A stretch of 64,000 nt of DNA from Minisyncoccia bacterium. GTDB lineage: Bacteria; Patescibacteriota; Minisyncoccia; UBA6257; 2-01-FULL-56-20. The position numbers were made by a program, and so were the translations under genes. The stretch is from NCBI GenBank assembly GCA_050015515.1, contig JBEKBG010000002.1, forward strand, positions 18,777-82,776, written 5' to 3'. Positions within the stretch are counted from its first letter, which is position 1. Each line of letters begins with the position of its first letter. The notes under the pieces are model-generated. The model was not told the DNA's origin. It searched no databases and worked only from the letters and a program-made list of their open reading frames with translations. This document shows, piece by piece, positions 1 through 64,000 of this stretch.

Positions 1-43
1 TGTGAGTTTTGCAGACCCTTTTTCCGGGTGCGTATGATATGAT

Positions 44-1054
44 ATGAGTATAGATATGGACAGCCATTTCACCTTTCATAATAATAGACGAGCGACTATC
101 ATCGCCATCGCGTTTTTTGTTGTTTTCTCCGTTATTCCGATCGGGCTGATAGGAGCCTACCGCTGGGTCTCCGATACCTTTACCAAGCAGGTCACCACCC
201 AGCAGCAGACCCTGTCCGATATCGCCGCCCTTGCGATCAATGTCAAACTCGACCGGCTGGTGAACATCGCGTCGTCCCTCGCGTCATCAAGCCAGCTTGA
301 GTCCGACGCCGCGAACGGACAATGGACGGCCGCTGCGGCCGTTGCGCGCGACGCCGAGAATAACGTCGCATTCTACGACCCCTTCATCGACCGCATTATC
401 GTCTATGACACGAACGGTGTTCAGCAGGCCGCTTATCCGGAACTTACCGGCGGACTCGGCACCCAGGCCTCGGTAAGCGGATGGTACGGGGCGTTATCCG
501 GAGGCACGCAGGCCTCCTACGTTTCGGGCGTCACAAAAAGGATCTCGTCGCCGCAGATACAGGTGGTGAACATCGCGGTTCCCATCATCGCGAACAAGCG
601 CGCGGTCGGTTTCCTTGTTCTCCAGATACCAACCGACAACTTCCTTGATTTCGGCGGGAACCTTTCCCTTGGAACGTACGGGTTCGCTTATATCGTGGAC
701 GCATCGGGCAACCTCGTGGCGAATCCCAAATATCTTTCGGACACCAACGGTGCCGTCGTTAATTATTCCTTTGTTCCTCAGGTCAAGAAAGTGCTTGCGG
801 GTGGGAACGGCACCGACATTGTGTTGGACCAGGGCAGCGGAGAGAAAAGCATTATCACCTATCAGCCCGTGCCGGGATACGGCTGGGGGGTGGTCGTGCA
901 GGAATTGTATTCAGAGGCGTTCTCCGGGGTATCGTCGGCCCTCGTCGACATCATGCTCCTGATCGTGCTTGCCTGGATGGCGGATGTCGTTCTTGCCTGC
1001 ATCCTGTATCAGTATATTGTCCTTCACCACCATAACCATGAACACACGCAATAA
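44..1054 (+). CDS. membrane protein with N-terminal TM, extracytoplasmic Cache-like domain, C-terminal TM and His-rich tail
   Basis: 336-aa ORF; hydrophobic segment IIAIAFFVVFSVIPIGLIGAY near N-term and LLIVLAWMADVVLACILY near C-term; the central region has Y/D/G spacing typical of Cache sensor folds; tail HHHNHEHTQ. Confidence 0.45.
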   Translation: MSIDMDSHFTFHNNRRATIIAIAFFVVFSVIPIGLIGAYRWVSDTFTKQVTTQQQTLSDIAALAINVKLDRLVNIASSLASSSQLESDAANGQWTAAAAVARDAENNVAFYDPFIDRIIVYDTNGVQQAAYPELTGGLGTQASVSGWYGALSGGTQASYVSGVTKRISSPQIQVVNIAVPIIANKRAVGFLVLQIPTDNFLDFGGNLSLGTYGFAYIVDASGNLVANPKYLSDTNGAVVNYSFVPQVKKVLAGGNGTDIVLDQGSGEKSIITYQPVPGYGWGVVVQELYSEAFSGVSSALVDIMLLIVLAWMADVVLACILYQYIVLHHHNHEHTQ

Positions 1055-1661
1055 AAAGAAAAAAGGTTTCACGCTGATAGAGCTTCTGGTCGTGATCGCG
1101 ATCGTCGCCATCTTGGCGGTGGTCGTCGTGCTGACACTGAATCCGTCGGAATTACTGAAGCAATCGCGCGATGCCCAGCGCGTATCGGATTTTGGCACGT
1201 TGAAGAGCGCGATAGGACTTTATCTTGTGGATGCTCCCAGTCCCAACCTCGCTTCCACAACGTCCGGCTATTCCGCCTGCTACCTGTCCACGATAACCGC
1301 AAAGGGAACGACCACGACAACTCCCGCTTGCGGAGTGTTCACAAAAACCTATTCCGCCGGTAATTCAAGCACTACGAGCGCGCTCTATCGGAACAATAAC
1401 AGTCAGGGATGGCTACCGGTCAATTTTTCCCAGATAACATACGGGTCGCCGCTGAGCGCGCTTCCTGTCGATCCCATCAATAATGCCAGCTATTACTATG
1501 CGTATGCAGCGACCTCCACCAGCGGATATTATTTCGAGCTCGATGCCTTTATGGAAAGCGTAAAATATTCAGCGGGCGGAACAAATAACGTGGTGACGAC
1601 GGACGGTGGCGATAACTCATCGGCCTATGAGACGGGGAACTTCCCCGGGCTGAACCTCTAG
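1038..1661 (+). CDS. type IV pilin-like protein (prepilin N-terminal cleavage/methylation motif)
   Basis: Internal ATG at 1038 gives MNTRNKKKKGFTLIELLVVIAIVAILAVVVVL, the class III signal KKGFTLIELLVV; the upstream part of the 969 ORF overlaps the previous gene. Confidence 0.75.
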   Translation: MNTRNKKKKGFTLIELLVVIAIVAILAVVVVLTLNPSELLKQSRDAQRVSDFGTLKSAIGLYLVDAPSPNLASTTSGYSACYLSTITAKGTTTTTPACGVFTKTYSAGNSSTTSALYRNNNSQGWLPVNFSQITYGSPLSALPVDPINNASYYYAYAATSTSGYYFELDAFMESVKYSAGGTNNVVTTDGGDNSSAYETGNFPGLNL

Positions 1662-1679
1662 CGCTTCTTGCGCCTGCGG

Positions 1680-1707
1680 CGGCACATCTTCTCGTGCCGG
1701 GTTTTTT
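1680..1707 (+). terminator. rho-independent terminator after pilin gene
   Basis: CGGCAC-loop-GTGCCG stem followed by TTTTTT (1702-1707). Confidence 0.6.
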
Positions 1708-1733
1708 GGGGTATAACTAGAAAGATAAATTTT

Positions 1734-1807
1734 GGGCCTTTAGCTTAGTGGTAGAGCAACCGGTTTGCATCCGGTAGATAGGGGTTCGATTCCCCTAAGG
1801 TCCACCA
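1734..1807 (+). tRNA. tRNA-Ala (anticodon TGC), CCA encoded
   Basis: Cloverleaf GGGCCTT-AGCTTAGTGGTAGAGC-ACCGG-TTTGCAT-CCGGT-AGATA-GGGGTTCGATTCCCCT-AAGGTCC-A-CCA; anticodon loop TT-TGC-AT; GGTTCGATTCC T-arm. Confidence 0.85.
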
Positions 1808-1809
1808 CC

Positions 1810-2400
1810 ATGGAAAAAAGAGTTTTTATCATTCACGGCTGGGACGGGTATCCCGAGGAAGGGATTTTCCCCCATCTCAAGAGCGAACTGCAAAAGCGGG
1901 GATTCGAGGTGTTTACTCCGCTCATGCCGGATCCGTTGCATCCACGGATCGACGAATGGGTATCATTTCTTAAACAACAAGTCGGCGTTCCTGACGCGAA
2001 TACGATTCTTTTAGGCCATTCCATCGGATCGCAGACGATATTAAGATATTTGGAAATGCTTGGTGAAGGCGAGCGTATCGCGGGCGCGGTGTTTCTGGCG
2101 GGATGGGTTCATCTTACCGATGAGGCGTATGAGACCGATGAAGATGCGACCATCGCGAAGCCTTGGCTTGAGACGACGCTGGACTGGCCTGCGATCAAAA
2201 CACATGCCGGAAAATCCATTGCGATATTTTCGGATGACGACCCGCTGGTTCCGATCTCGGATGCGGCGCTATTTGAAAAAAAGCTTGGCGCTGAAATTAT
2301 CATCGAGCATAGCAAAGGGCATTTCAGCGGAAGTAGCGGGATAACGGAACTGTCATCCGCACTCGAAGCGATTTTGGAAATAGCGAGGGAGGGGAGGTGA
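1810..2400 (+). CDS. alpha/beta-fold serine hydrolase (YdeN/RBBP9-like)
   Basis: Starts MEKRVFIIHGWDGYPEEG immediately after the tRNA; GHSIGS nucleophile-elbow motif; about 196 aa. Confidence 0.65.
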   Translation: MEKRVFIIHGWDGYPEEGIFPHLKSELQKRGFEVFTPLMPDPLHPRIDEWVSFLKQQVGVPDANTILLGHSIGSQTILRYLEMLGEGERIAGAVFLAGWVHLTDEAYETDEDATIAKPWLETTLDWPAIKTHAGKSIAIFSDDDPLVPISDAALFEKKLGAEIIIEHSKGHFSGSSGITELSSALEAILEIAREGR

Positions 2401-2441
2401 CTTTTGTATTTATAAAAGATTAAAAAATTATGAAAAACTTT

Positions 2442-2469
2442 TTGACATTACGCGCGTGAATAATACAAT
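2442..2469 (+). promoter_or_regulatory. sigma70-type promoter TTGACA-N16-TACAAT; -10 ends 7 nt before ATG (leaderless mRNA)
   Basis: TTGACA 2442-2447, TACAAT 2464-2469, ATG at 2476. Confidence 0.55.
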
Positions 2470-2475
2470 TATTGC

Positions 2476-2691
2476 ATGACCATAGATGATCTTGCCGTCG
2501 CCACCCAGCGGGAATTCCAAGAAGTCCGCGATGAGATGAGCGAATTTAAAAATGAAATCCTTCGCGCTATTGATCGCGTGGATACCCATCTGTCTGCGTT
2601 TGCGTCCCGAGCGAATGAGGATATTATAAATCTCCAAGAATCGGCGCAGGAACATGACGGGCGTCTTCGGGTATTGGAGAGGCGGGGATAA
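2476..2691 (+). CDS. small coiled-coil protein, hypothetical
   Basis: 71-aa ORF with heptad-like charged sequence; consensus promoter positioned for leaderless start. Confidence 0.35.
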
Positions 2692-2709
2692 CGGCGCACG
2701 CGCTTTTAT

Positions 2710-2738
2710 TTGACATAAACCCTCGCCTCGCTTACAAT
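2710..2738 (+). promoter_or_regulatory. promoter of rpsL-rpsG (TTGACA-N17-TACAAT)
   Basis: TTGACA 2710-2715, TACAAT 2733-2738; ATG at 2754 with no SD. Confidence 0.55.
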
Positions 2739-2753
2739 TCTCTGGTATTCGTT

Positions 2754-3170
2754 ATGCCTACCATCCGTCAACTCATCAAAAAGCCCCGAAAGCCGCTCGC
2801 GTCAAAGATAAAAGCGCCGGCGTTGTCGTACTATTTTAATTCCATCCATAACCGTCCGGTGGATTCCGCGTCGCCCTTCAAGCGGGGTGTGTGCGTGAAG
2901 GTTTTCACCCAGACGCCGAAGAAACCGAACTCCGCTATCCGCAAGGTGGCGCGCGTGCGATTGACGAACGGCATGGAAGTCACGGCGTACATTCCGGGCA
3001 TCGGCCACTCACTGCAGGAACACTCCATCGTCATGCTTCGCGGCGGCCGCGTAAAAGATCTTCCGGGCGTCCGCTATCACATCGTTCGTGGCGTGCTCGA
3101 TACGACCGGCGTTGAAAATCGCAAGCAACAGCGTTCAAAATATGGCGCCAAGCGCCCGAAGAAAAAATAA
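2754..3170 (+). CDS. rpsL: 30S ribosomal protein S12
   Basis: [13 protein letters not shown]...[37 protein letters not shown]...VRYHIVRG; about 15-aa insertion after KAPAL. Confidence 0.95.
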
Positions 3171-3194
3171 CGCGACATAGAATTTTTCAAACTC

Positions 3195-3662
3195 ATGCGC
3201 AAAAAGCGAATATATAAAAAGTTCCATCAGCCTGACGTCGTGTACGGCCGCGTTGAGCTTGGCCGCTTCATCAACTATGTGATGAAAGACGGAAAGAAAT
3301 CCACCGCCGAGAAGCTGGTCTATTCCGCATTCGATAAAATAAAGGAGGCGACGAAAGAGGAGCCGATGGTGGTCTTCGAACGCGCTCTCGAGAATACAAT
3401 GCCATTGCTGGAGGTCGCGTCCAAGCGCGTTGGCGGCGCGAACTATCAGGTGCCGCGCGAGGTTCGCCCCGAGCGCCGCTTCGTGCTCGCGCTTCGCTGG
3501 ATCATCGGCGCCGCCCGCGCCAAGAAGGGCAAAGGCATGGCCGACAAGTTGGCGGAAGAGATCATTGCCGCGTCCAAGAACGAAGGCAACGCGATCAAGA
3601 AGAAGCTCGACATGCACCGCATGGCGGAAGCCAACCGCGCGTTTGCGCACTTCGCGAGATAA
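3195..3662 (+). CDS. rpsG: 30S ribosomal protein S7
   Basis: 155-aa ORF with typical S7 sequence (…[15 protein letters not shown]…LALRWII…). Confidence 0.95.
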
Positions 3663-3748
3663 TCATTTGTAATCGCAAAAAGAGAAAAATGGCCCGGCGT
3701 CGGGCTGTTTTTTTAAGATAGTTTTAATCGGCATTTTGTTACGGTGGG

Positions 3749-4174
3749 TTGATGTATGATCCGGCGTTTCAATTTGAGCGTGAAAAAATAGAAAATGAAG
3801 CGCGAGAAACTTATAACAAAATCGGGCATGTTTGGTCGCCCGTATTGAATGGCCATATTTCATTTAAGAGTGCCGGTTTTCGCCATTTGATGTGGAAAGG
3901 AGGAAAACGTCGGCCGTATACACAGCAAATAAAACGACTCTCATTGATCGCATATGCAGCTAAAATAGTTTCCGATCCGAAAGCGCGGGTCATTGAGCGA
4001 GAAGAAATGCGTGATTCACTGATCAAGCGTGCCGGGGTGAAAATCATAATTAAGGCCCCGGTTCGTTTTTGGGCCTTTCATGCAAATATAGAAAGAAAAA
4101 ACATACGAGTAATTGTGAGGCAGGTCAGTAATGGGAGTAAGCACTTTTTCAGCATTTTTGAGGAAGAGAAATAA
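3749..4174 (+). CDS. hypothetical protein, paralog of 10553..10963 (conserved HLMxKxGKRR … FW … IVLRQ … KHFFSI)
   Basis: 141-aa basic protein; clear alignment to the ORF at 10553-10963; inserted between rpsG and fusA. Confidence 0.6.
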   Translation: MMYDPAFQFEREKIENEARETYNKIGHVWSPVLNGHISFKSAGFRHLMWKGGKRRPYTQQIKRLSLIAYAAKIVSDPKARVIEREEMRDSLIKRAGVKIIIKAPVRFWAFHANIERKNIRVIVRQVSNGSKHFFSIFEEEK

Positions 4175-4256
4175 AAAAGGACTCGATAGCGAGTTCTTCT
4201 TTATATGCCTGTGGCAACTATACCGCCTCGCCAAGGAGCTTCAGCTCCTGCAGGCA
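4173..4256 (-). ncRNA. candidate convergent small RNA abutting the 3' end of 3749..4174
   Basis: Minus-strand promoter (-35 TTGACT at 4291-4286, -10 GATAAT around 4266-4261), about 80-nt structured transcript, terminator hairpin ACTCG-CUAU-CGAGU plus U-run whose T-run overlaps the TAA of the plus gene. Confidence 0.35.
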
Positions 4257-4320
4257 CATCATTATCATACACTTAGACGATAATCAGTCAAATAACTTTT
4301 AATGATTTTTTAATGTTTTG

Positions 4321-4360
4321 AAAAAATAATAAAAATGCCGCCCGTGGTGCCGGGCGGCAT
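4321..4360 (-). terminator. rho-independent terminator of gene 4393..4707
   Basis: ATGCCGCCCG-TGGTG-CCGGGCGGCAT hairpin with A-run on plus strand (T-run on minus). Confidence 0.6.
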
Positions 4361-4392
4361 TGGGTGCTGTTGTAATGAAGCCGCGACGAATG

Positions 4393-4707
4393 CTAATTCG
4401 ACGCCGCTGCCACTATCTGGCGGACAAGTGAACCTTCGGCGCTCGTCAGTAGATGGACGAGCGGATTTTCGGGATCCTTGAGGTCGTTCTCTGTCCACTC
4501 GGTCGTGTCGACGACCACCTTCCGCATGGCGTCGTCCGCGAATTCCGGGTCGTCGAATATCGCCGGGGTCGAGATGAGGATCCTGTATCGACCGACTTCG
4601 CCGCGGGTAATGAATCCGCAATATTTGCCTGCGTTGTCGGGGCCCGCATGGGTCGCAATGATGTCATCGGGGTTTCCCGCTATCTCGTACGCTGTGAGTC
4701 TTGTCAT
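4393..4707 (-). CDS. hypothetical protein
   Basis: Start MTRLTAYEIAGNPDD with GGAGG 8 nt upstream (one of few SD-bearing genes); 104 aa. Confidence 0.5.
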   Translation of the reverse strand: MTRLTAYEIAGNPDDIIATHAGPDNAGKYCGFITRGEVGRYRILISTPAIFDDPEFADDAMRKVVVDTTEWTENDLKDPENPLVHLLTSAEGSLVRQIVAAASN

Positions 4708-4817
4708 GACATATTCCTCCCTGCTGCCCCCCACGATATCACATTTGCAGCCAATAAAAAACTGTGATAATCTAATCAACGTCGCCCAGGCGACTTTTAT
4801 ATTAATTTAATCTATCT

Positions 4818-6935
4818 ATGCCCCGACAATATTCCATCGAGAAGACCCGCAACATCGGCATCATCGCGCACATCGATGCGGGTAAGACGACCGTCAGTGA
4901 ACGCGTGCTTTTTTATACCGGCGTTTCGCACAAGATCGGCGAGGTGCACACGGGCGACACGGTGATGGATTGGATGGAGCAGGAACGCGAGCGCGGCATC
5001 ACGATCACGAGCGCCGCGACGACCGCGTTCTGGACGCCCACGTATCACGCCGCGGGTCCCGACCATAAAAACTTCGAGCACCGCATCAACCTGATCGACA
5101 CTCCGGGCCACATTGACTTTACCGTGGAGGTAAAGCGCTCGCTGCGCGTTTTGGACGGCGCGGTCGTCGTATTCGACGGCGTCGCCGGCGTGGAGCCGCA
5201 GTCGGAGACCAACTGGCGCTACGCGGACGATTACAAAGTGCCGCGCATCTGCTTTATCAACAAGCTCGACCGCGCCGGCGCGGACTTTGAAAAGAGCTTC
5301 AAGTCCATCCTTGACCGCCTCACCCAGAACGCGATCCCGATCCAGCTGCCGATCGGCACCGAGGCGAACTTTAGCGCGGTCGTGAACCTGCTCGAGAACA
5401 AGGCGTATACCTTCGAAGGGGAGCACGGCGAGAATATCGTAGAGATCCCGATCCCGGCAGATATGATGGAGACGGTGGCAAAGCATCGCCATGATCTCAT
5501 CGAAAAGATCGCGGAGAACGACGACATCGTGATGGCGAATTACTTGGACGGAAAAGAGATCTCACTCGAGGACCTTCGCAAGACGTTACGCAAAGGCGTC
5601 ATCGCAAACACGATCGTGCCGGTCATGTGTGGTTCGGCGCTCAAGAACAAAGGCGTGCAGTTTATGTTGGATGCCGTCATCGAATACCTGCCGTCGCCGG
5701 CGGACATGCCGCCGATCATGGCGCATGACGAAAAGACGGGCGAAATTGTGCCGGTCAAGCTTACCGACGAAGAGCACTTTGCGGGTTTGGCCTTCAAGAT
5801 CGCAACGGATCCGTTCGTAGGAAACCTGGCGTTCTTCCGCGTCTATGCCGGCGTCCTTAAGAAAGGCTCGTATGTGTATAACTCCACGAAGGGTCAGCAG
5901 GAGCGCGTCAGCCGTATCGTCCGCATGCACGCGAACGACCGCGAAGAAGTGGACGAGGTCTACTCCGGCGAGATCGCCGCAATCGTGGGCTTAAAGGGCA
6001 CCACCACCGGCGACACATTGTGCGATCCGGATCACGCCGTCATTTTGGAAAAGATCACGTTCCCGGAGCCGGTCATCGGGTTGCGCATCGAACCGAAGAC
6101 AAAAGCGGACCAGGAGAAGATGGGCATTGCATTGCATCGCTTGGCGGAAGAAGATCCGACGTTCCGTGTGGAAGGCGATAACGAGACGGGGGAGACGATC
6201 ATCTCCGGCATGGGCGAATTGCACTTGGACATCATCGTGGACCGCATGAAGCGCGAGTTCAACGTCGGCGCAAACGTGGGTCGGCCGCAGGTGGCATACC
6301 GCGAAACGATCACGGCGGAAGCCGAGGGCGAAGGCAAGTACATCAAGCAATCCGGTGGACGCGGTCAGTACGGTCACGTTAAGTTGCGCGTAAAGCCGGG
6401 AGAAAAAGGCTCGGGATTCGTGTTCGTTGACGCAATCAAAGGCGGTTCCATTCCGAAAGAATTCATCAACCCAACAGAGAAAGGCGTCAAAGAAGCGATC
6501 GATAAAGGTATTGTCGCCGGCTATCACATGGTAGACGTGGAGGTAGAGCTCTACGATGGTTCGTTCCACGAGGTGGACTCTTCCGAAGCGTCATTCAAGA
6601 TCGCGGGTTCCATGGCATTCCAGGACGCAGCCAAGAAAGCCAAGCCGGTCATTCTCGAACCGATCATGAAGATCCAGGTCATCGTGCCGGACAACTTCAT
6701 GGGCGAGGTCACGGGCAACGTCAGCGGCAAGCGCGGCGCCATCGAATCGATCGACGATCGTCCGGGTCAGCTCAAGGTGGTGAATGCCAAAGTGCCGTTG
6801 TCCGAATTGTTTGGTTACGCTACCGAGCTTCGCTCGATGTCACAGGGGCGTGGTTCATTTACGATGGAATTTGATCACTACGAGGCGGCACCGCGCAATG
6901 TGACGGAGCAGATTATTGAGGGGAAGAAGCGCTAA
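4818..6935 (+). CDS. fusA: elongation factor G
   Basis: [17 protein letters not shown], full EF-G domain order; 705 aa; about 12-aa insertion after switch region. Confidence 0.97.
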
Positions 6936-7059
6936 AACAATATAGGGCACATGCTTTTGAAAGGACGGCGTTCCAGCCTGCTGGCTGGCCGCCTTGGCTC
7001 TCGCCGCCTTCGCGGCTCCGAGACACCTTTCAAAAGCATGTGCCCTATGTTGTTTTAGC
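6931..7059. repeat. long palindromic element, family 1 (34-bp arms plus conserved about 60-nt core)
   Basis: Arms GCTAAAACAATATAGGGCACATGCTTTTGAAAGG / reverse complement (1 G-T mismatch); 5' arm contains the fusA stop codon; core ACGGCGTTCCAGCCTGCTGGCTGGCCGCCTTGGCTCTCGCCGCCTTCGCGGCTCCGAGAC. Confidence 0.8.
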
Positions 7060-7151
7060 GACCCGTTTCAGAGTGATCTGCGGCACGGTGTTCTTGGGCC
7101 GGAGATGAAGGTAGTCTAGCGAATTAATAAGTGCTAACATGTTAAATATAG

Positions 7152-7883
7152 ATGAAAAAAACACCCTCAAAAATCAAGGTTATTGATCTATTTTGTGGTA
7201 TAGGAGGCTGGATCGGGGGGACGCGACCGGACAACGCTCGCTTCGTTCCGCCACCGGTGGATGACATGAAGCGTTCTCTTTCGGATCTCGAGAGTTTTAT
7301 GTATGCGGAAGATGCGACGCTGACCGTCATTAAGGCGGGTCTTTTGCATGCGCAATTTGAGACCATCCATCCGTTCCTTGATGGTAATGGAAGAACGGGA
7401 CGGATGCTCATCACATTCTATTTGTGGAAAGAAGGGTTTTTGGAAAAGCCTGTTTTGTTTTTATCCTCATATTTTAAAGAACATCAAAAGGTCTATTACG
7501 AAAAGCTTTTGTGCTATCACGAGGGAAAGGTTTCTGAGTGGATTGAATTCTTTTTGGATGGGGTTATTGAGATCGCCAATGAAGCAATCGATATTGTTGG
7601 GAAAATAACGAAGCTTAGAGAAGGGGATACGGAAAAGGTTCAAGGCCTTGGCAAGCGCGCATCGGAAAGTGCAATGAAGGTATTGCCCAAGCTTTATGGC
7701 CAACCGATCGTCAACGTGAGTCTTGTTCAGCGGTGGACCGGTTTTACCCGTGCCGGAGCACAAACCGTCATTGATCGGTTTATCGAGCTTGGCATTCTCT
7801 CCAAGAAGGATAAGGACAAGAAATATGGGCAGTCTTATATTTATAAGAAATACGTGGGCTTATTTTCTGATAGCGCCGCGTAG
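7152..7883 (+). CDS. Fic/DOC family protein (HPFxDGNGR motif) with C-terminal wHTH-like region
   Basis: AQFETIHPFLDGNGRTGRMLITFYL matches the Fic active-site motif HxFx(D/E)GNGRxxR; short N-terminal region suggests possible 5' truncation. Confidence 0.65.
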   Translation: MKKTPSKIKVIDLFCGIGGWIGGTRPDNARFVPPPVDDMKRSLSDLESFMYAEDATLTVIKAGLLHAQFETIHPFLDGNGRTGRMLITFYLWKEGFLEKPVLFLSSYFKEHQKVYYEKLLCYHEGKVSEWIEFFLDGVIEIANEAIDIVGKITKLREGDTEKVQGLGKRASESAMKVLPKLYGQPIVNVSLVQRWTGFTRAGAQTVIDRFIELGILSKKDKDKKYGQSYIYKKYVGLFSDSAA

Positions 7884-7933
7884 TTTGCGTTGGAGCGCAG
7901 CGAGGACTCCTGTGCGGGCGAGGGCGCTTCGCG

Positions 7934-7998
7934 ACCGTGCCGAAATCCAACCCTTCACGGGGAAGATGCTTCTTTATCTCAACTGCCGCGATTGCGGC
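7934..7998 (+). promoter_or_regulatory. partial duplicate of SAM-I riboswitch 3' half plus terminator hairpin
   Basis: GACCGTGCCGAAATCCAACCCTTCACGGGGAAGATGCTTCTTTATCTCAACTGCCGCGATTGCGGCATTTTT is about 90 percent identical to 9318-9372 in the complete riboswitch. Confidence 0.45.
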
Positions 7999-8090
7999 AT
8001 TTTTAGTTCCTTTCTTTGGGGGTATCGTTGTCACTATCCCTGCGGCGATCGTGGGGATCATTTTAAGATTAAAACCTCATTAAAAGAGTT

Positions 8091-8119
8091 TTGACTTTGG
8101 TACTGGGTGGGCGGACAAT
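8091..8119 (+). promoter_or_regulatory. promoter TTGACT-N17-GACAAT, -10 ends 7 nt before ATG 8126 (leaderless)
   Basis: TTGACT 8091-8096; the same AAGTTTTGACTTTGG promoter module recurs at 10441 and 17742. Confidence 0.45.
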
Positions 8120-8125
8120 GATGAT

Positions 8126-8980
8126 ATGGAAAAGAAAAAAAGAGAACAGAATACTCATCCGACGATCTTTGAAGAGAAAGAGGTTCGAAGAACCTGGCAT
8201 GATGAAAAGTGGTATTTCGTTATAGCAGACGTGGTGCAGATTCTTACCGATTCGAAAGATGTTCAGGGGTATATTAAGGATATGAGACGGCGAGATCCGG
8301 AGCTATCCCAAGGGTGGGGGCAAATTGCCACCCCCCTTGGGATTGAGACCGCTGGAGGAAAGCAAAAAATGAATTGTGCTAACTTGGAAGGCATCTTTCG
8401 TATTATTCAATCCATTCCTTCCCCAAAGGCGGAGCCATTTAAGCGCTGGCTCGCCAAGGTCGGCAAGGAAAGGATCGAGGAAATCGCAGACCCCGAATTG
8501 GCGGTAACGCGGACTAAAGAGATTTACGACAAAAAAGGATATCCAAAAGATTGGGTTGATAAGCGCATGCGAGGCATTGCCGTCCGAAATACGCTTACCG
8601 ACGAGTGGAAATCGCGGGGAGCGTCGATGAGCTTTGAGTTTGCGATTTTAACCGACGAGATTTACAAGGCGGCATTTGATAAGACCGCGAAAGAATATAT
8701 GAAGCACAAAGGGTTGGATAAAAAAGCGGGTGATAATTTGCGCGACCATATGGGAGACATTGAATTGATTTTGACGATGCTTGGAGAAGCGACGACGACC
8801 AAGCTCAGCACGGAAAAAGATTCGCATGGATTGGAAGCGTTAAAGAATGATGCGCAAATTGGGGGAGGCGTCGCCGGCAGGACTCGAAAAGATATCGAAC
8901 GGCAAACGGGCAAAAAGGTAATTTCAAATGAGAATTTTAAAAGCCGGAAGCTTTTGAAAGGCAAGGAAATTCGCAAGTAA
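8126..8980 (+). CDS. Bro-N domain protein / phage antirepressor-like
   Basis: FEEKEVRRTWHDEKWYFVIADVVQILTDSKD fits the Bro-N (KilA-N-like) pattern F..E.R....DGE.WF.A.DV..LG; 284 aa. Confidence 0.55.
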   Translation: MEKKKREQNTHPTIFEEKEVRRTWHDEKWYFVIADVVQILTDSKDVQGYIKDMRRRDPELSQGWGQIATPLGIETAGGKQKMNCANLEGIFRIIQSIPSPKAEPFKRWLAKVGKERIEEIADPELAVTRTKEIYDKKGYPKDWVDKRMRGIAVRNTLTDEWKSRGASMSFEFAILTDEIYKAAFDKTAKEYMKHKGLDKKAGDNLRDHMGDIELILTMLGEATTTKLSTEKDSHGLEALKNDAQIGGGVAGRTRKDIERQTGKKVISNENFKSRKLLKGKEIRK

Positions 8981-8981
8981 T

Positions 8982-9251
8982 ATGTCCCAGAAAACCAGGA
9001 TCAAAAAGAATTTAGCGCTGTCGGCAGATTTCAACGCGTATATTTTGAGAAATCCGAAAGTGATGGATAAATTACCCAGGAAGGTCTGTATCGTTTTTGA
9101 AGACAAAAAGGACCAAATTTTTTCGCGGGCAAACTTGAACACGGCAAAAGATATTGCGAATAGCGAGAAATGTTTCGTTGCGAGTAAGTCTGGGTCTCGC
9201 TGGTCTTTGCGTCCGCTCGCCGTATGCTATAATCATCTTACAACCGAATAG
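8982..9251 (+). CDS. hypothetical small protein
   Basis: 89-aa ORF immediately after the Bro-N gene; no recognisable motif. Confidence 0.25.
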   Translation: MSQKTRIKKNLALSADFNAYILRNPKVMDKLPRKVCIVFEDKKDQIFSRANLNTAKDIANSEKCFVASKSGSRWSLRPLAVCYNHLTTE

Positions 9252-9397
9252 CCCATCAAGAGAGTGGAGATGCTAAGGGATCTGGCCCGATGCTCCGCCC
9301 GCAACCGATCGACGATTCGACACGGTGCGAAATCCAACCCTTCACGGGGAAGATGCTTCTTTTAGATCAACTGCCGTGTAGGCGGTTGTTTTTTTGC
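9252..9397 (+). promoter_or_regulatory. SAM-I (S-box) riboswitch with intrinsic terminator, upstream of metK
   Basis: CCATCAAGAGAGTGGAG..GGGATCTGGCCCGATG..CCGCCCGCAACC..GGTGCGAAATCC..GGGGAAGATGC matches S-box conserved blocks (ATCAAGAGAGG, GGGAYTGGCCCGATGA, GCAACC, GGTGC.AATTCC, GAAGATG); terminator CAACTGCC-GTGTA-GGCGGTTG plus T7. Confidence 0.8.
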
Positions 9398-9455
9398 TCT
9401 TTTACAACTTGGGTCGAAAAGCTGGGTTACCAATTAATTAATCAATCAAACTATT

Positions 9456-10409
9456 ATGATAAAAACTGCGGAGTTTGTTTCGCCTCGGCATCCGGATAAA
9501 TTGTGCGACCTCATTGCGGATTCACTGCTCGATGCGTATCTGGCGGGGGATCCAAAGAGCCGCGTGGCGGCGGAGGTGATGGGTGGCCATGGGCACGTCA
9601 CGATCTCGGGGGAAGTGACGAGCGCGGCGTCGGTGGATATTCCAATTGTCGTGCGTTCCGTGCTGGGCTATGATGCGGCGGTGCATGCGTATCTTGTGCG
9701 GCAGAGTCCGGAGATCGCGCAGGGCGTGGATACGGGCGGCGCGGGAGATCAGGGCATTATGATCGGCTATGCCACGCGGGAGACGCCGTCGTTCCTACCG
9801 TTGGAATATGTGTTGGCGCGGGAGCTGTGCCGGAAGTTGTATGCCGTGTATCCGTATGACGGGAAGACGCAGGTAACGGTGGATGGTGATCGCGTGACAT
9901 GCGTCGTCGCAAGCTTTCAGAACGCTCCATCTGCCGCGCTTGAGGCGCTTGTGCGCGCATCCATAGTGGCGGACGAGTATCTGGTGAATCCCGCGGGCGA
10001 ATGGTCGCTCGGCGGCTTCGATGCGGATTCGGGGATCTCCGGGCGCAAGATCGTGATCGATAATTACGGGCCGGAGATCGGCGTGGGCGGCGGATCGTTC
10101 TCGGGCAAGGATCTCACCAAAGTGGATCGGTCGGGCGCATACATCGCGCGGCGCATCGCGGTGGATTACCTGGCGCGATTTTCGTCCGCGCGGGCGGTGC
10201 GTGTAAAGCTCGCGTACGCCATTGGCAAGCCACAGCCCGTCATGGCCGTGGCGGAATTAAGCGAGGGTTCCGGCGGTGTTCGCGTTGTGCCCGTTTCTGA
10301 TTACGACCTTACTCCTTCCGGCATCGCCACGCTTTTGAAGTTCTCTTCCGTGCGCTGGGCCGACACCGCCGCGTGGGGACACTTTGGGAGGGAGTTCAGC
10401 TGGGGATAG
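9456..10409 (+). CDS. metK: S-adenosylmethionine synthetase (short form, 317 aa)
   Basis: HPDK near N-terminus, GAGDQG, GGGSFSGKD..KVDRSGAY, GHFGR motifs. Confidence 0.85.
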   Translation: MIKTAEFVSPRHPDKLCDLIADSLLDAYLAGDPKSRVAAEVMGGHGHVTISGEVTSAASVDIPIVVRSVLGYDAAVHAYLVRQSPEIAQGVDTGGAGDQGIMIGYATRETPSFLPLEYVLARELCRKLYAVYPYDGKTQVTVDGDRVTCVVASFQNAPSAALEALVRASIVADEYLVNPAGEWSLGGFDADSGISGRKIVIDNYGPEIGVGGGSFSGKDLTKVDRSGAYIARRIAVDYLARFSSARAVRVKLAYAIGKPQPVMAVAELSEGSGGVRVVPVSDYDLTPSGIATLLKFSSVRWADTAAWGHFGREFSWG

Positions 10410-10450
10410 TGCCAGCTACTGTCGGAGATTAAAAAAATATTAAAAAAGTT

Positions 10451-10479
10451 TTGACTTTGGCGTTGAATTGCTTAGAATA
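10451..10479 (+). promoter_or_regulatory. consensus promoter TTGACT-N17-TAGAAT for sRNA 10486..10570
   Basis: TTGACT 10451-10456, TAGAAT 10474-10479. Confidence 0.55.
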
Positions 10480-10485
10480 GAAACA

Positions 10486-10570
10486 TGCTCGTAGGGCGTC
10501 GGCAGCTCCTGCCCAATCGGCTCACGCTGGTAGCGAGCATATCAAATAACCGTCACATGGCGGTTTTTTG
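10486..10570 (+). ncRNA. candidate convergent small RNA overlapping the 3' end of 10553..10963
   Basis: About 85-nt transcript with nested stems (ATGCTCG…CGAGCAT), terminator hairpin AACCG-TCACATGG-CGGTT plus TTTTTT (10565-10570); overlaps the last 18 nt of the minus-strand gene. Confidence 0.35.
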
Positions 10571-10963
10571 ATTCTTTGGTTTTGTATCATAAATACTGAA
10601 GAAATGTTTTTCTTTGCCTTCGATTTGCCTTAAGACGATCGTGATCGTGGCATCGCCATATGTCTTGGTCAGTTTCCAGAAATCGGCGTGCGGTTTCTTT
10701 ATCACCGCCATGTCGTGCCGTTTTGAGAAATGGACAGTTTCTCCTTCCCCATGAGAAATTTTTACCTCTTGGCTTTCAATAATTTCTTTCGCATAAGGCA
10801 GGAGACGAAGCCTTCTCGCTTGCTCTCGCAGTGAACGCCGCTTCCCATTTTTCCGCATAAGATGTTGGATTCCGGCATTGGTAAAAGCAACATAGTCGTT
10901 CAGCGCCGAACACCAAACGCGGCCGACATTTTTATAAGAATCTCCTATGTTTTTATCCTCCAT
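10553..10963 (-). CDS. hypothetical protein, paralog of 3749..4174
   Basis: 136-aa basic protein sharing VW..LN..F..AG..HLM.K.GKRR…FW…IVLRQ…KHFFSI with the first copy. Confidence 0.6.
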   Translation of the reverse strand: MEDKNIGDSYKNVGRVWCSALNDYVAFTNAGIQHLMRKNGKRRSLREQARRLRLLPYAKEIIESQEVKISHGEGETVHFSKRHDMAVIKKPHADFWKLTKTYGDATITIVLRQIEGKEKHFFSIYDTKPKNQKTAM

Positions 10964-11028
10964 TCGGCCACGATAGCAGGAAGGGGATTAAGAGAATCTT
11001 AAAAGCGTTATAATAAATACACACATCC

Positions 11029-11496
11029 ATGCACCTCTCCTATATCCTTATCCCGCTTGTTACGATCCTCGTCGCTTTTGTCGGCGGCCGGCTGACGGTG
11101 GCGTCGGTCAAGACGTGGTACGTTGGGTTGCGCAAGCCGTCGTGGACGCCGCCGGGCGCCGTGATCGGTACGGTGTGGACGGTGCTTTATATCCTCGCCG
11201 CGCTATCGGCGCTTATCGTTTGGAATCTTCCTGATGGCGCTTCGGTGCCGGCGATGATTGCCGTGCTCTTTTATTTGAACGCGGCGGTGAATGTTTTCTG
11301 GAGCTATGTGTTCTTTTACCTCCACAAGATGGGGCCGGCGATTTGGGTGTGCCTGTTCCTGGATATCACGATCATCCTGTTGATTCAGTTCATCGCGCCG
11401 ATTTCGCCGCTCGCCGCATGGCTTTTGGTTCCGTACGCGGCCTGGGTGACCTTTGCCTCGTATCTTAACTATCGGGTGTGGGAGATGAATCGGTAG
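11029..11496 (+). CDS. tspO: TspO/MBR family tryptophan-rich sensory protein
   Basis: WYVGLRKPSWTPPGAVIGTVWTVLYIL…LVPYAAWVTFASYLN; five TM helices; 155 aa. Confidence 0.8.
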   Translation: MHLSYILIPLVTILVAFVGGRLTVASVKTWYVGLRKPSWTPPGAVIGTVWTVLYILAALSALIVWNLPDGASVPAMIAVLFYLNAAVNVFWSYVFFYLHKMGPAIWVCLFLDITIILLIQFIAPISPLAAWLLVPYAAWVTFASYLNYRVWEMNR

Positions 11497-11707
11497 GCAT
11501 TTGATGTATTAAAGAAAGAAAAGCGCCGCAATGTCCATTTTACTTATCGAATTGCGGGGCAAGGACGATCAGGGTCTTCAATGACAATGATTTTTATCCC
11601 CAGTTTTGGCCGCCTTTTCCACAGCTTATTCACTTTGTTGGGGTTTTAAGGCGTTTTTTAGCGCTTTTAGGGCTTGACGAGATTTTTACACGGCGTATAT
11701 TTGTAAA

Positions 11708-12329
11708 CAGTAGTTTGAAATTGTTGGATGCGACCAAGAGAAATTCCGAAAGGAATTGTCACGGTTAGGTTCTTACCAAAAGAACAAAACTGTGACCGGA
11801 TCGAAAACATGGAACATGCAAGCGTTCAACCGTCTGACGGATGGAACGTCGAAGTATGATTCAAAGGATCGATCGGGACCTATTGGTCGAACAAAAAACA
11901 GGAAAGCGTGTAGTTCGCTAAAAGCTTCGGCTTAAAGCTGACGAAACGCAAGGTAAGCGGACAGTTCGGGTAACCGGACGAGGAAAGTCGAGTTCTGCAG
12001 GTTAAACCCCTGAGGAACAACGAATCCGCGGAAGATCTTTCCGTTCATCGCGCTGCGGCCCATGGCCACGCGCATCGAGCGAAAAGGATCTTTCCTTTCC
12101 ACCCTTCTGCCTTTGGGGTAGCTGAGTAACCCAAAATTTGATGGCGTTTACGCCATCGGGTTCAGAACGAAAGTTCTGTGTGCGGGAGATTCCTGTTTTT
12201 CCAACTTAAACTCAGGAGTACTTTGAGTGGCAGAAGCTTTGCTTCTTTCGAGAAGCAGATGCTTCTCCACTCAACGTATGACACCCCGGCCGGAGAGCGC
12301 ATTCATGCTCTCCGGCCACTCCTTTTTTT
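11708..12329 (+). ncRNA. ORF-free structured transcript of unknown identity (promoter at 11671-11700, terminator at 12288-12329)
   Basis: Promoter TTGACG-N16-TATATT; about 620 nt with no ORF longer than 68 aa; multiple GNRA/UUCG-capped hairpins (AAATTCC-GAAA-GGAATT, AAGC-UUCG-GCUU); terminator GGCCGGAGAGC-GCATTCAT-GCTCTCCGGCC followed by T7. Confidence 0.3.
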
Positions 12330-12337
12330 ATGGGGAT

Positions 12338-12366
12338 TTGACACGGCCGCCGGTTTCCCATACAAT
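12338..12366 (+). promoter_or_regulatory. tuf promoter TTGACA-N17-TACAAT with about 130-nt leader
   Basis: TTGACA 12338-12343, TACAAT 12361-12366; leader contains hairpin ACAGCT-CTTGA-AGCTGT-TTTTC. Confidence 0.55.
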
Positions 12367-12505
12367 TGCTTGGTAAATCCCTGAAGGGAAAAAAGAAAGT
12401 CACTTAGGTCGATTGGCTATAGATTTTCACAGCTCTTGAAGCTGTTTTTCTTCGGAATAGGGACGCTCACGCAGTATAAAAAATAAACATTAATTTTTAA
12501 AAAAT

Positions 12506-13705
12506 ATGGCAGAAAAAGAAAAGTTCGATCGGTCCAAGCCGCACCTTAACGTAGGTACGATTGGTCACGTCGATCATGGCAAGACCACGTTGACCGCGGC
12601 CATCACTCACGTGTTGTTCATGAAGGGCTGGACAAAAAAAGAAGAGAACGTAAATCAGATCGACAACGCTCCAGAAGAGAAGGCGCGTGGTATCACTATC
12701 GCGTTGCATCACTCGGAATATAATTCGGAGAAGCGCCACTACGCGCACGTGGATGCTCCGGGACACGCAGACTATATTAAGAACATGATCACCGGTGCCG
12801 CCCAGATGGACGGCGCGGTGCTCGTCGTCGCCGCGACCGACGGCCCGATGCCGCAGACGCGCGAGCACATCTTGCTCGCTCACCAGGTCGGTGTGCCGAA
12901 CATCATCGTGTTCCTCAATAAAGTTGATATGGTGGATGATCCGGAATTGATCGATCTCGTGGAATCCGAAGTTCGTGAGCTTCTCACGAAAAATGGATTT
13001 GACGGCGAACATGCGCCGGTCATCCGCGGTTCCGCATTGAAGGCATTGAACGCAACCTCGGCCGATTCTCCGGATGCCAAGCCGATCCTCGATCTCGTGA
13101 AGGCGATGGATGATTACTTCCCAGATCCGGTTCGCGAACTCGACAAGCCGTTTCTTATGCCGATCGAAGACATATTCTCGATTGAAGGCCGTGGCACGGT
13201 CGTCACGGGACGCATTGAGCGCGGCAAGGTGAAGGTGAACGAGGAAGTTGAGGTCGTTGGCCTTAAGCCGACCCAGAAGACCGTCGTCACCGGAATCGAA
13301 ATGTTCAACAAGAGTTTGGACGAAGGCCAGGCAGGCGATAACGCCGGTTTGCTCCTCCGCGGCCTCAAGAAAGAGGACGTGGAGCGCGGACAGGTTTTGG
13401 CCAAGCCGGGCAGCGTGACCCCGCACGCGGAGTTCGAAGGCGAGATCTATGTGCTTTCGAAAGAAGAGGGCGGCCGCCACTCTCCGTTCTTTAAGGGCTA
13501 CAAGCCGCAGTTCTACATCCGCACGACCGACGTGACGGGCGAGGTTACCCTTCCGGAAGGAATGGAAATGGTCATGCCGGGTGATACCGTCAAGATTACC
13601 GTCAAGCTTATCACCCCGGTCGCTTTGGAAGACAAGATGCGTTTCGCCATCCGCGAGGGAGGCAAGACCGTTGGCGCCGGCGTCGTGACCAAAATAATTA
13701 AGTAA
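12506..13705 (+). CDS. tuf: elongation factor Tu
   Basis: [27 protein letters not shown]; 399 aa; AT-rich upstream with no SD. Confidence 0.97.
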
Positions 13706-13816
13706 GCAACATAAAACCGCCTTACGGGGACGGGTCGCGGCCTGCTAGCCGCGCCCTAACGCTCGGCACCTTCGTGCCTCCGCGATTCCCCTTAAAGGCG
13801 GTTTTATATTGCTTAC
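13702..13816. repeat. long palindromic element, family 1 (divergent member) after tuf
   Basis: Arms GTAAGCAACATAAAACCGCCTT / AAGGCGGTTTTATATTGCTTAC include the tuf TAA; core has CGCGGCCTGCTAGCCGCG and GGCACCTTCGTGCC hairpins homologous to the family-1 core with compensatory changes. Confidence 0.75.
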
Positions 13817-13911
13817 GTTTTTAAATTTTGTCACGACGCCGCGCGTCTCCGGTTCTCTTCGGGAGGTGTTTTTGTTCGAGTGTTGAGGAGATACTCGGGC
13901 CTGAGCGACAT

Positions 13912-14316
13912 ATGTGGTATTATAGATTCATGCAAATAATTGGAATTATTGCAGTCGTCCTTCTTGTTGGGATCTTCATTGTATTTATAAAGCAAAGTAC
14001 TAATAACTATTCCAAAATTTCTTTGGTTGGTGCCTTGATCGTATCTTTGGGGTTGATAGCTTCCGGATCTGGTGCATCAAACGTCATTCCGACAAGTTTG
14101 GCATTCGTATTTTTTGCGATCTTAATCATTTCCTTATTGGCTATGGTTATATTCGCCGTCGTGGGTGCAATAACGGATCCAAGAATTTCAAAGGAGGGGA
14201 CGTTGCCTATTATTTGGAATAAGATCATTCCCATAGGAATAGCAGCGGCCCTCTTACTTGTTATAGGACTCTTTCTTTATTTGATATTTATCGTTGGAAC
14301 GGCATTCAGGGGATAG
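13912..14316 (+). CDS. hypothetical multi-TM membrane protein
   Basis: MWYYRFMQIIGIIAVVLLVGIFIVFI… four hydrophobic segments; start chosen at internal ATG 13912. Confidence 0.4.
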   Translation: MWYYRFMQIIGIIAVVLLVGIFIVFIKQSTNNYSKISLVGALIVSLGLIASGSGASNVIPTSLAFVFFAILIISLLAMVIFAVVGAITDPRISKEGTLPIIWNKIIPIGIAAALLLVIGLFLYLIFIVGTAFRG

Positions 14317-14353
14317 CTTGAGTGATTTGAACTTGGTCCAATGCTCCGCATAA

Positions 14354-14379
14354 ACAAAAAACCCGTTGCCGGGTTTTTT
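14354..14379. terminator. bidirectional intrinsic terminator
   Basis: AAAAAAA-CCCG-TTGC-CGGG-TTTTTT. Confidence 0.6.
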
Positions 14380-14721
14380 GCGGATCCAAACATAATGCTG
14401 CGTGGTCCGAGGTGACACCATAACCATGATAACAATCCCAAAATATTCGTCAAAACATTTTTAATCTTTATTTAATGTTTTTATTACCGTTGCGCGGGGG
14501 TGCGAGGACTTGCGCCTCGTGGATCCATAGCGTCACCTCGGACCCAGCACTATGCCACCCCCGCTGCAGTCTATAAAATAGTGCATTAAAACTGTCTAAA
14601 GTCATCTGCGGCTTCACTTTTCGTCACGATGTCGTGTACCTCTATAGAATGCTTTTAAGGTTGATTTTAAAATGGGTTCAAGATAGCTTATAGGTAGTTC
14701 TACGAAACGAAAAGGAGTTAT

Positions 14722-15981
14722 ATGGGACAGAGACCCAGAAACGTTGCTTTGCTGGGATTTGGTACGGTGGGCTCCTGTGTGGCCCGCATTCTGATGGAGC
14801 GTTCGGATCTGTCGGAATATATCCGGTTGACGCATATCTTCAACCGGAAGGTTGAACGGAAACGCGTTGATTGGGCGTCGAAGTCCGTTATTTGGACGGA
14901 GGATATCGATGCGGTCTTCGCATCAAAGCCGGACGTCGTCATTGAACTTGTCGGTGACGTGAATTCCGCGGAAGCGTGGATCCGCAGGGCGTTGCTCCTG
15001 GGGATGGACGTGGTTACCGCCAATAAGGCGCTTCTCGCCACCAAGGCCCCGGAGCTTCTCCGTCTGGCGACCGAGCATCATGCGCGGCTTTCTTTTGAAG
15101 CAGCGGTAGGCGGCGGGATACCGATCATACGGGGTATCCATGAAGGATTGGCGGGGGATACGTTCACCGGCGTGGTCGGCATCCTTAATGGGACATGTAA
15201 TTATATTCTGAGCCGTATGGCCGCGACGGGCGAATCGATGGACCTCGTCCTCAACGAGGCCAAGAGTTTAGGGTTCGCCGAAGCCGATCCAACCGCCGAT
15301 GTGGATGGCCATGATGCCGCTGCGAAGCTCGTACTATTGGTCGGTGTCTCGTTCAAACGGCATCTGCCGCTGGCCCACGTCAATCCCCGGTCTATCAGGG
15401 GAGTGGCCGATGTGGATTTCAAATACGCCCGCGAACTTGGATATACCATCCGTCAGCTGTCGTGTGTACAAAAACAAGAAGATGGATTTTGTGCCTTCGT
15501 GGGTCCGGCATTGGTCTCGCTCGCTTCCGCTTTTGCGGGGAACGAGGGGGCCAATAATCTGGTCACGACGATGGGTGCGCACGGCGGTAGAAATAATTTC
15601 CAAGGTGCCGGCGCGGGAGGAGATCCGACCGCGGTAGCGGTCGTATCCGATCTGATCGCGTTATTGCGTAACGGCCAAAACGTTCCGGAAGAAGATCTCT
15701 GGAACCCGGGATGCATCATCGCTTCGCCGTCGCGGGAGTACTATCTCCGCTTTGTGGTAAAGGATCGGCCCGGTATCGTTGCGGCCATCACCTCTGCGCT
15801 TTCAACACAAAGCATCAACATCGGCGCAGTCGTCCAATTGCCGGGATATCCGAAAGACCATCTGTCGTTCGTCGTAACGGTCGAGGCATGCGAGGAGAAT
15901 ACACTCGAGAGAGCGCTGGAGGAAATCGGCACAATGGATTTCCACGCACAAACGCCACTCGTGCTTCCGATCTGGAATTGA
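14722..15981 (+). CDS. hom: homoserine dehydrogenase
   Basis: N-terminal NAD-binding LLGFGTVGS, central catalytic domain (VVTANKALLAT), C-terminal ACT domain; AAGGAG 6 nt upstream. Confidence 0.9.
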   Translation: MGQRPRNVALLGFGTVGSCVARILMERSDLSEYIRLTHIFNRKVERKRVDWASKSVIWTEDIDAVFASKPDVVIELVGDVNSAEAWIRRALLLGMDVVTANKALLATKAPELLRLATEHHARLSFEAAVGGGIPIIRGIHEGLAGDTFTGVVGILNGTCNYILSRMAATGESMDLVLNEAKSLGFAEADPTADVDGHDAAAKLVLLVGVSFKRHLPLAHVNPRSIRGVADVDFKYARELGYTIRQLSCVQKQEDGFCAFVGPALVSLASAFAGNEGANNLVTTMGAHGGRNNFQGAGAGGDPTAVAVVSDLIALLRNGQNVPEEDLWNPGCIIASPSREYYLRFVVKDRPGIVAAITSALSTQSINIGAVVQLPGYPKDHLSFVVTVEACEENTLERALEEIGTMDFHAQTPLVLPIWN

Positions 15982-16102
15982 TGATGAACACGGCCCCGCG
16001 CGGAGAACTAACATTCCGCGCGGGGTTTTTCTTTTATGGATATCCCAATAAACCACGGGTTTGACACTTTCATGAAGTTTGCTATACTTTCTTGGTACTC
16101 AA

Positions 16103-16426
16103 ATGGCCAAAACAGACGTTCCCCAAAAACTGCGCTTGCGCATAAAGTCCTACGATCACAAACTGATCGACAATTCGGCACGCCAGATCATCGAGGCCGC
16201 CGAGCGGAACGATGCGAAAGTGACGGGGCCGATCCCGCTTCCCACGGAAGTAAAGCATTACACCGTCAACCGTTCGACCTTTGTCCACAAGGACGCTCGC
16301 GAGCAGTTCGAGCTCCGCATTCATAAGCGCCTCGTCGAAATATTGAATCCCAACCAGAAAATCATCGAATCACTTTCGAACCTGAATCTTCCTGCGGGCG
16401 TGGATATAGAAATAAAGATGGTTTAA
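16103..16426 (+). CDS. rpsJ: 30S ribosomal protein S10
   Basis: [23 protein letters not shown]…VTGPIPLPT; separated from rplC by a 3.9-kb insertion. Confidence 0.9.
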
Positions 16427-16507
16427 AACAAAAGCCCCCTCCTTTGCAAACGGAAATGCCACGTAGGAACGTGACCGTTTGCAAAGGAGGGGGCTTTTGT
16501 TTTAAAC
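16421..16507. repeat. long palindromic element, family 2, overlapping rpsJ stop
   Basis: Arms GTTTAAAACAAAAGCCCCCTCCTTTGCAAACGG / reverse complement (33 bp, perfect); arm contains GTT-TAA of rpsJ; core AAATGCCACGTAGGAACGTGA. Confidence 0.8.
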
Positions 16508-16693
16508 CGTGGACACCATAAGAAGAAGATTCAGAGAGCTTTACTGTCCATAAATGTTCGATCCCCGCGTCTCTTATGAAACACGGGGATCAGGGGAAAA
16601 TCCCGAATTGTTCCTTAATTGTATCGCGCCACCAGGATAAATCAAAAAGTTTTTAATAATTTTTTAATCTTTGAAAATGGTATAGTGAAGAAA

Positions 16694-17698
16694 ATGAAAG
16701 GATATATTGAGCATCCGGGGAAGGCGGTGGAGACGGGCGGAAAGTTCGAACACGTGATGGCGATTACGCTTGACCCGCGTTCGGGATATAAAAATGGCGT
16801 TATCCGATGCATCACGAATCGCTCCGGCGACGTGGAGACTTCCGGCTATATTGATAGAAGCGTGTTGCACAAAGTGAACGGAGATTCTTTGGAACATTTT
16901 GTTATTGGAGAACAGTTGGAAATTCACAGACAGGAGGAGATTATAAAAAAACTTAGCGTGGCAGGCCTCGATCTTCTTGGCCTAGAGGATCCCGATATTT
17001 GGATCGATGAGAAGGCCGGGCTGACACATCTGTATTTTACGATGCCATTCCATGACAGTAAGCCAGAGGATAATGGCCGTGTGCATCTTGGCCACGCCGT
17101 CGGTAAGGATCTCGATTCTTTGGAGATGACCATGCCGGTCTTGATGGGCGAAGTTCATAAAGCAGCGAAAGAACTTTCCATCGCGCCGGTCAATAAGCAT
17201 GGATTCCGTTTTAATCTCGTGGAATCTTCGATCAAGGAAAATGACTTTACCTATTCAACGGTGCGCGTCGCCGTCGCGGAAGATATGGGGAAGCCGTGGA
17301 AGTTCGGTGAGGCGGTATTCCATCCGAAAGAACAGAGCATTCCGTGGATTGGCGGTCACGCTTCGCCGGGGCCGTTGCTGCCCAAAGATTTCATCGATGT
17401 CGGCGAGGGGAAATTGCTGGGCATTATGAACGGCCGTGAAGCGAACCAGCGGGTGGGCGACGAGATAAAATATGGCATGTTCTCGGTCGGATTGTTCATC
17501 TACGATTACGAGCATGGGAAGATCGATTGGGTTTCGCCCGAGCCGTTCATTCGGGACAGCGAGGCGCGGACGATCACATTTGCGAGCCAGTTTGTGGAGC
17601 AGGGAAAGGGGAGCGGCATTCTCTACGCGCACGTGGACGATTCGTTCGTGCGGGCGTATACGCTGAACGCGGAGAAAATAAGGGAGTTGCTGCCGTAG
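16694..17698 (+). CDS. hypothetical protein (possible beta-propeller glycosidase/phosphorylase-like fold)
   Basis: 334-aa ORF from internal ATG 16694 (MKGYIEHPGK…); no definitive motif. Confidence 0.45.
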   Translation: MKGYIEHPGKAVETGGKFEHVMAITLDPRSGYKNGVIRCITNRSGDVETSGYIDRSVLHKVNGDSLEHFVIGEQLEIHRQEEIIKKLSVAGLDLLGLEDPDIWIDEKAGLTHLYFTMPFHDSKPEDNGRVHLGHAVGKDLDSLEMTMPVLMGEVHKAAKELSIAPVNKHGFRFNLVESSIKENDFTYSTVRVAVAEDMGKPWKFGEAVFHPKEQSIPWIGGHASPGPLLPKDFIDVGEGKLLGIMNGREANQRVGDEIKYGMFSVGLFIYDYEHGKIDWVSPEPFIRDSEARTITFASQFVEQGKGSGILYAHVDDSFVRAYTLNAEKIRELLP

Positions 17699-17745
17699 CT
17701 GTGGCCATAGGCATAGCGAGTTATTAAAAGATCATTAAAAAGTTT

Positions 17746-17773
17746 TTGACTTTATTTTTCTAACTTCTAAAAT
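17746..17773 (+). promoter_or_regulatory. promoter TTGACT-N16-TAAAAT, leaderless start at 17780
   Basis: -10 ends 17773, ATG 17780. Confidence 0.5.
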
Positions 17774-17779
17774 TGGGGG

Positions 17780-18058
17780 ATGATCAAAAAAGAAAATAAT
17801 AAGGATTCATCGGAGAGCGTTCTTTGCGCGCTAGGAAATTTGGATAAAAAATTTGATAAAAGATTCGATGCGGTTGATAAGCGGCTCGACATTCTCGAAG
17901 TGAGGATGGAAAATTTGGAAAGGTCTCATCGTAATACGGGCGTCCAGCTTGATAAGCTAGAACATAAATTTGACCTTTGTATTGAGGGATTTGGTGGACT
18001 GAACGAGCGAACTTCCAGGATCGAAGGAAGAGTTAGTATTCTTGAAGGGCTCGCATAG
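17780..18058 (+). CDS. small coiled-coil protein, hypothetical
   Basis: 92 aa with heptad repeats; similar in style to 2476..2691. Confidence 0.4.
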   Translation: MIKKENNKDSSESVLCALGNLDKKFDKRFDAVDKRLDILEVRMENLERSHRNTGVQLDKLEHKFDLCIEGFGGLNERTSRIEGRVSILEGLA

Positions 18059-18088
18059 TGTGGCTTTGGGCTGTGATATAATAGTGCT

Positions 18089-18631
18089 ATGGATGAAGAG
18101 AATAAGTCGGAACCGCAGAATAGCAGTGAAGCGGAGCCGCACCGTTCGCATGTGCAGGTTTTTGGTATGGACGTGAACACATCGTCCGAATCCAAAGAGG
18201 ATTGGCGCGCGCGCAAGGACGAGTGGAAAAAACAGCATCACGAACAGCGGGATCAGCAGCGGGCAGAGCACCGCGAGCAACGGAAGGCGCAGCATGAGCA
18301 ATGGCGTCACGACCATCATCACGAAGGTGGTCTGTTCTTCGGGATGATCGTACTCTTTGTGGGAGTCGTGGCACTGCTCTACACGATGGGCCTCGTCTCG
18401 CACGCGTTCTGGTACGTGATCCTGCCGTTCTGGCCGATCCTGCTCATCCTGTGGGGCGCGAGCATCATCCTTGGCCGCCACTGGTTCGCGCGGTTCATTG
18501 TTTTTCTCCTCGCGCTCGCGTTTCTTATCGTCGTCATCTTTTATGGCCTCGTCAAAACCGATTCGCCGGTCGTGAGCTCGCTTTCGCCCACCGTCGTTTC
18601 GGCAATCCAAAATACCCACACGCAATACTAA
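18089..18631 (+). CDS. membrane protein with charged His-rich N-terminus and 4 TM segments
   Basis: N-terminus rich in H/Q/R/E (…HHEQRDQQRAEHREQRKAQHEQWRHDHHHEGG) followed by LFFGMIVLFVGVVALLY… TM helices. Confidence 0.45.
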   Translation: MDEENKSEPQNSSEAEPHRSHVQVFGMDVNTSSESKEDWRARKDEWKKQHHEQRDQQRAEHREQRKAQHEQWRHDHHHEGGLFFGMIVLFVGVVALLYTMGLVSHAFWYVILPFWPILLILWGASIILGRHWFARFIVFLLALAFLIVVIFYGLVKTDSPVVSSLSPTVVSAIQNTHTQY

Positions 18632-18643
18632 TAAGACACTCTT

Positions 18644-19186
18644 ATGGGAGGAATCATCGTCGGCATCATCTTGATACTTATCGGCATCAGTGCCCTCACC
18701 GGCATTCCGTTTTTTGGTTTCCTCTTCGCCATCGTTCTTATCGCAATCGGCGTCCGCATGATCGCGCGGCGTTCGGTGCATAGCGGATGGCGCTGGGACG
18801 ATTATGACCACGATCATGACCATAACCATACGCACAAAACCGCGTCGGGCGAACGGAGCATCGACGAGGTCGCCATCTTCAGCCCGCTCAACAAATCCTA
18901 CACCGCTGAGCATTTTAAAGGAGGGAAGATCGTCATGGTCTTCTCCGGCGGAGAAGTGAATCTTACCCAGATCAAAACCGACGAGACCGAGATTCACCTG
19001 GAAGTCTCATCCATCTTCAGCGGCATTGAGATCGTCGTCCCCAAGGATTGGAAAGTAAAATCCAGCGCCAACGTCTTCCTCGGTAACGTAGACACGAGCG
19101 CTGCCCAAGGCGGTGACGGCACCACAACGCTGATCATCCACGGCGAAGCCGTCTTCGGGGAGATTGAGGTGCGGAAACAGAAGTAA
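18644..19186 (+). CDS. LiaF-like (DUF2154-type) membrane protein
   Basis: Two N-terminal TM helices, DHDHDHNH linker, C-terminal beta-rich domain with GG/VFLGNVD patterns as in LiaF/YvqF C-terminal domains. Confidence 0.5.
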   Translation: MGGIIVGIILILIGISALTGIPFFGFLFAIVLIAIGVRMIARRSVHSGWRWDDYDHDHDHNHTHKTASGERSIDEVAIFSPLNKSYTAEHFKGGKIVMVFSGGEVNLTQIKTDETEIHLEVSSIFSGIEIVVPKDWKVKSSANVFLGNVDTSAAQGGDGTTTLIIHGEAVFGEIEVRKQK

Positions 19187-19202
19187 TTATAATATTGAAG
19201 TC

Positions 19203-19892
19203 ATGGACGATGTCGCGAAGCAGTATAACGGATTTTCCAAAACCTATAGCGACAATCTTCAGGTTCAAGATGAAGTTGGGAATAGGGTGTTCTACGATGT
19301 CCTATCATCGATTGATATAAAAGAGAAAAAACTTTTGGATATTGGCTGTGGGGATGGTTCCGATCTTGTTAACTTTGAGAAAATGGGAGCGGTTTCATTT
19401 GGCATCGAGCCATCCGAAGAATTTGTAAAAGCGGCAAAAGAAAAATCACCACAACTGAATATTATAGTCGGGGCAGGGGAGAGCCTTCCGTTTTCCGACA
19501 AGGAATTTGATGTCGTCGTATCAAAATATGCATTACAGACTTCACCGAATGTTCAAAAAATTTTGAGCGAGGCGGCAAGAGTTTTAAAATCCGGAGGTTA
19601 TTTTATTTTCCTTTCAAAGCATCCAGTCAGACAGTTTCTGGAAAAGATCGAAACTTACAAGAAGCCTCAAGATATTAATTATTTCAATCAGAAAATCATT
19701 GATTCATTTATTTATGAGAAAAAAATTCATCTGCGCGAACCATCTCATACCCTTTCGGAATACTTTTCCAAAGACGTCTTCAAAAATTTCGATCTGCTCG
19801 ATTTTATAGAAGGCAGTGATTTTCCAGCATCCGAACAGATAAATGGGTATACCTATCCGACATTTTTTGTAGCAAAGCTTCTCCGTCGTTAA
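19203..19892 (+). CDS. class I SAM-dependent methyltransferase
   Basis: LDIGCGDGSDLVNFEKMG (motif I), VVSKYALQ (motif II region). Confidence 0.75.
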   Translation: MDDVAKQYNGFSKTYSDNLQVQDEVGNRVFYDVLSSIDIKEKKLLDIGCGDGSDLVNFEKMGAVSFGIEPSEEFVKAAKEKSPQLNIIVGAGESLPFSDKEFDVVVSKYALQTSPNVQKILSEAARVLKSGGYFIFLSKHPVRQFLEKIETYKKPQDINYFNQKIIDSFIYEKKIHLREPSHTLSEYFSKDVFKNFDLLDFIEGSDFPASEQINGYTYPTFFVAKLLRR

Positions 19893-19930
19893 GCGGCTTC
19901 GTATGCCAAGTGGCGATGTGGCCCTGCCTC

Positions 19931-20053
19931 CTTTCTTATGCTTTTTGAGGGACTATCGGAGGCCGCGAAGGCGGCCGAGATGGAGCGCCCGCGCAGCAGC
20001 GCGGGACGCGTGCCCGAAAAAAGCATAAGAAAGGAGGAAGGGCCGGAGCCCAT
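19931..20053. repeat. long palindromic element, family 1 (inverted core orientation)
   Basis: Arms GCCCTGCCTCCTTTCTTATGCTTTTT / AAAAAAGCATAAGAAAGGAGGAAGGGC; core reverse complement contains GGCCGCCTTCGCGGCCTCCGA and CCCGCGCTGCTGCGCGGG hairpin. Confidence 0.75.
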
Positions 20054-20327
20054 TTGACATTACACCCCGCTTTGCTATAATCGTCATCAAGGTTTGCTCG
20101 GACAGTTTTTATGCAAATATTTACCTCTTTAGCCTCGGTCTACGAACGCGAAATGCATTCGCGATCAGGCGCAGAAAAACGGTCGCCGTTTTCTCTGAAT
20201 CCCGTATAAAAGCGGGGTAGGTAGGTTGGTTTTGTAAAAAACTCCGGTTCCAAGCCGGAGTTAATCAATTTTTACTGGATTCCGAGCGTGCTCATTCAAA
20301 GGAGTGCCCCTCCGGACGATCAAGAAA
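20054..20327 (+). promoter_or_regulatory. promoter TTGACA-N16-TATAAT plus about 240-nt leader with attenuator-like hairpin upstream of rplC
   Basis: TTGACA 20054-20059, TATAAT 20076-20081; leader hairpin AACTCCGG-TTCCAA-GCCGGAGTT followed by AATCAATTTTT, reminiscent of the L4-regulated S10 leader. Confidence 0.45.
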
Positions 20328-20891
20328 ATGTCATACATATTAGGTAAAAAAGTTAAAATGACGCAGATCTGGAAGGACGGCAAAGTCGTTCCGGTTACGG
20401 TCGTTCATGCGGAACCCAACAAGGTTTCCATTTTGCGTACCGCAGAGCGTGATGGTTACGAGGCCGTTCAGTTGACGTTGAGCAAGAAGAAGCGCGAGTT
20501 CAAGAACCGCCCAAACCAGAAGGTGGATGTTTCGGCATTAAAACTTGATGACGCGATCGGCGTCGATTCGTTCGCCGAAGGTGACAAGGTGCGCGTGAGC
20601 GGCATTACCAAGGGAAAAGGCTTTGCGGGCGTGGTCAAGCGTTATGATTTCCGCGGCGGCCCGAAGACCCACGGCCAGAAGAATCGCCATCGCCATCCTG
20701 GTTCCATCGGCTCCACTGCATTCCAGCGCGTCGTTCCGGGCCGCCGCATGGCCGGACACATGGGCGTGGAGCGCGTCACCATCAAGAACCTCGTCATCGC
20801 GGCTATCGATAAAGAGAACAATCTGCTTTTCTTGCGCGGCGCGGTGCCGGGCAATCGCGGCGGTCTCATCGAAATCTCAACCTCCAAATAA
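20328..20891 (+). CDS. rplC: 50S ribosomal protein L3
   Basis: MSYILGKKVKMTQIW… matches L3 N-terminus MIGLVGKKVGMTRIF. Confidence 0.92.
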   Translation: MSYILGKKVKMTQIWKDGKVVPVTVVHAEPNKVSILRTAERDGYEAVQLTLSKKKREFKNRPNQKVDVSALKLDDAIGVDSFAEGDKVRVSGITKGKGFAGVVKRYDFRGGPKTHGQKNRHRHPGSIGSTAFQRVVPGRRMAGHMGVERVTIKNLVIAAIDKENNLLFLRGAVPGNRGGLIEISTSK

Positions 20892-20910
20892 TAACTATCA
20901 TTTTCTTGGC

Positions 20911-21555
20911 ATGAAAGCCGACGTCTATAATTTAAAGAACGAAGTGGTGGGAACGGTTGAGTTGCCGTCGGCGGTTTTTGGCACCAAGTGGAATGCTGAG
21001 CTCGTGACTCAGGTTTTGGAAGCTCAGCTCGCGAACGCGCGCTCTCCGTGGGCGCACGTAAAGGATCGCAGCGAAGTGCGTGGCGGCGGCAAGAAGCCGT
21101 GGAGGCAAAAGGGAACCGGTCGCGCGCGGCACGGCTCCACTCGCTCTCCGATCTGGGTAGGCGGCGGAAAAGCGCATGGTCCCCGTAATGACAAAGATTA
21201 TTCGCAAAAGGTGAATAAAAAGATGAAGCGCGTCGCGCTCTTTTCCGTGCTTTCCAAAAAGGCAAAAGATGGCGAGGTCAAAATCTTTGATAGCCTGATG
21301 ATAGAGGCGCCGAAGACGAAGAATGTCGCAACGGCATTGAAGGCGGTGTTGTCGCCGAAGAAAGGAGATAAGCGCTTTGACGTTTTACTCGTCTCCGATA
21401 ATGCCAACAAGAATCTTTTCCGCGCAACGAGCAATCTTCAGAAGACGAAGACGATCGAGGCGGGTTCACTCAATGTGTACGATCTTATGAATCACAAGAA
21501 CCTCTTTATTGATAAGAGCGTCGTCGAGACGATCGAAAAGCACTATAAGATCTAA
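20911..21555 (+). CDS. rplD: 50S ribosomal protein L4
   Basis: Internal ATG 20911 gives MKADVYNLKNEVVGTVELP…RQKGTGRARHGS. Confidence 0.92.
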   Translation: MKADVYNLKNEVVGTVELPSAVFGTKWNAELVTQVLEAQLANARSPWAHVKDRSEVRGGGKKPWRQKGTGRARHGSTRSPIWVGGGKAHGPRNDKDYSQKVNKKMKRVALFSVLSKKAKDGEVKIFDSLMIEAPKTKNVATALKAVLSPKKGDKRFDVLLVSDNANKNLFRATSNLQKTKTIEAGSLNVYDLMNHKNLFIDKSVVETIEKHYKI

Positions 21556-21557
21556 AT

Positions 21558-21833
21558 ATGGACCATCTTCTCATCAAAAAACCTTGGATCACGGAAAAAG
21601 CGACGGCGCTCACCGCTTCCAATCAATACGTTTTTATGGTAAAATTCACGGCGACGAAGCCGGAGGTCAAGAAAGCGATCCATGCGCTCTATAAAGTAGA
21701 TGCACTGTCCGTGAATATTTTGAATCGCGCGGGCAAGGTAAAAAAGTCCGGCCGCGGCATCAAAGGCAAGACCGGTGGCTACCGCAAGGCGATCGTCACT
21801 ATTAAAGAGGGACAAAAAATAGATCTGAACTAA
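21558..21833 (+). CDS. rplW: 50S ribosomal protein L23
   Basis: ITEKATALT…KFTATKPEVKKAI. Confidence 0.9.
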   Translation: MDHLLIKKPWITEKATALTASNQYVFMVKFTATKPEVKKAIHALYKVDALSVNILNRAGKVKKSGRGIKGKTGGYRKAIVTIKEGQKIDLN

Positions 21834-21843
21834 TGCCAAAGGA

Positions 21844-22692
21844 ATGAAAAGTTACAAGCCTACAAGCGCTTCGCGGCGCCAAATGACATCTTCGGATTAC
21901 AGCACCCTTTCGAAAGGCGCGCGTCCTTATAAGCCGCTCGTAATTCGCTTGAAGTCCAATGCCGGCCGCAACTCGGCGGGCCGCATCACCGTGCGCCATC
22001 AGGGCGGTGGCAATAAGAAACTCTACCGCGTCATCGACTTCAAACAAAATCGCTTGAATTCCAAAGCGATCGTCGAGACGATCGAATACGATCCGTATCG
22101 CACGGCGTTCATCGCGCTCGTAAAATATGATGATGGCGCGCGTACCTATATTTTAGCTCCGGAAAAAATGAAGGTAGGGGATGAGATGGTGACGACGGAA
22201 GTGGCACCGATCAAGAGCGGCAATCGTATGCAGCTCAAAAATATTCCGGTGGGCCAGCAAGTTTATAATATTGAAATGGCGCCGGGACGTGGGGGGCAGC
22301 TCGCTCGCTCCGCCGGCGCATACGCCGAATTGCTCGCCAATGCCGATGGTTATACCGACCTCAAATTAAAGTCCGGCGAAGTGCGCCGCGTCCTCTGGAC
22401 ATGCCTCGCATCGCTCGGCCAGGTTTCGAACTCCGAATGGAGCTTGGTGAATTTTGGCAAAGCAGGCCGCTCGCGCTGGTTGGGCATCCGTCCGACGGTC
22501 CGTGGCAGTGCTATGAATCCGGTTGACCATCCGTACGGAGGCGGTGAAGGTGCACAGCCGCGCGGTACCCGGAAGCCGAAGACCATGTGGGGCAAGGTCA
22601 CCGGCGGTCACAAGACGCGCAATAAGAAAAAGCAGTCGAGCAAACTTATCGTCAAGCGTCGCGTTGGCATCCGTAATCGCAACAATAAATAG
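21844..22692 (+). CDS. rplB: 50S ribosomal protein L2
   Basis: KPTSASRR…GGG…HPYGGGEG. Confidence 0.95.
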   Translation: MKSYKPTSASRRQMTSSDYSTLSKGARPYKPLVIRLKSNAGRNSAGRITVRHQGGGNKKLYRVIDFKQNRLNSKAIVETIEYDPYRTAFIALVKYDDGARTYILAPEKMKVGDEMVTTEVAPIKSGNRMQLKNIPVGQQVYNIEMAPGRGGQLARSAGAYAELLANADGYTDLKLKSGEVRRVLWTCLASLGQVSNSEWSLVNFGKAGRSRWLGIRPTVRGSAMNPVDHPYGGGEGAQPRGTRKPKTMWGKVTGGHKTRNKKKQSSKLIVKRRVGIRNRNNK

Positions 22693-22708
22693 TTTTTAAA
22701 TCACCACC

Positions 22709-23047
22709 ATGTCACGCTCACTCAAAAAAGGCCCGTTCGTCGATCCGAAACTCATGAAGAAAGTTTTAAATACCAAATCCGGCAGTGGCACGGTCATCAA
22801 GACGTGGTCGCGCGCATCGGAGATCGCGCCGGAATTTGTTGGGCAGGTGTTCGGCGTGCACAACGGCCGCACGCACGTTGAAGTGCGCGTCACCGAGGAA
22901 ATGGTGGGACATCGCTTGGGCGAATTTTCGCCGACGCGCAAGTTCATCCGCCACGGCGGCAAGATGCAGAAAGAATTAGAGACCAAGGCTGCCGATACGG
23001 CGAAGACCCAAACCGCTGCGGCGAAATCGGCACCGGCTAAAAAATAA
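22709..23047 (+). CDS. rpsS: 30S ribosomal protein S19 (with Ala/Lys-rich C-terminal extension)
   Basis: [12 protein letters not shown]…[11 protein letters not shown]. Confidence 0.95.
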
Positions 23048-23052
23048 AAACC

Positions 23053-23565
23053 ATGCCCACGCAATACACCGCAAAACTTAGTTTCCTCCGACAGGCGCCC
23101 CGCAAAGTGCGCAGCGTTGGCGACCTTATCAAGGGCTTGTCGGTGAACGAAGCGGAGGCGCAATTGCTCGCGCAGACCCGCCGCCCTTCAAAGGCGCTCC
23201 TGAAACTCTTACGCTCGGCGGTGGCAAATGCTAAAAACAACAAGGTTCATGATGTCCAACACCTTTTTGTATCAAGCGTTCGCGTAGACGGCGGCCCGAT
23301 GTTGAAGCGCATGCTTCCGCGCGCGCGCGGCAGTGCGTCGCCGATCCAGAAAAAAATGAGCCATGTGACGCTCGTGCTCGGCGTCAACGAGAACTTGAAG
23401 TCGCGCTTTACGATCGTCCCGCCAAAGAAGACGAAGCTTCCGCCGGGACAAGATGTGCGTTCAAAGAACAAGAAACCGAAAACTCCGGAGAGGGCAGTGC
23501 CGCAATCCAAGCAGACCCCGGGATTCTGGAAACGCCAATTCGGCCGTAAGGTAGTAGCGGAATAA
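23053..23565 (+). CDS. rplV: 50S ribosomal protein L22 (with basic C-terminal extension)
   Basis: AKLSFLRQAPRKVR…LRSAVANA. Confidence 0.92.
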   Translation: MPTQYTAKLSFLRQAPRKVRSVGDLIKGLSVNEAEAQLLAQTRRPSKALLKLLRSAVANAKNNKVHDVQHLFVSSVRVDGGPMLKRMLPRARGSASPIQKKMSHVTLVLGVNENLKSRFTIVPPKKTKLPPGQDVRSKNKKPKTPERAVPQSKQTPGFWKRQFGRKVVAE

Positions 23566-23573
23566 AAAATACT

Positions 23574-24314
23574 ATGGGACAAAAGATCAATCCAAATTCA
23601 TATCGGTTGGGTATCTCGAAAGGCTGGCCAGTGCGCTGGTTCCTTAAAGGCGGCTATGCAAAATTCCTGGAAGAGGATGAAGCGATCCGTAACACAATCA
23701 ATAAGAAGATCGCGCTCGCCGGCGTCGCCGCGATCGAAATCGAGCGCACACAGGGAAATCTTCGCGTGTTCATTCGCGCCGCCCGCCCGGGGCTTATCAT
23801 TGGCCGCGGCGGCAAAGGTATGGAAGATCTCAACAAAGCGATCGTTGACGCGCTCATGAAAGTGCGTAAGACGCGCTCTAAAGTCGCGCTCAGCTTAAAT
23901 GTAGAGGAGTTGAAGCGCTCCGATGTTTCCGCCCGCTATCTTGCCCAGCAGATGGCGTGGGATCTCGAAAAGCGCATCCGCTTCCGTCGGACCATGAAGA
24001 AATATTTGGAGCAGGTCATGCAGAACCGCGGCGTCAAAGGTGCGAAGATCCTCATGAAGGGCCGCTTGGACGGAAATGAGATCGCGCGCAACGAACACCT
24101 TTCAAAGGGCTCACTTCCATTGCAGACGCTTCGCGCCGATATTGATTACGGTACCGCTACCGCGTTCACCACATATGGTACGATCGGCATTCGCGTGTGG
24201 ATATACAAAGGAGAGGTTTTTGCGAAAACCGCCAAACAAGAGGAGGAAGAATCCAATCGCGCACGGTCTTCGAGCCGCCGCGGCGAGCCGTCGCCTTTAC
24301 CTCCCAACTATTAA
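23574..24314 (+). CDS. rpsC: 30S ribosomal protein S3
   Basis: MGQKINPNSYRLGISKGW…KH and S3-C domains. Confidence 0.95.
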   Translation: MGQKINPNSYRLGISKGWPVRWFLKGGYAKFLEEDEAIRNTINKKIALAGVAAIEIERTQGNLRVFIRAARPGLIIGRGGKGMEDLNKAIVDALMKVRKTRSKVALSLNVEELKRSDVSARYLAQQMAWDLEKRIRFRRTMKKYLEQVMQNRGVKGAKILMKGRLDGNEIARNEHLSKGSLPLQTLRADIDYGTATAFTTYGTIGIRVWIYKGEVFAKTAKQEEEESNRARSSSRRGEPSPLPPNY

Positions 24315-24325
24315 TACCTTTTATC

Positions 24326-24736
24326 ATGCTTCTTCCTAAGAAAGTAAAACATCGCAAGTGGCAGAAAGGACGTTCCCGTAAGCGCTTGGTTGAAACGCGC
24401 GGGCTTACGTTGAGCTACGGTTCTTTCGGCCTCAAGTCCACGGAAGCGGCATGGGTGAATTCCCGCCAGATCGAAGCGGCGCGCAAAACGATCACAAACT
24501 ATCTCAAGCGCGATGGCCGCCTGTGGATCCGTATCTTCCCCGATAAGCCGATCACCCAGCAGGCTCCGGAGAAGACGCTCGGAGGCGGAAAAGGTTCGGT
24601 TGACCACTACGTATTTCCGGTAAAGCCGGGCCGCGTCCTTTTTGAGATCGATGGGGTGACCATGGTGCGCGCCAAAGAAGCATTACGCCTCGCGTCATTC
24701 AAACTTCCGGTAAAGACCCGTATCATGGTCAAATAA
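24326..24736 (+). CDS. rplP: 50S ribosomal protein L16
   Basis: MLLPKKVKHRKWQKGR… matches L16 N-terminus. Confidence 0.93.
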   Translation: MLLPKKVKHRKWQKGRSRKRLVETRGLTLSYGSFGLKSTEAAWVNSRQIEAARKTITNYLKRDGRLWIRIFPDKPITQQAPEKTLGGGKGSVDHYVFPVKPGRVLFEIDGVTMVRAKEALRLASFKLPVKTRIMVK

Positions 24737-24752
24737 TTTTCATTACAAAGAC

Positions 24753-24956
24753 ATGAAGAAAAAAGAAATTCAGGAATTGAAGAACAAGTCACTTGGCGAG
24801 CTCGAACGGATCGTGCTTGAGGGTGGCGAGAAGTTGCGTGCCCTGCGATTTGACCTTGCAGCCGGAAAAGTGAAGAATGTGAACGAGCTTCACCAGACGC
24901 GCAAGAAGATCGCGCGGGCAAAAACATTCATCAATCAACATGGAAACGAAAAATAA
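24753..24956 (+). CDS. rpmC: 50S ribosomal protein L29
   Basis: 67 aa, [29 protein letters not shown]. Confidence 0.88.
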
Positions 24957-25188
24957 GAAAATAAGGAAGATCATCGGTACCGTTGTGTCGGACAAGATGA
25001 TGAAGACCCGCGTGGTCGCGGTGGCAAGCTTGAAGAAGCATCCGAAGTACCTCAAGTTCTATAAGGTGACGACCAAGTTCAAAGCGCACGACGAGAACAA
25101 CGAGTACAAGACGGGGGATAAGGTGACCATCGAGGAATGCCGTCCGCTCTCGCGCGAAAAGCGCTGGAGGATCATAAATAAGATTTAG
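24940..25188 (+). CDS. rpsQ: 30S ribosomal protein S17
   Basis: [14 protein letters not shown]…[17 protein letters not shown]. Confidence 0.9.
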
Positions 25189-25189
25189 C

Positions 25190-25558
25190 ATGATACAAGA
25201 ACGATCGGTCATAAAAGTTGCGGATAACAGCGGCGCCAAGGTGGTGCGGTGTTTCCGCATCCTCGGCGGAACCCATCATCGCTACGCGGGCGTGGGCGAC
25301 GTCATCGTCGCTTCCGTGCAGAGCGCGGAGCCGCGCAAGGCGGTCAAAAAAAAGGATGTGGTGAAAGTGCTCGTGGTTCGTACCAAGAACGCTTTGCGCC
25401 GCAAGGATGGTTCCTACGTCCGCTTTGACGAGAATGCGGTCGTGCTCATCGACGCGAAGAAGGAACCGACGGCGACCCGCATCTTCGGTCCGCTTCCGCG
25501 CGAGCTCAAAGAAAAGGGCTTCGAAAAATTAATGACCATGGCCGAAGAAATCGTGTAA
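25190..25558 (+). CDS. rplN: 50S ribosomal protein L14
   Basis: MIQERSVIKVADNSGAK. Confidence 0.95.
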   Translation: MIQERSVIKVADNSGAKVVRCFRILGGTHHRYAGVGDVIVASVQSAEPRKAVKKKDVVKVLVVRTKNALRRKDGSYVRFDENAVVLIDAKKEPTATRIFGPLPRELKEKGFEKLMTMAEEIV

Positions 25559-25577
25559 CCTCAAAAAATATTGACCC

Positions 25578-25886
25578 ATGAAACTCAAGAAAGGAGACAA
25601 CGTAAAAGTGCTGGCAGGCAAGGATCGCGGGAAGACCGGGGTGGTGTTGAGGGCGTTCCCGGAAGATGATCGCATCATGATCGACGGATTGAACGTCTTT
25701 AAAAAACGTTCCAAACCGCGCAAGCAGGGAGAGAAGGGCCAGGTGGTCGCCGTCTCGCGCCCACTCGCCGCTTCCAAGGTGATGATCATTTGCCCGAACT
25801 GCAAGTCGCCGACCCGGATCGGCGGCCGCACAGAAGGAAGCCGCAAGGTTCGCTACTGCAAAAAATGCAAAGCAACACTCTCATAA
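25578..25886 (+). CDS. rplX: 50S ribosomal protein L24 with C-terminal C4 zinc-ribbon extension
   Basis: KLKKGDNVKVLAGKDRGKTG (KOW); C-terminus CPNCKSP…CKKCK. Confidence 0.9.
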   Translation: MKLKKGDNVKVLAGKDRGKTGVVLRAFPEDDRIMIDGLNVFKKRSKPRKQGEKGQVVAVSRPLAASKVMIICPNCKSPTRIGGRTEGSRKVRYCKKCKATLS

Positions 25887-25894
25887 CTACCGCC

Positions 25895-26443
25895 ATGGCT
25901 GAAACAAAAAAAACACATTCGGATAGAAAAGCGATGCGCGCCTTCATTGAGAAGGTCGTCATTGATGCGGGCGTTGGCCGCTTGAGCCAACAGCCGAGTT
26001 TTGAGGAAAAGATCCTGCCCCAGGTCTTGCGCGATATCGCCGCGGTTGCGGGTCAGACTCCGCAATTACGCAAGGCAAAGGAGTCTATCGCCGGATTCAA
26101 GTTACGCGAGGGAACTATCGTTGGCCTCCGGGTCACGCTTCGCCGCGAGAAAGCAGTTGATTTTTTTGAGCGTTTGATTACAATAGTGTTACCTCGCGTT
26201 CGAGATTTTGGTGGATTGGAACATTCCGCGATCGATCAGGGCGGCACCCTTAATGTGGGCGTCCGCGACCATTTGGTATTTCCGGAGATCGCGCCGGAGA
26301 AATCGCCGGTGTCGTTCTCGATCGGCGTCAGCGTGGTGCCGAAGGTGCGCAACCGCGTAAAGTCGGTGGAGAAGTTCGCCGCGTTCGGCGTGCCGATGAA
26401 GAAAGACGCGCCGGTAGGCAAAAAGCCTAAAAATAAGAAGTAA
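25895..26443 (+). CDS. rplE: 50S ribosomal protein L5
   Basis: Internal start MAETKKTH…; L5 signature …EKFAAFGVPM…. Confidence 0.9.
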   Translation: MAETKKTHSDRKAMRAFIEKVVIDAGVGRLSQQPSFEEKILPQVLRDIAAVAGQTPQLRKAKESIAGFKLREGTIVGLRVTLRREKAVDFFERLITIVLPRVRDFGGLEHSAIDQGGTLNVGVRDHLVFPEIAPEKSPVSFSIGVSVVPKVRNRVKSVEKFAAFGVPMKKDAPVGKKPKNKK

Positions 26444-26448
26444 GTAAT

Positions 26449-26634
26449 ATGGCAAAAGAATCCGTCATCGCGCGAAGCAAAAAGCGACCAAAATATTCAT
26501 CCCGCATCGTGCGGCGCTGTTTCCGCTGCGGCCGCAAGCGTGGGTTCATGCGCGATTTCGGGCTTTGCCGCATCTGCTTCCGCGAAATGGCGACCGCGAG
26601 CCAGATCCCGGGGATAAAAAAGGCCAGCTGGTAA
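26449..26634 (+). CDS. rpsN: 30S ribosomal protein S14 type Z (zinc-binding)
   Basis: 61 aa with CFRCGRK…CRIC. Confidence 0.92.
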   Translation: MAKESVIARSKKRPKYSSRIVRRCFRCGRKRGFMRDFGLCRICFREMATASQIPGIKKASW

Positions 26635-26638
26635 TCAT

Positions 26639-27019
26639 ATGCACTACAACATCCTTTCCGAACTTAAAAACGCCACGAGGGCAAAGAAGGACAAGATCGT
26701 CTTCCCGTTCACGAAGATGGATTTTGCGATCCTCACAAAACTCGCCGAGAACGATTACGTAAAGAGCGCGGAAAAGGAAGCGGCCGGCAAAAAAAATATC
26801 ATCACGGTGCGTCTCGCGTACAAGAACAAAGAGGCCGTAGTGAATGATTTTAAGATCATGAGCAAGCCGAGTCGCCACACCTATGCGGACTATCGTAGCC
26901 TTCCGACGGTCAAGCAGGGACACGGCCTTGCGATGCTTTCCACTTCAAAAGGGATCATGACCGGCCGCGAGGCGAAAAAACAGAAGGTCGGCGGGGAATA
27001 TCTTTTTGAAATCTGGTAA
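26639..27019 (+). CDS. rpsH: 30S ribosomal protein S8
   Basis: Typical S8 length and C-terminal GGEYLFEIW. Confidence 0.9.
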   Translation: MHYNILSELKNATRAKKDKIVFPFTKMDFAILTKLAENDYVKSAEKEAAGKKNIITVRLAYKNKEAVVNDFKIMSKPSRHTYADYRSLPTVKQGHGLAMLSTSKGIMTGREAKKQKVGGEYLFEIW

Positions 27020-27031
27020 ATATTTAATCTT

Positions 27032-27574
27032 ATGAGCCGACTTATTAAAAAACCTATTGCGATCGTGGGCGGCGCGACCCTCGTACAAAACGGCGACGTT
27101 TTGACGATCAAGGGCCCGAAGGGAGAACTGACGATCGCTCTTCCAGCCGGAGTGGAAGTAAAGACCGAGGGCACGAACTTTTGGGTCAGCACGACTCCGG
27201 AGGTAAAGACAACGGCGTTGCAAGGTACCGTCTGGGCGCTTGCCAAGAACGCGGTTGAAGGCGTGACGATCGGGTTTACTAAAGCATTGGAGGTCGAGGG
27301 TGTCGGCTATCGCGCGGTACTTGAAGGAAAGGAATTGGTACTATTCCTCGGTTATGCGTTGCCGGTGCGTGTGCCCGTGCCGGAACATATTGCCATCGCC
27401 GTTGATAAGAATACTATTACGGTGACGGGAATTGATAAGGATGCTGTCGGGCAGGCTGCCGCGGAAATTCGCGCGCTCAAAAAGCCGGAGCCGTACAAAG
27501 GCAAGGGCATCCACTATCAAGGCGAGGTGATCCGCAGAAAGGTTGGCAAGAAAGCGGGAACAACCGTTGCGTAA
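27032..27574 (+). CDS. rplF: 50S ribosomal protein L6
   Basis: MSRLIKKPIAIV…IKGPKGEL. Confidence 0.93.
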   Translation: MSRLIKKPIAIVGGATLVQNGDVLTIKGPKGELTIALPAGVEVKTEGTNFWVSTTPEVKTTALQGTVWALAKNAVEGVTIGFTKALEVEGVGYRAVLEGKELVLFLGYALPVRVPVPEHIAIAVDKNTITVTGIDKDAVGQAAAEIRALKKPEPYKGKGIHYQGEVIRRKVGKKAGTTVA

Positions 27575-27585
27575 TATATATTCCC

Positions 27586-27954
27586 ATGAAAGCTATAAAG
27601 AAACTTAATCAAAAAAGGATCCGTCGTGTCGCGCGTACCCGCGCGGCGATTTCCGGCACCGCCGTGCGCCCGCGCCTGACCGTGCGACGCACCAATCGCT
27701 ACTTCTACGCCCAGCTCGTTGACGACGTAAAAGGAAATACGATCCTTTCCGCATCAAGCTTTACCATTGCGAAGGCGGCGAAGGCTGCAAAAGAGAACAA
27801 GACGGCGAACGCGTTTTCTGTCGGCGAACTCATCGGAAAGCAGGCGAGCGAAAAGGGGATCAAATCCGCAGTATTCGATCGCCGTTCATACAAGTTCCAC
27901 GGCCGGGTAAAGAGCTTCGTCGATGGAGCAAAAAAAGGCGGACTCACTATATAA
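27586..27954 (+). CDS. rplR: 50S ribosomal protein L18
   Basis: RPRLTVRRTNRYFYAQLVDD. Confidence 0.92.
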   Translation: MKAIKKLNQKRIRRVARTRAAISGTAVRPRLTVRRTNRYFYAQLVDDVKGNTILSASSFTIAKAAKAAKENKTANAFSVGELIGKQASEKGIKSAVFDRRSYKFHGRVKSFVDGAKKGGLTI

Positions 27955-27958
27955 CACC

Positions 27959-28459
27959 ATGGCAGAACAAACATCATCCCCAAGGACATTCAACCGTCGG
28001 CCGGACCGCGTGCGCCCCGTGGTGCACGAGGAGTTCAAAGAGCGCGTGCTCGACAATCGCCGCGTGACCCGCGTCGTTGCCGGAGGCAAGCGCTTCCGTT
28101 TCCGCGTCACGATCGTGATCGGCGACGAGCGTGGCCGTGTCGGCATTGGCGTGGCGAAGGGTCTCGACGTCCAGCAGGCGGTCGCAAAGGCGAAGACCGA
28201 CGCAAAGAAGCACCTACTCGTGGTCAGCCTCAAGGACGGTCGCACGATCGCGCACGAGGTGATCGCAAAGTACAGCGCCGCCAAGGTGATGATCAAACCG
28301 GCCAGCAAGGGGCATGGTCTCCGCGCGGGGGGTTCGGTGCGGTTCGTGCTTGCGTTCGCGGGCATCAAGGACGCCACCGCAAAGGTGCTCGGCCGTACGC
28401 CGAACAAACTGACGAACGCAATGGCCACCATCGAAGCCCTAAAAAAATTGAAAGCATGA
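27959..28459 (+). CDS. rpsE: 30S ribosomal protein S5
   Basis: Start MAEQTSS… at 27959; RVTRVVAGGKRFRFRVTIVIGD; followed directly by L15 (no L30 gene). Confidence 0.92.
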   Translation: MAEQTSSPRTFNRRPDRVRPVVHEEFKERVLDNRRVTRVVAGGKRFRFRVTIVIGDERGRVGIGVAKGLDVQQAVAKAKTDAKKHLLVVSLKDGRTIAHEVIAKYSAAKVMIKPASKGHGLRAGGSVRFVLAFAGIKDATAKVLGRTPNKLTNAMATIEALKKLKA

Positions 28460-28496
28460 AATTAAAGGCATAAGCTGAGCGAATATTATTACTACC

Positions 28497-28937
28497 ATGA
28501 AACTTCATTCACGAACTTCTCTCCGCCCTAAGCGTCTTCAGCGCATCGGCCGTAGCGGCAAGCGCGGCAGTTATTCCGGCCGTGGTGTCAAAGGACAGCG
28601 CTCCCGCTCGGGACACCGCATCCGTCCGGCGGAACGCGATATCATTCTGAAGATCCCGAAGATGCGCGGATTCCGGAATAAGGAAAAGGCTGATGCGCCC
28701 GTCGTGTTCAATCTCGGTACGCTTTCCGGCAAGCTGAAGATACACGTGAGGGTTGGCGCCCCGCTTGAGGTCAGCTATGCACTTTTAAAGACCGTAAAGT
28801 TGTTAAAGAAAGATTATAAAGGCGTCGTAAAGATCCTTGGAACGGGGGATATCGCGTTCCCGATCGCTATCAGTGGCTTTGAAGTGTCAGCCAGCGCGAA
28901 AGCAAAAATCGAGAAAGCCGGTGGTAGTGTAAAATAA
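28497..28937 (+). CDS. rplO: 50S ribosomal protein L15
   Basis: Basic Gly-rich N-terminus RPKRLQRIGRSGKRG…; 146 aa. Confidence 0.92.
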   Translation: MKLHSRTSLRPKRLQRIGRSGKRGSYSGRGVKGQRSRSGHRIRPAERDIILKIPKMRGFRNKEKADAPVVFNLGTLSGKLKIHVRVGAPLEVSYALLKTVKLLKKDYKGVVKILGTGDIAFPIAISGFEVSASAKAKIEKAGGSVK

Positions 28938-29004
28938 AACAAATATGAACAGCCCTTTGCCTCCCCAAGATGGACCGTTCGGCAAAGGGCTGTTCATATT
29001 TGTT
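28938..29004. repeat. perfect 24-bp-arm palindrome between rplO and secY
   Basis: AACAAATATGAACAGCCCTTTGCC-(19 nt TCCCCAAGATGGACCGTTC)-GGCAAAGGGCTGTTCATATTTGTT; begins right after the rplO TAA. Confidence 0.8.
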
Positions 29005-29033
29005 TCCTTGTTTGTTTAATATAAGATAAAGAC

Positions 29034-30305
29034 ATGGAAAGATTTCTACAGATATTCAAAGTAAAGGAGCTCCGCAACAAGATCCTCATCGTGTTGGGGC
29101 TTTTGGTTGCCTATCGTGTGCTTGCCGCGATTCCGATCCCAGGGGTGAATGCGCAGGCGCTCCAGAATTATTTCAATTCCAACCAGCTGCTCGGGTTCCT
29201 CAACTTCTTCTCCGGTGGCGGACTCGCGAACCTTTCGGTCGTGATGCTTGGCGTCGGCCCGTACATCACTTCCACCATCGTCATGCAGCTCATGACCATC
29301 ATCTTCCCGAAGATGAAGGAGATGTATTACGAGGAGGGCGCCCGCGGCCAGGCGAAGTTCAACCAATACTCGCGTTTGCTCACCGTGCCGTTCGCGTTCG
29401 TGCAGTCCTACGGATTCCTGAGTCTGCTCATGTCGCAGGGCGTGATCCCGCATCCGGACGCGTTTGACCTGATCCGTAACGTGATTGTGATCACGTGCGG
29501 CTCGATGCTCGCGCTCTGGCTCGGCGAACTCATCACCGAAGAGAAGGTGGGCAACGGCATCTCACTCATCATCTTGGCTGGTATCCTGGCGCGCATCCCG
29601 CAGAGCGTCGGAACCGCGTTCGCGTCCTACACCGCCCAGCTTTTGACCTCGTATGTTGGGTTCCTCGTCGTGGGACTATTGCTCATCGCTGGCGTTGTAT
29701 ATCTGAACGAAGGCGAACGGAAAATACCTGTTGCGTACGCAAGGCGTGTTCGCGGCACCAAAATGTACGGTGGCGCACAAAGCTATCTGCCTCTCAAGGT
29801 GAATCAGGCGGGCATGATTCCGCTTATCTTTGCGATCTCCGTCCTGCTCTTCCCGCAATTCCTGGCAACGATCATCGCGCTCTTTTCGGCATCGTGGGGG
29901 CTAAAGGTAAGTGCCTTTGCGCAGGCCTTTGTGGCAAACCAGTTGTGGTACGGCATATTCTATTTCCTACTGGTATTTATCTTTACGTATTTCTATACCG
30001 CGATCACGTTCAATCCGGAAGAGGTTGCCAAAAATCTCCAGCAGAGCGGGGGATTTGTGCCGGGCATCCGGCCGGGCGAGAACACGGAGAAGTTCTTCCA
30101 TGGCGTGGTAAACCGCATCACGTTCTTCGGCGCGGCGTTCCTTGGTCTTATCGCGATCCTGCCGATCATCGTGCAATCGATCACGGGGGTCTCGGTTCTT
30201 ACGATCAGTGGCACCGCGTTATTGATCGTCGTTGCGGTTGCGCTCGAGACCATGCGCATGGTGGATTCGCAGTTGACGGTGAGGGAATATGAGGGCATAG
30301 AATAA
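29034..30305 (+). CDS. secY: preprotein translocase subunit SecY
   Basis: 423 aa, 10 TM, characteristic LGVGPYITSTIVMQL… GG…. Confidence 0.95.
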   Translation: MERFLQIFKVKELRNKILIVLGLLVAYRVLAAIPIPGVNAQALQNYFNSNQLLGFLNFFSGGGLANLSVVMLGVGPYITSTIVMQLMTIIFPKMKEMYYEEGARGQAKFNQYSRLLTVPFAFVQSYGFLSLLMSQGVIPHPDAFDLIRNVIVITCGSMLALWLGELITEEKVGNGISLIILAGILARIPQSVGTAFASYTAQLLTSYVGFLVVGLLLIAGVVYLNEGERKIPVAYARRVRGTKMYGGAQSYLPLKVNQAGMIPLIFAISVLLFPQFLATIIALFSASWGLKVSAFAQAFVANQLWYGIFYFLLVFIFTYFYTAITFNPEEVAKNLQQSGGFVPGIRPGENTEKFFHGVVNRITFFGAAFLGLIAILPIIVQSITGVSVLTISGTALLIVVAVALETMRMVDSQLTVREYEGIE

Positions 30306-30412
30306 AACACCCCTCCTTTGAAAGGACGGCGTTCCGGTCTGCTGACCGGCCGCCTTGGCTCTCGCCGCCTTCGCGGCTCCGAGACACCTTTCGAAGGAAG
30401 GGTGTGTTATTC
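30300..30412. repeat. long palindromic element, family 1 (near-identical core to 6931-7059)
   Basis: Arms GAATAAAACACCCCTCCTTTGAAAGG / CCTTTCGAAGGAAGGGTGTGTTATTC (3 mismatches); arm includes the secY TAA; core differs from the fusA copy only by compensatory CCAGCC…GGCTGG to CCGGTC…GACCGG. Confidence 0.8.
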
Positions 30413-30516
30413 TATGCCTGGTGACTAGAGAAAGAAGTATTGATAAACGATTGACGGATTTTCTAATGAAAGATATAATACCGCCAGGCTTCAAATAGGT
30501 TCTAGGAGGAAAGATC

Positions 30517-31005
30517 ATGGGTAGTGCGACGTGTGATGCGGGTAAGATAGCCACATTGGTTGGAGCATGTCAGGTCATGCTAGCAACGGTCCTGAGGGAG
30601 TTTGCCACTTTCAAAGAGTGGGAAGGTAAAAAGGGAGGTTATTTCTGCGTGGCAGACGGCCTTTCCGGAACTCCTCTACTGGTTGCGCTTGTCGGCGAAG
30701 TTCCGCTCGAGAAAGTGGAAAAGTATCTGGAATTCAGCCAGGAAAAGTCTCGGCGCCTCGCGTTTCAGATAGGGCACTTGAGCAGTTGGGAAAGTCGAGA
30801 CCCCAGTCACAACCAGTGGGGCGGCGCCATCCGCATCGAGGATATGATTTTTTCATTCTCGGGTTTGCCTGAGCTGGGAGACGAGGTTTTAATGTTGCTT
30901 GTCGGGCAAATGTATGGTCGAAGGGATAATATCTTGTTGGACGACCATCTTTGGGAAATCGTGAAACGCAGCAACAATCCCTACTGGGATGAGCGATTGG
31001 TCTAA
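30517..31005 (+). CDS. hypothetical protein inserted between secY and adk
   Basis: 162-aa ORF with good coding signal, no recognised motif. Confidence 0.4.
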   Translation: MGSATCDAGKIATLVGACQVMLATVLREFATFKEWEGKKGGYFCVADGLSGTPLLVALVGEVPLEKVEKYLEFSQEKSRRLAFQIGHLSSWESRDPSHNQWGGAIRIEDMIFSFSGLPELGDEVLMLLVGQMYGRRDNILLDDHLWEIVKRSNNPYWDERLV

Positions 31006-31026
31006 AAACTCTTTTTTCTTTGTGCA

Positions 31027-31060
31027 TGGCTATGGCTTCGGTCATAGCCATTTTTTTGCG
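31027..31060 (+). terminator. intrinsic terminator
   Basis: ATGGCTATG-GCTTCGGT-CATAGCCAT followed by TTTTTTT. Confidence 0.55.
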
Positions 31061-31094
31061 AAATTTAAATTTACTTGTTATCATATAGGTACCA

Positions 31095-31667
31095 ATGAAC
31101 TACAACATAATTTTTGTTGCCGGACCGCAGGGATCGGGCAAGGGGACGCAGGGGAAAAAACTGGCGGAAAAGCTGGGTTTTTTGTTTTGGGAGATGGGCG
31201 GGACGTTGCGTGCGATCCTCGCGAAGGGTGGGCCGCTGGCGGAGAAGATCAAGGCGATCGACCACGGGACCTTGCTTTCCGATGAGCTTATCATAGAGGT
31301 ATTAAGGGACCAGCTGCCGTTGATTCCACACGAACAGGGGATAATCTTCGACGGCGTGCCGCGCCGTTTGGGGCAGGGACAGTTTTTGGTGGAATATTTA
31401 AAGGAGCGCGGGATGGACAAAATGGCGACGATTTTCATCGACGTGCCGCGCGATGAATGCATCAAACGATTGTTGTTACGCGCCCGGCATGAGTCGCGGG
31501 TGGATGACACGCCGGATGCGATCGCGCACCGCTTCCGCGATTACGACGATGCGATAAAACCCGCGATGGATTATCTCAAAGAACATACGACCTTCATCAC
31601 GATCGACGGCACTCCGGCGCCGGATGTGATCGCGGAGAGCATCATGATGGCGCTTACTATGGCATAA
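31095..31667 (+). CDS. adk: adenylate kinase (short form, no zinc lid)
   Basis: P-loop GPQGSGKGTQ; LID/NMP regions present; 190 aa. Confidence 0.9.
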   Translation: MNYNIIFVAGPQGSGKGTQGKKLAEKLGFLFWEMGGTLRAILAKGGPLAEKIKAIDHGTLLSDELIIEVLRDQLPLIPHEQGIIFDGVPRRLGQGQFLVEYLKERGMDKMATIFIDVPRDECIKRLLLRARHESRVDDTPDAIAHRFRDYDDAIKPAMDYLKEHTTFITIDGTPAPDVIAESIMMALTMA

Positions 31668-31676
31668 ATAAAGACG

Positions 31677-32282
31677 ATGAATCCTGCGCCGAAGAATAAA
31701 AAGCCGTTCAATCTGATCCTCCTTGGCGATCCTGCGTCCGGGAAAGGAACTCAGGCGGTGCGCCTCGTCAAAAAATATCACTTTTATAATCTTGACATGG
31801 GGCGCGAGGTACGGAAGCCTGCCGCGCTCGCGCAGTATGATTATGCAAAAACGACGGGGATCGGGCATCTGACGCCCACCGCGGTCGTGCGAAATATCTT
31901 CAAGCGGGTGATCGCAGCGACACCCACAAGAAAGGGGATTCTTTTTAATGGCACTCCAAAGATGATCAACGAGGCGAAGCTCGTTGTGCGGGAGCTTGTG
32001 CGCGCGAAGCGCAGCGATCCGCTCGTTATTTATTTGAACATTCCGCAACGCGAGATGTTCAAACGCGCGGAACTCCGTAACCGTGATGACGACACCGCGC
32101 GTGCGTTGCGCAACCGCCAGAAATATTACAAAGCGCAGATCGCACTGGTGGTTGCATTTTTTGGCGAGCGGTATACCGTTAAGAAGATTTCCGGGATGGG
32201 AACCGAGGCCGCAGTGGAAAAAAAGATCAAAGCGGCCATCCGGAAGTATCACTATGGAACTACGAACTCCGCAAGAGATTGA
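31677..32282 (+). CDS. adenylate/nucleoside-monophosphate kinase family paralog
   Basis: P-loop GDPASGKGTQA; 201 aa; tandem to adk. Confidence 0.7.
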   Translation: MNPAPKNKKPFNLILLGDPASGKGTQAVRLVKKYHFYNLDMGREVRKPAALAQYDYAKTTGIGHLTPTAVVRNIFKRVIAATPTRKGILFNGTPKMINEAKLVVRELVRAKRSDPLVIYLNIPQREMFKRAELRNRDDDTARALRNRQKYYKAQIALVVAFFGERYTVKKISGMGTEAAVEKKIKAAIRKYHYGTTNSARD

Positions 32283-33015
32283 TATCATGGCGGAAGGCGG
32301 CCGTCGCCTTGGCGCTGTGCTGCAGAAACTGAGGGCGATGGTGGGGTCCGGCGTGACCACGCTCGCGTTGGATCACGCGGCGCGCGCGCTGATAGAGGCC
32401 GGCGGCGATGTGCCGGCATTTTTGAACTATCGCCCTGCGGGCGCGCGCCGCGCGTATCCCTACACGCTCTGCGCCTCAGTGAACAATGTTGTGGTGCATG
32501 GCCAACCGTCGGCGATGTGCGTTTTAAAAGAGGGCGATATCATTAAGCTCGACCTCGGGCTGGTCCATAAAAAATTCTATCTCGATGCCGCAATCACCGT
32601 CGGTGTCGGGCGTATAAGCGCCGAGGCGAAGAAACTTATGGCCGTCACGGAAGAGTCGCTTTACGCGGGAATAAAAGAAGCAAAGCCAGGCCGTACGCTC
32701 GGCGATATTGGCTACGCCATCGAGCGCGTGGTGCGCAAAAATAAATTTTCCGTCGCCGAGGGGTTGACCGGACACGGCATCGGTCGCGCACTTCACGAGG
32801 ATCCGACCGTGTTCAATTTTGGCGATCGTGGAACCGGTATAAAGCTCGTTCCGGGTATGGTGATCGCGATCGAGCCGATGGTCGCCGCCCACGGTGGCGA
32901 GATCGTCCAGCTGCGCGATGAAGGCTACGGCACCGCTGACCACTCCCTCGCAGCGCACTTTGAGCACACGGTGGCGATCACGGAAAAAGGGCCGAGAATA
33001 TTGACGAAAGTGTAG
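32254..33015 (+). CDS. map: methionine aminopeptidase type I
   Basis: Internal start MELRTPQEIDIM…; metal ligands in …DIIKLDLG… / …HGIGR… / …EPM… context. Confidence 0.88.
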   Translation: MELRTPQEIDIMAEGGRRLGAVLQKLRAMVGSGVTTLALDHAARALIEAGGDVPAFLNYRPAGARRAYPYTLCASVNNVVVHGQPSAMCVLKEGDIIKLDLGLVHKKFYLDAAITVGVGRISAEAKKLMAVTEESLYAGIKEAKPGRTLGDIGYAIERVVRKNKFSVAEGLTGHGIGRALHEDPTVFNFGDRGTGIKLVPGMVIAIEPMVAAHGGEIVQLRDEGYGTADHSLAAHFEHTVAITEKGPRILTKV

Positions 33016-33055
33016 TGCCTGCCGTACCCGTGTGGCGCGTGATATAATTATTCCA

Positions 33056-33790
33056 ATGGCTCAGCCTTATCTCTCCATCATCATCCCCGCGTACAACGAG
33101 GCCGAGCGTATTCCGCAGACGCTCGTTGATATGGACAAGCGCTTGAGTGGTGTCGACTACTCGTACGAAATTCTAGTGGTGAATGACGGCTCGAAAGACA
33201 ATACCGCGGCGGTGGTAAAGAACATGGCGAAGATGGTGAAGAATCTCAAGCTGGTCGACCTCAAGGAAAACGTCGGCAAGGGCGGTGCGGTCAAGCAGGG
33301 GATGTTGCTCGCCGCCGGGAAAGTGCGGCTCTTTACCGATGCGGACAATTCCACATCCATCGACCAGTTCGAGAAAATGATCCCGCTCTTTAAGGATGGT
33401 TATGGGGTGGTCATCGGCTCGCGCGCGCTCAAGAGCGCGCAGCTCGATCCGCCGGAACCGTTCTATCGGCAGGTCATCGGAAAGACGCTCAACTTTCTCG
33501 TTCAGCTGTTTTTGCTGCCCGGCATCTGGGATACGCAGTGCGGTTTTAAGGCATATACCGACGAGGCGGCGGAAAAGATATTCACCATTTCAAAGACCGT
33601 TGGTTGGGGATTCGACGTAGAAACGCTGGCGCTCGCCAAGCGATTGGGCTTCCGGATCAAGGAAATACCAGTGCATTGGGTCAATGACACCCGGTCACGC
33701 GTCAAGTTCTCCGGGGGGTTGCAATTTTTGGCGGAAACGTGTACAATTCGCTGGAGGTTGTGGAGGGATGGATACCATCTCAAGCGGTAA
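33056..33790 (+). CDS. family 2 glycosyltransferase (polyprenyl-phosphate sugar transferase-like)
   Basis: LSIIIPAYNEAERI, VVNDGSKDNT, DAD motif (…FTDADNS…). Confidence 0.8.
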   Translation: MAQPYLSIIIPAYNEAERIPQTLVDMDKRLSGVDYSYEILVVNDGSKDNTAAVVKNMAKMVKNLKLVDLKENVGKGGAVKQGMLLAAGKVRLFTDADNSTSIDQFEKMIPLFKDGYGVVIGSRALKSAQLDPPEPFYRQVIGKTLNFLVQLFLLPGIWDTQCGFKAYTDEAAEKIFTISKTVGWGFDVETLALAKRLGFRIKEIPVHWVNDTRSRVKFSGGLQFLAETCTIRWRLWRDGYHLKR

Positions 33791-33870
33791 ACCTTATAAT
33801 ATAACAAGCCAATTAACGTTATTCAGGCCGCTTTTACAGCGGTCATTATTAATCTATTATTCACTGATCA

Positions 33871-34329
33871 ATGAGCAAGCAGTACGTAACAAAAGATCGG
33901 TTGGAGGAGTTTAAAGCGGAGCTTGAGGATCTTAAGAACAAGCGCCGCAACGAGGTTGCCCAGCGTCTTCGGCAGGCAAAGGAGTATGGCGACCTTTCGG
34001 AAAATTCCGAGTATGCGGAAGCGCGCGAAGAACAGGCAAACGTCGAGACGCGCATTTTTGAGCTGGAAGATCTTTTAAAGGATGCAGTGGTGATCGAAAA
34101 GACGGAGGATAACGGCGTTATACAGATCGGGTCGGTGGTCACTATAAAGAAGGATGAAAAAACGTCGGCTTACACGATCGTCGGCAAACATGAGGCAAAG
34201 CCGGAGGAAGGCAAAATATCCGACGAATCGCCGCTCGGCAAGGCGTTTTTGAAGCATAAGGTGGGGGATAAGATCAACGTCACGACGCCGGCGGGGGTGA
34301 TGACGTATGAGATTTTGAAGATTCAATAG
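33871..34329 (+). CDS. greA: transcription elongation factor GreA
   Basis: N-terminal coiled coil with DLSENSEY acidic tip; C-terminal FKBP-like domain. Confidence 0.9.
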   Translation: MSKQYVTKDRLEEFKAELEDLKNKRRNEVAQRLRQAKEYGDLSENSEYAEAREEQANVETRIFELEDLLKDAVVIEKTEDNGVIQIGSVVTIKKDEKTSAYTIVGKHEAKPEEGKISDESPLGKAFLKHKVGDKINVTTPAGVMTYEILKIQ

Positions 34330-34348
34330 CTCGCGGTATCATTAAGGA

Positions 34349-35830
34349 ATGCTGGAAGATATCATTACGGAGCGGCGGAAGAAGCTGGATGCGATAAAAG
34401 CGGCCGGTATTGATCCGTATCCGGCGCGGGTAAAGCGCTCGTTCGCGATCGCGCACGCGCTTGCGGAGTTTGACGCGCTTGCGACGGCATCAGCGTCGTC
34501 CTCGGCATCGGGCGGTGAAAAGATCTCGCTTACGGGCCGCGTGCGGAGCTTACGCGACCAGGGCAAGATCATATTTGCGGACATCGAGGACGAATCGGGA
34601 ACGATCCAGGCGGTACTAAAAGAGGATGCGTTGAGCGAGCTCCCATTTTGGCGCTCGGTACTCGACATGGGTGATTTTATTTCCGTCACCGGGCTTTTAT
34701 TCACCACGAAGCGCGGTGAGAAAAGTATTGAGGCGCACGAGCTCCAACTTGCGTCGAAGAGCCTCTTACCAATGCCTGATAAATGGGAAGGTTTGCAGGA
34801 TGACGACATTCGGTTTCGCAAGCGCTACCTCGACCTCATCGCGGGAGAAAATCTCCGTGAACTGTTTCGCAAGAAGACCATTTTCTGGGAAACATTCCGC
34901 AACGCGCTCAAGCGCGAAGGATTTTTGGAAGTGGAAACGCCGGTACTCGAGAATCTTCCCGGTGGCGCGGAGGCGGCACCGTTCAAAACACATCACAACG
35001 CGCTCGACACGGAATTTTATCTGCGCATCTCTTTGGAATTGCCGCTCAAGCGTTTGCTTGTCGGTGGATACGACAAAGTATTCGAGATCGGGCGCATTTT
35101 CCGCAACGAGGGCATCGACCGCGAGCACTTGCAGGATTACACCCAGCTGGAATTTTATTGGGCGTACAGCGACTATCACGATGTGATGCGGCTGACGGAA
35201 AAAATATATAAAGAGGTGATTGAGAAAACCTGCGGTGGGCTCGTTACGGAATTTGCTGGCGGTGCAAAAAAAATAGACTGGTCAAAAAAGTGGCCGACGG
35301 TGGATTACGTGGAGGCATTTAAAAAAGCGAACGACGGTCTCGACCCGATCAGCGCCAGCCACGCGGAGCTGTTGGCAAAAGCAAAAGAGCTGAAGTTGGA
35401 AGCCGATAAGAGCGCAGGTAAGGGACGGCTCATTGATCTGATATTTAAGAAGACCGTGCGATCGACGCTCATTGAGCCGTGCTTCTTGATAAATCCGCCC
35501 GTGGAAATCGAGCCGCTCGCCAAGCGGCATCCGGAGAATCCGGCGGTCGTGGAGCGGTTCCAGATCGTCGCGTGCGGTACGGAGCTCGGCAAAGGATTTT
35601 CGGAGCTCAACGATCCGGATGACCAGCGTACGCGATTTGAGGAGCAGATGAAGCTTCGCGCGGCAGGGGACGCCGAAGCGCAATATCTCGACGAGGACTT
35701 TTTGGAGGCGTTGCAGTATGGCATGCCGCCGGCGGGCGGGTTCGGCGTGAGCGAGCGACTGTTCTCGATTTTGATGGATATGCCGGTGCGCGAGACGGTG
35801 TTTTTTCCATTGATGCGGGAGAAGAAATAA
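34349..35830 (+). CDS. lysS: lysyl-tRNA synthetase, class II
   Basis: N-terminal anticodon-binding OB fold; class II motifs FRNEG, …GGFGVSERL…. Confidence 0.92.
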   Translation: MLEDIITERRKKLDAIKAAGIDPYPARVKRSFAIAHALAEFDALATASASSSASGGEKISLTGRVRSLRDQGKIIFADIEDESGTIQAVLKEDALSELPFWRSVLDMGDFISVTGLLFTTKRGEKSIEAHELQLASKSLLPMPDKWEGLQDDDIRFRKRYLDLIAGENLRELFRKKTIFWETFRNALKREGFLEVETPVLENLPGGAEAAPFKTHHNALDTEFYLRISLELPLKRLLVGGYDKVFEIGRIFRNEGIDREHLQDYTQLEFYWAYSDYHDVMRLTEKIYKEVIEKTCGGLVTEFAGGAKKIDWSKKWPTVDYVEAFKKANDGLDPISASHAELLAKAKELKLEADKSAGKGRLIDLIFKKTVRSTLIEPCFLINPPVEIEPLAKRHPENPAVVERFQIVACGTELGKGFSELNDPDDQRTRFEEQMKLRAAGDAEAQYLDEDFLEALQYGMPPAGGFGVSERLFSILMDMPVRETVFFPLMREKK

Positions 35831-35846
35831 TTTTCATTATCAAAAT

Positions 35847-36743
35847 ATGGATAAAAAGAGTCCAGAGGCGATGAGCACGGACATGGAGGGCGGCGTCGAT
35901 ACGGCGGGCCAATCCGCAGAACAGCCGGAAGCGGGCTTGGAAGCCCAAAAGGAATCGATTGAAAATCCTTCGGAAAAATCTCCCGAAACAGAAATAAACG
36001 AGACTGTGGGCGAAATAGACCATGTTGATCAAGAAGTTTTTACTGCCCAAAAATCCATTGCTGATACAGAAGCGAAGTTAGCCGAATTGAGAGAGGGTAT
36101 GGGCATGCCGCCTAACGGCGAGAACTCTCCGGCTGCGGGATTTCAGAATGAGAAGATCAAGCAACTCGAAAAGCGTAAGGAAGAATTGGGTCAGCAAAAA
36201 GAAGATTGGATAAAACAGCATGGGCGCGAAAATCTCCCAGATGGCGTAGCGCTCGATGATGAGGAGGGCGGGCGAGAAGCGAAGGGCGGTTCTCTCGAAA
36301 AAGAGGAAGACCAGGAAAGGGATGACAAGGAGAAGAAAGAAGACCTCGAGCTTCGCAAGAAATGGATCAAGAAATGGGAAGAAGATTCAGTGAAGCATTT
36401 TGAGAACGCCATGCGGGAAGATTGGCGGACGAAGGACGCGATGAACCTTGACCTCACGATCCAACTGATGAAACTCCGCGTGCCGAAAGCAATGGATAAG
36501 AAAGCGGAAGAATTTCTTAATGGGACTGTTGATGAGCCGCCATTTTCCACTGTTTGGATGAGATGGCAGACCTCATCGCCGCTGGACAAAATCCTTAATA
36601 AGCCAAATTGGATCGGCAAGCTGGAGATCACCTTCGACGATGAAGTTCAGAAAATCGCCGAGGAGAGCGAGTTGAAGAAAGAAGAAAAAGAAGACGTAGA
36701 AAACAAGAAAACGGAACAGGATACTACGCAAGAGGTTCACTAA
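35847..36743 (+). CDS. acidic coiled-coil protein, hypothetical
   Basis: 298 aa, E/K/D-rich low-complexity protein. Confidence 0.4.
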   Translation: MDKKSPEAMSTDMEGGVDTAGQSAEQPEAGLEAQKESIENPSEKSPETEINETVGEIDHVDQEVFTAQKSIADTEAKLAELREGMGMPPNGENSPAAGFQNEKIKQLEKRKEELGQQKEDWIKQHGRENLPDGVALDDEEGGREAKGGSLEKEEDQERDDKEKKEDLELRKKWIKKWEEDSVKHFENAMREDWRTKDAMNLDLTIQLMKLRVPKAMDKKAEEFLNGTVDEPPFSTVWMRWQTSSPLDKILNKPNWIGKLEITFDDEVQKIAEESELKKEEKEDVENKKTEQDTTQEVH

Positions 36744-36758
36744 AAGAGCAATCGAATT

Positions 36759-39700
36759 CTATTCCAGCTTCTTCGCATTCTCACACAGCATCTTCGTCTC
36801 CCCGTCGCGGTGCGAGACGCGGCCGTCCACGATGACGCACGCGTTCTCCGTCCACGCGGCTGAGGTTTTTTCGAGCACGCTGTTGAACACCACGACTTCG
36901 ATGGATTGACCGCCGCTCCCATCCTCGATGGTGGCGAAGATCATCGGCTGGCCGCTTTTGGTGAATATTTTTTTTACTTTTGAGACGAGGCCGGCAGTGC
37001 GATATATTTTTTTCTCATCGGTGATCGTGAGGATCTCGTTGATCGGTTTGCACTTGAAATGTTCAAGCGTTGTTGCGTAGTTCGTCATCGGATGCGCGGA
37101 AATAAAGAAACCGATCAACTCTTTCTCCCAGATAAGTTTTTCGCCGCTCGTCGCGGGTGTGGCCGGCTTGAGTTTCAGCGTGATCGTCGGTGCGGTAGCG
37201 CCAAAGAGTGAGTTTGCCTGATCCATGCCGCCGCGTTTCAAGGCATTTACGAAGCGCAAGATTTCATCCATATTTTCCAGGATCTGTTTCCGTTCGACGC
37301 CGAGCGAATCGAACGCGCCGCTCTTTGCGAGCGATTCGATGGATTTCTTGTTGAGGTCCTTGTGCTGGATGCGGCTCAAAAAATTCTCAAAATTTTCATA
37401 CGGACCGCCGCGGGCGCGTTCCTCTATTATTGCCCGCGCGATCTCCGATCCCACATTCTTGATGGCGAGCAGGCCGAAACGGATCCTCGGACCTTCCGGC
37501 GTGAAGTTGATGAAGCTGCGGTTGACGTCCGGCGGCAAGATATCCACACCCGCGGTTTTTGCCTCCTGGATGAGAAAAGAAATCCGCTCGATGTCGTTCA
37601 TTTCCGAATTGAGCACTGCGGCGGTGAATTCTTCCGGGTAATTTGCTTTTAAATAAGCGGTGCGATATCCGATCATCGCATAACACGCCGAGTGCGCGCG
37701 ATTGAATCCGTATCGGGCGAACGGTTCGATGAGCTCCCACGCCTGGTCGGCAACCTTCTTGGGGATGTTGTTCTTTAAGCATCCGTTGATGAATTTTTCT
37801 TTCTGCTCGTCGAGCAACGATTTGATCTTCTTTCCCACGGCTTTGACGAGAAGGTATCCCTCGCCACGAGTGAGCCCGGCGAGCTTGGTGGCGAGGTCCA
37901 TCACTTGTTCCTGATAGACGATGACGCCATAGGTGCTCTTGAGAGTTTCTTCCATGAGGGGGTGGATATAGCGGATGGCTTCCTTGCCCTGCTTTCGGTT
38001 GATATACGTCGGGATAAGCTCCATTGGCCCGGGCCGGAAGAGCGCGACGAGCGCGATCAGGTCGTCGATCTGGGTCGGCTTGATGTCTTTCATATAGCGC
38101 CGCATGCCGCTCGATTCGAACTGAAAGATGGAGGTGGTATCGCCGCGCTGGAGCAGCTCGAACGTTTTTTTGTCGTCGAGTGGGATGTCGGAAATATTGA
38201 TCGTTATATCGTGGAGCTCTTTGATGAGATTGATGGTGCTTTCGATAATGGTCAGATTCTTCAGTCCGAGAAAATCGATCTTCAGCAGGCCGAGATCTTC
38301 CACGGCATGCATCTCAAATTGGGTAATGATGACATTCTCCTCGCCGGGCGCAAATTGGAGAGGCACTCGTTCCATGAGAGGATCTTTTGCAATCACGGTG
38401 GCGCATGCGTGCACCGATGCGTGCCGGGCGACGCCTTCCAGGTGCCGCGCGGTGTCGATCAATTTTTTCGCTTCCGGATTGGTATCGTAGATCGCTCTCA
38501 GCTCCTGCACTTTCTTAAGGCACTCGTCGAGCCATCCCTCTTTCATGCCTTGCGTGGGGTTGAAGGGGATCAGTTTGGCGATCTGGTCACAGAACGCGTA
38601 GGAATATCCCATCGCGCGGCCGGCATCCCGGATCGCGGCGCGGGCCGCCATCGTTCCGAAGGTGATGATGCGCGCCACGTGGTCCTCTCCATATTTTTCA
38701 CGCGCATACGCGAGCACTTCTTCGCGGCGGGTATCGGCGAAGTCAATATCGATGTCCGGCATCTGGATGCGTTCCGGGTTGAGAAATCGCTCAAAGAGCA
38801 GGCCGTATTTGAGCGGGTCGATATCGGTGATGTCGAGCGCGTAAGAAACGATGCTCCCCGCGGCGGAACCTCTGCCCGGTCCCACGGCGATGCCGTGCAT
38901 TTTCGCCCAACGGATAAGATCTTGCACGATCAAGAAATAATCGGCGAAGCCGGTTTTCTCGATCACGCCGATCTCATATTCCATCCGTTCACGCATCTCT
39001 TTCGTCTGTTTTTCCGGCGGATATTTTTTTTGGATGCGTTCTTCGATGAGCTCACGAAGATAGGTGTTCGCGGTCTTGCCGGCCGGCTTGGGAAAATCGG
39101 GGAGGAGGGTACGTCCGAGCTCAAGTTCCACGTTGCACCGCTCCGCGATCTCGTGCGTTCGTGCAATCGCTTCGAGTCCGCCCGGAATATTCGAGAATTT
39201 TCCCAACATTGCCTCCGGCGAGAGAATGGAAAAATCATCGGACTTCATACTCATCCGGTCATCATCGGTCAATTTGTTTCCCGTTTGCACGGCGAGCAAT
39301 ACATCGTGGTATTCCGCATCTTCGGAGCGCGTGTAGTGGCTGTCCTGCGTGGCAACGAGCGGGACGCCGGTTTCCTCCGAAAGTTTCACGAGCATCGGCT
39401 CGATCTTTTCCGATTCCGGGATGCCGGGATGTTTTTGAATTTCCAAAAAATAATTTCCCTTGCCGAAAATTTCCTGATATTCGAGCGCGATATGTTTTGC
39501 CTCCTCATAACGATCCGCGGCGAGCGCCCGCGCCACCTCGCCGCCAAGGCATGCGGAAAGCGCGATAAGCCCTTCGTGATATTCGCGCAGAAGATCCTTG
39601 TCCATGCGTGGTTTATAATAGAACCCCTCAAGATGGGCTTTTGAAACGAGCTTGATAAGATTTTTCCAGCCGACCTCGTTCTCGCAGAGCAATATCAAAT

Positions 39701-39962
39701 GGTTGTACCGTTCGCCGTTTTCTTTGGAGAACCGGTCGCGCGGCGCGATGTATGCTTCGACGCCAAGGATCGGCTTGATGCCGTGCTTCCGTGCAAGTTT
39801 ATAAAATTCTACGGCGCCATAGAGGACGCCGTGGTCGGTGAGTGCGATCGAGTCCATGCCGGTTTCCTTGGCGCGTGCCACCATTTCAGGCACCTTCGTG
39901 AGGCCGTCGAGCAGGGAATAGTGCGAATGCGTGTGTAAATGGGTAAATTTGATGGGTTCCAT
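36759..39962 (-). CDS. dnaE: DNA polymerase III alpha subunit
   Basis: N-terminal PHP domain HLHTHSHYSLLDG; polymerase core; 1067 aa. Confidence 0.95.
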   Translation of the reverse strand: MEPIKFTHLHTHSHYSLLDGLTKVPEMVARAKETGMDSIALTDHGVLYGAVEFYKLARKHGIKPILGVEAYIAPRDRFSKENGERYNHLILLCENEVGWKNLIKLVSKAHLEGFYYKPRMDKDLLREYHEGLIALSACLGGEVARALAADRYEEAKHIALEYQEIFGKGNYFLEIQKHPGIPESEKIEPMLVKLSEETGVPLVATQDSHYTRSEDAEYHDVLLAVQTGNKLTDDDRMSMKSDDFSILSPEAMLGKFSNIPGGLEAIARTHEIAERCNVELELGRTLLPDFPKPAGKTANTYLRELIEERIQKKYPPEKQTKEMRERMEYEIGVIEKTGFADYFLIVQDLIRWAKMHGIAVGPGRGSAAGSIVSYALDITDIDPLKYGLLFERFLNPERIQMPDIDIDFADTRREEVLAYAREKYGEDHVARIITFGTMAARAAIRDAGRAMGYSYAFCDQIAKLIPFNPTQGMKEGWLDECLKKVQELRAIYDTNPEAKKLIDTARHLEGVARHASVHACATVIAKDPLMERVPLQFAPGEENVIITQFEMHAVEDLGLLKIDFLGLKNLTIIESTINLIKELHDITINISDIPLDDKKTFELLQRGDTTSIFQFESSGMRRYMKDIKPTQIDDLIALVALFRPGPMELIPTYINRKQGKEAIRYIHPLMEETLKSTYGVIVYQEQVMDLATKLAGLTRGEGYLLVKAVGKKIKSLLDEQKEKFINGCLKNNIPKKVADQAWELIEPFARYGFNRAHSACYAMIGYRTAYLKANYPEEFTAAVLNSEMNDIERISFLIQEAKTAGVDILPPDVNRSFINFTPEGPRIRFGLLAIKNVGSEIARAIIEERARGGPYENFENFLSRIQHKDLNKKSIESLAKSGAFDSLGVERKQILENMDEILRFVNALKRGGMDQANSLFGATAPTITLKLKPATPATSGEKLIWEKELIGFFISAHPMTNYATTLEHFKCKPINEILTITDEKKIYRTAGLVSKVKKIFTKSGQPMIFATIEDGSGGQSIEVVVFNSVLEKTSAAWTENACVIVDGRVSHRDGETKMLCENAKKLE

Positions 39963-40084
39963 TGTTCTTGTGTTAGCCCCCGCAAGCGAGGATGCAGAAC
40001 ATTAAATTTCTATTACAGTTTACTACAAATTTGAGAGATAACAAGCTTGGTAAAATTTAATGATTTTTTAATGGTGAATATGGT

Positions 40085-40717
40085 ATGTATGGAGGTATGA
40101 ATACAATAGAGGAAAAGCTTATTATAAAAATGTATATTGAAGATAAATTTTCCGCTGTCCAAATCAGCGAATTTGTACATATCTCGGTTTCGAAAATTGT
40201 TCGCATTCTAGACGTCAATAACGTTCAGAAAAGAAATATAAGCGAAGCTATTACACAGCTTAATATAACGAAATTTCACAAAGTGCCATTTCAACTAAAA
40301 TCGAACCTTTCTCCGGTTGAAAACGATTTGAAATTAACCGGGATAATGTTATATTGGGGCGAGGGTGCAAAGACGGGGGGTGGAGTAAAATTTGCTAACA
40401 GTAATCCCGAGATGATCTGTGTTTTCCTCCGTTTTTTAAGGGAAATCTGTGGGGTTAATGAAAAAAGGATAAAAATGATGATCCATTTGTATCCCGACCA
40501 AAGTAGCGACCTATTGAAAAACTTTTGGTCCTCTACTACGGGAGTTGGGTTAGAAAATTTTTATAGACCCCATGCGCTTGTAGGCAAAAAAGGTACGTAC
40601 AAAAATAAATCCATTTATGGTACCGCAACGATCAACTACAGCGATAAAAAGTTATTGACACTAATATTAAAATGGATAGAGGATTATAAAAATAGTTTTT
40701 TTAAATTGCCGGAGTAG
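40085..40717 (+). CDS. hypothetical protein with N-terminal HTH (sigma-70 region-4-like)
   Basis: AT-rich ORF; IKMYIEDKFSAVQISEFVHISVSKIVRIL HTH-like; 3' end overlaps the tRNA by 10 nt. Confidence 0.4.
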   Translation: MYGGMNTIEEKLIIKMYIEDKFSAVQISEFVHISVSKIVRILDVNNVQKRNISEAITQLNITKFHKVPFQLKSNLSPVENDLKLTGIMLYWGEGAKTGGGVKFANSNPEMICVFLRFLREICGVNEKRIKMMIHLYPDQSSDLLKNFWSSTTGVGLENFYRPHALVGKKGTYKNKSIYGTATINYSDKKLLTLILKWIEDYKNSFFKLPE

Positions 40718-40779
40718 CTTAATGGTAAAGCAACGCTTTTGTAAAGCGAAGAGTGGGGGTTCGATTCCTCTCTCCGGCT
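40708..40779 (+). tRNA. tRNA-Thr (anticodon TGT), no encoded CCA
   Basis: GCCGGAG-TA-GCTT-AATGGTA-AAGC-A-ACGCT-TTTGTAA-AGCGA-AGAGT-GGGGG-TTCGATT-CCTCT-CTCCGGC-T; T-loop TTCGATT. Confidence 0.65.
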
Positions 40780-40780
40780 C

Positions 40781-41389
40781 ATGGATTTAAAATCAACATA
40801 CAATCGTATTGCGGAGGACTGGGATAACGATCATACCAATGATCAGTGGTGGAAAGAGGGATTGGAAAAATTTACTTCCTTGTTTAAGGCGGGAGCCAGT
40901 ATTCTTGATGTGGGTTGTGGAAGTGGGGTTAAAGCGGAAATTTTGGAAAAGAAGGGGCTGAAAGTAACCGGTATTGATTTTTCGGAAAAGATGTTAGAAA
41001 TCGCAAAGCGACGAGTGCCGAATGGAAATTTCCAGCTTGTTGATCTTTATAATCTTCCCAATTTCCACGAAAAATTCGGTGGCATATTTGCGCAGGCGGT
41101 ACTGTTGCATATCCCTAAAAAAGATATTGGGAAGATAGTCCGTTCTTTGAAAGAAAAACTTAATCCTGGCGGATATTTTTACGTGGCAGTCAAAGAGCGG
41201 AGGCTTGGCGAGAAAGAAGAAGAAATAGTGAAAGAAAACGACTATGGCTACGAGTATGAAAGATTTTTTAGCTACTTCACCACGGAAGAGGTAAAAAATA
41301 TTTTCATGAGCGAGGGATTGGATATTGTATATGAAAGCACTACCCATTCCGGCCGGCGGAATTGGATACAGGTCGTTGGAAAGGCCTAA
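40781..41389 (+). CDS. class I SAM-dependent methyltransferase
   Basis: ILDVGCGSGVKAEILEKKG motif I; ATG immediately after tRNA. Confidence 0.75.
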   Translation: MDLKSTYNRIAEDWDNDHTNDQWWKEGLEKFTSLFKAGASILDVGCGSGVKAEILEKKGLKVTGIDFSEKMLEIAKRRVPNGNFQLVDLYNLPNFHEKFGGIFAQAVLLHIPKKDIGKIVRSLKEKLNPGGYFYVAVKERRLGEKEEEIVKENDYGYEYERFFSYFTTEEVKNIFMSEGLDIVYESTTHSGRRNWIQVVGKA

Positions 41390-41439
41390 TAGGGTTATCG
41401 CGCATGGCGTAGTGTTTTCTTTTCTGATAAAATAAAGGA

Positions 41440-42570
41440 ATGATACGGTATCTTAGCAAAACGAGCCCGAAGGAGCTCGCGGGGGCGGCGTTATTGCGTT
41501 TGGACTTCAATACGGAAGACGACTGGCGGATGCGCGCGGTACTTCCGACCATTAAATTATTATTAAAAACCAGCGGGCGGATCGTGATCGTCAGCCATCG
41601 CGGGCGGCCGGTTTGGTTCGACAAAAATCTGAGCTTGCGCGGCGATGCGGTAAAACTTTCCAAACTGCTCGGCGGCAAAAAAGTGACGTTCATCAATCAC
41701 TTTCGCTTTGCGGAAATAAAAAAGCAGGTGGCCGCCGCGCCGCGCGGTTCTATCTTTCTCCTGGACAACTTGCGATTTTTGCCCGGCGAGGAAAGGAATG
41801 ACGTGAAATTGGCGAAGGCGCTCGCCTCGCTCGCGGATTTCTATGTGAACGATGCTTTTGCGGTCTCACATCGCGCAGACGCGTCGGTGGTCGCCATTAC
41901 GAAATTCTTGCCGAGCTATGCGGGTATTGAAATGGAAAACGAGATCAAGTCGCTCGGCAAAGCGATTGTAAAGCCGAAGCGCCCGGTGGGGCTCGTACTC
42001 GGTGGCGCGAAGGCGTCGGATAAGCTCGGGGTCATCGCGCATTTTAAAAATAAGGCGGACTGGTTCTTACTTGGCGGCGGATGCGCGAACACGATCCTTT
42101 GGCTGAAAGGAATGGATGTCAAGAATTCCATCAAAGATAGCGACCCGAAGGAGCTCGCGGCGCTCAAGAAAATCGCGGCATTTAAAAACGTGATCTTACC
42201 CACAGATTTTGTTTGGGGCAATGGCGATGGTGGTACAAAGAGCGCCATTTTCGACATCGGACCGAAGACCGTGAATGCCTTCGATAAAAAGATCGCGGCC
42301 GCGTGGACGATCATCTGGAGCGGCCCGCTTGGGCTCATCGAGAAAAAAAAGTATGCGAAGGGGAGTATCGCCATCGCACGCGCAATCGCTAATAATCGCA
42401 GAGCGTTCTCCGTGTCCGGCGGGGGAGAGACGGTAATGTTCCTCAAACAGTACAAGCTCGACAAAAAATTTAGCTTTATCTCGACCGGCGGCGGCGCTAT
42501 GGTAGATTTTCTTGCGGGAAAAAAGTTACCGGGCATCGAGGCGCTCAGGAGCACTCAGGTAAAATATTAA
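41440..42570 (+). CDS. pgk: phosphoglycerate kinase
   Basis: RLDFN… N-domain, hinge, C-domain GGGA…; 376 aa. Confidence 0.9.
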   Translation: MIRYLSKTSPKELAGAALLRLDFNTEDDWRMRAVLPTIKLLLKTSGRIVIVSHRGRPVWFDKNLSLRGDAVKLSKLLGGKKVTFINHFRFAEIKKQVAAAPRGSIFLLDNLRFLPGEERNDVKLAKALASLADFYVNDAFAVSHRADASVVAITKFLPSYAGIEMENEIKSLGKAIVKPKRPVGLVLGGAKASDKLGVIAHFKNKADWFLLGGGCANTILWLKGMDVKNSIKDSDPKELAALKKIAAFKNVILPTDFVWGNGDGGTKSAIFDIGPKTVNAFDKKIAAAWTIIWSGPLGLIEKKKYAKGSIAIARAIANNRRAFSVSGGGETVMFLKQYKLDKKFSFISTGGGAMVDFLAGKKLPGIEALRSTQVKY

Positions 42571-42576
42571 AACAAT

Positions 42577-43464
42577 ATGAAAAAATCCCCAATCAAAATT
42601 CCAAAACAAAAGATCGTAGTCATCTATCACGGTAATTGCCCCGACGGATTCGGCGGCGCGTGGGCAGCGTGGAAGAAGTTTGGCGCAAAGGCGGCGTATC
42701 TGCCCGCGCGCGACCGCAACACGCCGCCGGTGCCGCTCAAGAATAAGATCATCTATATCATTGATTACACGTACGACGCCCCGATCATTAAAAAATTGTT
42801 AAAAGACAATATTCGCGTGACAGCGATCGACCATCACGTGAGTCAGGCGGATGCCACGAGGCTCACCGAGAACTATGTATACGATGTGAAGCACTCCGGT
42901 GCCGTGCTCGCGTGGCAATACTTTCATCCCGGCAAAAAAATGCCGATGCTGTTGCGCTACGTGGAAGACCGCGATATTTGGAAGTGGACGGTGCCGCACG
43001 CGCGGGAGATGCTGATGCTCGTCGATCTCGCGCCGTTCGAGTTCAAGGCGTGGAGCCAGCTCGCAAAAGATATCGATGACCCGCGCATCCACGCGACGTA
43101 TATTAAAAAAGGAGCCCTGCTCGAGCTGCACTACCGTTCGCTTTACGAGAAACTTTTGCCGAGTGCGGAACTGGTGAGGTTTGCCGGGCATAAAGTATAC
43201 GCGCTCAACTGTCCGTATTATTTTGCGGATGATCTTGGCCATGTGCTGGCACTGAGAACAAAATCATTTTCGCTCTTGTGGAATGAATCCGGCGGTCGGA
43301 TCCGTTGCTCGCTTCGCTCGGCGGGGAAGATAGATGTGGCGAAGATAGCAAAGAAATACGGCGGTGGCGGGCACAAACAATCGGCGGGATTCTCGTTCCC
43401 GGTCGGCAAGAAGACGCCGTGGAAATTATTGCCGGAAGCGTTCAGTAAAGAGCGGCTCTCGTAA
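42577..43464 (+). CDS. DHH/DHHA1 phosphoesterase (NrnA-like oligoribonuclease/pAp phosphatase)
   Basis: HGNCPDGFG, IDHH, C-terminal GGGH (DHHA1). Confidence 0.8.
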   Translation: MKKSPIKIPKQKIVVIYHGNCPDGFGGAWAAWKKFGAKAAYLPARDRNTPPVPLKNKIIYIIDYTYDAPIIKKLLKDNIRVTAIDHHVSQADATRLTENYVYDVKHSGAVLAWQYFHPGKKMPMLLRYVEDRDIWKWTVPHAREMLMLVDLAPFEFKAWSQLAKDIDDPRIHATYIKKGALLELHYRSLYEKLLPSAELVRFAGHKVYALNCPYYFADDLGHVLALRTKSFSLLWNESGGRIRCSLRSAGKIDVAKIAKKYGGGGHKQSAGFSFPVGKKTPWKLLPEAFSKERLS

Positions 43465-43484
43465 CACCTGAAGAATATTTATTT

Positions 43485-44114
43485 ATGCCCGCAAAAAAGA
43501 AAAAATATTACGCGTACTTTGTGCCGGGTGGCGTGTCGAAACACGGCGTGACCGACAGCTGGACGGTATGTGAAAAATTCGTGTCGGGGAAGACCGGCGC
43601 GCGGTTCAGGGCGTTCGATAGCCGAAGTGATGCGGAAGCGTGGCTCAAGAATGGTGCGAGGTATGAGGCAAAGCGGGCGTTGCCGCGGCCGAAGCTCAAG
43701 CCCGGCATTTACTTTGACGCCGGCACCGGCCGCGGCGCAGGCGTGGAAGTGAGCGTCACCGACGAGCGCGGAAAAAATCTTCTCCATAAAACACTCGCAC
43801 CGTCAGCACTCAATAAGTTCGGCAAGTATCTGGTCGGCAATGCCGATGCCACCAATAATTACGGCGAACTGCTGGCGCTTCGTTACGCGATTGAGATCGC
43901 GCGCGCGACACGCGTGAAATATGTGTTCGGTGACAGCAAGCTTGCCATTGAGTTCTGGTCGCAGTGGCGGATAAAGCGAAAGGACCTGCCGGAAAAGACG
44001 GTCGCGCTCGCGGACGACGTGTCGCGCGCGCGCGAGGTATTTGAAAAAATGGGCGGCACGGTGGAGCGTATCTCCGGCGATTATAATCCCGCAGATTTGG
44101 GATTCCATAGATAA
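43485..44114 (+). CDS. rnhA: ribonuclease H with N-terminal hybrid-binding (caulimovirus viroplasmin-like) domain
   Basis: N-terminal YYAYFVPGGVSKHG…AEAWL HBD; RNase H core DAGTG…NNYGEL…GDSKL. Confidence 0.8.
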   Translation: MPAKKKKYYAYFVPGGVSKHGVTDSWTVCEKFVSGKTGARFRAFDSRSDAEAWLKNGARYEAKRALPRPKLKPGIYFDAGTGRGAGVEVSVTDERGKNLLHKTLAPSALNKFGKYLVGNADATNNYGELLALRYAIEIARATRVKYVFGDSKLAIEFWSQWRIKRKDLPEKTVALADDVSRAREVFEKMGGTVERISGDYNPADLGFHR

Positions 44115-44161
44115 AAAAGCGGCGCACATCACGAAGATGTGGCCGCCGTCACTGAGATTTT

Positions 44162-44410
44162 TTAAGCCTCGCAATTCAATTCCCTCGCGATGCGTTGCAG
44201 CATCTGAGGCGTAGGTTTCTCTGCGCCACCTTCGATCGCGGTATATTTGGAAAAACGGATTCCGACGATATCCGCAAAAACCATTTGATTGATGTCGCGG
44301 CCGACGCGCAATTTCCGAATCATCCTCCCGCGTTCTATCGGGTCGTCGGGAAGTTTTAAGCGTTTTGGTTCTTGCGCGGAACTTTTGGATGCGAGAGTGG
44401 CGTTTGCCAA
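44162..44410 (-). CDS. XRE-family HTH transcriptional regulator
   Basis: …IRKLRVGRDINQMVFADIVGIRFSKYTAIEGG… HTH_3; GAGGAGG 8 nt upstream. Confidence 0.6.
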   Translation of the reverse strand: MANATLASKSSAQEPKRLKLPDDPIERGRMIRKLRVGRDINQMVFADIVGIRFSKYTAIEGGAEKPTPQMLQRIARELNCEA

Positions 44411-44582
44411 TTCATTTGCCTCCTCGGCGTAAGATTGGAATGGTGAAGCTTGGACAAAAAGAAGAACTGATTTCTATCATACGGCATACGCGTGGTATGT
44501 CAATAAAAATGACAGAGATTCTGGAGAAATGTCCGTGCGGTATAGTTGCCCGCAACATTCATAACACCATATTCAAAGCTAT

Positions 44583-44610
44583 TGTCAACTTTCACGCTGC
44601 ATGCTACAAT
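44583..44610 (+). promoter_or_regulatory. promoter TTGTCA-N16-TACAAT for RNase P RNA
   Basis: TTGTCA 44583-44588, TACAAT 44605-44610. Confidence 0.5.
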
Positions 44611-44616
44611 CTCTTT

Positions 44617-45054
44617 GCTGGTCATCCAGACGGTCGCTGTGGCGGTGCGAGCCCTTTAAAAGGCGTCACCCGCGCAGAGGAAAATCCGGACACTCTCTTT
44701 CTGCTCCGCGCGCAAGCGTTGTGTGCGGGAAGATAAAAAGGTAGCGGCTAACGGCCGCCGTTCGTAAGAATAGAGGTGCGAGCAGTGACGTCCACGCCGG
44801 AAACGGCGTGGAGGACCCCATCCCGAGCTCGATGGTCCAATTCCGCCATAGGGACAACAAAGCGGAAGTGAAACGGCAAAATCCTTACCGAGTGCAAGGC
44901 CGTGCTCTGCGATCATTGCGCAAGCGATCGTCGCAGAGAGTGCCGCAACGAGCCCGCGAGCGATCAAGGGCCCAGATAAATGACCGTCCATCGGCACCGC
45001 GTTTGTAAAAGCGCGCACCGGTCGACAGAATCCGGTTTACGGGTTGCCAGCACC
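44617..45054 (+). ncRNA. rnpB: RNase P RNA (bacterial type)
   Basis: P4 strands GAGGAAAAUCCGGAC (around 44670) and ACAGAAUCCGGUUUAC (45026-45041) pair as AAA[U]CCGG/CCGGUUU with the conserved bulged U; P1 GCUGGU/GCCAGC closes the ends; own promoter and terminator. Confidence 0.7.
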
Positions 45055-45090
45055 AAATTCCCCAGAAATGGGGAATTTGTGTTTTTAGCT
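45055..45090 (+). terminator. intrinsic terminator after rnpB
   Basis: AAATTCCCCA-GAA-ATGGGGAATTT followed by GTGTTTTT. Confidence 0.6.
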
Positions 45091-45182
45091 GACAGAGCCC
45101 GGCTTATTAGTGTCCTGTGGTGGACGAGGTGCCAGAACCAAAATTATATAGCCTTTTCTGAGAAATGATGCGAAAATAAGTT

Positions 45183-45605
45183 ATGTTTACCGTAGAACGG
45201 GACGAGTTCGAAAAACTCATACAAGAGGGGATGTGCGCGATCCCGGAAAAGTTTCTGCGAAAACTGGACAACGTGTCGATCGTGATTGGTGACGAACCGA
45301 CGCCGGCCCAGAGGAAGAAATTGGACCTCCATCCGGAATTCACGCTTCTTGGCCTGTACGAAGGGGTGCCTCAGGTATCCCGAGGAGCGGGCTATTCAGC
45401 CGTGCCCCCCGATAAGATAACCATCTTTCAAAAGACCATTGAGGCCAGGGCCACCGATCGGGAAGGGGTGAAGAGGATCGTGCGGGAAGTGGTGTGGCAT
45501 GAGATCGCCCATCATTTCGGCATGGACGAATCCCGTGTGCGCCGGGCGGAGGTCAGGAGGAAGAAACTTCGCGGCGGCGCAACTTACCGAACTCCAGGCG
45601 CTTGA
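45183..45605 (+). CDS. zincin-like metallopeptidase (HExxH; DUF1025-like)
   Basis: WHEIAHHFG zinc-binding motif; 140 aa. Confidence 0.6.
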   Translation: MFTVERDEFEKLIQEGMCAIPEKFLRKLDNVSIVIGDEPTPAQRKKLDLHPEFTLLGLYEGVPQVSRGAGYSAVPPDKITIFQKTIEARATDREGVKRIVREVVWHEIAHHFGMDESRVRRAEVRRKKLRGGATYRTPGA

Positions 45606-45706
45606 AGCCGAATTGGCAAGCATTCAAAAACGGCTTCCTGCAGGAACGAGATGACTTTTGTTATACTTATAGAAAGGCCGAAAAAACATAATTTACCTTT
45701 ATCATT

Positions 45707-45850
45707 ATGTGGAAGCAATGGGTGAATCTCGTCCTTGGATTGCTGGTTGTGGTGCTCGCCTATTCGGGCGCCGGTACGGTGTGGTATGTTTTAGTGGGTA
45801 TCGTGATCGCGCTGCTCGCGCTGTGGGCGGTGTTGGAAAAGAAGGCATAA
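45707..45850 (+). CDS. small membrane protein (47 aa), hypothetical
   Basis: MWKQWVNLVLGLLVVVLAYSGAGTVWYVLVGIVIALLALWAVLEKKA; below the ORF-track cutoff; followed by hairpin ATAAAACGG…CCGTTTTAT. Confidence 0.3.
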   Translation: MWKQWVNLVLGLLVVVLAYSGAGTVWYVLVGIVIALLALWAVLEKKA

Positions 45851-45906
45851 AAAGTGCGGTTTCATAAAACGGACTCCGCATGGTCTGCGAAGCCCGTTTT
45901 ATGTTT

Positions 45907-47040
45907 TTATCGTGCCGAACGATATCCTCCCGGTACGCCGTTCTTTGAGAGCACGACCTGCCATAGTTCGACGTTGCGTGCACGGAAGGAGCCGGCGCAG
46001 GCGAGGAGATAATATTTCCACATGCGGTAGAATGTCTCACCATACGTGGCGGCGATCTCCGGCCAATGTGCGTCAAAATTTTTGAACCATCCCATGAGCG
46101 TCTTGTCGTAATCGGCGCCGAAGTTATGCCAATCTTCCATCACGAATAAGTTTTCTATCGCGCCGCCGATCTGCGCGACCGTGGGCACGGCGCCGTTCGG
46201 GAAGATGTATTTGTCTATCCACGCGTCGGGGGTGCCGTCATTGGCGTTCGCGCCGATCGTGTGCAATAAGAACAGGCCGCCATCTTTTAAGTGATCATGC
46301 GCGACCTCCATATACTCTTTATAGTGTTTTGTCCCGACGTGCTCGAACATGCCGAGCGAGATGATGTGGTCGAATGTGCCCTCGATGTCGCGATAATCTT
46401 GCAGGAGAAACTCCACCGGCAGGCCCTTACAAAGCTCGCGGCCGAGGGCTACCTGCTCTTTTGACACCGTGACGCCCGTTACTCGCGCGCCATATTTTTC
46501 CGCGGCAAACTTTGCAAAACTTCCCCAACCGCAGCCGATGTCGAGCACGTGCTGGCCGGCCTTGAGGCCGATCTTGCGGCAGACGAGATCGAGCTTTGCC
46601 TCCTGTGCTTCGTCGAGGGTGCGTGCGGTCACCCAATAGCCGCAGGTATAGGTGAGCCGCTTATCGAGCATCCGCTCAAAGAGATTGTTGCCGATGTCGT
46701 AGTGATGTTTACCAATATCGAACGCGCGCCGTTTTGCGCCGCGGCTTTTGAATGTGGAAAGATATGCCGCAACGTTTTTGAACGATACCCGCGCTCTGTC
46801 CACAACATGCGAACGGAAAAGGTGCGCAATCAGCTCGTCGACCTGGTCGCAGTCCCAATCTCCGGCCATGTACGCCTCGCCGAACGCCAGACTGCCGCCA
46901 CGCACAAATGCTTTATAGACATTCTCGTTGTGCACGCGGATATCCCACGGGCGTTCGCCGTTTATCTTTATATCCGCCTCTGCGAGCATTTTCTCGACTA
47001 CTGCCTTTGCCTGGTCCATATGTTTATTATATGCGAACAT
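45907..47040 (-). CDS. cfa: cyclopropane-fatty-acyl-phospholipid synthase family methyltransferase
   Basis: VLDIGCGWGSFAKFAAEKYGARVTGVTVS…; full CFA-synthase length 377 aa. Confidence 0.85.
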   Translation of the reverse strand: MFAYNKHMDQAKAVVEKMLAEADIKINGERPWDIRVHNENVYKAFVRGGSLAFGEAYMAGDWDCDQVDELIAHLFRSHVVDRARVSFKNVAAYLSTFKSRGAKRRAFDIGKHHYDIGNNLFERMLDKRLTYTCGYWVTARTLDEAQEAKLDLVCRKIGLKAGQHVLDIGCGWGSFAKFAAEKYGARVTGVTVSKEQVALGRELCKGLPVEFLLQDYRDIEGTFDHIISLGMFEHVGTKHYKEYMEVAHDHLKDGGLFLLHTIGANANDGTPDAWIDKYIFPNGAVPTVAQIGGAIENLFVMEDWHNFGADYDKTLMGWFKNFDAHWPEIAATYGETFYRMWKYYLLACAGSFRARNVELWQVVLSKNGVPGGYRSAR

Positions 47041-47074
47041 GCACGCATGTTGTCAATCTGGTAAACTTATAACA

Positions 47075-49648
47075 ATGGCAGACGAATTATCACTCGACGC
47101 GCTTGCGAAGAAAACGCCCGACGAGATCTTTGCGGCGCTCAAAACCTCCGCGCGTGGGCTTTCCGCGCAAGAGGCGGCCGCGCGGCTCACGACCTACGGC
47201 CCGAACGAGTTTGCGGGTCGGAAAAAACTCCAGCCACTTTTGATATTTCTTTCCAAATTTCGGAACCCGCTGCAGATCCTGTTGATCGTCGCGGCGATCA
47301 TCTCCGGCATTTTGGGATCACACATCGAGGCGATCATCATTTTAGTGATCGTGTTCGGCAGCGCGTTCATCGATTTCTTCAATACGTATAAATCCGCACA
47401 GGCGGCGGAGGCGCTGCAGGAAAAAGTGACGATCACCGCGGCGGTGATGCGCGGCGGTGAGTTGAAAGAGCGCTCGTTGCGCGAAGTGGTGCCGGGAGAT
47501 GTTTTTACGCTGGAAGCGGGGGATCTGGTCCCCGCCGACGCGATCGTCATTGAAGCGCATGATTTGTTTTTGAACGAAGGCGTGCTGACGGGGGAATCGT
47601 TGCCGGTGGAGAAAGAGGCGGGGGTCGCGACGGGCGCGTCGGCATCGACGGGGTTCGCCGCGCGGACCATCCTCCTCGGCACCAGCGTGGTTTCCGGCAA
47701 CGGCACGGCGGTGGCGGTGCTGACGGGCGCGCACACGAGCGTAGGCAATATCGCAGACAAGCTCAAGCGCCCGGACGCACCGACAGAGTTTGAAAAGAAC
47801 CTCAAAGATTTCAGTCTGTTCATTTTCCGCACTACGTTATTTCTGGTACTCGCCGTCATCTTGCTGAATATTTTTGTGATCCGACGCGATCCGTTGCAGA
47901 TTTTCATCTTTGCAGTCGCGATCGCGGTCGGCCTCACGCCGGAGCTGTTGCCGCTCATCGTCACGAGCAATCTCGCCAAGGGCGCCATCGAGATGTCCAA
48001 AAATGGCGTCATCGTCAAGAAGCTGGCGGCGATCCACAACTTTGGTAGCGTGGATGTGCTTTGCACGGACAAGACCGGTACGCTCACGGAAGATCGCATC
48101 ACTTTGATAAAATGTGTGGACGTCATGGGCGTAGAGAGCGATGAGACGAATCTGTGGGGTTATCTGAGCAGCAAGAACTTGACCGGTGTGCGTGGCGTAC
48201 TTGACGAAGCGATAGAGGAATTTAAAAAAATAGATATCGCCGGTTGGGAAAAGGTAGATGAGATCCCGTTCGATGCCGAGCGAAAGCTGGAATCGGTGAT
48301 CGTAAAAAAAGGGAAGGATACCGTGTTAATCGCAAAGGGTGCCCCAGAAGAGATTTTAAAGATAGCGGATCATTACGACGGACATCTCAGCGTGAGCGGT
48401 AAAGCGATCAAGCCGAAAAAACTCACGCCCGCGCTCCGCGCCAAGATCAATAAAGAGTACGAGGCGCTCTCCGCCGACGGCTTCCGCGTGCTCGCGCTCG
48501 GTATAAAAGAGGTCGCGCATAAGACGACGCCGTATAGCAAAAAAGACGAGAGCGATATTTCCTTCGTCGGTTTCCTCGCATTCCTCGATCCGCCGAAAAA
48601 GAGCGCCAAGGACACGCTTGCCAAGATGGCGGCGTATCACGTGGCGATCAAGATCATCACCGGTGACAACTTTTTGGTGACGAAAAAAATCGCGGACGAG
48701 ATCGGTCTGCCGATCATCGGTGCGCTCACGGGCGATGAGATGGCAAAGATGAACGAGCACGAACTTCACGCCAAGGTGGAGACGGCGAACATCTTTACGC
48801 GTGTCAACCCGGAGCAGAAGGAACACATTATTCGCATCTTGCGCGAGAACAAGCACGTCGTGGCGTATATGGGCGACGGCGTGAACGATGTCCTCTCTAT
48901 TAAGGAGGCGGACGTTGGCATCTCCGTCAATAACGCAGTGGATATTGCCAAGGAAACGGCAGACATCATTTTGCTGCGCAAAGGACTCGGCGAAATCATC
49001 GACGGCATCGTGGAGGGCCGCAAGACGTTCGCCAACACGTTCAAATATCTGATGATGGCGCTCTCGTCAAACTTCGGCAACATGTTCAGCATGCCGATCG
49101 CGTCCGTCTTCCTGCCGTTCCTGCCGATGACCGCGCCGCAGATCTTGCTCAACAACTTTCTCTACGATTCGTCACAGCTCTCAATCCCGTTCGACAAAGT
49201 GGACCAGGATTTCCTCGCACGGCCCAAAAAATTCAACATCGCGTACATGAAGAAGTTCATGTACATCTTCGGTCCGCTGTCGTCGCTCTTTGATTTTGCC
49301 ACGTTCGGCGTTCTACTCCTTGTGCTACATACGAATGGCATGGCGTTTCAGACCGGCTGGTTCCTAGAATCCATCGCCACGCAAACGCTTGTCGTGAACA
49401 TCATCCGGAGCAAGTTTAACTTCTGGCAGAACGGGGGACCGAGCAAAGCGCTCGTCCTCGCCACGTTCGGCGCCGTCGCCGTCGGCTGGGGGATCACGTA
49501 CTCGTTCCTCGGTCCCGCGTTCGGCTTCGCGAAGTTCGGGCTGTATCCGGTGTTGCTTATCTTGGTGATCGTTGCGGCATATCTGCTACTCGTGGAGTTC
49601 GTAAAAAAGTATTTCTTTAGGAAGTATGAATATTTGATAGAGAAATAA
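47075..49648 (+). CDS. P-type ATPase, MgtA-like (Mg2+ importing)
   Basis: DKTGTLT, TGES, MGDGVNDVLS motifs; N-terminus resembles MgtA (…LSAQEAAARLTTYGPNE…); adjacent mgtC-family gene. Confidence 0.8.
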   Translation: MADELSLDALAKKTPDEIFAALKTSARGLSAQEAAARLTTYGPNEFAGRKKLQPLLIFLSKFRNPLQILLIVAAIISGILGSHIEAIIILVIVFGSAFIDFFNTYKSAQAAEALQEKVTITAAVMRGGELKERSLREVVPGDVFTLEAGDLVPADAIVIEAHDLFLNEGVLTGESLPVEKEAGVATGASASTGFAARTILLGTSVVSGNGTAVAVLTGAHTSVGNIADKLKRPDAPTEFEKNLKDFSLFIFRTTLFLVLAVILLNIFVIRRDPLQIFIFAVAIAVGLTPELLPLIVTSNLAKGAIEMSKNGVIVKKLAAIHNFGSVDVLCTDKTGTLTEDRITLIKCVDVMGVESDETNLWGYLSSKNLTGVRGVLDEAIEEFKKIDIAGWEKVDEIPFDAERKLESVIVKKGKDTVLIAKGAPEEILKIADHYDGHLSVSGKAIKPKKLTPALRAKINKEYEALSADGFRVLALGIKEVAHKTTPYSKKDESDISFVGFLAFLDPPKKSAKDTLAKMAAYHVAIKIITGDNFLVTKKIADEIGLPIIGALTGDEMAKMNEHELHAKVETANIFTRVNPEQKEHIIRILRENKHVVAYMGDGVNDVLSIKEADVGISVNNAVDIAKETADIILLRKGLGEIIDGIVEGRKTFANTFKYLMMALSSNFGNMFSMPIASVFLPFLPMTAPQILLNNFLYDSSQLSIPFDKVDQDFLARPKKFNIAYMKKFMYIFGPLSSLFDFATFGVLLLVLHTNGMAFQTGWFLESIATQTLVVNIIRSKFNFWQNGGPSKALVLATFGAVAVGWGITYSFLGPAFGFAKFGLYPVLLILVIVAAYLLLVEFVKKYFFRKYEYLIEK

Positions 49649-49720
49649 AAATACCCTAGGCATCTCGCTCCGACGTAAGCACGTCCACTCGCTCAATGCC
49701 TAGGGTATTTTTATTTCTCT
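49639..49720. repeat. long palindromic element, family 3, overlapping ATPase stop
   Basis: 25-bp arms AGAGAAATAAAAATACCCTAGGCAT / reverse complement containing GAG-AAA-TAA; core CTCGCTCCGACGTAAGCACGTCCACTCGCTCA. Confidence 0.8.
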
Positions 49721-49732
49721 CGCGGAAGCGAA

Positions 49733-49760
49733 TTGACAAATAATATGGATATTCTATTAT
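49733..49760 (+). promoter_or_regulatory. promoter TTGACA-N16-TATTAT
   Basis: TTGACA 49733-49738, TATTAT 49755-49760. Confidence 0.5.
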
Positions 49761-49766
49761 CCTCCA

Positions 49767-49975
49767 TAGTAGCGGCACTCGCGCGGGCTCATCGGGATTT
49801 CGTTCCCGTGTCAGAGCATAACCCATGTCATGCCTTGGCTGTTCTCCATCCGCCATGTGCCACCGGGTTGCCTATCGCGCACCGACCGCGCTGAGGAAGG
49901 GTAGCGGATTACAGTTTATACCTTCAAACAGAACCACACGAGATGCACTTCCGCTTTGCATCTCGTTTTAATTTT
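49767..49975 (+). ncRNA. candidate about 210-nt small RNA between mgtA-like and mgtC genes
   Basis: Bounded by consensus promoter and terminator CGAGATGCA-CTTCCGCTT-TGCATCTCG-TTTT; no ORF; convergent with mgtC-family gene. Confidence 0.3.
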
Positions 49976-49989
49976 ATGCAGGTCGAGGA

Positions 49990-50469
49990 TTATTTTTCCG
50001 TGTTCACCCCCTTCTCTAATACTTCCGAAACATTCAATTTTCGCAACAAGTAGAGCAATATCGCGAGCAGTACCGCCGCCGCGAACGCGAACTGCGTGAG
50101 CCCGATGCCGACGAGCGCGCCCACGGCCGCCGCTGTCCAGATGAGCGCCGCGGTCGTCACGCCGTGCGGCTGGTCGTTCAATTTGATGATAAGTCCTGCG
50201 CCGAGGAATCCGATGCCCACAACGATGTTTGCGATGACGGCGAAGCCGCTATTGAGCGCCGTGGCGTCCGGCAACGCGCCCTGCGTCGCCGCGGTGATGT
50301 ACGGGAGCGTGAGCGCTATCATCGCAAAGATGGAAGCGCCGCTCGTAACGAGCATCGTCGTGCGGATCCCGGCAGATTCTTTACCCACCAGCTCCCGTTC
50401 CAAGCCGAGCAGCGCGCCGAGCACGAGCGCGATCGCGAACCGCAGAAACATTTGTTCAAACGTCAACAT
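49990..50469 (-). CDS. MgtC/SapB family membrane protein
   Basis: FAIALVLGALLGLERE signature, 4 to 5 TM; 159 aa. Confidence 0.8.
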   Translation of the reverse strand: MLTFEQMFLRFAIALVLGALLGLERELVGKESAGIRTTMLVTSGASIFAMIALTLPYITAATQGALPDATALNSGFAVIANIVVGIGFLGAGLIIKLNDQPHGVTTAALIWTAAAVGALVGIGLTQFAFAAAVLLAILLYLLRKLNVSEVLEKGVNTEK

Positions 50470-50492
50470 TGTATTAATATTAGCATAACGAT

Positions 50493-51905
50493 ATGAAAGA
50501 ACGAATATATATAGCGGATTTGGCGGGCCACGTCGGTGAGGAGGTCGTCATAAAGGGTTGGGTGGATGTCCGCCGTGATCAGGGCAAGCTCATTTTTTTT
50601 GATTTCCGCGATATGAGCGGTTATGTGCAGGGCGTCGTTTTGCCGAACGCCGTCACGGCGCACGAGGTCGGCGCGAAGCTTCGCCCGGAGTGGGTGGTGG
50701 AGGTGCACGGCAAAATCAACAAGCGTCCGGATAAAAATATCCAAACGGCAAAGCAGAATGGCGATATCGAGCTCGAGATTTTATCCATCACCGTTTTGAA
50801 CGAAGCGGAAACGCCGCCGTTCGACGTCACCGGCGACGGCCGCGACATCAGCGAGGACGTTCGCTTGAAATATCGCTATCTTGATCTGCGCCGCCCACGG
50901 TTGCAGCGCAACCTTGCGTTCCGCCACCGCATCATTACGTTTATCCGCCGCTACTTGGACGAGCGGGGATTTTTGGAGATCGAGACGCCGAACCTCACTC
51001 GTTCCACCCCCGAAGGCGCGCGTGATTATCTGGTGCCGTCACGAATCCAAAACGGGAACTTTTACGCGTTGCCGCAATCGCCTCAGCAGTATAAACAACT
51101 ATTGATGGTTGCCGGCGTGGAAAAATATTTCCAGATTGCGCGCTGTTTCCGCGATGAGGATACGCGTGGCGACCGTCAGCCGGAATTTACCCAGCTCGAT
51201 ATGGAAATGAGCTTCATTGAAGAAGAGGATGTACTGCGGCTCAATGAAGAACTTTTGATAAAGCTTGTGCAAATCCTCGCGCCGGAAAAGAAAATTCAGG
51301 AGGTCCCGTTCCCGCGCATCACATACCGAGAGGCGATGAAAAAATACGGTACCGATCGGCCAGATATGCGTACCGACAAAAACGACCCGAACCTGCTCGC
51401 ATTCTGTTGGGTGATCGATTTCCCATTTTTTGAAAAGACGGAAGAGGGTGGCTGGACGTTCACCCATAATCCGTTCTCCGCGCCGAAGTCGGAGTTCATG
51501 GATGATCTGCTCGCCAAACGGAATCTCGGCGACATCCTTACCACACAGTACGACGTTGCGATGAACGGATTGGAGATCGGGGGCGGCAGTATTCGCAATC
51601 ATCAGCCGAAGGCGCTTGAGGCGGTTTTTGAGATCATGGGATTCGAAACGGATCGCATCCACAAGAACTTTGGCCATATGATCGAAGCGCTTGGGTTTGG
51701 CGCGCCGCCGCATGGCGGCATCGCGTGGGGGCTGGACCGACTCATCTCGCTCCTTGCCGCAGAGCCGAACATCCGCGAGGTCATCCCGTTCCCGAAGACC
51801 GGCGAAGGGAAGGATCCAATGATGGGATCCCCCGCGCCGGTGGACAAGAAGCAGTTGGATGAACTAGGATTGGAAATCAAGAAATCGGAAAAGAAAAATA
51901 AATAA
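50493..51905 (+). CDS. aspS: aspartyl-tRNA synthetase (short, non-GAD form)
   Basis: N-terminal OB; class II motifs FRDEDTRGDRQPEFTQLDMEMSF, GGGSIR; 470 aa. Confidence 0.88.
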   Translation: MKERIYIADLAGHVGEEVVIKGWVDVRRDQGKLIFFDFRDMSGYVQGVVLPNAVTAHEVGAKLRPEWVVEVHGKINKRPDKNIQTAKQNGDIELEILSITVLNEAETPPFDVTGDGRDISEDVRLKYRYLDLRRPRLQRNLAFRHRIITFIRRYLDERGFLEIETPNLTRSTPEGARDYLVPSRIQNGNFYALPQSPQQYKQLLMVAGVEKYFQIARCFRDEDTRGDRQPEFTQLDMEMSFIEEEDVLRLNEELLIKLVQILAPEKKIQEVPFPRITYREAMKKYGTDRPDMRTDKNDPNLLAFCWVIDFPFFEKTEEGGWTFTHNPFSAPKSEFMDDLLAKRNLGDILTTQYDVAMNGLEIGGGSIRNHQPKALEAVFEIMGFETDRIHKNFGHMIEALGFGAPPHGGIAWGLDRLISLLAAEPNIREVIPFPKTGEGKDPMMGSPAPVDKKQLDELGLEIKKSEKKNK

Positions 51906-51920
51906 TTTATAAACCTAACA

Positions 51921-53003
51921 ATGAAAGATATAGATTTTCCTATTTACAAAACAAAGTGCGAAGGCATTGCGCAAGTATACAACCTTAACGATCCTGTTCA
52001 GCGCAAGACTTATTTTGAAGCAAAACTTGGCCCTCAGGTCGCCGCCATTAAGAAGTTTCTTGAGAAAAAAGCTTTTGTTGCATTTTTGATCGGGAAAAAA
52101 AATACGGGGAAAGGTACATACTCGAAGCTTTTTATGGAAATTGTCGGCAAGGAACATGTTGGGCATTTATCGGTCGGTGATCTCGTGCGTGACGTTCACG
52201 CAGCGATTGGCGACGAAAAGAATAGGGCCGCGCTCGCGGCATTTCTCAAGGAAAACTATCGTGGGTTTAATACGATAGAAGAGATCTTTGATCTCATAGA
52301 GGGACGGAGCCAGGAAAAGCTTATGTCTTCGGAGTTGATTCTTGCGCTTATCAAATATGAAATATCCAAACGTCCAAAGCAAGCGCTTTTTATAGACGGC
52401 TTTCCTCGCGCGCTTGGTCAGATCAATTATGCCCTATTCCTCAAAGAGATTCTTGGCTATCAGGAGCATCCTGATTTCTTGGTATTTATCGACGTTCCCG
52501 AAAGCGTGATTGACGAACGTATCAAGTATCGGGTCGTTTGCCCTATTTGCAAGACACCCCGCAATACGCGGCTTCTCGCCACCAAGGATGTCGGCTATGA
52601 CGAAAAAGAAGGCAAATTCTACCTGATGTGTGATAACCCAACCTGTAACAAGGCACGGATGCTTCCGAAAGAAGGAGACGAATTGGGCATCGGACCGATT
52701 CGTGCGCGTCTTGAGGCGGACGATCAGGTGTTTCGGCAGTTGCTTGGGTTGACCGGTATACCAAAGGCGTACCTGAGGAATTCTATCCCGGTTGCCAAGG
52801 CAAAAGAGTATGTTGATGATTATGAGATCACGCCGGGTTATGAGTACAAGAAAGACCCAACTACGGGCAAGATAACGACCATTGAAAAACCTTGGGTCAT
52901 CAATGATGACAACGGCGTACCCTCTTACAGCTTATTGCCGCCGGCGGTCGTCGCGGGATTGATTGATCAGGTCGCGAAAATTTTACAGGAAAATGGATCT
53001 TGA
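51921..53003 (+). CDS. adenylate kinase-family protein, long form with Cys4 zinc LID and N/C-terminal extensions
   Basis: P-loop GKKNTGKGTYS; LID CPICKTPR…CDNPTC; about 120-aa N-terminal and about 90-aa C-terminal extensions. Confidence 0.6.
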   Translation: MKDIDFPIYKTKCEGIAQVYNLNDPVQRKTYFEAKLGPQVAAIKKFLEKKAFVAFLIGKKNTGKGTYSKLFMEIVGKEHVGHLSVGDLVRDVHAAIGDEKNRAALAAFLKENYRGFNTIEEIFDLIEGRSQEKLMSSELILALIKYEISKRPKQALFIDGFPRALGQINYALFLKEILGYQEHPDFLVFIDVPESVIDERIKYRVVCPICKTPRNTRLLATKDVGYDEKEGKFYLMCDNPTCNKARMLPKEGDELGIGPIRARLEADDQVFRQLLGLTGIPKAYLRNSIPVAKAKEYVDDYEITPGYEYKKDPTTGKITTIEKPWVINDDNGVPSYSLLPPAVVAGLIDQVAKILQENGS

Positions 53004-53478
53004 TCCACGGCTCCATTTTGTCACCGCGACCGCTGTCGTTGCACGGAAAGATGCGGACGGTGCCCTACGGTTCCTAATTGCCAAACGCGCGCCGACGGAA
53101 AAGGCGTTTCCGAACAAATGGACGTTACCCGGCGGAAAGTTGGTGCGGAGCGAATACGAATCAATTCCCTACAGCACCGCGTTCCCGCAATGGCGTAACA
53201 TGATGGACTGGCTGGTGCGGAAAGAAACATTGGAGGAAGTGAATGTGGAGGTTGAAGATATAACATATCTCACCGATCTTGTGTTCGTGCGGCCTGACGG
53301 TTATCCAGTCGTCACATTCTCGTTCTGGTGTATGTACAAATCGGGCGATGCGAAACCCGGAAAGGACCTGACAGAGGTCGCCTGGATAACGGCGGAGGAG
53401 GCGGCGAAATATGACATGATTGACGGGATCCCAGAGGAGATAATGGCGACCGCGAAGATCATTGGGCTTTCTAAATAG
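52993..53478 (+). CDS. NUDIX hydrolase
   Basis: Nudix box GGKLVRSEYES…RETLEEVNVEV. Confidence 0.75.
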   Translation: MDLDPRLHFVTATAVVARKDADGALRFLIAKRAPTEKAFPNKWTLPGGKLVRSEYESIPYSTAFPQWRNMMDWLVRKETLEEVNVEVEDITYLTDLVFVRPDGYPVVTFSFWCMYKSGDAKPGKDLTEVAWITAEEAAKYDMIDGIPEEIMATAKIIGLSK

Positions 53479-53493
53479 CTTTCATAGTCTCTT

Positions 53494-53967
53494 ATGGAAC
53501 AAACCACCCTCTGCTTTTTATTGAACGATCGCGGGGAAGTGTTGCTTGCCATGAAGAAGCGTGGATTCGGCGTCGGAAAGTGGAACGGTATCGGGGGAAA
53601 GGTACGGGAAGGGGAGGACGTCGTTGCATCGGCGATGCGGGAAATAAAGGAAGAGATTGGTGTCATGGTTTCGCCAAGTGATCTCGAACCGGTAGGGATG
53701 CTGGAGTTTACATACAGCGATAGCCATGACTGGGATCAGGTGTGCAATTTGTTTATCGCGCGGCGATGGAAGGGTGATCCGTCGGAGTCCGAGAAGATGC
53801 GACCGCAATGGTATGCCCGCACGGCAGTGCCATTCGACGCGATGTGGATCGATGACCCGCATTGGCTTCCGCTCGTCCTTGCGGGGAAAAAGATCAAAGG
53901 AAAGTTCTTATTCGAAGACAAGGGCGGCTCGCTCATTAATTTCGCCGTTTCGGAAATTCATTCTTAA
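53494..53967 (+). CDS. NUDIX hydrolase (MutT-like)
   Basis: Nudix box GGKVREGEDVVASAMREIKEEIGV. Confidence 0.8.
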   Translation: MEQTTLCFLLNDRGEVLLAMKKRGFGVGKWNGIGGKVREGEDVVASAMREIKEEIGVMVSPSDLEPVGMLEFTYSDSHDWDQVCNLFIARRWKGDPSESEKMRPQWYARTAVPFDAMWIDDPHWLPLVLAGKKIKGKFLFEDKGGSLINFAVSEIHS

Positions 53968-53979
53968 TAATCAGCGCGA

Positions 53980-54066
53980 GCAGAAACAAAATAGCAATCC
54001 TGTTTTTGACGGTCATGTTCCGACGTGGCATTTCCGTCAAAAACAGGATTGCTATTTTGTTTCTGC
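53980..54066. repeat. long palindromic element, family 2; 3' arm encodes the C-terminus and stop of the convergent RF1-like gene
   Basis: 33-bp perfect arms GCAGAAACAAAATAGCAATCCTGTTTTTGACGG / reverse complement; core TCATGTTCCGACGTGGCATTT. Confidence 0.8.
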
Positions 54067-54777
54067 GAACGCCTTCACGATCGGATCAAACTCGCCTTCC
54101 ATGATCTTCTCGATGTTGTGCCACTTTTTGCCGAGGCGGTGGTCGGTGATGCGGTCGTCGGGGAAGTTATAGGTGCGGATCTTTTCCGAGCGGTCGGCGG
54201 AGCCGATCTGGTCACGGCGATCCTGGGCGATGTTGCCGGCGGCGCGGATCTGTTCTAATTCATAGAGCTTTGCGCGCAAGACGTCCATCGCTTTCTCGCG
54301 GTTCGCGTATTGCGAGCGCTCCTCGCGCGAGGCGACGACGATGCCGGTGGGCTTGTGCAAAATACGCACCGCAGTTTCCACTTTGTTGACGTTTTGTCCG
54401 CCCGGGCCGCCCGCGCGTGAGAACGTCACCTCGAGATCGTTCGGCGAGACGTTCACTTCGCGCGCTTCCACAATCGGCAAAATTGCCACGGAGGCGGTGG
54501 AGGTATGTACGCGCCCCGCCTTTTCCGTCTTCGGGATGCGCTGCACGCGATGCACGCCCGATTCGTGCTTCAAAGCTTCGTAGCAACCCTCTCCTCTTAC
54601 CTCGGCGGTCAGGCTTTTATATCCTTGCGAATTCTCGCTCGCGTCTAGAATGGAAAAACTCCAACCTCGCCGCGCGGCGTAGCGCTGATACATGCGCGCC
54701 AGATCGCCGGCAAAAATAGAAGCTTCGTCGCCGCCGGCGCCGGCCCGTATTTCCACAATGATCTTGTTGGTGGTCAT
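54052..54777 (-). CDS. peptide chain release factor 1-like protein lacking N-terminal domain 1
   Basis: GGQ motif (…[19 protein letters not shown]…), RF1-type codon-recognition tripeptide PKT; only 241 aa; no room upstream for a domain 1. Confidence 0.7.
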
Positions 54778-54821
54778 GGAAGAGGATTCGATTTTTCAGT
54801 CATTATGGTATCATATTATCA

Positions 54822-55211
54822 ATGGCAGAACAAAAACTTATCTTGATCGTCGATGATGAGCTGGCATTCCGGGAGATCTTTGGCGCCAAGTTCGCCGCCG
54901 ATGGATTCCGTATTGAGACCGCCGAGAACGGGCAGATCGGCATTGAAAAGGCAAAGGCGCTCAAGCCGGATCTGATCCTTATGGATGTGAATATGCCGGT
55001 AATGGACGGCCCTACCGCGGTGTTGAAACTCCGCGACGATCCGGAAACGAAGGGCCTGAAGGTGGTATTTCTTACCAACCTGGGCAATCCGCAGAAAGAA
55101 ATGCAAGAGTTGAACCATAAATTTTCACAGGATTTCGGTGCGCAAGGATATTTAAAAAAGACCGATGATCTTGACGCTTTGAACGAAAGAGTAAAAGCAT
55201 TTCTCGTATGA
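54822..55211 (+). CDS. single-domain response regulator receiver (CheY-like)
   Basis: LIVDDE…D(54)…K pattern; 129 aa. Confidence 0.85.
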   Translation: MAEQKLILIVDDELAFREIFGAKFAADGFRIETAENGQIGIEKAKALKPDLILMDVNMPVMDGPTAVLKLRDDPETKGLKVVFLTNLGNPQKEMQELNHKFSQDFGAQGYLKKTDDLDALNERVKAFLV

Positions 55212-55603
55212 GAGAGAAACCGTTGATCCTTGTGGTGGATGATGAGCAGGACCTTCGGGAGATCATGGTGTTAAAGTTGAGCGCGTCGGGGTTTGAGGCG
55301 ATCGTCGCTACCGATGCAAAAGAAGGGGTCGCCGCGGCAAAGCAATCGCATCCCGATCTCATATTGATGGACATCCATATGCCGGGCGAGTCGGGAACCG
55401 ACGCGGCGCTTGAGATCAAACAGAATCCGGAAACGAAAGACATCAAAATCGCATTTTTGAGCAACCTCAAAGACCCATGGCCACGAACCGCGCCCGCGCG
55501 CAACGATCTGGCGAAGTCGCTCGGCATGGAGGACTTTATCGATAAAACAGAAGACTTGGATATTACTGTTGCAAAAGTGCGAGAAATTTTAGCACGCGCA
55601 TAG
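55208..55603 (+). CDS. single-domain response regulator receiver (CheY-like)
   Basis: LVVDDEQDLREI…LILMDIHMPG…; 131 aa; overlaps previous gene by 4 nt. Confidence 0.85.
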   Translation: MREKPLILVVDDEQDLREIMVLKLSASGFEAIVATDAKEGVAAAKQSHPDLILMDIHMPGESGTDAALEIKQNPETKDIKIAFLSNLKDPWPRTAPARNDLAKSLGMEDFIDKTEDLDITVAKVREILARA

Positions 55604-55678
55604 CAAAAGACCCTTCTTCTTTTTGACGGTTACGTTCCTACGTGGCATTTCCGTCAAAAAGAAGAAGGGTCTTTTGCT
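55602..55678. repeat. long palindromic element, family 2 between receiver gene and rpmE
   Basis: 28-bp perfect arms AGCAAAAGACCCTTCTTCTTTTTGACGG / reverse complement; core TTACGTTCCTACGTGGCATTT. Confidence 0.8.
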
Positions 55679-55684
55679 ATGCGC

Positions 55685-55927
55685 TTATTGTTTCTTCGGG
55701 CGTATTTTCTTCGGCTTCGGTTCAACCTTGGCGGCGCGGCGTGACTTGAACTTCTCTACGCGTCCTGCGGTGTCGATCAACTTCTCTTCTCCGGTGTAGA
55801 ACGGATGGCATTGCGCGCAAATTTCAACGCGGATCTCTTCCTGGGTGGCGCCGGTCGTGAACGTGTTGCCGCAGGCGCAGATGACCGTCGCCTTCGGAAA
55901 ATACTTTGGATGGATTCCTGTTTTCAT
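55685..55927 (-). CDS. rpmE: 50S ribosomal protein L31
   Basis: [23 protein letters not shown]… C…C…C..C zinc motif. Confidence 0.88.
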
Positions 55928-56020
55928 GATGTTGTCTATTATAGGGGATAAAATTTGGTTCGTCAAATAACGATAAAAAGTAGATGAGCCTGTCGCAGAT
56001 TGCGACAGGCTCAGGCGGGG

Positions 56021-56266
56021 TCACTTGTACTTCTTGGCCAATTCCTTCAGGGATAAGTGAACGAGATAGCTAACGGCCACGAAAACAATGAGTGATAGCC
56101 AGATCGGCGAGTTGTCGTAACCGTGATCGAAGGCTGCAAAAAGTGCGCCGATAAATCCGCTCGCGATCCATTCTATGATCGCAATCGCCAGTTCTCGCGG
56201 ATTGGCGGCGGTTTTTTGGGGCTGCTCTTCTGGAGCAGGCCAACCCATTTTCTCAGGTTTATCCAT
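56021..56266 (-). CDS. small membrane protein, hypothetical
   Basis: 81 aa with two hydrophobic helices. Confidence 0.35.
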   Translation of the reverse strand: MDKPEKMGWPAPEEQPQKTAANPRELAIAIIEWIASGFIGALFAAFDHGYDNSPIWLSLIVFVAVSYLVHLSLKELAKKYK

Positions 56267-56321
56267 AAGACCCCCTCCTTTGGGAGTGCTGGTGATATAC
56301 TAACATATAATATCCGATATT

Positions 56322-56407
56322 GTCAATAGCAGGGATGCCCGGCCTTATATGCCTCTAGGCAGGTGACCGTTTGGTATACAGGCCGGGCATCCCTGCGCCC
56401 TATTGAC
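56322..56407. repeat. inverted repeat (15-bp core arms CAGGGATGCCCGGCC) whose outer arms carry opposed TTGACA/TGTCAA -35 boxes
   Basis: CAGGGATGCCCGGCC-36 nt-GGCCGGGCATCCCTG; outer GTCAATA…TATTGAC. Confidence 0.6.
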
Positions 56408-56430
56408 ACCCTGCCGCCATTTGCTACAAT
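56403..56430 (+). promoter_or_regulatory. 16S rRNA promoter TTGACA-N16-TACAAT
   Basis: TTGACA 56403-56408, TACAAT 56425-56430. Confidence 0.6.
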
Positions 56431-56587
56431 AGACCTCGTTGTATCGAGCTGACCTTTCACAATTAAATGGTAAGGAAAAAAGAGAGAGTTTTTTAGTTGT
56501 CCCAATTTATTCTTTTTGGCAACGTTAAGAAGTAATCAAATGTTGCAAAGCAAAAAACATAGGATCATCGTCTGAAGTTTTTGAGAC

Positions 56588-58140
<1,553 letters not shown>

Positions 58141-58271
58141 TAATCTATAAAATTCGTTTTTATAGAGTCGAACTTTCTTCTCTTTGGCCAGCGAATCGAT
58201 CGCAGGCGAAAGCGAGGGAGGTAATTGGGACAACTAAAAAGCTCTTTGTATAAATATGGTAGAATATATCT

Positions 58272-58649
58272 ATGCCTGTTAATGCCAAAAAGATCATGAT
58301 CATCGAGGACGACCGTTTTTTGTCGTCCTTAATGAAGGCGCGCCTTGAGAAGGAGGGTTTTGTGGTGACGCAGGCGTTTGACGGGGAGGAGGCGATGGAG
58401 ATGTTGAAGCAAGATATCCCGTCGCTCATCATCCTCGATCTCATCATGCCGAAGGTCACTGGATTCGAGGTGTTGCAGATGATCTCGATCACGCCGCAGC
58501 TTGAAAAGGTGCCGGTCGTCATCGTAAGCAACCTTGCCCAGGATTCTGATATTGAGAAAGCACAACAGCTTGGGGCAAAAGAATATTTCGTGAAGGTAAG
58601 AGTATCCATAGACGACCTTATTGAAAAAATAAAGACATTGGTGCTATAA
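58272..58649 (+). CDS. single-domain response regulator receiver
   Basis: IMIIEDDRFL…LIILDLIMP…; 125 aa. Confidence 0.85.
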   Translation: MPVNAKKIMIIEDDRFLSSLMKARLEKEGFVVTQAFDGEEAMEMLKQDIPSLIILDLIMPKVTGFEVLQMISITPQLEKVPVVIVSNLAQDSDIEKAQQLGAKEYFVKVRVSIDDLIEKIKTLVL

Positions 58650-58671
58650 TGACCGACATCCGCATAAAACA

Positions 58672-58974
58672 ATGATCAGCGAAGAAATCCTCAAAAAAAT
58701 AAAGCCGGGCGCGAAGGTCAAGGTGTACGAGGGCAAGACCCCGTTCGCCGGTTTAGTGATCGCACGCAAACACGGCTCCGAGCCGGGTGCGACGTTCACC
58801 GTCCGTACCACCCTTGCCGGCGTCGGCGTGGAGAAGGTGTTTCCGATCCACTCGCCATCCATCGTCAAGATCGATGTCGTTTCTTCGCCGAAGAAAGTGC
58901 ATCGTTCCAAGCTGTATTTCGTTCGGAATATCTCCGCGGCGAAGATCCGGCAGAAGTTAGACGTTTCGATGTAA
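58672..58974 (+). CDS. rplS: 50S ribosomal protein L19
   Basis: …KPGAKVKVYEG…FAGLVIARKHGSEPGATFTVR…VEKVFPIHSPSIVKIDV…. Confidence 0.85.
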   Translation: MISEEILKKIKPGAKVKVYEGKTPFAGLVIARKHGSEPGATFTVRTTLAGVGVEKVFPIHSPSIVKIDVVSSPKKVHRSKLYFVRNISAAKIRQKLDVSM

Positions 58975-58977
58975 AGC

Positions 58978-59051
58978 AAAAATAAAAAGTATAGCCCTCT
59001 CGCTCCAACGTAGGAACGTCCACTCGCTTGAGGGCTATACTTTTTATTTTT
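58978..59051. repeat. long palindromic element, family 3 after rplS
   Basis: 22-bp arms AAAAATAAAAAGTATAGCCCTC / reverse complement; core TCGCTCCAACGTAGGAACGTCCACTCGCTT. Confidence 0.8.
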
Positions 59052-59079
59052 TTCCTTTACAATAGGAGAAGAAAAGAAT

Positions 59080-59160
59080 GCGCGGGTGGCGAAATGGCAG
59101 ACGCACTACCTTGAGGTGGTAGCGCCGAAAGGCGTGGAGGTTCGACTCCTCTCCCGCGCA
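59080..59160 (+). tRNA. tRNA-Leu (anticodon GAG), type II with long variable arm, no encoded CCA
   Basis: GCGCGGG-TG-GCG-AAATGGCAGA-CGC-A-CTACC-TTGAGGT-GGTAG-CGCCGAAAGGCGT-GGAGG-TTCGACT-CCTCT-CCCGCGC-A. Confidence 0.85.
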
Positions 59161-59212
59161 CAAAAATAAAACAGGTCGGAATCATTGATCCCGACCCGGA
59201 GCCGTCATGCGG

Positions 59213-59443
59213 CTATTTGCCGTACTCTGAATTTTGCAGAGCCCTCAGATATCCCACCACCACGTTGCCATAGATGAATTTACCATCTTTCTCAACTAGC
59301 GGATGCGGAAGCCCAAGGTTGATCAGCTCAAGATCTTCATTCACGTGAGCATCCCTGAAACCTCTTTTTGCGAGCGCTTTCACGACAGGCATTATTTTCG
59401 CGGGAATCGCTTTGCGATTTTCCACGGGTTCAAAGAAGAGCAT
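59213..59443 (-). CDS. hypothetical small protein
   Basis: 76-aa ORF, no clear motif. Confidence 0.3.
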   Translation of the reverse strand: MLFFEPVENRKAIPAKIMPVVKALAKRGFRDAHVNEDLELINLGLPHPLVEKDGKFIYGNVVVGYLRALQNSEYGK

Positions 59444-59578
59444 GGGAAGCTCCTTTCGTCCTCATTTCATTAAAGCCCATTGTGCCGTAAATATCAATTC
59501 GTAATCGGCTAACATCGTATATCAATAAATGCGGTATACTATAAGAACAAAAAATATTCGTGATTATCTTGCATAACG

Positions 59579-60160
59579 ATGGAAACCGAGATCGAAGCAA
59601 AATTTTTGGACATCGATCCTATCGCAGTGCGCGCGAAGTTAAAAGCGCTTGGCGCGGCGCTCATCTATCCCGAAGTGTTGATGAAACGAAAAGTGTTCGA
59701 TCATCCGACGAACAAGCAAAGCGATTGGCTCCGAGTGCGCGATGAAGGGGATAAGATCACGATGAGCTATAAGAAGGTCATCGATCGGACGGTGCATGGC
59801 ACCAAAGAGATAACCATAAAAGTTTCCAATTTTGATGATGCGTGCGCGATCCTCTTGGCGGCACAGCTTCGGCAGGCGGCGTATCAAGAAACGCGTCGGG
59901 AAACATGGCGGTTGGATGAAACGGAGATCATGATAGACACGTGGCCGTGGATACCGACCTTTGTAGAGATCGAAGCGCCTTCCGAAGAAAAGTTAAAAGC
60001 TGCGGCAAGAAAATTGGGATTGCAATGGGGTGATGCGCTCTATGGCAGTGTGGAACCGGCATACCAAAAATATTACGACGTGACCGAAAAAGAAATCGAT
60101 AGCTGGCCGGAGATAGTTTTTGGCCCCGTTCCCGACTGGCTCCTCCGGCGGAAAAAATGA
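59579..60160 (+). CDS. CYTH-domain protein (triphosphate tunnel metalloenzyme / class IV adenylyl cyclase-like)
   Basis: N-terminal EIEAKF (ExExK) motif; 193 aa. Confidence 0.75.
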   Translation: METEIEAKFLDIDPIAVRAKLKALGAALIYPEVLMKRKVFDHPTNKQSDWLRVRDEGDKITMSYKKVIDRTVHGTKEITIKVSNFDDACAILLAAQLRQAAYQETRRETWRLDETEIMIDTWPWIPTFVEIEAPSEEKLKAAARKLGLQWGDALYGSVEPAYQKYYDVTEKEIDSWPEIVFGPVPDWLLRRKK

Positions 60161-60173
60161 TTTGATGCGATCT

Positions 60174-60302
60174 CCAGAAAAGGACAAGCCCAGTACATTC
60201 TTTTGAGGGTATGCCGGAGCCGCGAAGGCGGCGAGGCGTAGCGATTTTTCAGTAGAAAAATACGCGACCCTCAAAAGAATGTACTGGGCTTGTCCTTTTC
60301 TG
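60174..60302. repeat. long palindromic element, family 1 (inverted core orientation)
   Basis: 35-bp perfect arms CCAGAAAAGGACAAGCCCAGTACATTCTTTTGAGGG / reverse complement; core reverse complement contains CTCGCCGCCTTCGCGGCTCCGGC. Confidence 0.8.
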
Positions 60303-60325
60303 ATGGTCTGTTATAATCATTTCCA

Positions 60326-61609
60326 ATGAGGCGCCATCCAGGCCTATTTTTATCCTTTATCGTCATCCTCGCTATTATCGCGGGGGTTTTCGTGTATCCG
60401 AAAGGCGTGGGCGAAAAAGCGGAGCCGTGGAAGCTCGGGCTTGATCTTGTGGGCGGCAGCCATTTAGTCTATCAGATCGACCTTTCAAACGTCTCGTCGA
60501 CCGACCAGGCTTCGGTGGTTTCCGGTCTGCGTGACGTGATCGAGAAGCGCGTCAACCTGTTCGGCGTCAGCGAGCCGGATATTTATACCTCACAAAGCGG
60601 CAATCAAGCCCAGCTTTTTGTGGATCTCGCCGGCATCAGCAATGTGAGCGACGCGATCAATGAGATCGGGCAGACGCCGCTCTTGCAATTTGAAACGGTG
60701 GTCCAACCTATCGGATCGACCGGATCGAGCACGCTGTTGGATACGCAATCATCCAGCACGCAATATATTCCGACAAACCTGACCGGGCAGTATGTTACCG
60801 GCGCGCAGCTGACGTTTGATTCAACGACGAACGCGCCGCAGGTTTCGATCTCTTTCAATAGCCAGGGTGCTACGCTTTTCCAGCAGATCACGGCGGCGAA
60901 CGTCGGCAAGCCGCTGGCGATATTCCTTGATGGACAGCTTATTGAGGCGCCGACGGTGGAGCAGGCGATCTCCGGCGGACAAGCGGTCATCAGTGGGGGA
61001 TTCACGGTCGCGACCGCACAGCAACTGGTGGAACGGTTCAACGCCGGCGCGCTTCCTGCGCCGATCACGCTCGTCAGCCAGCAAACGATCAGCCCCACAC
61101 TCGGGAGCAATTCATTGAAGCAATTGATCATTGCCGGCATCATCGGCACCTTGCTTGTGATGCTCTTTATGATCTTCTATTACCGCCTGCTCGGTATCTT
61201 TGCCGCGCTTGCACTCATAATCTACATTGCGCTCACCCTCGGCGTCTTCAAGCTGATCTCTGTCACCCTGAGCCTCGCCGGCCTTGCGGGCTTCATTCTC
61301 ACCATTGGCATGGCGGTGGACGCGAACGTGCTTATTTTTGAACGCGTCAGAGAAGAGCTCAAACGGGGATTGCCAAAGTCTTCCGCCATCGAGGAAGGGT
61401 TCCGGCGTGCATGGCCTTCCATCCGCGACTCGAACAGCTCCACCATCATCACCGCGATCATCCTTTACTTCTTTACCTCCAGCTTTGTGCAGGGTTTCGC
61501 GCTCACGCTCGGCATTGGAACGATCGTCAGCCTCTTCAGCGCAATCACCACCACACGCCTCTTCCTGCGTTTCTTCTTGAAAGACGATAAAGTACCCGCC
61601 AAAGTATAA
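60326..61609 (+). CDS. secD: protein translocase subunit SecD
   Basis: N-terminal TM, periplasmic domain, C-terminal 5 to 6 TM bundle; 427 aa. Confidence 0.9.
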   Translation: MRRHPGLFLSFIVILAIIAGVFVYPKGVGEKAEPWKLGLDLVGGSHLVYQIDLSNVSSTDQASVVSGLRDVIEKRVNLFGVSEPDIYTSQSGNQAQLFVDLAGISNVSDAINEIGQTPLLQFETVVQPIGSTGSSTLLDTQSSSTQYIPTNLTGQYVTGAQLTFDSTTNAPQVSISFNSQGATLFQQITAANVGKPLAIFLDGQLIEAPTVEQAISGGQAVISGGFTVATAQQLVERFNAGALPAPITLVSQQTISPTLGSNSLKQLIIAGIIGTLLVMLFMIFYYRLLGIFAALALIIYIALTLGVFKLISVTLSLAGLAGFILTIGMAVDANVLIFERVREELKRGLPKSSAIEEGFRRAWPSIRDSNSSTIITAIILYFFTSSFVQGFALTLGIGTIVSLFSAITTTRLFLRFFLKDDKVPAKV

Positions 61610-61622
61610 ATCATTTACCACC

Positions 61623-62522
61623 ATGCTTAACATTGTAGGACACAAAAAAATCTGGTTCACGATATCCATCCTCCTGGTGGGCATTGCCGTCGTTGCCATT
61701 GCGGCGTTCGGTTTCCAGGAAAGCGCGGAGTTGAAAGGGGGAACGTTATGGGAGCTTAAGGTCCCCGGGCAAAACCTTTCCGCTGCCGCCGTGCAAACTT
61801 TTTTCCAGAATAGCCTCCACGTGCCCGATGCACAAGTGACGGTGGATAATGGCAACCAGTCGTTCTTGGTGGTCTTTGGATCGGTCAGCGAAACGGTCCA
61901 TCAGCAATATATAAGTGAGCTCACTGCCCAGTGGCCATCATTTCAAGAACTGAGCTTCCAATCCATCAGTTCTTCGGTGGGGGCGAATCTTCGCAATGCG
62001 TCCATCATCGGGATCCTTCTTGTGTTGATTGGCATCTCGCTCTATATCGCGTTCGCGTTCCGAAAAGCGTCGCGGCCGATCAGCTCGTGGAAGTACGGGT
62101 GGATCACGCTGATGACATTGTTCCACGACGTGGCCATCCCGGCCGGCATGCTTGCCATCCTTGGCCATTATATGAATGTGCAGCTCAATTCGGACATCAT
62201 CGTGGCCTTGCTCGTCGTCATGGGATTTTCCGTGCATGATACGATCGTGGTCTTTGATCGCATCCGCGAAAATCTTCTGAATCACCGCGGCAAGATGCCG
62301 TTCGCTACGATCGTAAACGACAGTGTAAACCAGACGCTTGCGCGTTCCATCAACACTTCGCTCACGCTCATTCTCGTGCTGCTTTCGCTCTATTTCGTCG
62401 GCCCGGCGGACCTTAAATATTTTGTGCTGACGCTGCTCGTGGGAGTGACGACGGGTATCTACTCGTCGATCTTCATCGCGAGCCCGGCGCTCGTGGCGAC
62501 GAGCAGAAATGAAAGCGTCTAG
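61623..62522 (+). CDS. secF: protein translocase subunit SecF
   Basis: 299 aa, typical SecF TM topology, adjacent to secD. Confidence 0.9.
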   Translation: MLNIVGHKKIWFTISILLVGIAVVAIAAFGFQESAELKGGTLWELKVPGQNLSAAAVQTFFQNSLHVPDAQVTVDNGNQSFLVVFGSVSETVHQQYISELTAQWPSFQELSFQSISSSVGANLRNASIIGILLVLIGISLYIAFAFRKASRPISSWKYGWITLMTLFHDVAIPAGMLAILGHYMNVQLNSDIIVALLVVMGFSVHDTIVVFDRIRENLLNHRGKMPFATIVNDSVNQTLARSINTSLTLILVLLSLYFVGPADLKYFVLTLLVGVTTGIYSSIFIASPALVATSRNESV

Positions 62523-62683
62523 TGGCGAGAGAGCAAAGTTATCCCCAGTTTCTTGACGGCGTTTGCAATTTAGTTTAGTATGAGTTACAATAGAACAGGA
62601 TAAATAAGGTGGGAAGTCCAGTGAGGGATTGAGCACTTGACATTTATCTTAATATAATATAAAATATCCTTGATGTAAAAAAT

Positions 62684-63715
62684 ATGGCATCTATCACTAA
62701 AATCATCACTAATTCGCTGAATGGCCTTAACCCCCGTCAAAAGGAGGTTATCACGGCTCGTTTTGGGTTGGACGGCAAGACGGACGGGGAGACGCTCGCC
62801 GCGATCGGCGACCGAATGGACGTCACCCGTGAGCGTGTTCGCCAGATCGAGAATGGCGCAATCACGCTCGTAAAGGCGAATATCGCAAAGAATCCGGAAG
62901 CCGGCGCAGCGTTGGAGAAGGTCAAGAAGTTCATTGCCGCGCGCGGTGGGGTATCGGGCAAGCCCGATGTCGTCCGGTATGCGGCGACGCTTGCAAGCGG
63001 CGTACAGGAGAACCACCTCGATTTTCTGGCGGAAGCCTCCGGCGTTTTTAATCTTCACCGCGAGGATGATGCGTTTGAGCCTTTTTATTATGTGACCGAC
63101 AAAGATCAGAGGACTGCAAGCGCGTTCGTGAATGGCTGGGTCGGGTTTTTGAAATCCCACAAGGAGAAGGTCTTTGCAGATTCATACCAGGTTCAACTCG
63201 CAAGCTTTTTGAAGACGAAGTCGGTCGCGCAGGAGATCGCCGAAAATTATTTGAGTATCGCGAAGCAAATCGATAAGAATCCGTATGGCGACATGGGTTT
63301 GAGCGAGTGGCCGGAGATCAACCCGGCGACGGTACGGGATAAGATCTATCTTGTGCTCAAAAAGAAAGCCGAGCCATTGCACTTTGAGGACATCGCTACG
63401 CATATCAACAAAGTTGGCTTTGACGATCAGAAGGCGCTTGCGCCCACTGTGCATAACGAGCTCATCAAAGACAGCCGTTTCGTACTCGTCGGCCGTGGCA
63501 TGTACGGTCTGAAAGAGCACGGCTATGAGCCGGGAACCGCGCGCGAGGTCATCGCCAAGGTCCTGAAGACCAAGGGTCCGCTCAAAGCGAATGACGTTGT
63601 GACGCACGTGAACCAGCAGCGTTTCTTCAAGCAGAATACCATCCTCATTAACCTCCAGAACCGGAACTTTTTTGAACGTATGAACGACGGTCGCTATCGC
63701 GTCCGGGAATCCTAG
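62684..63715 (+). CDS. sigma-70 region 4 HTH plus C-terminal HARE-HTH-like domain protein
   Basis: LNPRQKEVITARFGLDG…ETLAAIGDRMDVTRERVRQIENGAI (region 4); C-terminus HFEDIATHINKVGFDDQ… resembles RpoE/delta-type HARE-HTH. Confidence 0.55.
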   Translation: MASITKIITNSLNGLNPRQKEVITARFGLDGKTDGETLAAIGDRMDVTRERVRQIENGAITLVKANIAKNPEAGAALEKVKKFIAARGGVSGKPDVVRYAATLASGVQENHLDFLAEASGVFNLHREDDAFEPFYYVTDKDQRTASAFVNGWVGFLKSHKEKVFADSYQVQLASFLKTKSVAQEIAENYLSIAKQIDKNPYGDMGLSEWPEINPATVRDKIYLVLKKKAEPLHFEDIATHINKVGFDDQKALAPTVHNELIKDSRFVLVGRGMYGLKEHGYEPGTAREVIAKVLKTKGPLKANDVVTHVNQQRFFKQNTILINLQNRNFFERMNDGRYRVRES

Positions 63716-63774
63716 GCCGGTTTTTACGGCCAGCGTTTTGCACTTTGTCGTTTCACGGTTGATAATAAGCATAT

Positions 63775-64000
63775 ATGGCTCATATCGTATCAGGCATTTT
63801 GGGAAGCATCCTCGTGGTGTGGGGAGTGGTATGGTGGTTTGTTCTGCCCCTCATCGCTATCCTGATTTTTTGGGAAGTGTGGCGTTTTCGTTTGCATTAC
63901 CAGTTTATCACCGACATCAAATGGAAGCTGTTGGAGATCAAGGTGCCGAAGACCATCCTCAAAACACCGAAGGCGATGGAACAGATCTTTGCCGCCGCCC
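63775..64000 (+). CDS. partial hypothetical membrane protein (runs off window end)
   Basis: ATG 63775, open to 64000; MAHIVSGILGSILVVWGVVWWFVLPLIAILIFWEVW…. Confidence 0.4.
   Translation, partial: MAHIVSGILGSILVVWGVVWWFVLPLIAILIFWEVWRFRLHYQFITDIKWKLLEIKVPKTILKTPKAMEQIFAAA

Follow-up and report, generated by a model that had tools for sequence, protein, structure and literature searches.

The 64-kb stretch of DNA analysed here, referred to as the window, carries a protein gene and a predicted small RNA gene that converge between rpsG and fusA (Table 1). The protein gene follows rpsL and rpsG and precedes fusA, and these flanking genes bear out the proposal of a first-pass annotation that the gene is inserted between rpsG and fusA; gene and RNA together thus interrupt the str operon. 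On re-examination, the features which that annotation had marked were all recovered where it had placed them. The rpsG-fusA insertion also holds a second, unrelated gene (ORF104). In the NCBI annotation of this Minisyncoccia MAG, the product of the first gene is a "hypothetical protein". Upstream of it lie a conserved AT-rich motif, which may act as a promoter, and a short conserved leader. In most loci of the protein family, a TTTAGAnnnnTTTTAAT box was found 22-24 nt ahead of the start codon, and the leader consensus ..TATCGTGGyyGG-ATG was found again at other family loci.

Table 1. Features of the rpsG-fusA locus and of the second module copy in the window
Feature	Position	Strand	Details
rpsL	2754-3170		upstream neighbour
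rpsG	3195-3662		upstream neighbour
AT-rich promoter-type motif TTTAAGATAGTTTTAAT	3712..3728	+	conserved, upstream of protein gene; putative promoter
Short 5' leader (cggcattttgttacggtgggttg)	3729..3751	+	conserved across loci
Protein gene	3752..4174	+	140 aa from ATG 3752 (likelier start) or 141 aa from TTG 3749; free-standing LPD3-like, basic, candidate toxin
Small RNA, ~86 nt	4172..4257	-	Y-shaped core, A-rich linker, terminator hairpin, U-tract
Intrinsic-terminator hairpin	4177..4198	both	terminator scan; common to mRNA and small RNA
Y-RNA core	4198..4260	-	covariance model R1, 63.8 bits, E = 1.7e-19
P1 closing stem	4257-4251 with 4211-4205	-	part of Y-RNA core
P2 hairpin	4249-4244 with 4239-4234	-	part of Y-RNA core
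P3 hairpin	4233-4228 with 4217-4212	-	part of Y-RNA core
Sigma-70-type RNA promoter	4264..4291	-	TTGACT, 16 nt, TATGAT; promoter scan; 10/12 consensus matches
UP-element-like AT-rich box	4298..4314	-	ATTAAAAAATCATTAAA on minus strand; 6 nt upstream of -35
ORF104	4393-4707	-	unrelated gene within the rpsG-fusA insertion
fusA	4818-6935		downstream neighbour
Second module copy, RNA side	10428..10552	+	UP box 10428-10444, TTGACT-16-TAGAAT from 10451, Y-RNA core 10482-10547, terminator
Second module copy, paralogous protein gene	10553..10963	-	136 aa; family HMM 128 bits

The convergent small RNA

The minus-strand transcript was delimited by placing its start from the position of the -10 hexamer and its 3' end from the U-tract. 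The first-pass annotation had proposed an RNA of about 80 nt at this place, driven by a near-consensus promoter; both the RNA and the promoter stand, whereas the length is revised to about 86 nt. Taken alone, the promoter match is within chance expectation (5 sigma-70-type sites in the region by the scan, compared with 3.1 +/- 1.8 expected). It exceeds chance because its hexamers and spacing, together with the structure of the RNA, are conserved among relatives. The layout TTGACn, 16-18 nt, TAnnAT, followed by 5-8 nt to the first stem, was present in 22 of 23 related modules, while the sequence of the promoter spacer was unconserved among the same 23.

The UP-like box occurs, again 6 nt ahead of TTGAC, at other promoters of the window, including those at 2419, 8068, 10428, and 17723. 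Since it recurs at unrelated promoters, we consider it part of the host's strong-promoter architecture rather than specific to the module. The pattern TTTAAT-N5-TTTAAT had 14 matches in the window versus 0.42 expected, among them the putative promoter motif of the protein gene. We rejected it as element ends, iterons, or target duplications, since it is found genome-wide at a fixed 6-nt offset from the -35 boxes of unrelated genes, and as a substitute for a Shine-Dalgarno sequence, since positional enrichment before start codons was absent. Except for the 11-nt UP box, no tandem repeats were found at the module.

As the first-pass annotation had pointed out, the U-run of the RNA is complementary to the stop codon of the gene: the minus-strand terminator tail CCUUUUUUAU can pair with TAA (4172-4174) and with the A-run that follows. 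Where the stop codon has moved in relatives, the frame reads into the terminator hairpin, which explains the EEDKQKRTHE tails of their proteins. The RNA is complementary to the mRNA only across the common terminator (~35 nt); at 6 out of 7 loci, its duplex energies with the 5' leader and start region lay within the spread obtained from shuffled sequences. At L022 and L023, the RNA has its own terminator ~200 nt past the stop codon of the gene, and overlap between gene and RNA is therefore not required at all.

A 94-nt minus-strand stretch folds with -36.2 kcal/mol (z = -3.8), and none of 200 shuffles folded equally well. Its core is predicted to adopt the shape of a Y, in which the stem P1 closes the hairpins P2 and P3. 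Across 21 aligned Y-RNA sequences, 96.8% of the cells pair, 9 of the 15 pairs show compensatory, two-sided changes, and the observed covariation score was matched by none of 500 shuffles; sliding the partners by 1-3 columns lowered pairing to 33-53%. A G.U pair in P3 is kept in 18 of the 21 sequences. The strand is set by the 25 G.U cells, with 97.3% pairing on the minus strand and 87.1% on the opposite one. Because of this drop, and because 15 of 15 RNAs fold worse on the plus strand, we rejected the Y structure as a 3' untranslated region of the protein gene. Also conserved is the A-rich, single-stranded linker that joins P1 to the terminator, and a hypervariable single-stranded guide segment is absent from the aligned Y-RNAs. 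Six RNA copies from outside the set used to build R1 scored 24-59 bits with this model, and three RNAs that could not be aligned fold as the same Y followed by a terminator (z -4.0 to -5.5). We set aside a weak R1 match at L022 (15.5 bits), which falls within a series of short hairpin repeats. Together, folding, covariation, and promoter conservation lead us to conclude that the minus-strand RNA is a real, structured gene with its own promoter.

None of the covariance models of Rfam 15 reached its gathering score with either RNA copy in the window; the best sub-threshold match, to Atu_C8, had 21 bits where 50 are required (E = 0.61). A tRNA or tmRNA identity was discarded, as none was found in the region. 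We also rejected a peptide encoded in the RNA: the ORFs that start at a conserved AUG span 2-37 codons in unconserved frames, and several of the RNAs have no AUG.

The protein family

The window protein has a pI of 10.3, a GRAVY value of -0.52, a highest 19-residue hydropathy window of 0.86, and no transmembrane segment, in keeping with its earlier description as a large, basic protein and not a small hydrophobic peptide. Its family consists of 1,164 representative clusters, and all named matches are from Patescibacteria. The members are 120-160 aa long with a pI of 10-11; R63, R84, R124, K131, and H132 are invariant, and H46 is near-invariant.

The sole Pfam signal of the window protein is LPD3 (PF18798), with 17.1 bits against a cut-off of 27 bits (E = 0.0066, model positions 7-114 of 114). 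Among family members, P0012 passes this cut-off with 29.2 bits, others score 25.7 and 23.3, and several clusters carry a precomputed PF18798 match. The AlphaFold2 model of the window protein has a pLDDT of 90.7, and BFVD structures labelled LPD3 match the protein with a probability of 0.98 and a TM-score of 0.50. We read the window protein as a member of a divergent LPD3 subfamily, related in both sequence and fold. LPD3 is an uncharacterised domain of the polyvalent proteins of phages and conjugative elements; in those of phages, it is found together with domains predicted to be BECR RNases (PMC5512222). In contrast to the known LPD3 domains, the protein studied here is a free-standing chromosomal protein of Patescibacteria with a dedicated RNA partner.

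Neither PADLOC, with its anti-phage models, nor NCBIfam assigned the window protein to a defence-system or toxin family. In the PDB, a sequence-profile search gave no match and Foldseek gave nothing significant. An IS200-type transposase or any recombinase was rejected as an identity, as no such family matched. A literature search returned no paper on the function of PF18798 or on an RNA of this kind.

Linkage, module copies, and exchange of alleles

The first-pass annotation had asked whether the convergent RNA is conserved beside the protein family. We found it beside the protein gene in all 24 distinct family loci that could be assessed, in modules whose proteins are 31-72% identical to the window protein and whose genomic contexts are unrelated. 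The housekeeping genes nearby differ per locus (xseA, rpsO/xerC, uvrB-uvrA, dnaE, tuf, clpB, and others), and one module copy lies between a serine recombinase gene and an rve transposase gene. The only further family match within the window belongs to a second module copy located between metK and a TspO-like gene. Its protein is 34% identical to that of the first copy (ORF141), and its Y-RNA was recognized by R1 with 43 bits (E = 4e-12).

Several copies appear incomplete. At L001, an orphan RNA (3834-3893) keeps its promoter and fold without a gene opposite; at L020, the protein gene is truncated and the RNA and its promoter are intact; and at L005, one copy combines an intact gene with a truncated RNA, and 500 bp from it lies an RNA whose P3 is of the same type. 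Searches of viral contigs, phage genomes, and plasmids gave no relatives of the protein family. A single viral contig retrieved with a DNA pattern for the RNA was rejected as a chance match in a Gly/Ala-rich coding region. The multiple copies, the varied contexts, and the hypervariable interior (see below) support the view that the module behaves like a selfish cassette of the toxin-antitoxin or defence type.

The hypervariable interior is seen at the rpsG-fusA slot itself. Between L010 and the window, the flanks are 83-98% identical and the module interior is only 32-62% identical; the L010 slot is occupied by a paralogue with 48% protein identity and has the same leader and RNA promoter, along with a Y-RNA that has a P3 arm of its own. 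In the same slot, L035 and L036 contain a PemK/MazF-family protein, again with the same leader and RNA promoter and with a retained Y-RNA. We place this allele in the PemK/MazF toxin family (PF02452) from sequence comparisons. With 22.6 bits, the L035 protein stays below the cut-off of 23.1 (E = 1.3e-4), and its match takes in positions 4-107 of the 109 in the model. The protein shares 37% identity (E = 1e-30) with that of L034, whose 46.4 bits exceed the curated cut-off. The best PDB sequence matches of the L035 protein are MazF chains, which match weakly (E about 0.2). The TTTAGAnnnnTTTTAAT box also precedes the PemK alleles of L035 and L034.

The presence of a PemK/MazF-family protein in the cassettes of L035/L036 and L034 recalls the MazEF/PemIK systems. 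Unlike in those systems, no MazE/PemI-type antitoxin gene was found upstream of the L035/L036 allele, which directly follows the rpsG terminator and the promoter box, and a convergent small RNA occupies the place of the partner. The L035 RNA has P1 and P2 stems near-identical to those of L010 and a completely different P3. The hexaloop of this PemK-associated P3 is UUACAU, and it contains UACAU, which we take to be the cleavage motif of the MazF toxins of Bacillus and Staphylococcus. The PemK cassette of L034 also has a convergent small RNA, which the Y model does not recognize and whose fold is less convincing (z = -2.45).

A possible toxin with an RNA antidote

The strict pairing with the RNA and the MazF-type toxin in the slot of relatives point to what is probably an undescribed toxin/RNA-antidote cassette. 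Furthermore, selection on a three-helix fold with a partner-specific arm points to recognition of a protein over simple antisense pairing. The explanation that we regard as the best, and that we hold tentatively at a little short of an even chance, is that the RNA neutralizes a toxin by direct RNA-protein recognition, as in type III systems, and not by antisense action of the Bacillus type. The basic LPD3-like protein would act on RNA, probably as a ribonuclease or a tight RNA binder, and would be harmful to the cell if unchecked. Abundant Y-RNA would bind its cognate protein directly and hold it inactive, with the P3 arm and loop as the partner-specific determinant, possibly a pseudo-substrate, and with P1 and P2 as a common scaffold. 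The protein would be released once transcription of the RNA stops, for instance upon loss of the locus, stress, or phage attack. The convergent layout would serve chiefly to link the genes and to share the terminator, and it may add antisense or transcriptional interference. Combinations of toxin and P3 would be swapped between genomes by recombination via the conserved promoter sequences at both ends. Suggestive of this explanation are the high pI and the invariant Arg, Lys, and His residues of the protein, the company of LPD3 with predicted BECR RNase domains, and the UACAU in the P3 loop of the PemK-associated RNA.

The likeness to the type III systems ToxIN, CptIN, and TenpIN would lie in an RNA-acting protein paired with a noncoding RNA, in the proposed neutralization by direct binding or, after processing, as a pseudo-substrate, and in a terminator that sets the toxin-to-RNA ratio. 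ToxN has a Kid/MazF-like fold. The differences are substantial, however. The type III antitoxin consists of tandem 34-45-nt repeats upstream of the toxin gene and on its strand, whereas the present RNA is a single Y-shaped unit that lies downstream, on the opposite strand, and has a separate promoter. The window protein resembles LPD3 and is not a ToxN/AbiQ, CptN, or TenpN protein. Since known protein-binding RNA antitoxins of this kind are same-strand tandem repeats, this difference itself weighs against the cassette reading. So do the lack of a match to the PADLOC anti-phage models and the misfit of the L034 small RNA to the Y model. In addition, a single RNA scaffold serving two unrelated protein folds would be easier to explain by a fold-independent mechanism such as antisense or interference, and the co-divergence of P3 and protein could reflect shared ancestry alone.

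The protein might instead be nontoxic and bind, chaperone, or modify the Y-RNA as its dedicated partner, in a ribonucleoprotein with a cellular or mobile-element role, for example, in the regulation of other transcripts. The strict linkage and the basic character of the protein would suit such a particle, the conserved A-rich single strand could be its seed, and the toxin role of the present protein is only that of a candidate, with no PADLOC match. We nevertheless judge this reading unlikely. It leaves unexplained the replacement by MazF/PemK in the same cassette, as well as the multicopy, patchy, and context-independent spread, the hypervariable interior, and the decayed copies, and the Y-RNA does not contain a hypervariable single-stranded guide segment.

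Control of the type I kind, which the first-pass annotation had suggested by analogy with txpA/RatA and bsrG/SR4 of Bacillus, would involve pairing of the RNA with the 3' terminator of the mRNA and cleavage by RNase III, or else collision or read-through of transcription from the small-RNA promoter. The two Bacillus systems also consist of convergent genes with complementary 3' ends and a strong RNA promoter; here, the shared terminator is perfectly complementary, the RNA promoter apparently far exceeds the promoter of the protein gene in strength, and a mechanism independent of protein fold would suit LPD3-like and PemK-like genes alike. Yet the Bacillus toxins are hydrophobic peptides of <60 aa with overlaps of about 75-120 nt, whereas the soluble, basic protein studied here has 140 aa and overlaps the RNA by the terminator hairpin only, as is common at any convergent gene pair. 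Even this short overlap can be missing, as seen from the distant RNA terminators at L022 and L023, and promoter and fold persist in the orphan RNA of L001, which faces no gene. A covarying three-helix fold would be superfluous for a plain cis-antisense RNA, only P3, and not P1 or P2, changes along with the protein partner, and the 5' leader with the ribosome-binding region has no excess complementarity. The Bacillus analogy is thus not sustained, and we consider a type I-like mechanism distinctly unlikely. SymE/SymR, a type I system whose larger toxin is associated with RNA cleavage, is a precedent for an RNA-controlled toxin other than a membrane peptide (PMC1891008); SymR covers the 5' end and the ribosome-binding site of symE, whereas no 5' complementarity exists here and the proteins are unrelated.

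It is very improbable that the RNA guides or templates the movement of its own element, in the manner of an omega-RNA or a bridge RNA, with the small protein as a recombination factor. The many unrelated insertion sites, the conserved promoter boxes at the ends, and the copy next to recombinase and transposase genes could be taken as signs of such mobility. However, the 120-160-aa proteins match no transposase, recombinase, or nuclease family, and the sequences at the ends are host promoter motifs of the ordinary kind, which recur across the genome. Target-site duplications and terminal inverted repeats were not seen, the RNA has no variable loops matching the flanks, and viral contigs, phage genomes, and plasmids yielded no copies. 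That a small RNA gene and a hypothetical gene, both of them ordinary, are neighbours by chance, with which the lone promoter match would agree, is effectively refuted by the comparative data, namely, the pairing in all 24 modules despite divergent proteins and unrelated contexts, and in both copies of the window.

The reading as a cassette of toxin and RNA antidote can be extended to an undescribed toxin-antitoxin class that would be common in the reduced genomes of Patescibacteria. Its antidote would be a free-standing, convergent three-way-junction RNA, with the P3 loop as pseudo-substrate or inhibitor and P1 and P2 as reusable scaffold; its toxins would be interchangeable although unrelated, each of them targeting RNA (a free-standing LPD3 domain, MazF/PemK), and alleles would be exchanged at slots such as rpsG-fusA. 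We offer this generalization as a conjecture, possible but rather doubtful. The more cautious suggestion of the first-pass annotation, that the pair may be a new kind of RNA-controlled module, fits the linkage, the cassette behaviour, and the PemK/MazF swap.

The Y-RNA represents a new class of structured RNA, with strong covariation and no counterpart in Rfam, and it is tied one-to-one to a family of >1,000 clusters annotated only as hypothetical. This linkage offers a first entry point to the function of LPD3, as known from the polyvalent proteins of phages; if the protein indeed occupies the toxin position, this widespread orphan domain would gain its first function. The P3 swaps that occur naturally among close relatives constitute a testable specificity code. 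If the toxin/RNA-antidote reading is true, the module would define a new RNA-antitoxin architecture, in which a single folded RNA, transcribed from the opposite strand under its own promoter, serves exchangeable toxins, and ultra-small, host-dependent bacteria would retain several such cassettes within their core operons.

Layout of the locus between rpsG and fusA

The slot between rpsG and fusA holds a gene for an LPD3-like protein and, convergent with it on the minus strand, a small RNA gene. The G+C content of this module is 39-45% versus 55-63% in the flanking ribosomal genes. For the predicted transcript the folding energy is -36.2 kcal/mol (z = -3.8), a stability that none of 200 shuffles matched, and the fold runs from closing stem P1 through hairpins P2 and P3 (together the Y-RNA core) and an A-rich linker to the terminator. 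The first-pass annotation had described a promoter, a structured RNA and a U-tract facing the stop codon. All of these elements were found there and, since the U-tract is complementary to the A-run beginning within the TAA codon, the description is accurate. The window contains exactly two genes of the family, each in a module of its own.

Features of the two modules and their surroundings in the window
Feature	Position	Strand	Remarks
rpsL	2754-3170		upstream of module
rpsG	3195-3662		upstream of module, after rpsL
Terminator hairpin	3692-3705		after rpsG
AT-rich box	3712-3728		TTTAAGATAGTTTTAAT; then 23-nt leader, then ORF
LPD3-like ORF	3752-4174	+	ATG 3752, TAA 4172-4174; start set by homologue alignment
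Hairpin	4177-4198		intrinsic terminator by score, both strands
sRNA promoter	4291..4264	-	TTGACT, 16 nt, TATGAT
UP-like box	4298-4314	-
Strong terminator	4334-4361	-	beyond sRNA promoter; belongs with ORF104
ORF104	4393-4707	-	second gene in the slot
fusA	4818-6935		far side of ORF104
Second module	10428-10963		between metK (9456-10409) and TspO-like membrane gene (11029-11496)
Paralogous gene	10553-10963	-	136 aa; 34% identical to first copy
Second Y-RNA	10482-10547	+	convergent; 43 bits with covariance model R1; own UP box, -35, -10

The TTTAAT-N5-TTTAAT box flanking the module is not module-specific, as the window has 14 occurrences where 0.42 would be expected (sites include 2419, 3712, 4298, 4795, 8068, 10428, 14460, 16652, 17723 and 40056). 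In reverse complement it resembles an UP element and is found 6 nt ahead of TTGAC in the promoters of unrelated genes; the small RNA is thus driven by the full strong-promoter architecture of the host. In the TTTAAT orientation, the box sometimes precedes a start codon by 6 nt (that of fusA at 4818 and that of an ORF at 8061). Neither GGAGG nor TTTAAT was enriched at a fixed distance before long-ORF starts in this window, and the 3' end of its 16S rRNA (58125-58141; Rfam match 56603-58141) reads GGAUCAAUUAAACU, without the CCUCC anti-Shine-Dalgarno sequence. Two short ORF-less stretches on the minus strand also follow UP, -35 and -10 elements and may be further small-RNA genes: ~14385-14453, which ends in a terminator and converges on a membrane-protein ORF (13828-14316) located downstream of tuf, and ~16520-16645, convergent with rpsJ (16079-16426).

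Elsewhere in the window, a lower-G+C stretch after fusA (6990-9300) includes genes with a Fic domain (7152-7883) and a Bro-N domain (8126-8980), and tuf, which normally would follow fusA, lies at 12506-13705, which suggests another inserted island in the usual tuf position. A tRNA-Ala(UGC) gene (1734-1807) overlaps the mechanically called start of the hydrolase-like ORF 1765-2400, so the true start of that gene is further downstream.

The protein family and its convergent RNA

The module protein (140 aa, pI 10.3, no transmembrane segment) is labeled by NCBI as a hypothetical protein of a Minisyncoccia MAG. A single-sequence search returned 14 homologues and a profile search 336, and the family comprises 1,164 representative clusters at E ≤ 1e-3. 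All named relatives are Patescibacteria, and no relatives were found in the viral contigs, phage genomes and plasmids searched. The sole Pfam match, weak but full-length, was LPD3 (PF18798), for which other members score near or above the curated cut-off. The AlphaFold2 model (pLDDT 90.7) combines four helices with four long antiparallel strands; BFVD structures labeled LPD3 matched it at a probability of 0.98, and Foldseek against the PDB gave nothing significant. Most of the invariant residues are basic or aromatic (R63, R84, F107, W108, R124 and K131-H132-F-F-S135), and H46 is near-invariant. LPD3, a domain of no known function, has been seen alongside predicted BECR RNase domains in polyvalent proteins of Helicobacter prophages (PMC5512222). 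The modeled fold would point only weakly to an RNase.

The region has five promoter-like sites versus 3.1 expected, so that a single match is not beyond chance, and the question was settled by comparison with relatives. Loci were taken from homologues of the window protein, in metagenomic collections whose contigs are mostly short. The convergent RNA is conserved beside the protein family, a point that the first-pass annotation had proposed to check: a promoter and a structured RNA lie opposite the gene in 22 of 23 modules. The opposite strand keeps the order -35 (TTGACn), 16-18 nt of nonconserved sequence, -10 (TAnnAT) and, 5-8 nt on, the RNA structure; wherever enough downstream sequence was available, 110-310 nt of non-coding DNA followed the gene.

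In an alignment of 15 RNAs, 97.3% of the cells in the three helices are paired and 8 of the 15 base pairs have changed on both sides. The covariance model R1, built from this alignment, gives 41-80 bits next to LPD3-like genes in the model-building loci and finds the RNA (18-59 bits) beside five later, independently chosen members (L028, L029, L031, L033 and L034). With 21 sequences, pairing was 96.8%, with compensatory changes in 9 of 15 pairs, and no shuffle out of 500 reached the observed score; sliding the partners by 1-3 columns reduced pairing to 33-53%. The RNAs of three distant members (L012, L013 and L026) are not alignable; they keep the promoter and fold as the same Y plus terminator (z -4.0 to -5.5). 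Strand was assessed on the aligned RNAs: on the promoter strand 97.3% of cells pair, versus 87.1% on the other, the promoter-strand fold is the more stable for all 15, and 25 G.U cells, among them a P3 wobble kept in 18 of 21 sequences, would become A-C mismatches on the gene strand. ORFs opening at a conserved AUG are anywhere from 2 to 37 codons long, and their reading frame is not conserved; the RNA is therefore non-coding. No Rfam family matched it. Some modules have upstream runs of hairpin repeats, short and GC-rich, of the GTCATTCC...GGAATC type (L005 2190-2330, L022 2740-2950), and one weak R1 match in them was spurious.

Copies, decay and exchange of the module

Housekeeping context differs per locus: modules lie beside xseA, between xerC and rpsO, between uvrB and uvrA, after dnaE, or near tuf or clpB. 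At locus L033 (100-3909), the module sits between large serine recombinase and rve-family transposase genes, a mobile-element context. Decayed forms comprise an orphan Y-RNA with intact promoter and no gene opposite (L001 3834-3893), an N-terminally truncated gene with intact RNA (L020 3001-3360) and a module in which a 92-aa ORF insertion has cost the RNA its promoter and 5' half while the gene is intact (L005 3077-3810); an RNA of matching P3 type lies at a distance of 500 bp. In L010, a close relative, identity to the window is 83-98% over the rpsL, rpsG and fusA regions, whereas the module in the same slot reaches only 32-62% in its interior (protein, 48%), with its ends, the leader and the RNA promoter, still conserved.

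Homologues of ORF104 led to two further loci, L035 (3395-4010) and L036 (1215-1900), in which a PemK/MazF-family gene replaces the LPD3-like gene in the rpsG-fusA slot. Their slots open with the terminator and AAGATAGTTTTAAT box known from the window, together with a similar leader, and close with the same UP/-35 promoter. The protein matches Pfam at E = 1.3e-4 and shares 37% identity (E = 1e-30) with a member scoring 46.4 bits; no protein antitoxin gene was found upstream. The Y-RNA is retained (R1, 28.7 bits; z = -3.5 to -5.4), and compared with that of L010 its P1 and P2 are almost identical and its P3 entirely different. The P3 hexaloop reads UUACAU and so includes UACAU, the motif cleaved by the MazF toxins of Bacillus and Staphylococcus; the resemblance could be coincidence. 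A second PemK-family gene (L034 4700-5300; 46.4 bits) is likewise preceded by the TTTTAGATAGTTTTAAT leader box and faces a convergent RNA with an UP box and TTGACC-16-TATTAT promoter; its body differs from the Y model, and a GGCUUCGGCC hairpin is common to it and the L035 RNA.

ORF104 itself (acidic, pI 4.5, hypothetical, its ATG preceded by a GGAGGAA box) is unrelated to the module protein and 100% identical to a Minisyncoccia MAG protein (ABR884_01100). As it accompanies both LPD3-type and PemK-type alleles in this slot and is absent from L010 and every other module, it belongs to the locus, not to the module.

Interpretation of the cassette

These comparisons indicate that members of an established toxin family can take the place of the LPD3-like gene in an otherwise unchanged cassette and that P3 is the RNA arm changing with the protein. 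Together with the multiple copies, unrelated contexts, hypervariability and decay, this makes a putative toxin with an RNA antidote the best-supported reading. In the version that we tentatively favor, at slightly below an even chance, the RNA would recognize the protein directly, as in type III systems. That one scaffold serves two unrelated folds would be explained more simply by a fold-independent mechanism, and we accordingly retain two alternatives, a non-toxic RNP, which we judge unlikely, and type I-like antisense control, which appears a little less probable still. Against antisense control, the RNA and the mRNA are complementary only across the shared terminator, and not at all in L022 and L023, the 5' leader shows no complementarity to the RNA, selection maintains the three-way junction, and P3 tracks the protein partner; these same points favor direct recognition.

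From the likeness to Bacillus type I loci suggested by the first-pass annotation, the convergent RNA stands, whereas the peptide toxin and extensive mRNA pairing of type I families do not apply. Likewise, the module lacks the same-strand tandem repeats and ToxN-type toxin of type III families. Judged from sequence comparison, it would best be classed as a novel RNA-antitoxin variant, belonging to neither type I nor type III.

Follow-up and report, generated by a model that had tools for sequence, protein, structure and literature searches.

The window (the whole 64-kb stretch of DNA analyzed here) contains 11 giant palindromes (Table 1). Exactly five of them share a structured core and make up Family 1 (F1); the remainder are three Family-2 (F2) copies, two Family-3 (F3) copies and one palindrome with a loop of its own. 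The F1 copies, all of which had been pointed out in an earlier note on this DNA (with the copy at 19920-20044 placed at 19931-20053), follow fusA, tuf and secY or lie in the gaps beside rplC and secD, and none of the five falls within coding sequence. The arms of the fusA, tuf and secY copies start inside or just past the stop codon: the 5′ arm of the fusA copy begins with CGC-TAA, the final sense codon and stop codon of fusA, and that of the secY copy includes GGCATAGAATAA, the last secY codons and stop codon. The distal part of the fusA 3′ arm (7026-7060) is U-rich (TGTTGTTTT), and TTTTATATT comes after the 3′ arm of the tuf copy.

The F1 copy at 19920, alone among the giant palindromes of the window in having a 3′ end that is not U-rich, is followed by a promoter at 20054-20081 (consensus match 12/12) and is kept at the same site in the related loci L189, L240, L245 and L248. 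At 60175 an imperfect arm extension spans 60155-60322, and one of the two core hairpins (P2) has been wholly replaced by TTTTTC-TACT-GAAAAA. The F2 palindrome at 16420 has an architecture like that of F1, and a core identical to it stands in for F1 after fusA in L246.

Table 1. Giant palindromes of the 64-kb window, with the hairpins of the fusA copy.
Feature	Position	Strand	Details
F1 after fusA	6930..7060	+	81.1 bits; arms 6930-6964 / 7026-7060, complementary at 34/35; core 6965-7025
P2 of fusA F1	6967-6993	+	TGCT loop 6979-6982
P3 of fusA F1	6999-7023	+	CTTC loop 7008-7011; bulge 7017-7019
F1 after tuf (divergent)	13695..13823	+	56.8 bits; strict arms 13702-13723 / 13795-13816
F2	16420..16508	.	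perfect arms 34 nt; core 21 nt, AAATGCCACGTAGGAACGTGA
F1, methyltransferase gene/rplC gap	19920..20044	-	67.3 bits; core on minus strand
Palindrome, rplO (L15)/secY gap	28937..29005	.	perfect arms 25 nt; unique 19-nt loop
F1 after secY	30294..30418	+	81.8 bits; arms 30294-30325 / 30387-30418, complementary at 29/32; core 30326-30386, 61 nt
F3	49639..49720	.	perfect arms 25 nt; core 32 nt, CTCGCTCCGACGTAAGCACGTCCACTCGCTCA
F2	53980..54066	.	core orientation opposite to 16420 copy
F2	55596..55684	.	perfect arms 34 nt
F3	58978..59051	.	perfect arms 22 nt; immediately upstream of tRNA-Leu
F1, CYTH-domain gene/secD gap	60175..60302	-	56.9 bits; core on minus strand; arms 36 nt, perfect

Architecture and covariation of the Family-1 core

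The F1 element is a three-way junction with a core of about 61 nt: a P1 stem of 22-36 bp whose sequence is specific to each locus, a P2 hairpin whose loop is TGCT and, as P3, the hairpin GCCGC-CTTC-GCGGC, which carries a 3-nt bulge. With its own semi-conserved inverted ends of 9-10 bp (TTTTGArGG/CCyTCAAAA) the module comes to about 79 nt, and a long locus-specific hairpin carries it at its apex. The fusA copy folds with a minimum free energy of -90.1 kcal/mol (z-score -12.4), and as single-stranded DNA the F1 fold is equally stable. The P3 17-mer has 6 matches against 0.53 expected by chance, and a covariance model, the search that the earlier note had proposed, finds only the five F1 copies in the window (57-82 bits; next best match 15 bits) and finds CPR relatives as well.

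The secY and fusA cores are identical at 57/61 positions, and their four differences all fall in P2, where they form two compensated pairs (CCAGCC/GGCTGG vs. CCGGTC/GACCGG), just as had been claimed. In the tuf copy the hairpins read GGCAC-CTTC-GTGCC (P3) and CGCGGC-CTGCTA-GCCGCG (P2), with the compensatory variants GGCACCTTCGTGCC and CGCGGCCTGCTAGCCGCG exactly as they had been quoted. Across 34 F1 copies from many genomes, 90.3% of cells were paired, compared with 64.1% in shuffles (0/500 as high) and about 40% when the partners were slid, and double changes were present at 24/25 pairs. The F1 core is a conserved, covarying structure and not decayed debris, as the earlier note had held.

Among the 633 cells of P2 and P3 there were 581 Watson-Crick pairs, 9 G-T and 13 A-C, G-U pairs being as scarce as A-C mismatches; the arms show about 15 mismatches in about 540 pairs, and on the gene strand the G-U and A-C types number 4 each. 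Real as they are, the compensatory changes are best explained by upkeep of pairing at the DNA level: we infer that intrastrand, hairpin-templated correction or extension of quasi-palindromes may keep F1 paired, and selection for a fold compact enough for the outer stem to close perhaps contributes. In the work of Ripley and of Lovett such template-switch correction is reported to underlie mutational hotspots in E. coli and elsewhere. Template switching or arm-to-arm gene conversion would explain changes that are compensated in one step, arms that match perfectly and palindromes that grow outward by copying a flank; it is not known as a genome-wide terminator architecture.

P3 and the loops TGCT and CTTC are near-invariant across distant CPR classes, and the cores at the secY site are 87% conserved vs. 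44% divergence at four-fold degenerate sites. Such conservation means real selection on the F1 sequence, by a trans-acting protein or a host function, and this counts against the passenger reading favored below, which names neither. An idea that the compensated P2 changes in “close” relatives had arisen unusually fast was dropped, given a divergence of 32-54% at four-fold sites.

Terminator-like arms

On the gene strand, 10/11 giant palindromes, 4/5 F1 copies among them, begin A-rich at the 5′ end and finish U-rich at the 3′ end, with at least 5 T in 8 nt of the distal 3′ arm. The earlier note had held that none carries a canonical U-tract, which these counts contradict, and that the elements are not ordinary intrinsic terminators, a statement now weakened. 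At gene ends the order is a stop codon with an A-rich tract, a GC-rich stem, the module, the returning stem and a U-rich tract that pairs with the A-tract. Because of this polarity the arms look like intrinsic terminators, with which they share their place directly after stop codons, and an F1 palindrome at a gene end would most likely serve as a factor-independent terminator and 3′-end hairpin.

The resemblance has limits. Intrinsic terminators have loops of 3-8 nt, whereas the F1 loops are structured and measure 56-71 nt, so that a simple terminator scan misses them; in the F1-palindrome stems (22-36 bp) pairing is perfect along the A/U tracts and extends across the stop codon itself. Compared with bidirectional terminators, one F1 copy lacks a U-tract, and others lie in coding sequences or, upstream of dnaE in L240, L242 and L245, in the gap between two divergent genes. 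Canonical short terminators are also present in the window, and L246 has a core-less terminator whose perfect 21-nt arms mirror the stop codon.

Range, orientation and turnover

All 15 CPR loci of the genome scan match the covariance model, 12 of them at 60-88 bits and three, short-P1 variants, at 27-38 bits, while 100 non-CPR loci with the same P3 string reached at most 32 bits and lacked the arms. A scan of viral contigs gave no match, and among the matches listed from a pattern scan of metagenomes the real F1 copies were L188, L189, L211, L220 and L142, the rest being mostly chance matches in GC-rich soil contigs. Among the sequence retrieved, F1 thus appears confined to the Patescibacteria (CPR).

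Relative to transcription, roughly eight cores are sense, four antisense and one between divergent genes, an 8:4 count so small that a sense bias may still exist. Identity is 0.93-1.00 between copies of one genome, compared with 0.44-0.93 for copies at orthologous sites; in L240 the secY copy has been overwritten by the subtype that stands upstream of the L240 dnaE, with the derived P3 GGCGAC/GTCGCC. Sites also turn over: the place after fusA is taken by F1 in the window, L247 and L248 and by F2 in L246, and L245 lacks F1 after secY. At greA the site is filled in the outgroup L249 as it is in L242 and L245, and the window, L240 and L250 have it empty; taking the empty site as evidence of insertion was rejected, since the filled outgroup indicates loss. 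The L15-secY palindrome, which is not F1, is present in the window, L240 and L250 and absent from L242, L245 and L249, a gain; apart from these two sites the polarity of filled and empty states is ambiguous.

F1 also occurs in frame within the genes for SMC (L011), DnaG (L005), Tgt (L106 and L239, in opposite orientations), IF-2 (L042) and ComF (L014), with Pfam domains flanking the inserts on either side; reading frames were accepted when confirmed by Pfam, by recognizable conserved motifs (IF-2) or by the source annotation (ComF). The arms are complementary at 28/29 and 28/30 positions in SMC and Tgt and less regular in DnaG and ComF, and the peptide they encode reads SRPPSRPP or, with the element turned round, GGREGGRE. 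Insert-free Tgt and DnaG alleles were sought in 90% protein clusters, where all proteins found carry the insert. Crude ORF calling gives spurious frames across F1 elements, as in L002.

Nature of the element and what it may mean

The reading that we favor, with about as much confidence as doubt, is that F1 is a non-coding palindromic module, similar to Rickettsia palindromic elements (RPE) or MITEs, that is carried in terminator hairpins as a passenger indifferent to orientation and whose pairing is kept at the DNA level. We infer that copying or gene conversion would spread or homogenize such a module within genomes. It can be lost or give way to a different module, and certain other CPR lineages tolerate it in frame inside essential proteins, as happens with RPE.

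It seems unlikely that F1 is instead a dedicated functional RNA (a 3′ UTR protein-binding platform, or a terminator or processing element), under selection as RNA, with the coding-sequence and antisense copies as by-products. Conserved loops and junctions combined with covarying stems are the classical signature of such an RNA, copies persist at the ends of secY, fusA and greA and upstream of rplC in lineages 32-54% diverged at four-fold sites, three copies in L037 flank 23S, 5S and a tRNA, and the sense orientation is somewhat commoner. About a third of independent loci are nevertheless antisense and conserved equally well, the G-U excess is absent, and other cores (F2, a 17-nt loop, a 170-nt core) are found at the same site in relatives, while near-perfect arms also occur in coding sequences, where selection for termination is impossible. 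Rfam 15, searched at gathering and permissive thresholds with the window, the fusA copy, a Saccharibacteria copy and the 15 CPR loci, returned no family and no ribozyme, only spurious miRNA-hairpin matches far under gathering scores. Because both orientations occur, G-U pairs are few, copies are homogenized, sites are swapped, in-frame copies exist and Rfam has no match, the compensatory changes are no evidence for a strand-specific functional RNA such as a ribozyme; of what the earlier note proposed, the conserved, covarying core stands, and the small ribozyme that it had raised as a possibility is not supported. Motif inspection ruled out hammerhead, twister, attC, dif and K-turn.

Distinctly unlikely, in our view, is a mobile module of about 79 nt that inserts and, in that step or right after it, builds its arms by inverted copying of 12-30 nt of the adjacent target (an inverted target duplication), so making terminators de novo at A-rich gene ends. 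Its attraction is that cores within one genome are identical or nearly so while their arms are unrelated, even in coding sequence, where one would not expect a palindrome to have stood beforehand (61/61 for L005 and L014, 59/61 for L011 and L042), that the gene's own last codons and stop codon are mirrored in the distal 3′ arm, and that the arm tracks synonymous and lineage changes (ATA/ATC at secY, GTTTCATAA vs. AAAATAA at L15, CTTGCT vs. CTCGCG in Tgt); in L248, moreover, the F1 arms are just 11 nt long beside an unmirrored ancestral flank, the same flank that L246 mirrors. Yet a core-less terminator has equally long perfect arms, which implies that arm building need not require the module, no datable F1 insertion was seen in the loci compared (the empty greA site being a loss), no candidate enzyme was found, and compensatory evolution under selection could yield the same pattern.

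An improbable alternative is a DNA-level site, a hairpin or cruciform recognized in single- or double-stranded DNA for recombination, replication, DNA uptake or chromosome organization. Independence of orientation, pairing of the Watson-Crick kind only, a stable single-stranded fold, a 23-nt P3 that is nearly invariant across CPR and copies that are not limited to 3′ ends, some lying between divergent genes, would all fit, but no associated recombinase or nuclease was seen at any locus, sites are lost or replaced without obvious consequence, placement is mostly at gene ends with terminator-like polarity, and insertions in coding sequence are hard to square with a positional function.

Scarcely credible, despite the multiple copies, palindromic shape and semi-conserved inner 9-10 bp, is an ordinary MITE with shared terminal inverted repeats and target-site duplications (the outcome that the earlier note had named as fatal to its proposal), an assembly artifact or a chance palindrome: F1 is not an ordinary MITE, because the long arms are not common to copies (their outer 20-25 nt are unrelated) and neither sequence inspection of the five window copies nor the filled-versus-empty alignments showed direct repeats or target-site duplications; the same elements are met again at orthologous loci of assemblies made independently (JGI, ENA and NCBI), some of them complete long-read chromosomes; and the P3 17-mer, fold and shuffle statistics are far past chance. 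Nor was a transposase found among the called genes of syntenic loci of about 21 kb or the scanned window proteins.

The nearest known counterparts of the favored passenger module are the RPE, short palindromic repeats that occur between genes and in frame inside them (PMC10969869). Both RPE and F1 are non-coding palindromic repeats of about 100-150 bp in host-dependent bacteria with reduced genomes, and both lie intergenically and, repeatedly, in frame in unrelated essential genes, to which they add a conserved peptide. In the known RPE families the similarity between copies generally spans the whole element, whereas in F1 only the central 61-79 nt or so are shared and the outer arms of 20-30 nt are locus-specific; F1 also belongs to another taxon and is tied to terminator-like hairpins. 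Because the taxon differs, we would regard F1 as an analogue of RPE and not a member, and would expect the two to be unrelated in sequence.

Other non-coding extragenic palindromes at gene ends are SPRITE, BOX and RUP of S. pneumoniae, REP/BIME, Correia/NEMIS and ERIC (in part, PMC10969869). In those families the ends are conserved, often beside duplicated targets (TA or others), or a GTAG tetranucleotide is conserved and a RAYT goes with it, whereas F1 has unique arms, no target-site duplication and no associated gene seen here. Such repeats can serve as terminators or mRNA stabilizers. REP/BIME palindromes are imperfect, 20-40 nt long, share a GTAG and go with a RAYT gene; F1 differs in size and architecture, and the F2 and F3 cores do contain ACGTAGGAACGT. 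Integron attC sites share with F1 a place at the 3′ ends of ORFs and locus-specific imperfect palindromes whose structure is kept more than their sequence, but in attC the outer core sites (RYYYAAC/GTTRRRY) are conserved, there are extrahelical bases, the center varies, and the setting is a cassette array beside an integrase. F1 is built the other way round: its center is conserved and its ends vary, it lies in ribosomal-protein operons, and its perfectly paired arms do not fit RYYYAAC/GTTRRRY at their ends. The literature, searched by subject as well as with verbatim DNA and peptide sequences, yielded no description of F1, and nothing in Rfam or the literature searched matched the giant palindromes of the window; F1 is apparently an undescribed two-hairpin repeat.

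We put forward tentatively, and with more doubt than belief, the bolder proposal that this is a new CPR DNA element, a two-hairpin module of about 60-80 nt that would spread with no recognizable transposase and build locus-specific inverted repeats of 20-35 bp from its flanks, either as an inverted target duplication or by hairpin-templated growth of the palindrome; it would so manufacture terminators at gene ends and in-frame peptide insertions in essential genes, the nearly invariant P3 being the recognition site of a conserved CPR protein. The unique arms and shared core point to a DNA-level mechanism, either hairpin-templated copying or hairpin-targeting mobility, and the cultivable, genetically tractable Saccharibacteria (PMC10633639) offer a system in which it could be examined; a Saccharibacteria MAG (L005, L014) has F1 in its CPR-consensus form.

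Patescibacteria make up a large share of bacterial diversity, and their genomes, of about 1 Mb, are regarded as repeat-poor; if 11 per 64 kb held genome-wide, they would carry on the order of 150-200 giant palindromes per Mb. The F1 covariance model would be a simple marker for CPR contigs, and the palindromes can mislead gene calling, because spurious ORFs run across them. In the organisms themselves, F1 creates peptide insertions in the core proteins SMC, DnaG, IF-2 and Tgt, and the giant palindromes probably set the ends of transcription units in Patescibacteria.

F1 copies and their spread

The inverted-repeat scan identified 11 giant palindromes in the window, five of them with the F1 core (see table; adjacent genes by Pfam). 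The predicted fold of the fusA copy (-90.1 kcal/mol, z = -12.4) is a three-way junction of P1 (the arms, 35 bp), P2 (GGCG-TT-CCAGCC-TGCT-GGCTGG-C-CGCC) and P3, a hairpin of 9 bp that is capped by a CTTC loop and interrupted by a 3-nt bulge; the P3 17-mer occurs 6 times in the window against 0.53 expected. The five structured cores of the earlier note are present with the sequences it gave, and its overall placement stands after small corrections to the coordinates. The covariance-model search it proposed, run with our F1 model R1, recovered these five copies and no others, at 57-82 bits (next match, 15 bits), and the compensated fusA/secY changes were confirmed: of the 61 core positions, 4 differ, making up two compensated pairs, all within P2. 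F1 is a real feature, far above chance.

The six other palindromes have perfect, locus-specific arms of 22-34 nt and short conserved cores, with a ACGTnnnnACGT mini-hairpin common to Families 2 and 3 (F2, F3); relatives carry additional core families, e.g., gacgagtcctcgtgga in L247 (L-numbers denote retrieved loci of other genomes).

A degenerate P3 pattern, run against a single genome of each species, yielded 118 loci. All 15 from Patescibacteria (CPR), spanning Paceibacteria, Saccharibacteria, Minisyncoccia, Parcubacteria and Taylorbacteria, contain an R1 match: 12 at 60-88 bits, mostly with long locus-specific arms, and three short-P1 variants (L050, L053, L109) at 27-38 bits. These variants, and a further one in L142, may represent independent small RNA genes or a founder form of the family; in L050 and L109 a TATAAT lies upstream, and downstream come a bidirectional terminator of classical type and a tRNA gene in convergent orientation. 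The non-CPR loci with the same P3 string (100 of 103 searched with R1) gave at most 32 bits and lacked arms, and viral contigs gave no F1 match; among the sequences retrieved, F1 is confined to Patescibacteria. No Rfam family matches F1. It is not a discovery of the ribozyme or riboswitch kind. Literature searches, literal sequence strings included, found no account of F1, which is apparently undescribed.

Coordinates of F1 elements, other palindromes and neighboring features (window unless a locus is named)
Feature	Locus	Position	Remarks
F1		6930-7060	after fusA
F1		13695-13823	after tuf
F1		19920-20044	upstream of rplC; core reversed
F1		30294-30418	after secY
F1		60175-60302	CYTH-domain gene/secD spacer; core reversed
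F2 palindromes		16420-16508, 53980-54066, 55596-55684	core TCACGTTCCTACGTGGCATTT, both orientations
F3 palindromes		49639-49720, 58978-59051	core CTCGCTCC-GACGT-AAGC-ACGTC-CACTCGCT
Further giant palindrome		28937-29005	
AT-rich motif (+)		2417-2451, 8066-8100, 10426-10460, 17721-17755	
AT-rich motif (-)		4287-4319, 14449-14481, 16641-16673, 40045-40077	
Direct repeat, 35 nt, exact		7941-7975, 9328-9362	CGAAATCCAACCCTTCACGGGGAAGATGCTTCTTT; 1.4 kb apart
Sigma-70 promoter		20054-20081	10 nt past F1 upstream of rplC
Intervening gene blocks		7152-12500, 13828-19892	fusA-tuf; tuf-rplC
16S rRNA gene		56603-58141	
tRNA-Leu		59080-59161	after F3 palindrome
F1 in frame	L011	3001-5523	SMC
F1 in frame	L005	3301-5130	DnaG
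F1 in frame	L106	1938-3428	Tgt
F1 in frame	L239	218-1474	Tgt
F1 in frame	L042	7111-7998	IF-2
F1 in frame	L014	1437-2207	ComF-family protein
F1 variant	L050	730-807	P1 6-7 bp, longer P2
F1 variant	L109	5912-5987	P1 6-7 bp, longer P2
F1 variant	L053	2002-2077	P1 6-7 bp, longer P2
F1 variant	L142	7528-7603	P1 6-7 bp, longer P2
F1 palindromes	L037	852-974, 1883-1992, 7120-7239	complete 827-kb CPR chromosome, all within 8 kb; after 5S, 23S/5S spacer, after tRNA
Core family, 61 nt	L106	1266-1392	
Core-less terminator	L246	17846-17891	21-nt perfect arms mirroring S10 stop codon
EF-Tu gene call	L246	15342-16791	domains 2-3 only, 215 aa

The classical str/S10 operon order is broken in the window, with a Fic-domain gene and others (and the direct repeat) between fusA and tuf, a methyltransferase and other genes between tuf and rplC, and no rpsJ identified adjoining rplC. 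The sigma-70 promoter past the F1 copy at 19920-20044 matches the consensus at 12/12 positions and has an extended -10 TG. Predicted promoters on both strands are preceded by a conserved AT-rich motif of ~30 nt (AGATTAAAAnnnnATTAAAAAnnTTTTGAC), the end of which falls in the -35 box; it resembles a UP-element or promoter module common to them. There is no 23S within 5.8 kb after the 16S, so the rRNA genes are unlinked.

Orthologous sites and copies within genes

Going by the names that its nearest SecY and EF-G homologues bear, the window comes from a Paceibacteria-like CPR bacterium. We compared syntenic 21-kb loci reached via SecY and EF-G homologues (secY four-fold-site divergence from the window: 0.32 for L240, 0.44 for L242 and L245, 0.54 for L059). 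The secY site holds F1 in the window, L240, L242, L250 and L059, a different small palindrome in L245 and a core of ~170 nt in L249; each lineage has arms of its own, those of L240, L242 and L250 being complementary throughout (100%), and where the last secY codons show a synonymous ATA/ATC exchange, the 3' arm mirrors it. At the L15-secY site, occupied in the window, L240 and L250 but vacant in L242, L245 and L249, the 3' arm likewise mirrors its own L15 stop region, lineage by lineage. The fusA site carries F1 in the window, L247 and L248 (arms only 11 nt) and, in L246, an F2 core identical to window 16454-16474; the tuf site carries F1 in the window and L247 and F2 in L246, and tuf abuts rpsJ in L245, L248 and L249. 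In L246, from an 881-kb relative, the N-terminal GTPase part of EF-Tu may be interrupted or mis-assembled. At greA the element is present in L242, L245 and, with enlarged P3, the outgroup L249, whereas the window, L240 and L250 lack it, so it was lost in the window's clade.

Core identity is 0.93-1.00 within one genome (window fusA/secY, 0.93; L240 secY/upstream of dnaE, 0.97; L005/L014, 1.00; L011/L042, 0.97; L074/L106, 0.93) and 0.44-0.93 across orthologous sites, and the secY copy of L240 has taken on the derived P3 (GGCGAC/GTCGCC) of that genome's own copy upstream of dnaE; repeated, copied or gene-converted DNA behaves in this way.

In other CPR genomes F1 lies in frame within protein genes, arms included and Pfam domains on both sides, a parallel to the Rickettsia palindromic elements (RPE; PMC10969869). 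Each orientation uses one fixed reading frame (sense, SRPPSRPP; antisense, GGREGGRE or AGREGARE), and the Tgt inserts of L239 and L106 occupy the same codon position in opposite orientations, in proteins 70% identical. Across CPR, Tgt is hypervariable in the loop that joins SKF to LAKVDDDG. Arm complementarity reaches 28/29 in SMC and 28/30 in Tgt (L106) and is less regular in DnaG and ComF; within genes the arms cannot serve as terminators.

Pairing, termination and orientation

The covariation that the earlier note described holds across 34 copies: 90.3% of cells are paired versus 64.1% in shuffles (none of 500 as high), pairing falls to ~40% when partners are slid, and double changes occur in 24 of 25 pairs. 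P3 hardly varies, nor do the two loops (TGCT, CTTC); conservation this strong across the phylum indicates that something recognizes the module, the putative partner being a mobility enzyme or a host factor. Pairing in F1 is Watson-Crick only: P2 and P3 have 581 Watson-Crick, 9 G-T and 13 A-C cells, and the arms of 18 palindromes ~15 mismatches in ~540 pairs (on the gene strand, 4 of G-U and 4 of A-C type). Selection on an RNA would let G-U pass but not A-C, an asymmetry absent here. The element folds as well in single-stranded DNA as in RNA, and a good RNA fold is also predicted for the reversed copy.

The earlier note's claim that no copy has a U-tract is not borne out. In 10 of the 11 giant palindromes the proximal 5' arm is A-rich, often including the stop codon, and the distal 3' arm, read on the gene strand, contains 5 or more T within 8 nt; only 19920-20044 departs from this. 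The arms look like terminators, and a terminator role for F1 is likely. Short canonical terminators also occur in the window, and since the core-less terminator of L246 has long perfect arms too, such arms are general to hairpins of these genomes, not specific to F1.

With orthologues collapsed into one locus each, F1 is sense to the upstream gene at ~8 loci (fusA, tuf, secY, greA, the M50-rpsL spacer of L247 and three around 23S, 5S and tRNA in L037), antisense at four (upstream of rplC, kept in four relatives; CYTH-secD; L074; L188) and between divergent genes at one (upstream of dnaE in L240, L242 and L245). Core orientation is independent of arm A/T polarity.

A proposed palindromic module in hairpin apices

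The best-supported reading, to which we give about an even chance, has four parts: terminator-type arms, an apex module, pairing at the DNA level, and recognized P3 and loops. The long arms would be hairpins of terminator type, and F1, like F2, F3 and others, a small palindromic module of two hairpins seated in their apex, which may spread or be converted within genomes irrespective of orientation and now and then be fixed in frame in proteins. Hairpin-templated correction or extension would maintain pairing on the DNA, giving "compensated" changes in one step and arms that are copies of the flank.

The foremost alternative, though an unlikely one, is that F1 is a genuine functional RNA module. 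An inverted target duplication coupled to insertion, with arms taken from the flank, is somewhat less probable still. A functional site at the DNA level seems doubtful, and an ordinary MITE or an artefact is scarcely credible. F1 is a palindromic repeat element, RPE/MITE-like, and unusual in joining arms unique to each copy to a core that the copies share.

Follow-up and report, generated by a model that had tools for sequence, protein, structure and literature searches.

Tandem riboswitches are arrangements in which a single leader contains two complete riboswitches or two aptamers. The locus described here is similar insofar as relatives of the organism carry two to three complete SAM-I (S-box, RF00162) units on one strand. 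However, each of these units has its own promoter and terminator and they are split by accessory genes with promoters of their own, so that they do not form one leader sharpening the control of one gene; in the window (the whole stretch of 64,000 nucleotides that was analysed), the second unit is broken. Another parallel is provided by the partial 3' duplications of tRNA and tmRNA genes at the ends of integrase-borne genomic islands, where accessory DNA beside a conserved gene is likewise bordered by a directly repeated 3' portion of a structured RNA. In such islands the intact gene comes first, at the 5' end, and the partial copy lies at the far end. This order is reversed at the locus described here, which has no integrase and in which the repeat is most probably a decayed full-length copy. 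With defence-island hotspots between core genes the locus shares a varied defence cargo in one interval and truncated genes that mark past rearrangements. Unlike the usual hotspots, this one lies inside the str ribosomal-protein and elongation-factor cluster of a CPR bacterium, and a riboswitch module is co-amplified with the cargo. Integron cassette arrays differ in that no integrase is present in any locus examined here, the repeated unit being a riboswitch module rather than an attC-type site. A literature search yielded no description of riboswitch units copied two or three times and punctuating an accessory-gene array, and searches on PDC-S13 (a candidate defence family represented at this locus), on SAM riboswitches in Patescibacteria/CPR and on riboswitch links to SAM lyase or defence found nothing relevant.

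The riboswitch that precedes metK, together with its gene, is composed as follows.

9225 to 9233, forward strand: extended -10 promoter (TGCTATAAT) of the metK riboswitch, right edge of a variable island
9250 to 9357, forward strand: intact SAM-I aptamer, recognized by a full-model RF00162 match, a lineage model and covariation in the family
9368 to 9395, forward strand: riboswitch terminator, an 8-bp stem (hairpin 9368-9388) followed by T7, from terminator scan and fold
9456 to 10409, forward strand: metK, short 317-aa form, with three S-AdoMet synthetase Pfam domains

The preliminary description of this DNA had placed a complete S-box aptamer with its terminator in front of metK, and rightly so. 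The aptamer matches the whole RF00162 model (positions 1-108) with 39.2 bits (E 7e-7). It is absent from a default Rfam scan because this score is below the Rfam gathering score of 44.4, a consequence of the 6-nt P2 insertion and the short P1 that set this lineage apart from the family model; with a lineage-specific model the score is 102.8 bits. In 70 Patescibacteria metK leaders, compensatory (double) changes occur at 12 of the 14 predicted pairs. They support helices P2, P3 and P4, and the junction nucleotides AUCAAGAG, GCAACC and GGUGC are present. The element at 9250-9397, which sits 60 nt before metK, has in common with described SAM-I riboswitches the four-helix aptamer, the conserved junction nucleotides, the position in a metK leader and the terminator/antiterminator platform, the predicted antiterminator being formed by pairing of the P4 5' strand with the 3' arm of the terminator. 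SAM binding and transcription switching by this element are predicted. The extended -10 is conserved as TG(C/A)TATA(A/C)T in every module copy as well as in L006, L007 and L012 (L numbers denote contigs, most of them from related strains), while the DNA on its 5' side is unrelated from locus to locus. All four components of the metK riboswitch (promoter, aptamer, antiterminator and terminator) are in place, so that the events described below should have left SAM control of metK as it was.

The 3' part of this riboswitch is repeated further upstream, as had been noticed earlier. The repeat is direct and brackets a segment with two accessory genes, and the elements from its upstream copy to the metK riboswitch are these.

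7925 to 7988, forward strand: probable relic of a second SAM-I module, defined by alignment to 9313-9376 and as positional ortholog of the complete L165 and L170 modules
7984 to 8004, forward strand: hybrid terminator-like hairpin, TGCCGC-GATT-GCGGCA then TTTTT, from terminator scan (hairpin 7984-7999)
7988 to 8083, forward strand: piece of a gene for a small membrane protein (codons 7-31), ending in a divergent tail with a stop
8065 to 8119, forward strand: Bro-N promoter, an A/T-rich upstream element, TTGACT, 17 nt and GACAAT
8126 to 8980, forward strand: Bro-N domain protein (PF02498) of the PADLOC candidate defence family PDC-S13, by profile match
8982 to 9251, forward strand: DUF5647 ORF (PF18882, 52.3 bits)

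Positions 7941-7975 equal 9328-9362 exactly (35 nt), and local alignment extends the repeat to 7925-7988 against 9313-9376, with about 88% identity over 65 columns. The alignment score is 86, the maximum among 2000 shuffles being 28, and a 22-nt core of the repeat occurs twice in the 64 kb, where 0 occurrences are expected. The window stems from a metagenome assembly, which could raise the suspicion of chimeric assembly, or else the similarity might be fortuitous. Both explanations are next to impossible: the observed score is reached by 0/2000 shuffles, the same structure is found in independent ENA (L001/L004) and JGI (L002) assemblies and is therefore not an assembly artefact, and orthologous structures are present in at least six other contigs. 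The Logan contig L003 ends exactly within the 35-mer.

What remains of the upstream copy is J3/4, P4 and the P1 3' strand, followed by the linker and by the terminator's 5' arm. It lacks a promoter, the P1 5' strand, P2 and P3, and with them the complete four-way junction. Only the final 30-45 nt of an aptamer are left, and this is not a riboswitch: a covariance model search gives no Rfam match for 7925-7988, and the lineage model a mere 21.7 bits. With the P1 5' strand, P2 and P3 gone, binding of SAM by this fragment should be impossible. No displaced 5' half of an aptamer exists elsewhere in the 64-kb window. The exact position of the left breakpoint is uncertain, 7925-7940 being identical at only 11 of 16 positions. 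A decayed complete aptamer to the left of 7925 was considered and rejected; MAFFT produced a weak similarity reaching to 7880, for which local alignment was no better than shuffles (787/2000 reach its score). The 48 nt at 7941-7988 are identical to the clade consensus, although neutrality would be expected. This identity could mean that the truncation happened only very recently, that gene conversion has acted or that the piece retains a function of some kind.

At its right end the upstream copy runs into unrelated coding DNA. The fragment placed at 7988-8062 by tblastn is identical at 20 of 24 amino acids to an 88-aa ORF at L167 8628-8891, where the gene is intact. The hybrid hairpin shares homology with the riboswitch terminator in its 5' arm alone. 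Its 3' arm and T-run are supplied by the membrane-protein gene, the 3' arm and the next 60 nt being codons 7-31 of that gene. The minimum-free-energy fold of 7941-8010 keeps the hybrid hairpin, whereas the corresponding piece of a standard copy favours the antiterminator fold; according to fold prediction, modules with the hybrid platform appear to lack antiterminator complementarity. The hybrid hairpin with its U-run most likely behaves as a constitutive intrinsic terminator. The earlier proposal that the upstream copy now supplies a terminator behind the Fic-family gene is consequently probable as to function (predicted hairpin and T-run), but the stem is not, as had been assumed, part of the riboswitch repeat beyond its 5' arm. 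Another candidate, a second riboswitch-metK unit from which metK had been deleted (8005-8065 being the metK remnant), had as its sole support a 13-nt match of this spacer to the metK stop region of L007, a match reached by 90/1000 shuffles. It was rejected because the spacer proved to be the membrane-protein gene fragment.

The content of the bracketed segment had been correctly described as a leaderless promoter, a Bro-N gene and an 89-aa ORF, the latter now assigned to DUF5647. The -10 of the Bro-N promoter ends 6 nt before the ATG, as in leaderless mRNA, and the promoter is identical at 41 of 45 positions to one located after metK in L007. A resemblance between 8066-8100 and 10426-10460 was examined as a second specific duplication and stands up only in part; the combination of an A/T-rich element with TTGAC is a generic promoter architecture, of which the window has 7 copies. 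The Bro-N domain scores 49.4 bits (Pfam cut-off 25.6), and the protein covers positions 4-274 of the 286 of the PDC-S13 profile (E 1e-106). A homolog 80% identical to the window protein sits within a type I restriction-modification operon. The Bro-N/PDC-S13 protein is a candidate defence gene product. The final codons of the DUF5647 ORF overlap the riboswitch promoter; the L165 and L166 orthologs of this ORF measure 82 aa.

Comparison with sister Paceibacterota strains bears directly on the origin of the repeat. In these strains, two or three complete SAM-I units share one strand over 1-2.5 kb, with accessory genes (Bro-N, DUF5647, NYN, Zeta toxin) in between. The window segment 7925-9408 aligns to L165 109-1598 at 92.8%; in L165, a promoter and full aptamer are located at 21-173, directly upstream, and full-model Rfam matches cover 46-153 and 1441-1550. 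A complete module of promoter, aptamer and terminator precedes the same Bro-N/DUF5647 pair in both L165 (46-153) and L170 (1331-1438), and L170 and L166 have three full aptamer copies each. In L173, whose Bro-N is 98% identical, the module is cut at about aptamer nucleotide 25 by unrelated sequence, a truncation point other than that of the window, and this truncated copy has extra substitutions in P3. L167 retains the membrane-protein gene and has no aptamer. At some 118 other Patescibacteria metK loci, exactly one aptamer is found within ±6 kb, so the multiple copies are specific to this clade. L180 contains two complete S-boxes 380 nt apart, which are different alleles (102.8 and 72.9 bits); copies can therefore come from different lineages.

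Because sister strains possess a full module at the orthologous upstream position, the 55-nt size of the repeat reflects secondary decay and not duplication of a target. The reading we hold with good confidence is that 7925-8004 is the dead remnant of a second promoter/SAM-I aptamer/terminator module, left as a recombination scar in a variable island. The preliminary description had mentioned a recombination scar as its alternative, and this fits the orthologous complete modules, the independent truncation in L173 and the scarred flanks.

The other origin offered at that time was a mobile Bro-N/DUF5647 cassette. By transposing or integrating site-specifically into the metK riboswitch, within its 3' half, the cassette would have created a target duplication of about 55 nt. 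This origin is highly improbable. It accounts for a direct repeat around a segment with its own promoter and two accessory genes. Bro-N genes are common on mobile elements, and the N-terminal domain of the window protein has matches among PHROG families with an anti-repressor annotation. However, insertion predicts the order complete aptamer, cassette, 3' half, metK, whereas the window has the reverse, with the downstream copy complete and equipped with its own promoter. The ORFs between and beside the repeats (Bro-N, DUF5647, the Fic fragment and metK) include no recombinase gene, inverted repeats are absent from the cassette ends, and a complete module stands at the upstream position in sister strains. 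Moreover, the right end of the upstream repeat is joined to the membrane-protein gene fragment rather than to cassette DNA. The two genes are not one fixed cassette either, since in L166 a riboswitch copy splits them (DUF5647, module, Bro-N), while in other strains Bro-N is directly followed by DUF5647. The Bro-N-less relatives L085, L177, L006 and L007 show no empty site consisting of one repeat without the element. A phage origin of the cassette was likewise rejected: viral contigs of IMG/VR contain no close Bro-N relative, and phage records gave just four matches of 39-46% identity. Two complete tandem S-boxes without inserted genes in related genomes had been named as the finding that would speak against a cassette, and what is seen comes near to this, with three complete S-boxes in L166 and the L180 pair free of any ORF between.

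The left flank of the scar bears marks of rearrangement as well.

6930 to 7102, forward strand: block conserved after fusA, with a hairpin of 35-nt arms, left edge of the variable island
7152 to 7883, forward strand: chimeric Dcm'::Fic' ORF, from a Pfam Fic match (55.3 bits), the PADLOC SoFic profile and alignment to 3eqx

The inverted repeat in the first of these (6930-6964/7026-7060) is 97% complementary, and 6954-7102 is kept after fusA in L007, L167 and L006. The second had been described as a Fic-family gene. The Fic domain stands; the gene is not intact, being a Dcm-headed chimera that retains about residues 150-362 of SoFic. Its head consists of some 22 codons of a cytosine-methyltransferase N-terminus (DLFCGIGG, Dcm motif I), and its body is equivalent to the C-terminal two thirds of a SoFic-type protein: in an alignment with the SoFic structure 3eqx (373 aa), residues 30-239 correspond to 155-362, and positions 146-359 of the 361 of the PADLOC SoFic profile are covered. 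The Fic motif HPFx(D/E)GNGR is present as HPFLDGNGRTGR. About 150 N-terminal residues of the full-length SoFic architecture (some 360-375 aa) are missing and the remaining part is joined to a methyltransferase N-terminus, so the Fic gene is truncated. L165 and L167 have RhuM-Fic genes near Bro-N; a relationship of the fragment to these was dismissed, as tblastn gave no match.

The interval from fusA to the metK riboswitch is, in this Paceibacterota lineage, a variable island with different defence or toxin-antitoxin genes in each strain. In L085 and L177, fusA is followed almost directly by the riboswitch and metK. In L006, L007, L012, L166, L167, L174 and L180, unrelated restriction-modification, toxin-antitoxin or defence genes occupy the interval, and the cargo between fusA and metK/tuf across strains includes SoFic, PDC-S13, GmrSD and Zeta-toxin genes. 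The truncated genes of the island (SoFic, NYN, the membrane-protein gene) indicate clearly illegitimate junctions.

The scar reading suggests the following course of events, whose order and mechanism we infer from a handful of metagenomic contigs. In the Bro-N (PDC-S13) clade, the whole module of about 175 nt is present two to three times, between accessory cassettes each with its own promoter. Module copies would have arisen or been reshuffled by segmental duplication, or by import of riboswitch-bearing segments from related strains, the probable agents being homologous and illegitimate recombination rather than a site-specific recombinase. In an earlier step common to L165, L170 and L173, the 3' arm of the terminator was replaced by the start of the small membrane-protein gene. 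In the strain of the window, the module before Bro-N has lost its promoter together with two thirds of the aptamer from the 5' end, the break being a deletion junction with an already truncated SoFic gene. The hybrid hairpin would now end Dcm'::Fic' transcripts ahead of the independent, leaderless-type Bro-N promoter.

A more specific model, which we regard as possible but doubtful, assigns the modules an active part in this exchange. Cassettes with a module on either side would loop out, or be imported from related strains with natural competence, and would then integrate by RecA-type single or double crossover within the module of about 175 nt. The result would be an integron-like array that needs no integrase, with the relic as one of its homology arms in decayed form. 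Consistent with this, all cassette boundaries in L165, L166, L170 and L174 fall on the edges of modules, on one side where the extended -10 starts and on the other 7-15 nt past the terminator, cassette order varies between strains (L166 versus the others), and two different riboswitch alleles stand in tandem in L180. Natural competence and the integration of DNA via homologous recombination have also been reported for Patescibacteria (PMC11665869). However, neither circles nor polymorphic junctions are observed among the few genomes at hand, many junctions are clearly illegitimate, and a single old duplication, with ordinary insertions and deletions thereafter, can give the same pattern.

Could the upstream copy be more than junk? 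According to this view, a complete SAM riboswitch controls read-through into Bro-N in relatives, and the fragment of the window keeps a regulatory role beyond termination. Complete modules with standard terminator and antiterminator do precede Bro-N in L166 and in L174, the latter having no metK nearby. Bro-N-proximal aptamers are 99-100% identical between strains despite only 64-72% identity at the 4-fold sites of Bro-N, and the truncated L173 copy carries its additional changes in P3. This is suggestive, not decisive, evidence that the copies in other strains may be maintained, since metK aptamer copies of closely related backgrounds are likewise highly identical. Furthermore, every riboswitch terminator of this kind is followed by a separate strong promoter ahead of Bro-N, antiterminator complementarity is apparently lost in the hybrid-platform modules, and SAM sensing would be precluded in the relic by the loss of P1 5' strand, P2 and P3. 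The view as a whole, for the relatives as for the window fragment, is therefore very unlikely. A combination of the last two ideas is something of a long shot. The complete modules before the type I restriction-associated Bro-N/PDC-S13 genes (L166, L174, L165, L170) would be functional in two ways, coupling defence-gene expression to SAM depletion, for instance by phage SAM-degrading anti-restriction enzymes, and serving as the 175-nt homology arm of an integrase-free exchange of defence cassettes; the fragment in the window would be a decayed unit of this kind.

For the window itself, the outcome is above all a correction, with the metK riboswitch intact, the repeat most probably a scar and the supposed antirepressor cassette a candidate defence gene (PDC-S13) in a defence and toxin-antitoxin hotspot. 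It also cautions that partial riboswitch matches can be relics. Beyond the window, what stands out is that an entire riboswitch unit of promoter, aptamer and terminator has been multiplied in sister strains, where it now punctuates accessory genes. If these copies are not functional, they provide a clear example of the duplication and decay of a regulatory RNA in recombination hotspots. If they are functional or drive cassette exchange, they would connect metabolite sensing with defence genes and with genome plasticity in ultrasmall bacteria, and this link would be new.

The window belongs to a Patescibacteria (Paceibacterota/Minisyncoccia) genome, and the feature under study lies within its str region, where the order of elements is:

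4818-6935, fusA
6930-7060, hairpin with 35-nt arms, directly after fusA
7152-7883, Fic ORF, 243 aa
7925-7988, partial riboswitch copy, then a promoter, between the Fic and Bro-N ORFs
8126-8980, Bro-N ORF
8982-9251, DUF5647 ORF
9250-9357, aptamer of the SAM-I leader, between the DUF5647 ORF and metK
9456-10409, metK
beyond metK, TspO and tuf

The preliminary description reported a direct repeat of the 3' part of the riboswitch, and this is borne out. A 35-mer at 7941-7975 recurs exactly at 9328-9362, and alignment extends the repeat to 7925-7988 versus 9313-9376, with a score that none of 2000 shuffles approaches. The 22-nt core occurs twice in the 64 kb, both times in the repeat copies. A Logan contig terminates within the 35-mer; the structure is identical in independent ENA and JGI assemblies, which excludes an assembly artefact. 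The metK leader aligns with the whole Rfam SAM-I model at 39.2 bits and is missed by a default scan because the gathering score is 44.4. A model derived from metK leaders of Patescibacteria gives it 102.8 bits, and across 70 such leaders compensatory changes occur at 12 of the 14 predicted pairs. The metK leader is thus assigned, from sequence and covariation, to the SAM-I aptamers. A terminator scan detects a hairpin followed by a T-run at 9368-9388 and at 7984-7999.

The repeat had tentatively been attributed to a mobile cassette (promoter, Bro-N gene and an 89-aa ORF, here the DUF5647 ORF) that integrated into the riboswitch with target duplication. Integration into the 3' half would leave the partial copy at metK, with the cassette between it and a complete aptamer further upstream. 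The order in the window is the opposite, and the downstream copy has its own conserved promoter. No recombinase gene is found among the ORFs between or beside the repeats, and no terminal repeats at the cassette. This reading is rejected. The alternative offered with it, a recombination scar, is correct, given the complete modules (units of about 175 nt comprising an extended -10 promoter, SAM-I aptamer and terminator) in related loci and the scarred flanks on both sides of the partial copy.

The decisive comparison is with sister strains, which, judged by alignment, share the Bro-N region of the window. Positions 7925-9408 are 92.8% identical to 109-1598 of the related contig L165 (here and below, coordinates after an L handle are those of the related contig itself). 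Just upstream of the aligned stretch L165 carries a complete promoter and aptamer (21-173), and full-model Rfam SAM-I matches lie at 46-153 and 1441-1550. Two other loci each have three complete modules, in the order module, Zeta toxin, module, Bro-N, DUF5647, module, NYN in L170 and module, DUF5647, module, Bro-N, module, NYN relic, metK in L166. In L174, a complete module precedes Bro-N in an interval that lacks metK. In L173 (Bro-N protein identity 98%), the upstream copy is cut elsewhere, at about aptamer nucleotide 25, by unrelated DNA. L180 harbours two distinct riboswitch alleles, 380 nt apart, 3' of decayed Bro-N and DUF5647 genes. The 55-nt size of the repeat is what remains of a 175-nt module after deletion.

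Both flanks of the partial copy are scars. Upstream, the Fic ORF corresponds, by alignment, to residues 155-362 of the SoFic structure (373 aa) and to positions 146-359 in the SoFic profile of PADLOC, and its N-terminal 22 or so residues carry cytosine-methyltransferase motif I (KVIDLFCGIGG); it is a truncated chimera. Downstream, riboswitch homology ends at 7988, in the 5' arm of the terminator, and 7988-8062 encodes IAAFLVPFFGGIVVTIPAAIVGII, with 20 of 24 residues identical to 8-31 of a membrane-protein ORF (88 aa) found intact in L167. Since the one stops where the other starts, the upstream terminator-like hairpin is a hybrid, its 5' arm riboswitch-derived and its 3' arm and T-run coming from the membrane-protein gene. 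No displaced 5' half of a second aptamer is present within the 64-kb window. In folding predictions, the 3' piece of a standard riboswitch alone favours an antiterminator, in which the 5' strand of P4 pairs with the loop and 3' arm of the terminator. In the hybrid this complementarity is lost and the terminator hairpin retained, so that the relic is predicted to terminate independently of SAM. The idea that the relic provides the Fic ORF with a downstream terminator is supported, being consistent with the predicted hairpin and T-run.

About 180 related loci anchored on metK and Bro-N were fetched, and in the comparison the gap between fusA and metK proves a variable hotspot. Riboswitch and metK follow fusA almost directly in L085 and L177; in L006, L007 and L012 unrelated genes (restriction-modification, XRE-Panacea toxin-antitoxin, HicAB, DUF2075 and DUF45) take up 3.7-5.4 kb, and L166, L167, L174 and L180 have GmrSD, MutH/Vsr/Dcm, type I restriction-modification and methyltransferase genes there. 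The left edge of the gap is conserved about 170 nt past fusA. Its right edge, kept in all of these loci, is the extended -10 promoter of the riboswitch (TGnTATAMT). In L166, which on the fusA side is nearest to the window (C-terminal 127 residues of fusA 99% identical), a tRNA gene at 512-584 lies immediately 3' of fusA, at the left edge of the defence island; no tRNA was found at the equivalent window position. In L085, a close relative with a 96% identical fusA, the riboswitch promoter and J1/2 junction (AAGAGAGT) at the aptamer 5' end are swapped for a GC-rich hairpin-like sequence at 5760-5800, and this metK riboswitch is probably dead. An NYN-domain gene is intact between riboswitch and metK in L165, L169 and L170 and survives as C-terminal relics at different places in L166 (11069-11233) and L167 (8882-9046), which indicates that insertions and deletions have recurred in the stretch from the riboswitch terminator to the metK start codon.

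The Bro-N gene, first described as an antirepressor, is better seen, from its homologies, as belonging to a defence island than as an antirepressor of prophage origin. Over its whole length the product fits PDC-S13, a candidate defence family of PADLOC (E 1e-106), and it also matches PHROG 15286, a family without assigned function, as DUF5647 also is. No close relatives were found in viral contigs, and phage records yield four matches only, at 39-46% identity. The Bro-N/PDC-S13 family is very large in Patescibacteria, and one homolog (80% identical) has hsdS and hsdR of a type I restriction-modification operon as its neighbours on either side. The coding region in the window contains, at 8305-8343, a near-perfect palindrome (arms of 19 nt, ATCCCAAGGGTGGGGGCAA / TTGCCACCCCCCTTGGGAT) that is conserved in L165, L167, L169 and L170.

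The layout of the Bro-N promoter (A/T-rich upstream element, TTGAC, 17 nt, -10, and ATG 6-7 nt past the -10) is generic in this genome and fits leaderless expression. Its motif, AAGATTAAAAAATCATTAAAA, occurs seven times in the window against 0.05 expected, at 2416, 4297 (-), 8065, 10425, 16651 (-), 17720 and 40055 (-). A TTGAC or TTGAT -35 and then a -10 follow at six of the seven sites, and an ATG 6-7 nt after the -10 at three or more (2416, 8065, 17720). It looks like a lineage-specific class of UP-element promoters driving leaderless mRNAs. Other elements in the window are:

6930-7060, 30317-30395, 60195-60235 (-) and 19938-19980 (-), long hairpin repeats with core CTGCTG...GCCGCCTTCGCGGC
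10425-10570, just 3' of metK, strong promoter TTGACT-16-TAGAAT, then an RNA of some 57 nt with a Y-shaped fold, and a terminator at 10548-10565
3749-4174 (+), before fusA, and 10553-10963 (-), after metK, paralogous ORFs of 136-141 aa with a weak match to LPD3 (large polyvalent protein-associated domain 3); L011 has more copies

The hairpins directly follow stop codons of highly expressed genes, fusA in the window and fusA, tuf or rpsJ in L007, L167, L006 and L085. They resemble REP or MITE-like elements, or large terminators; microRNA-precursor matches by Rfam on such hairpins in L166 and L167 are spurious. The RNA at 10425-10570, a candidate small RNA without an Rfam match, is 85% conserved at L167 10884-11000, there after Bro-N, and in L007 and L005 a different RNA follows a promoter homologous to that at 10425. 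Between the tandem riboswitches of L180 (7500-7760), a generic promoter precedes about 230 nt of non-coding sequence with a strong terminator at its end, which may be another small RNA.

How the modules multiplied can be framed in two ways. Riboswitch-bearing segments may have been imported from related strains, or module copies may have undergone unequal homologous recombination. The coincidence of cassette boundaries with module boundaries in relatives, the varying cassette order and the different origin of the two L180 alleles fit either route. On either route many illegitimate junctions are superimposed (truncated SoFic, NYN, membrane-protein gene). A single ancient duplication, with ordinary insertions and deletions afterwards, is another possible account. 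Between strains with 64-72% identity at the 4-fold sites of Bro-N, the Bro-N-proximal aptamers agree at 99-100%; for aptamers next to metK the figure at similar synonymous divergence is 93-95%. The difference is a hint of homogenisation or selection, not a decisive one, since the strains have close genomic backgrounds, as the L166 fusA illustrates.

Some 118 other Patescibacteria metK loci have exactly one aptamer each within ±6 kb, which makes module multiplication clade-specific. No description of riboswitch-module arrays of this kind was found in the literature searched. It is these arrays of the sister strains that are unusual; the feature in the window is an ordinary relic.
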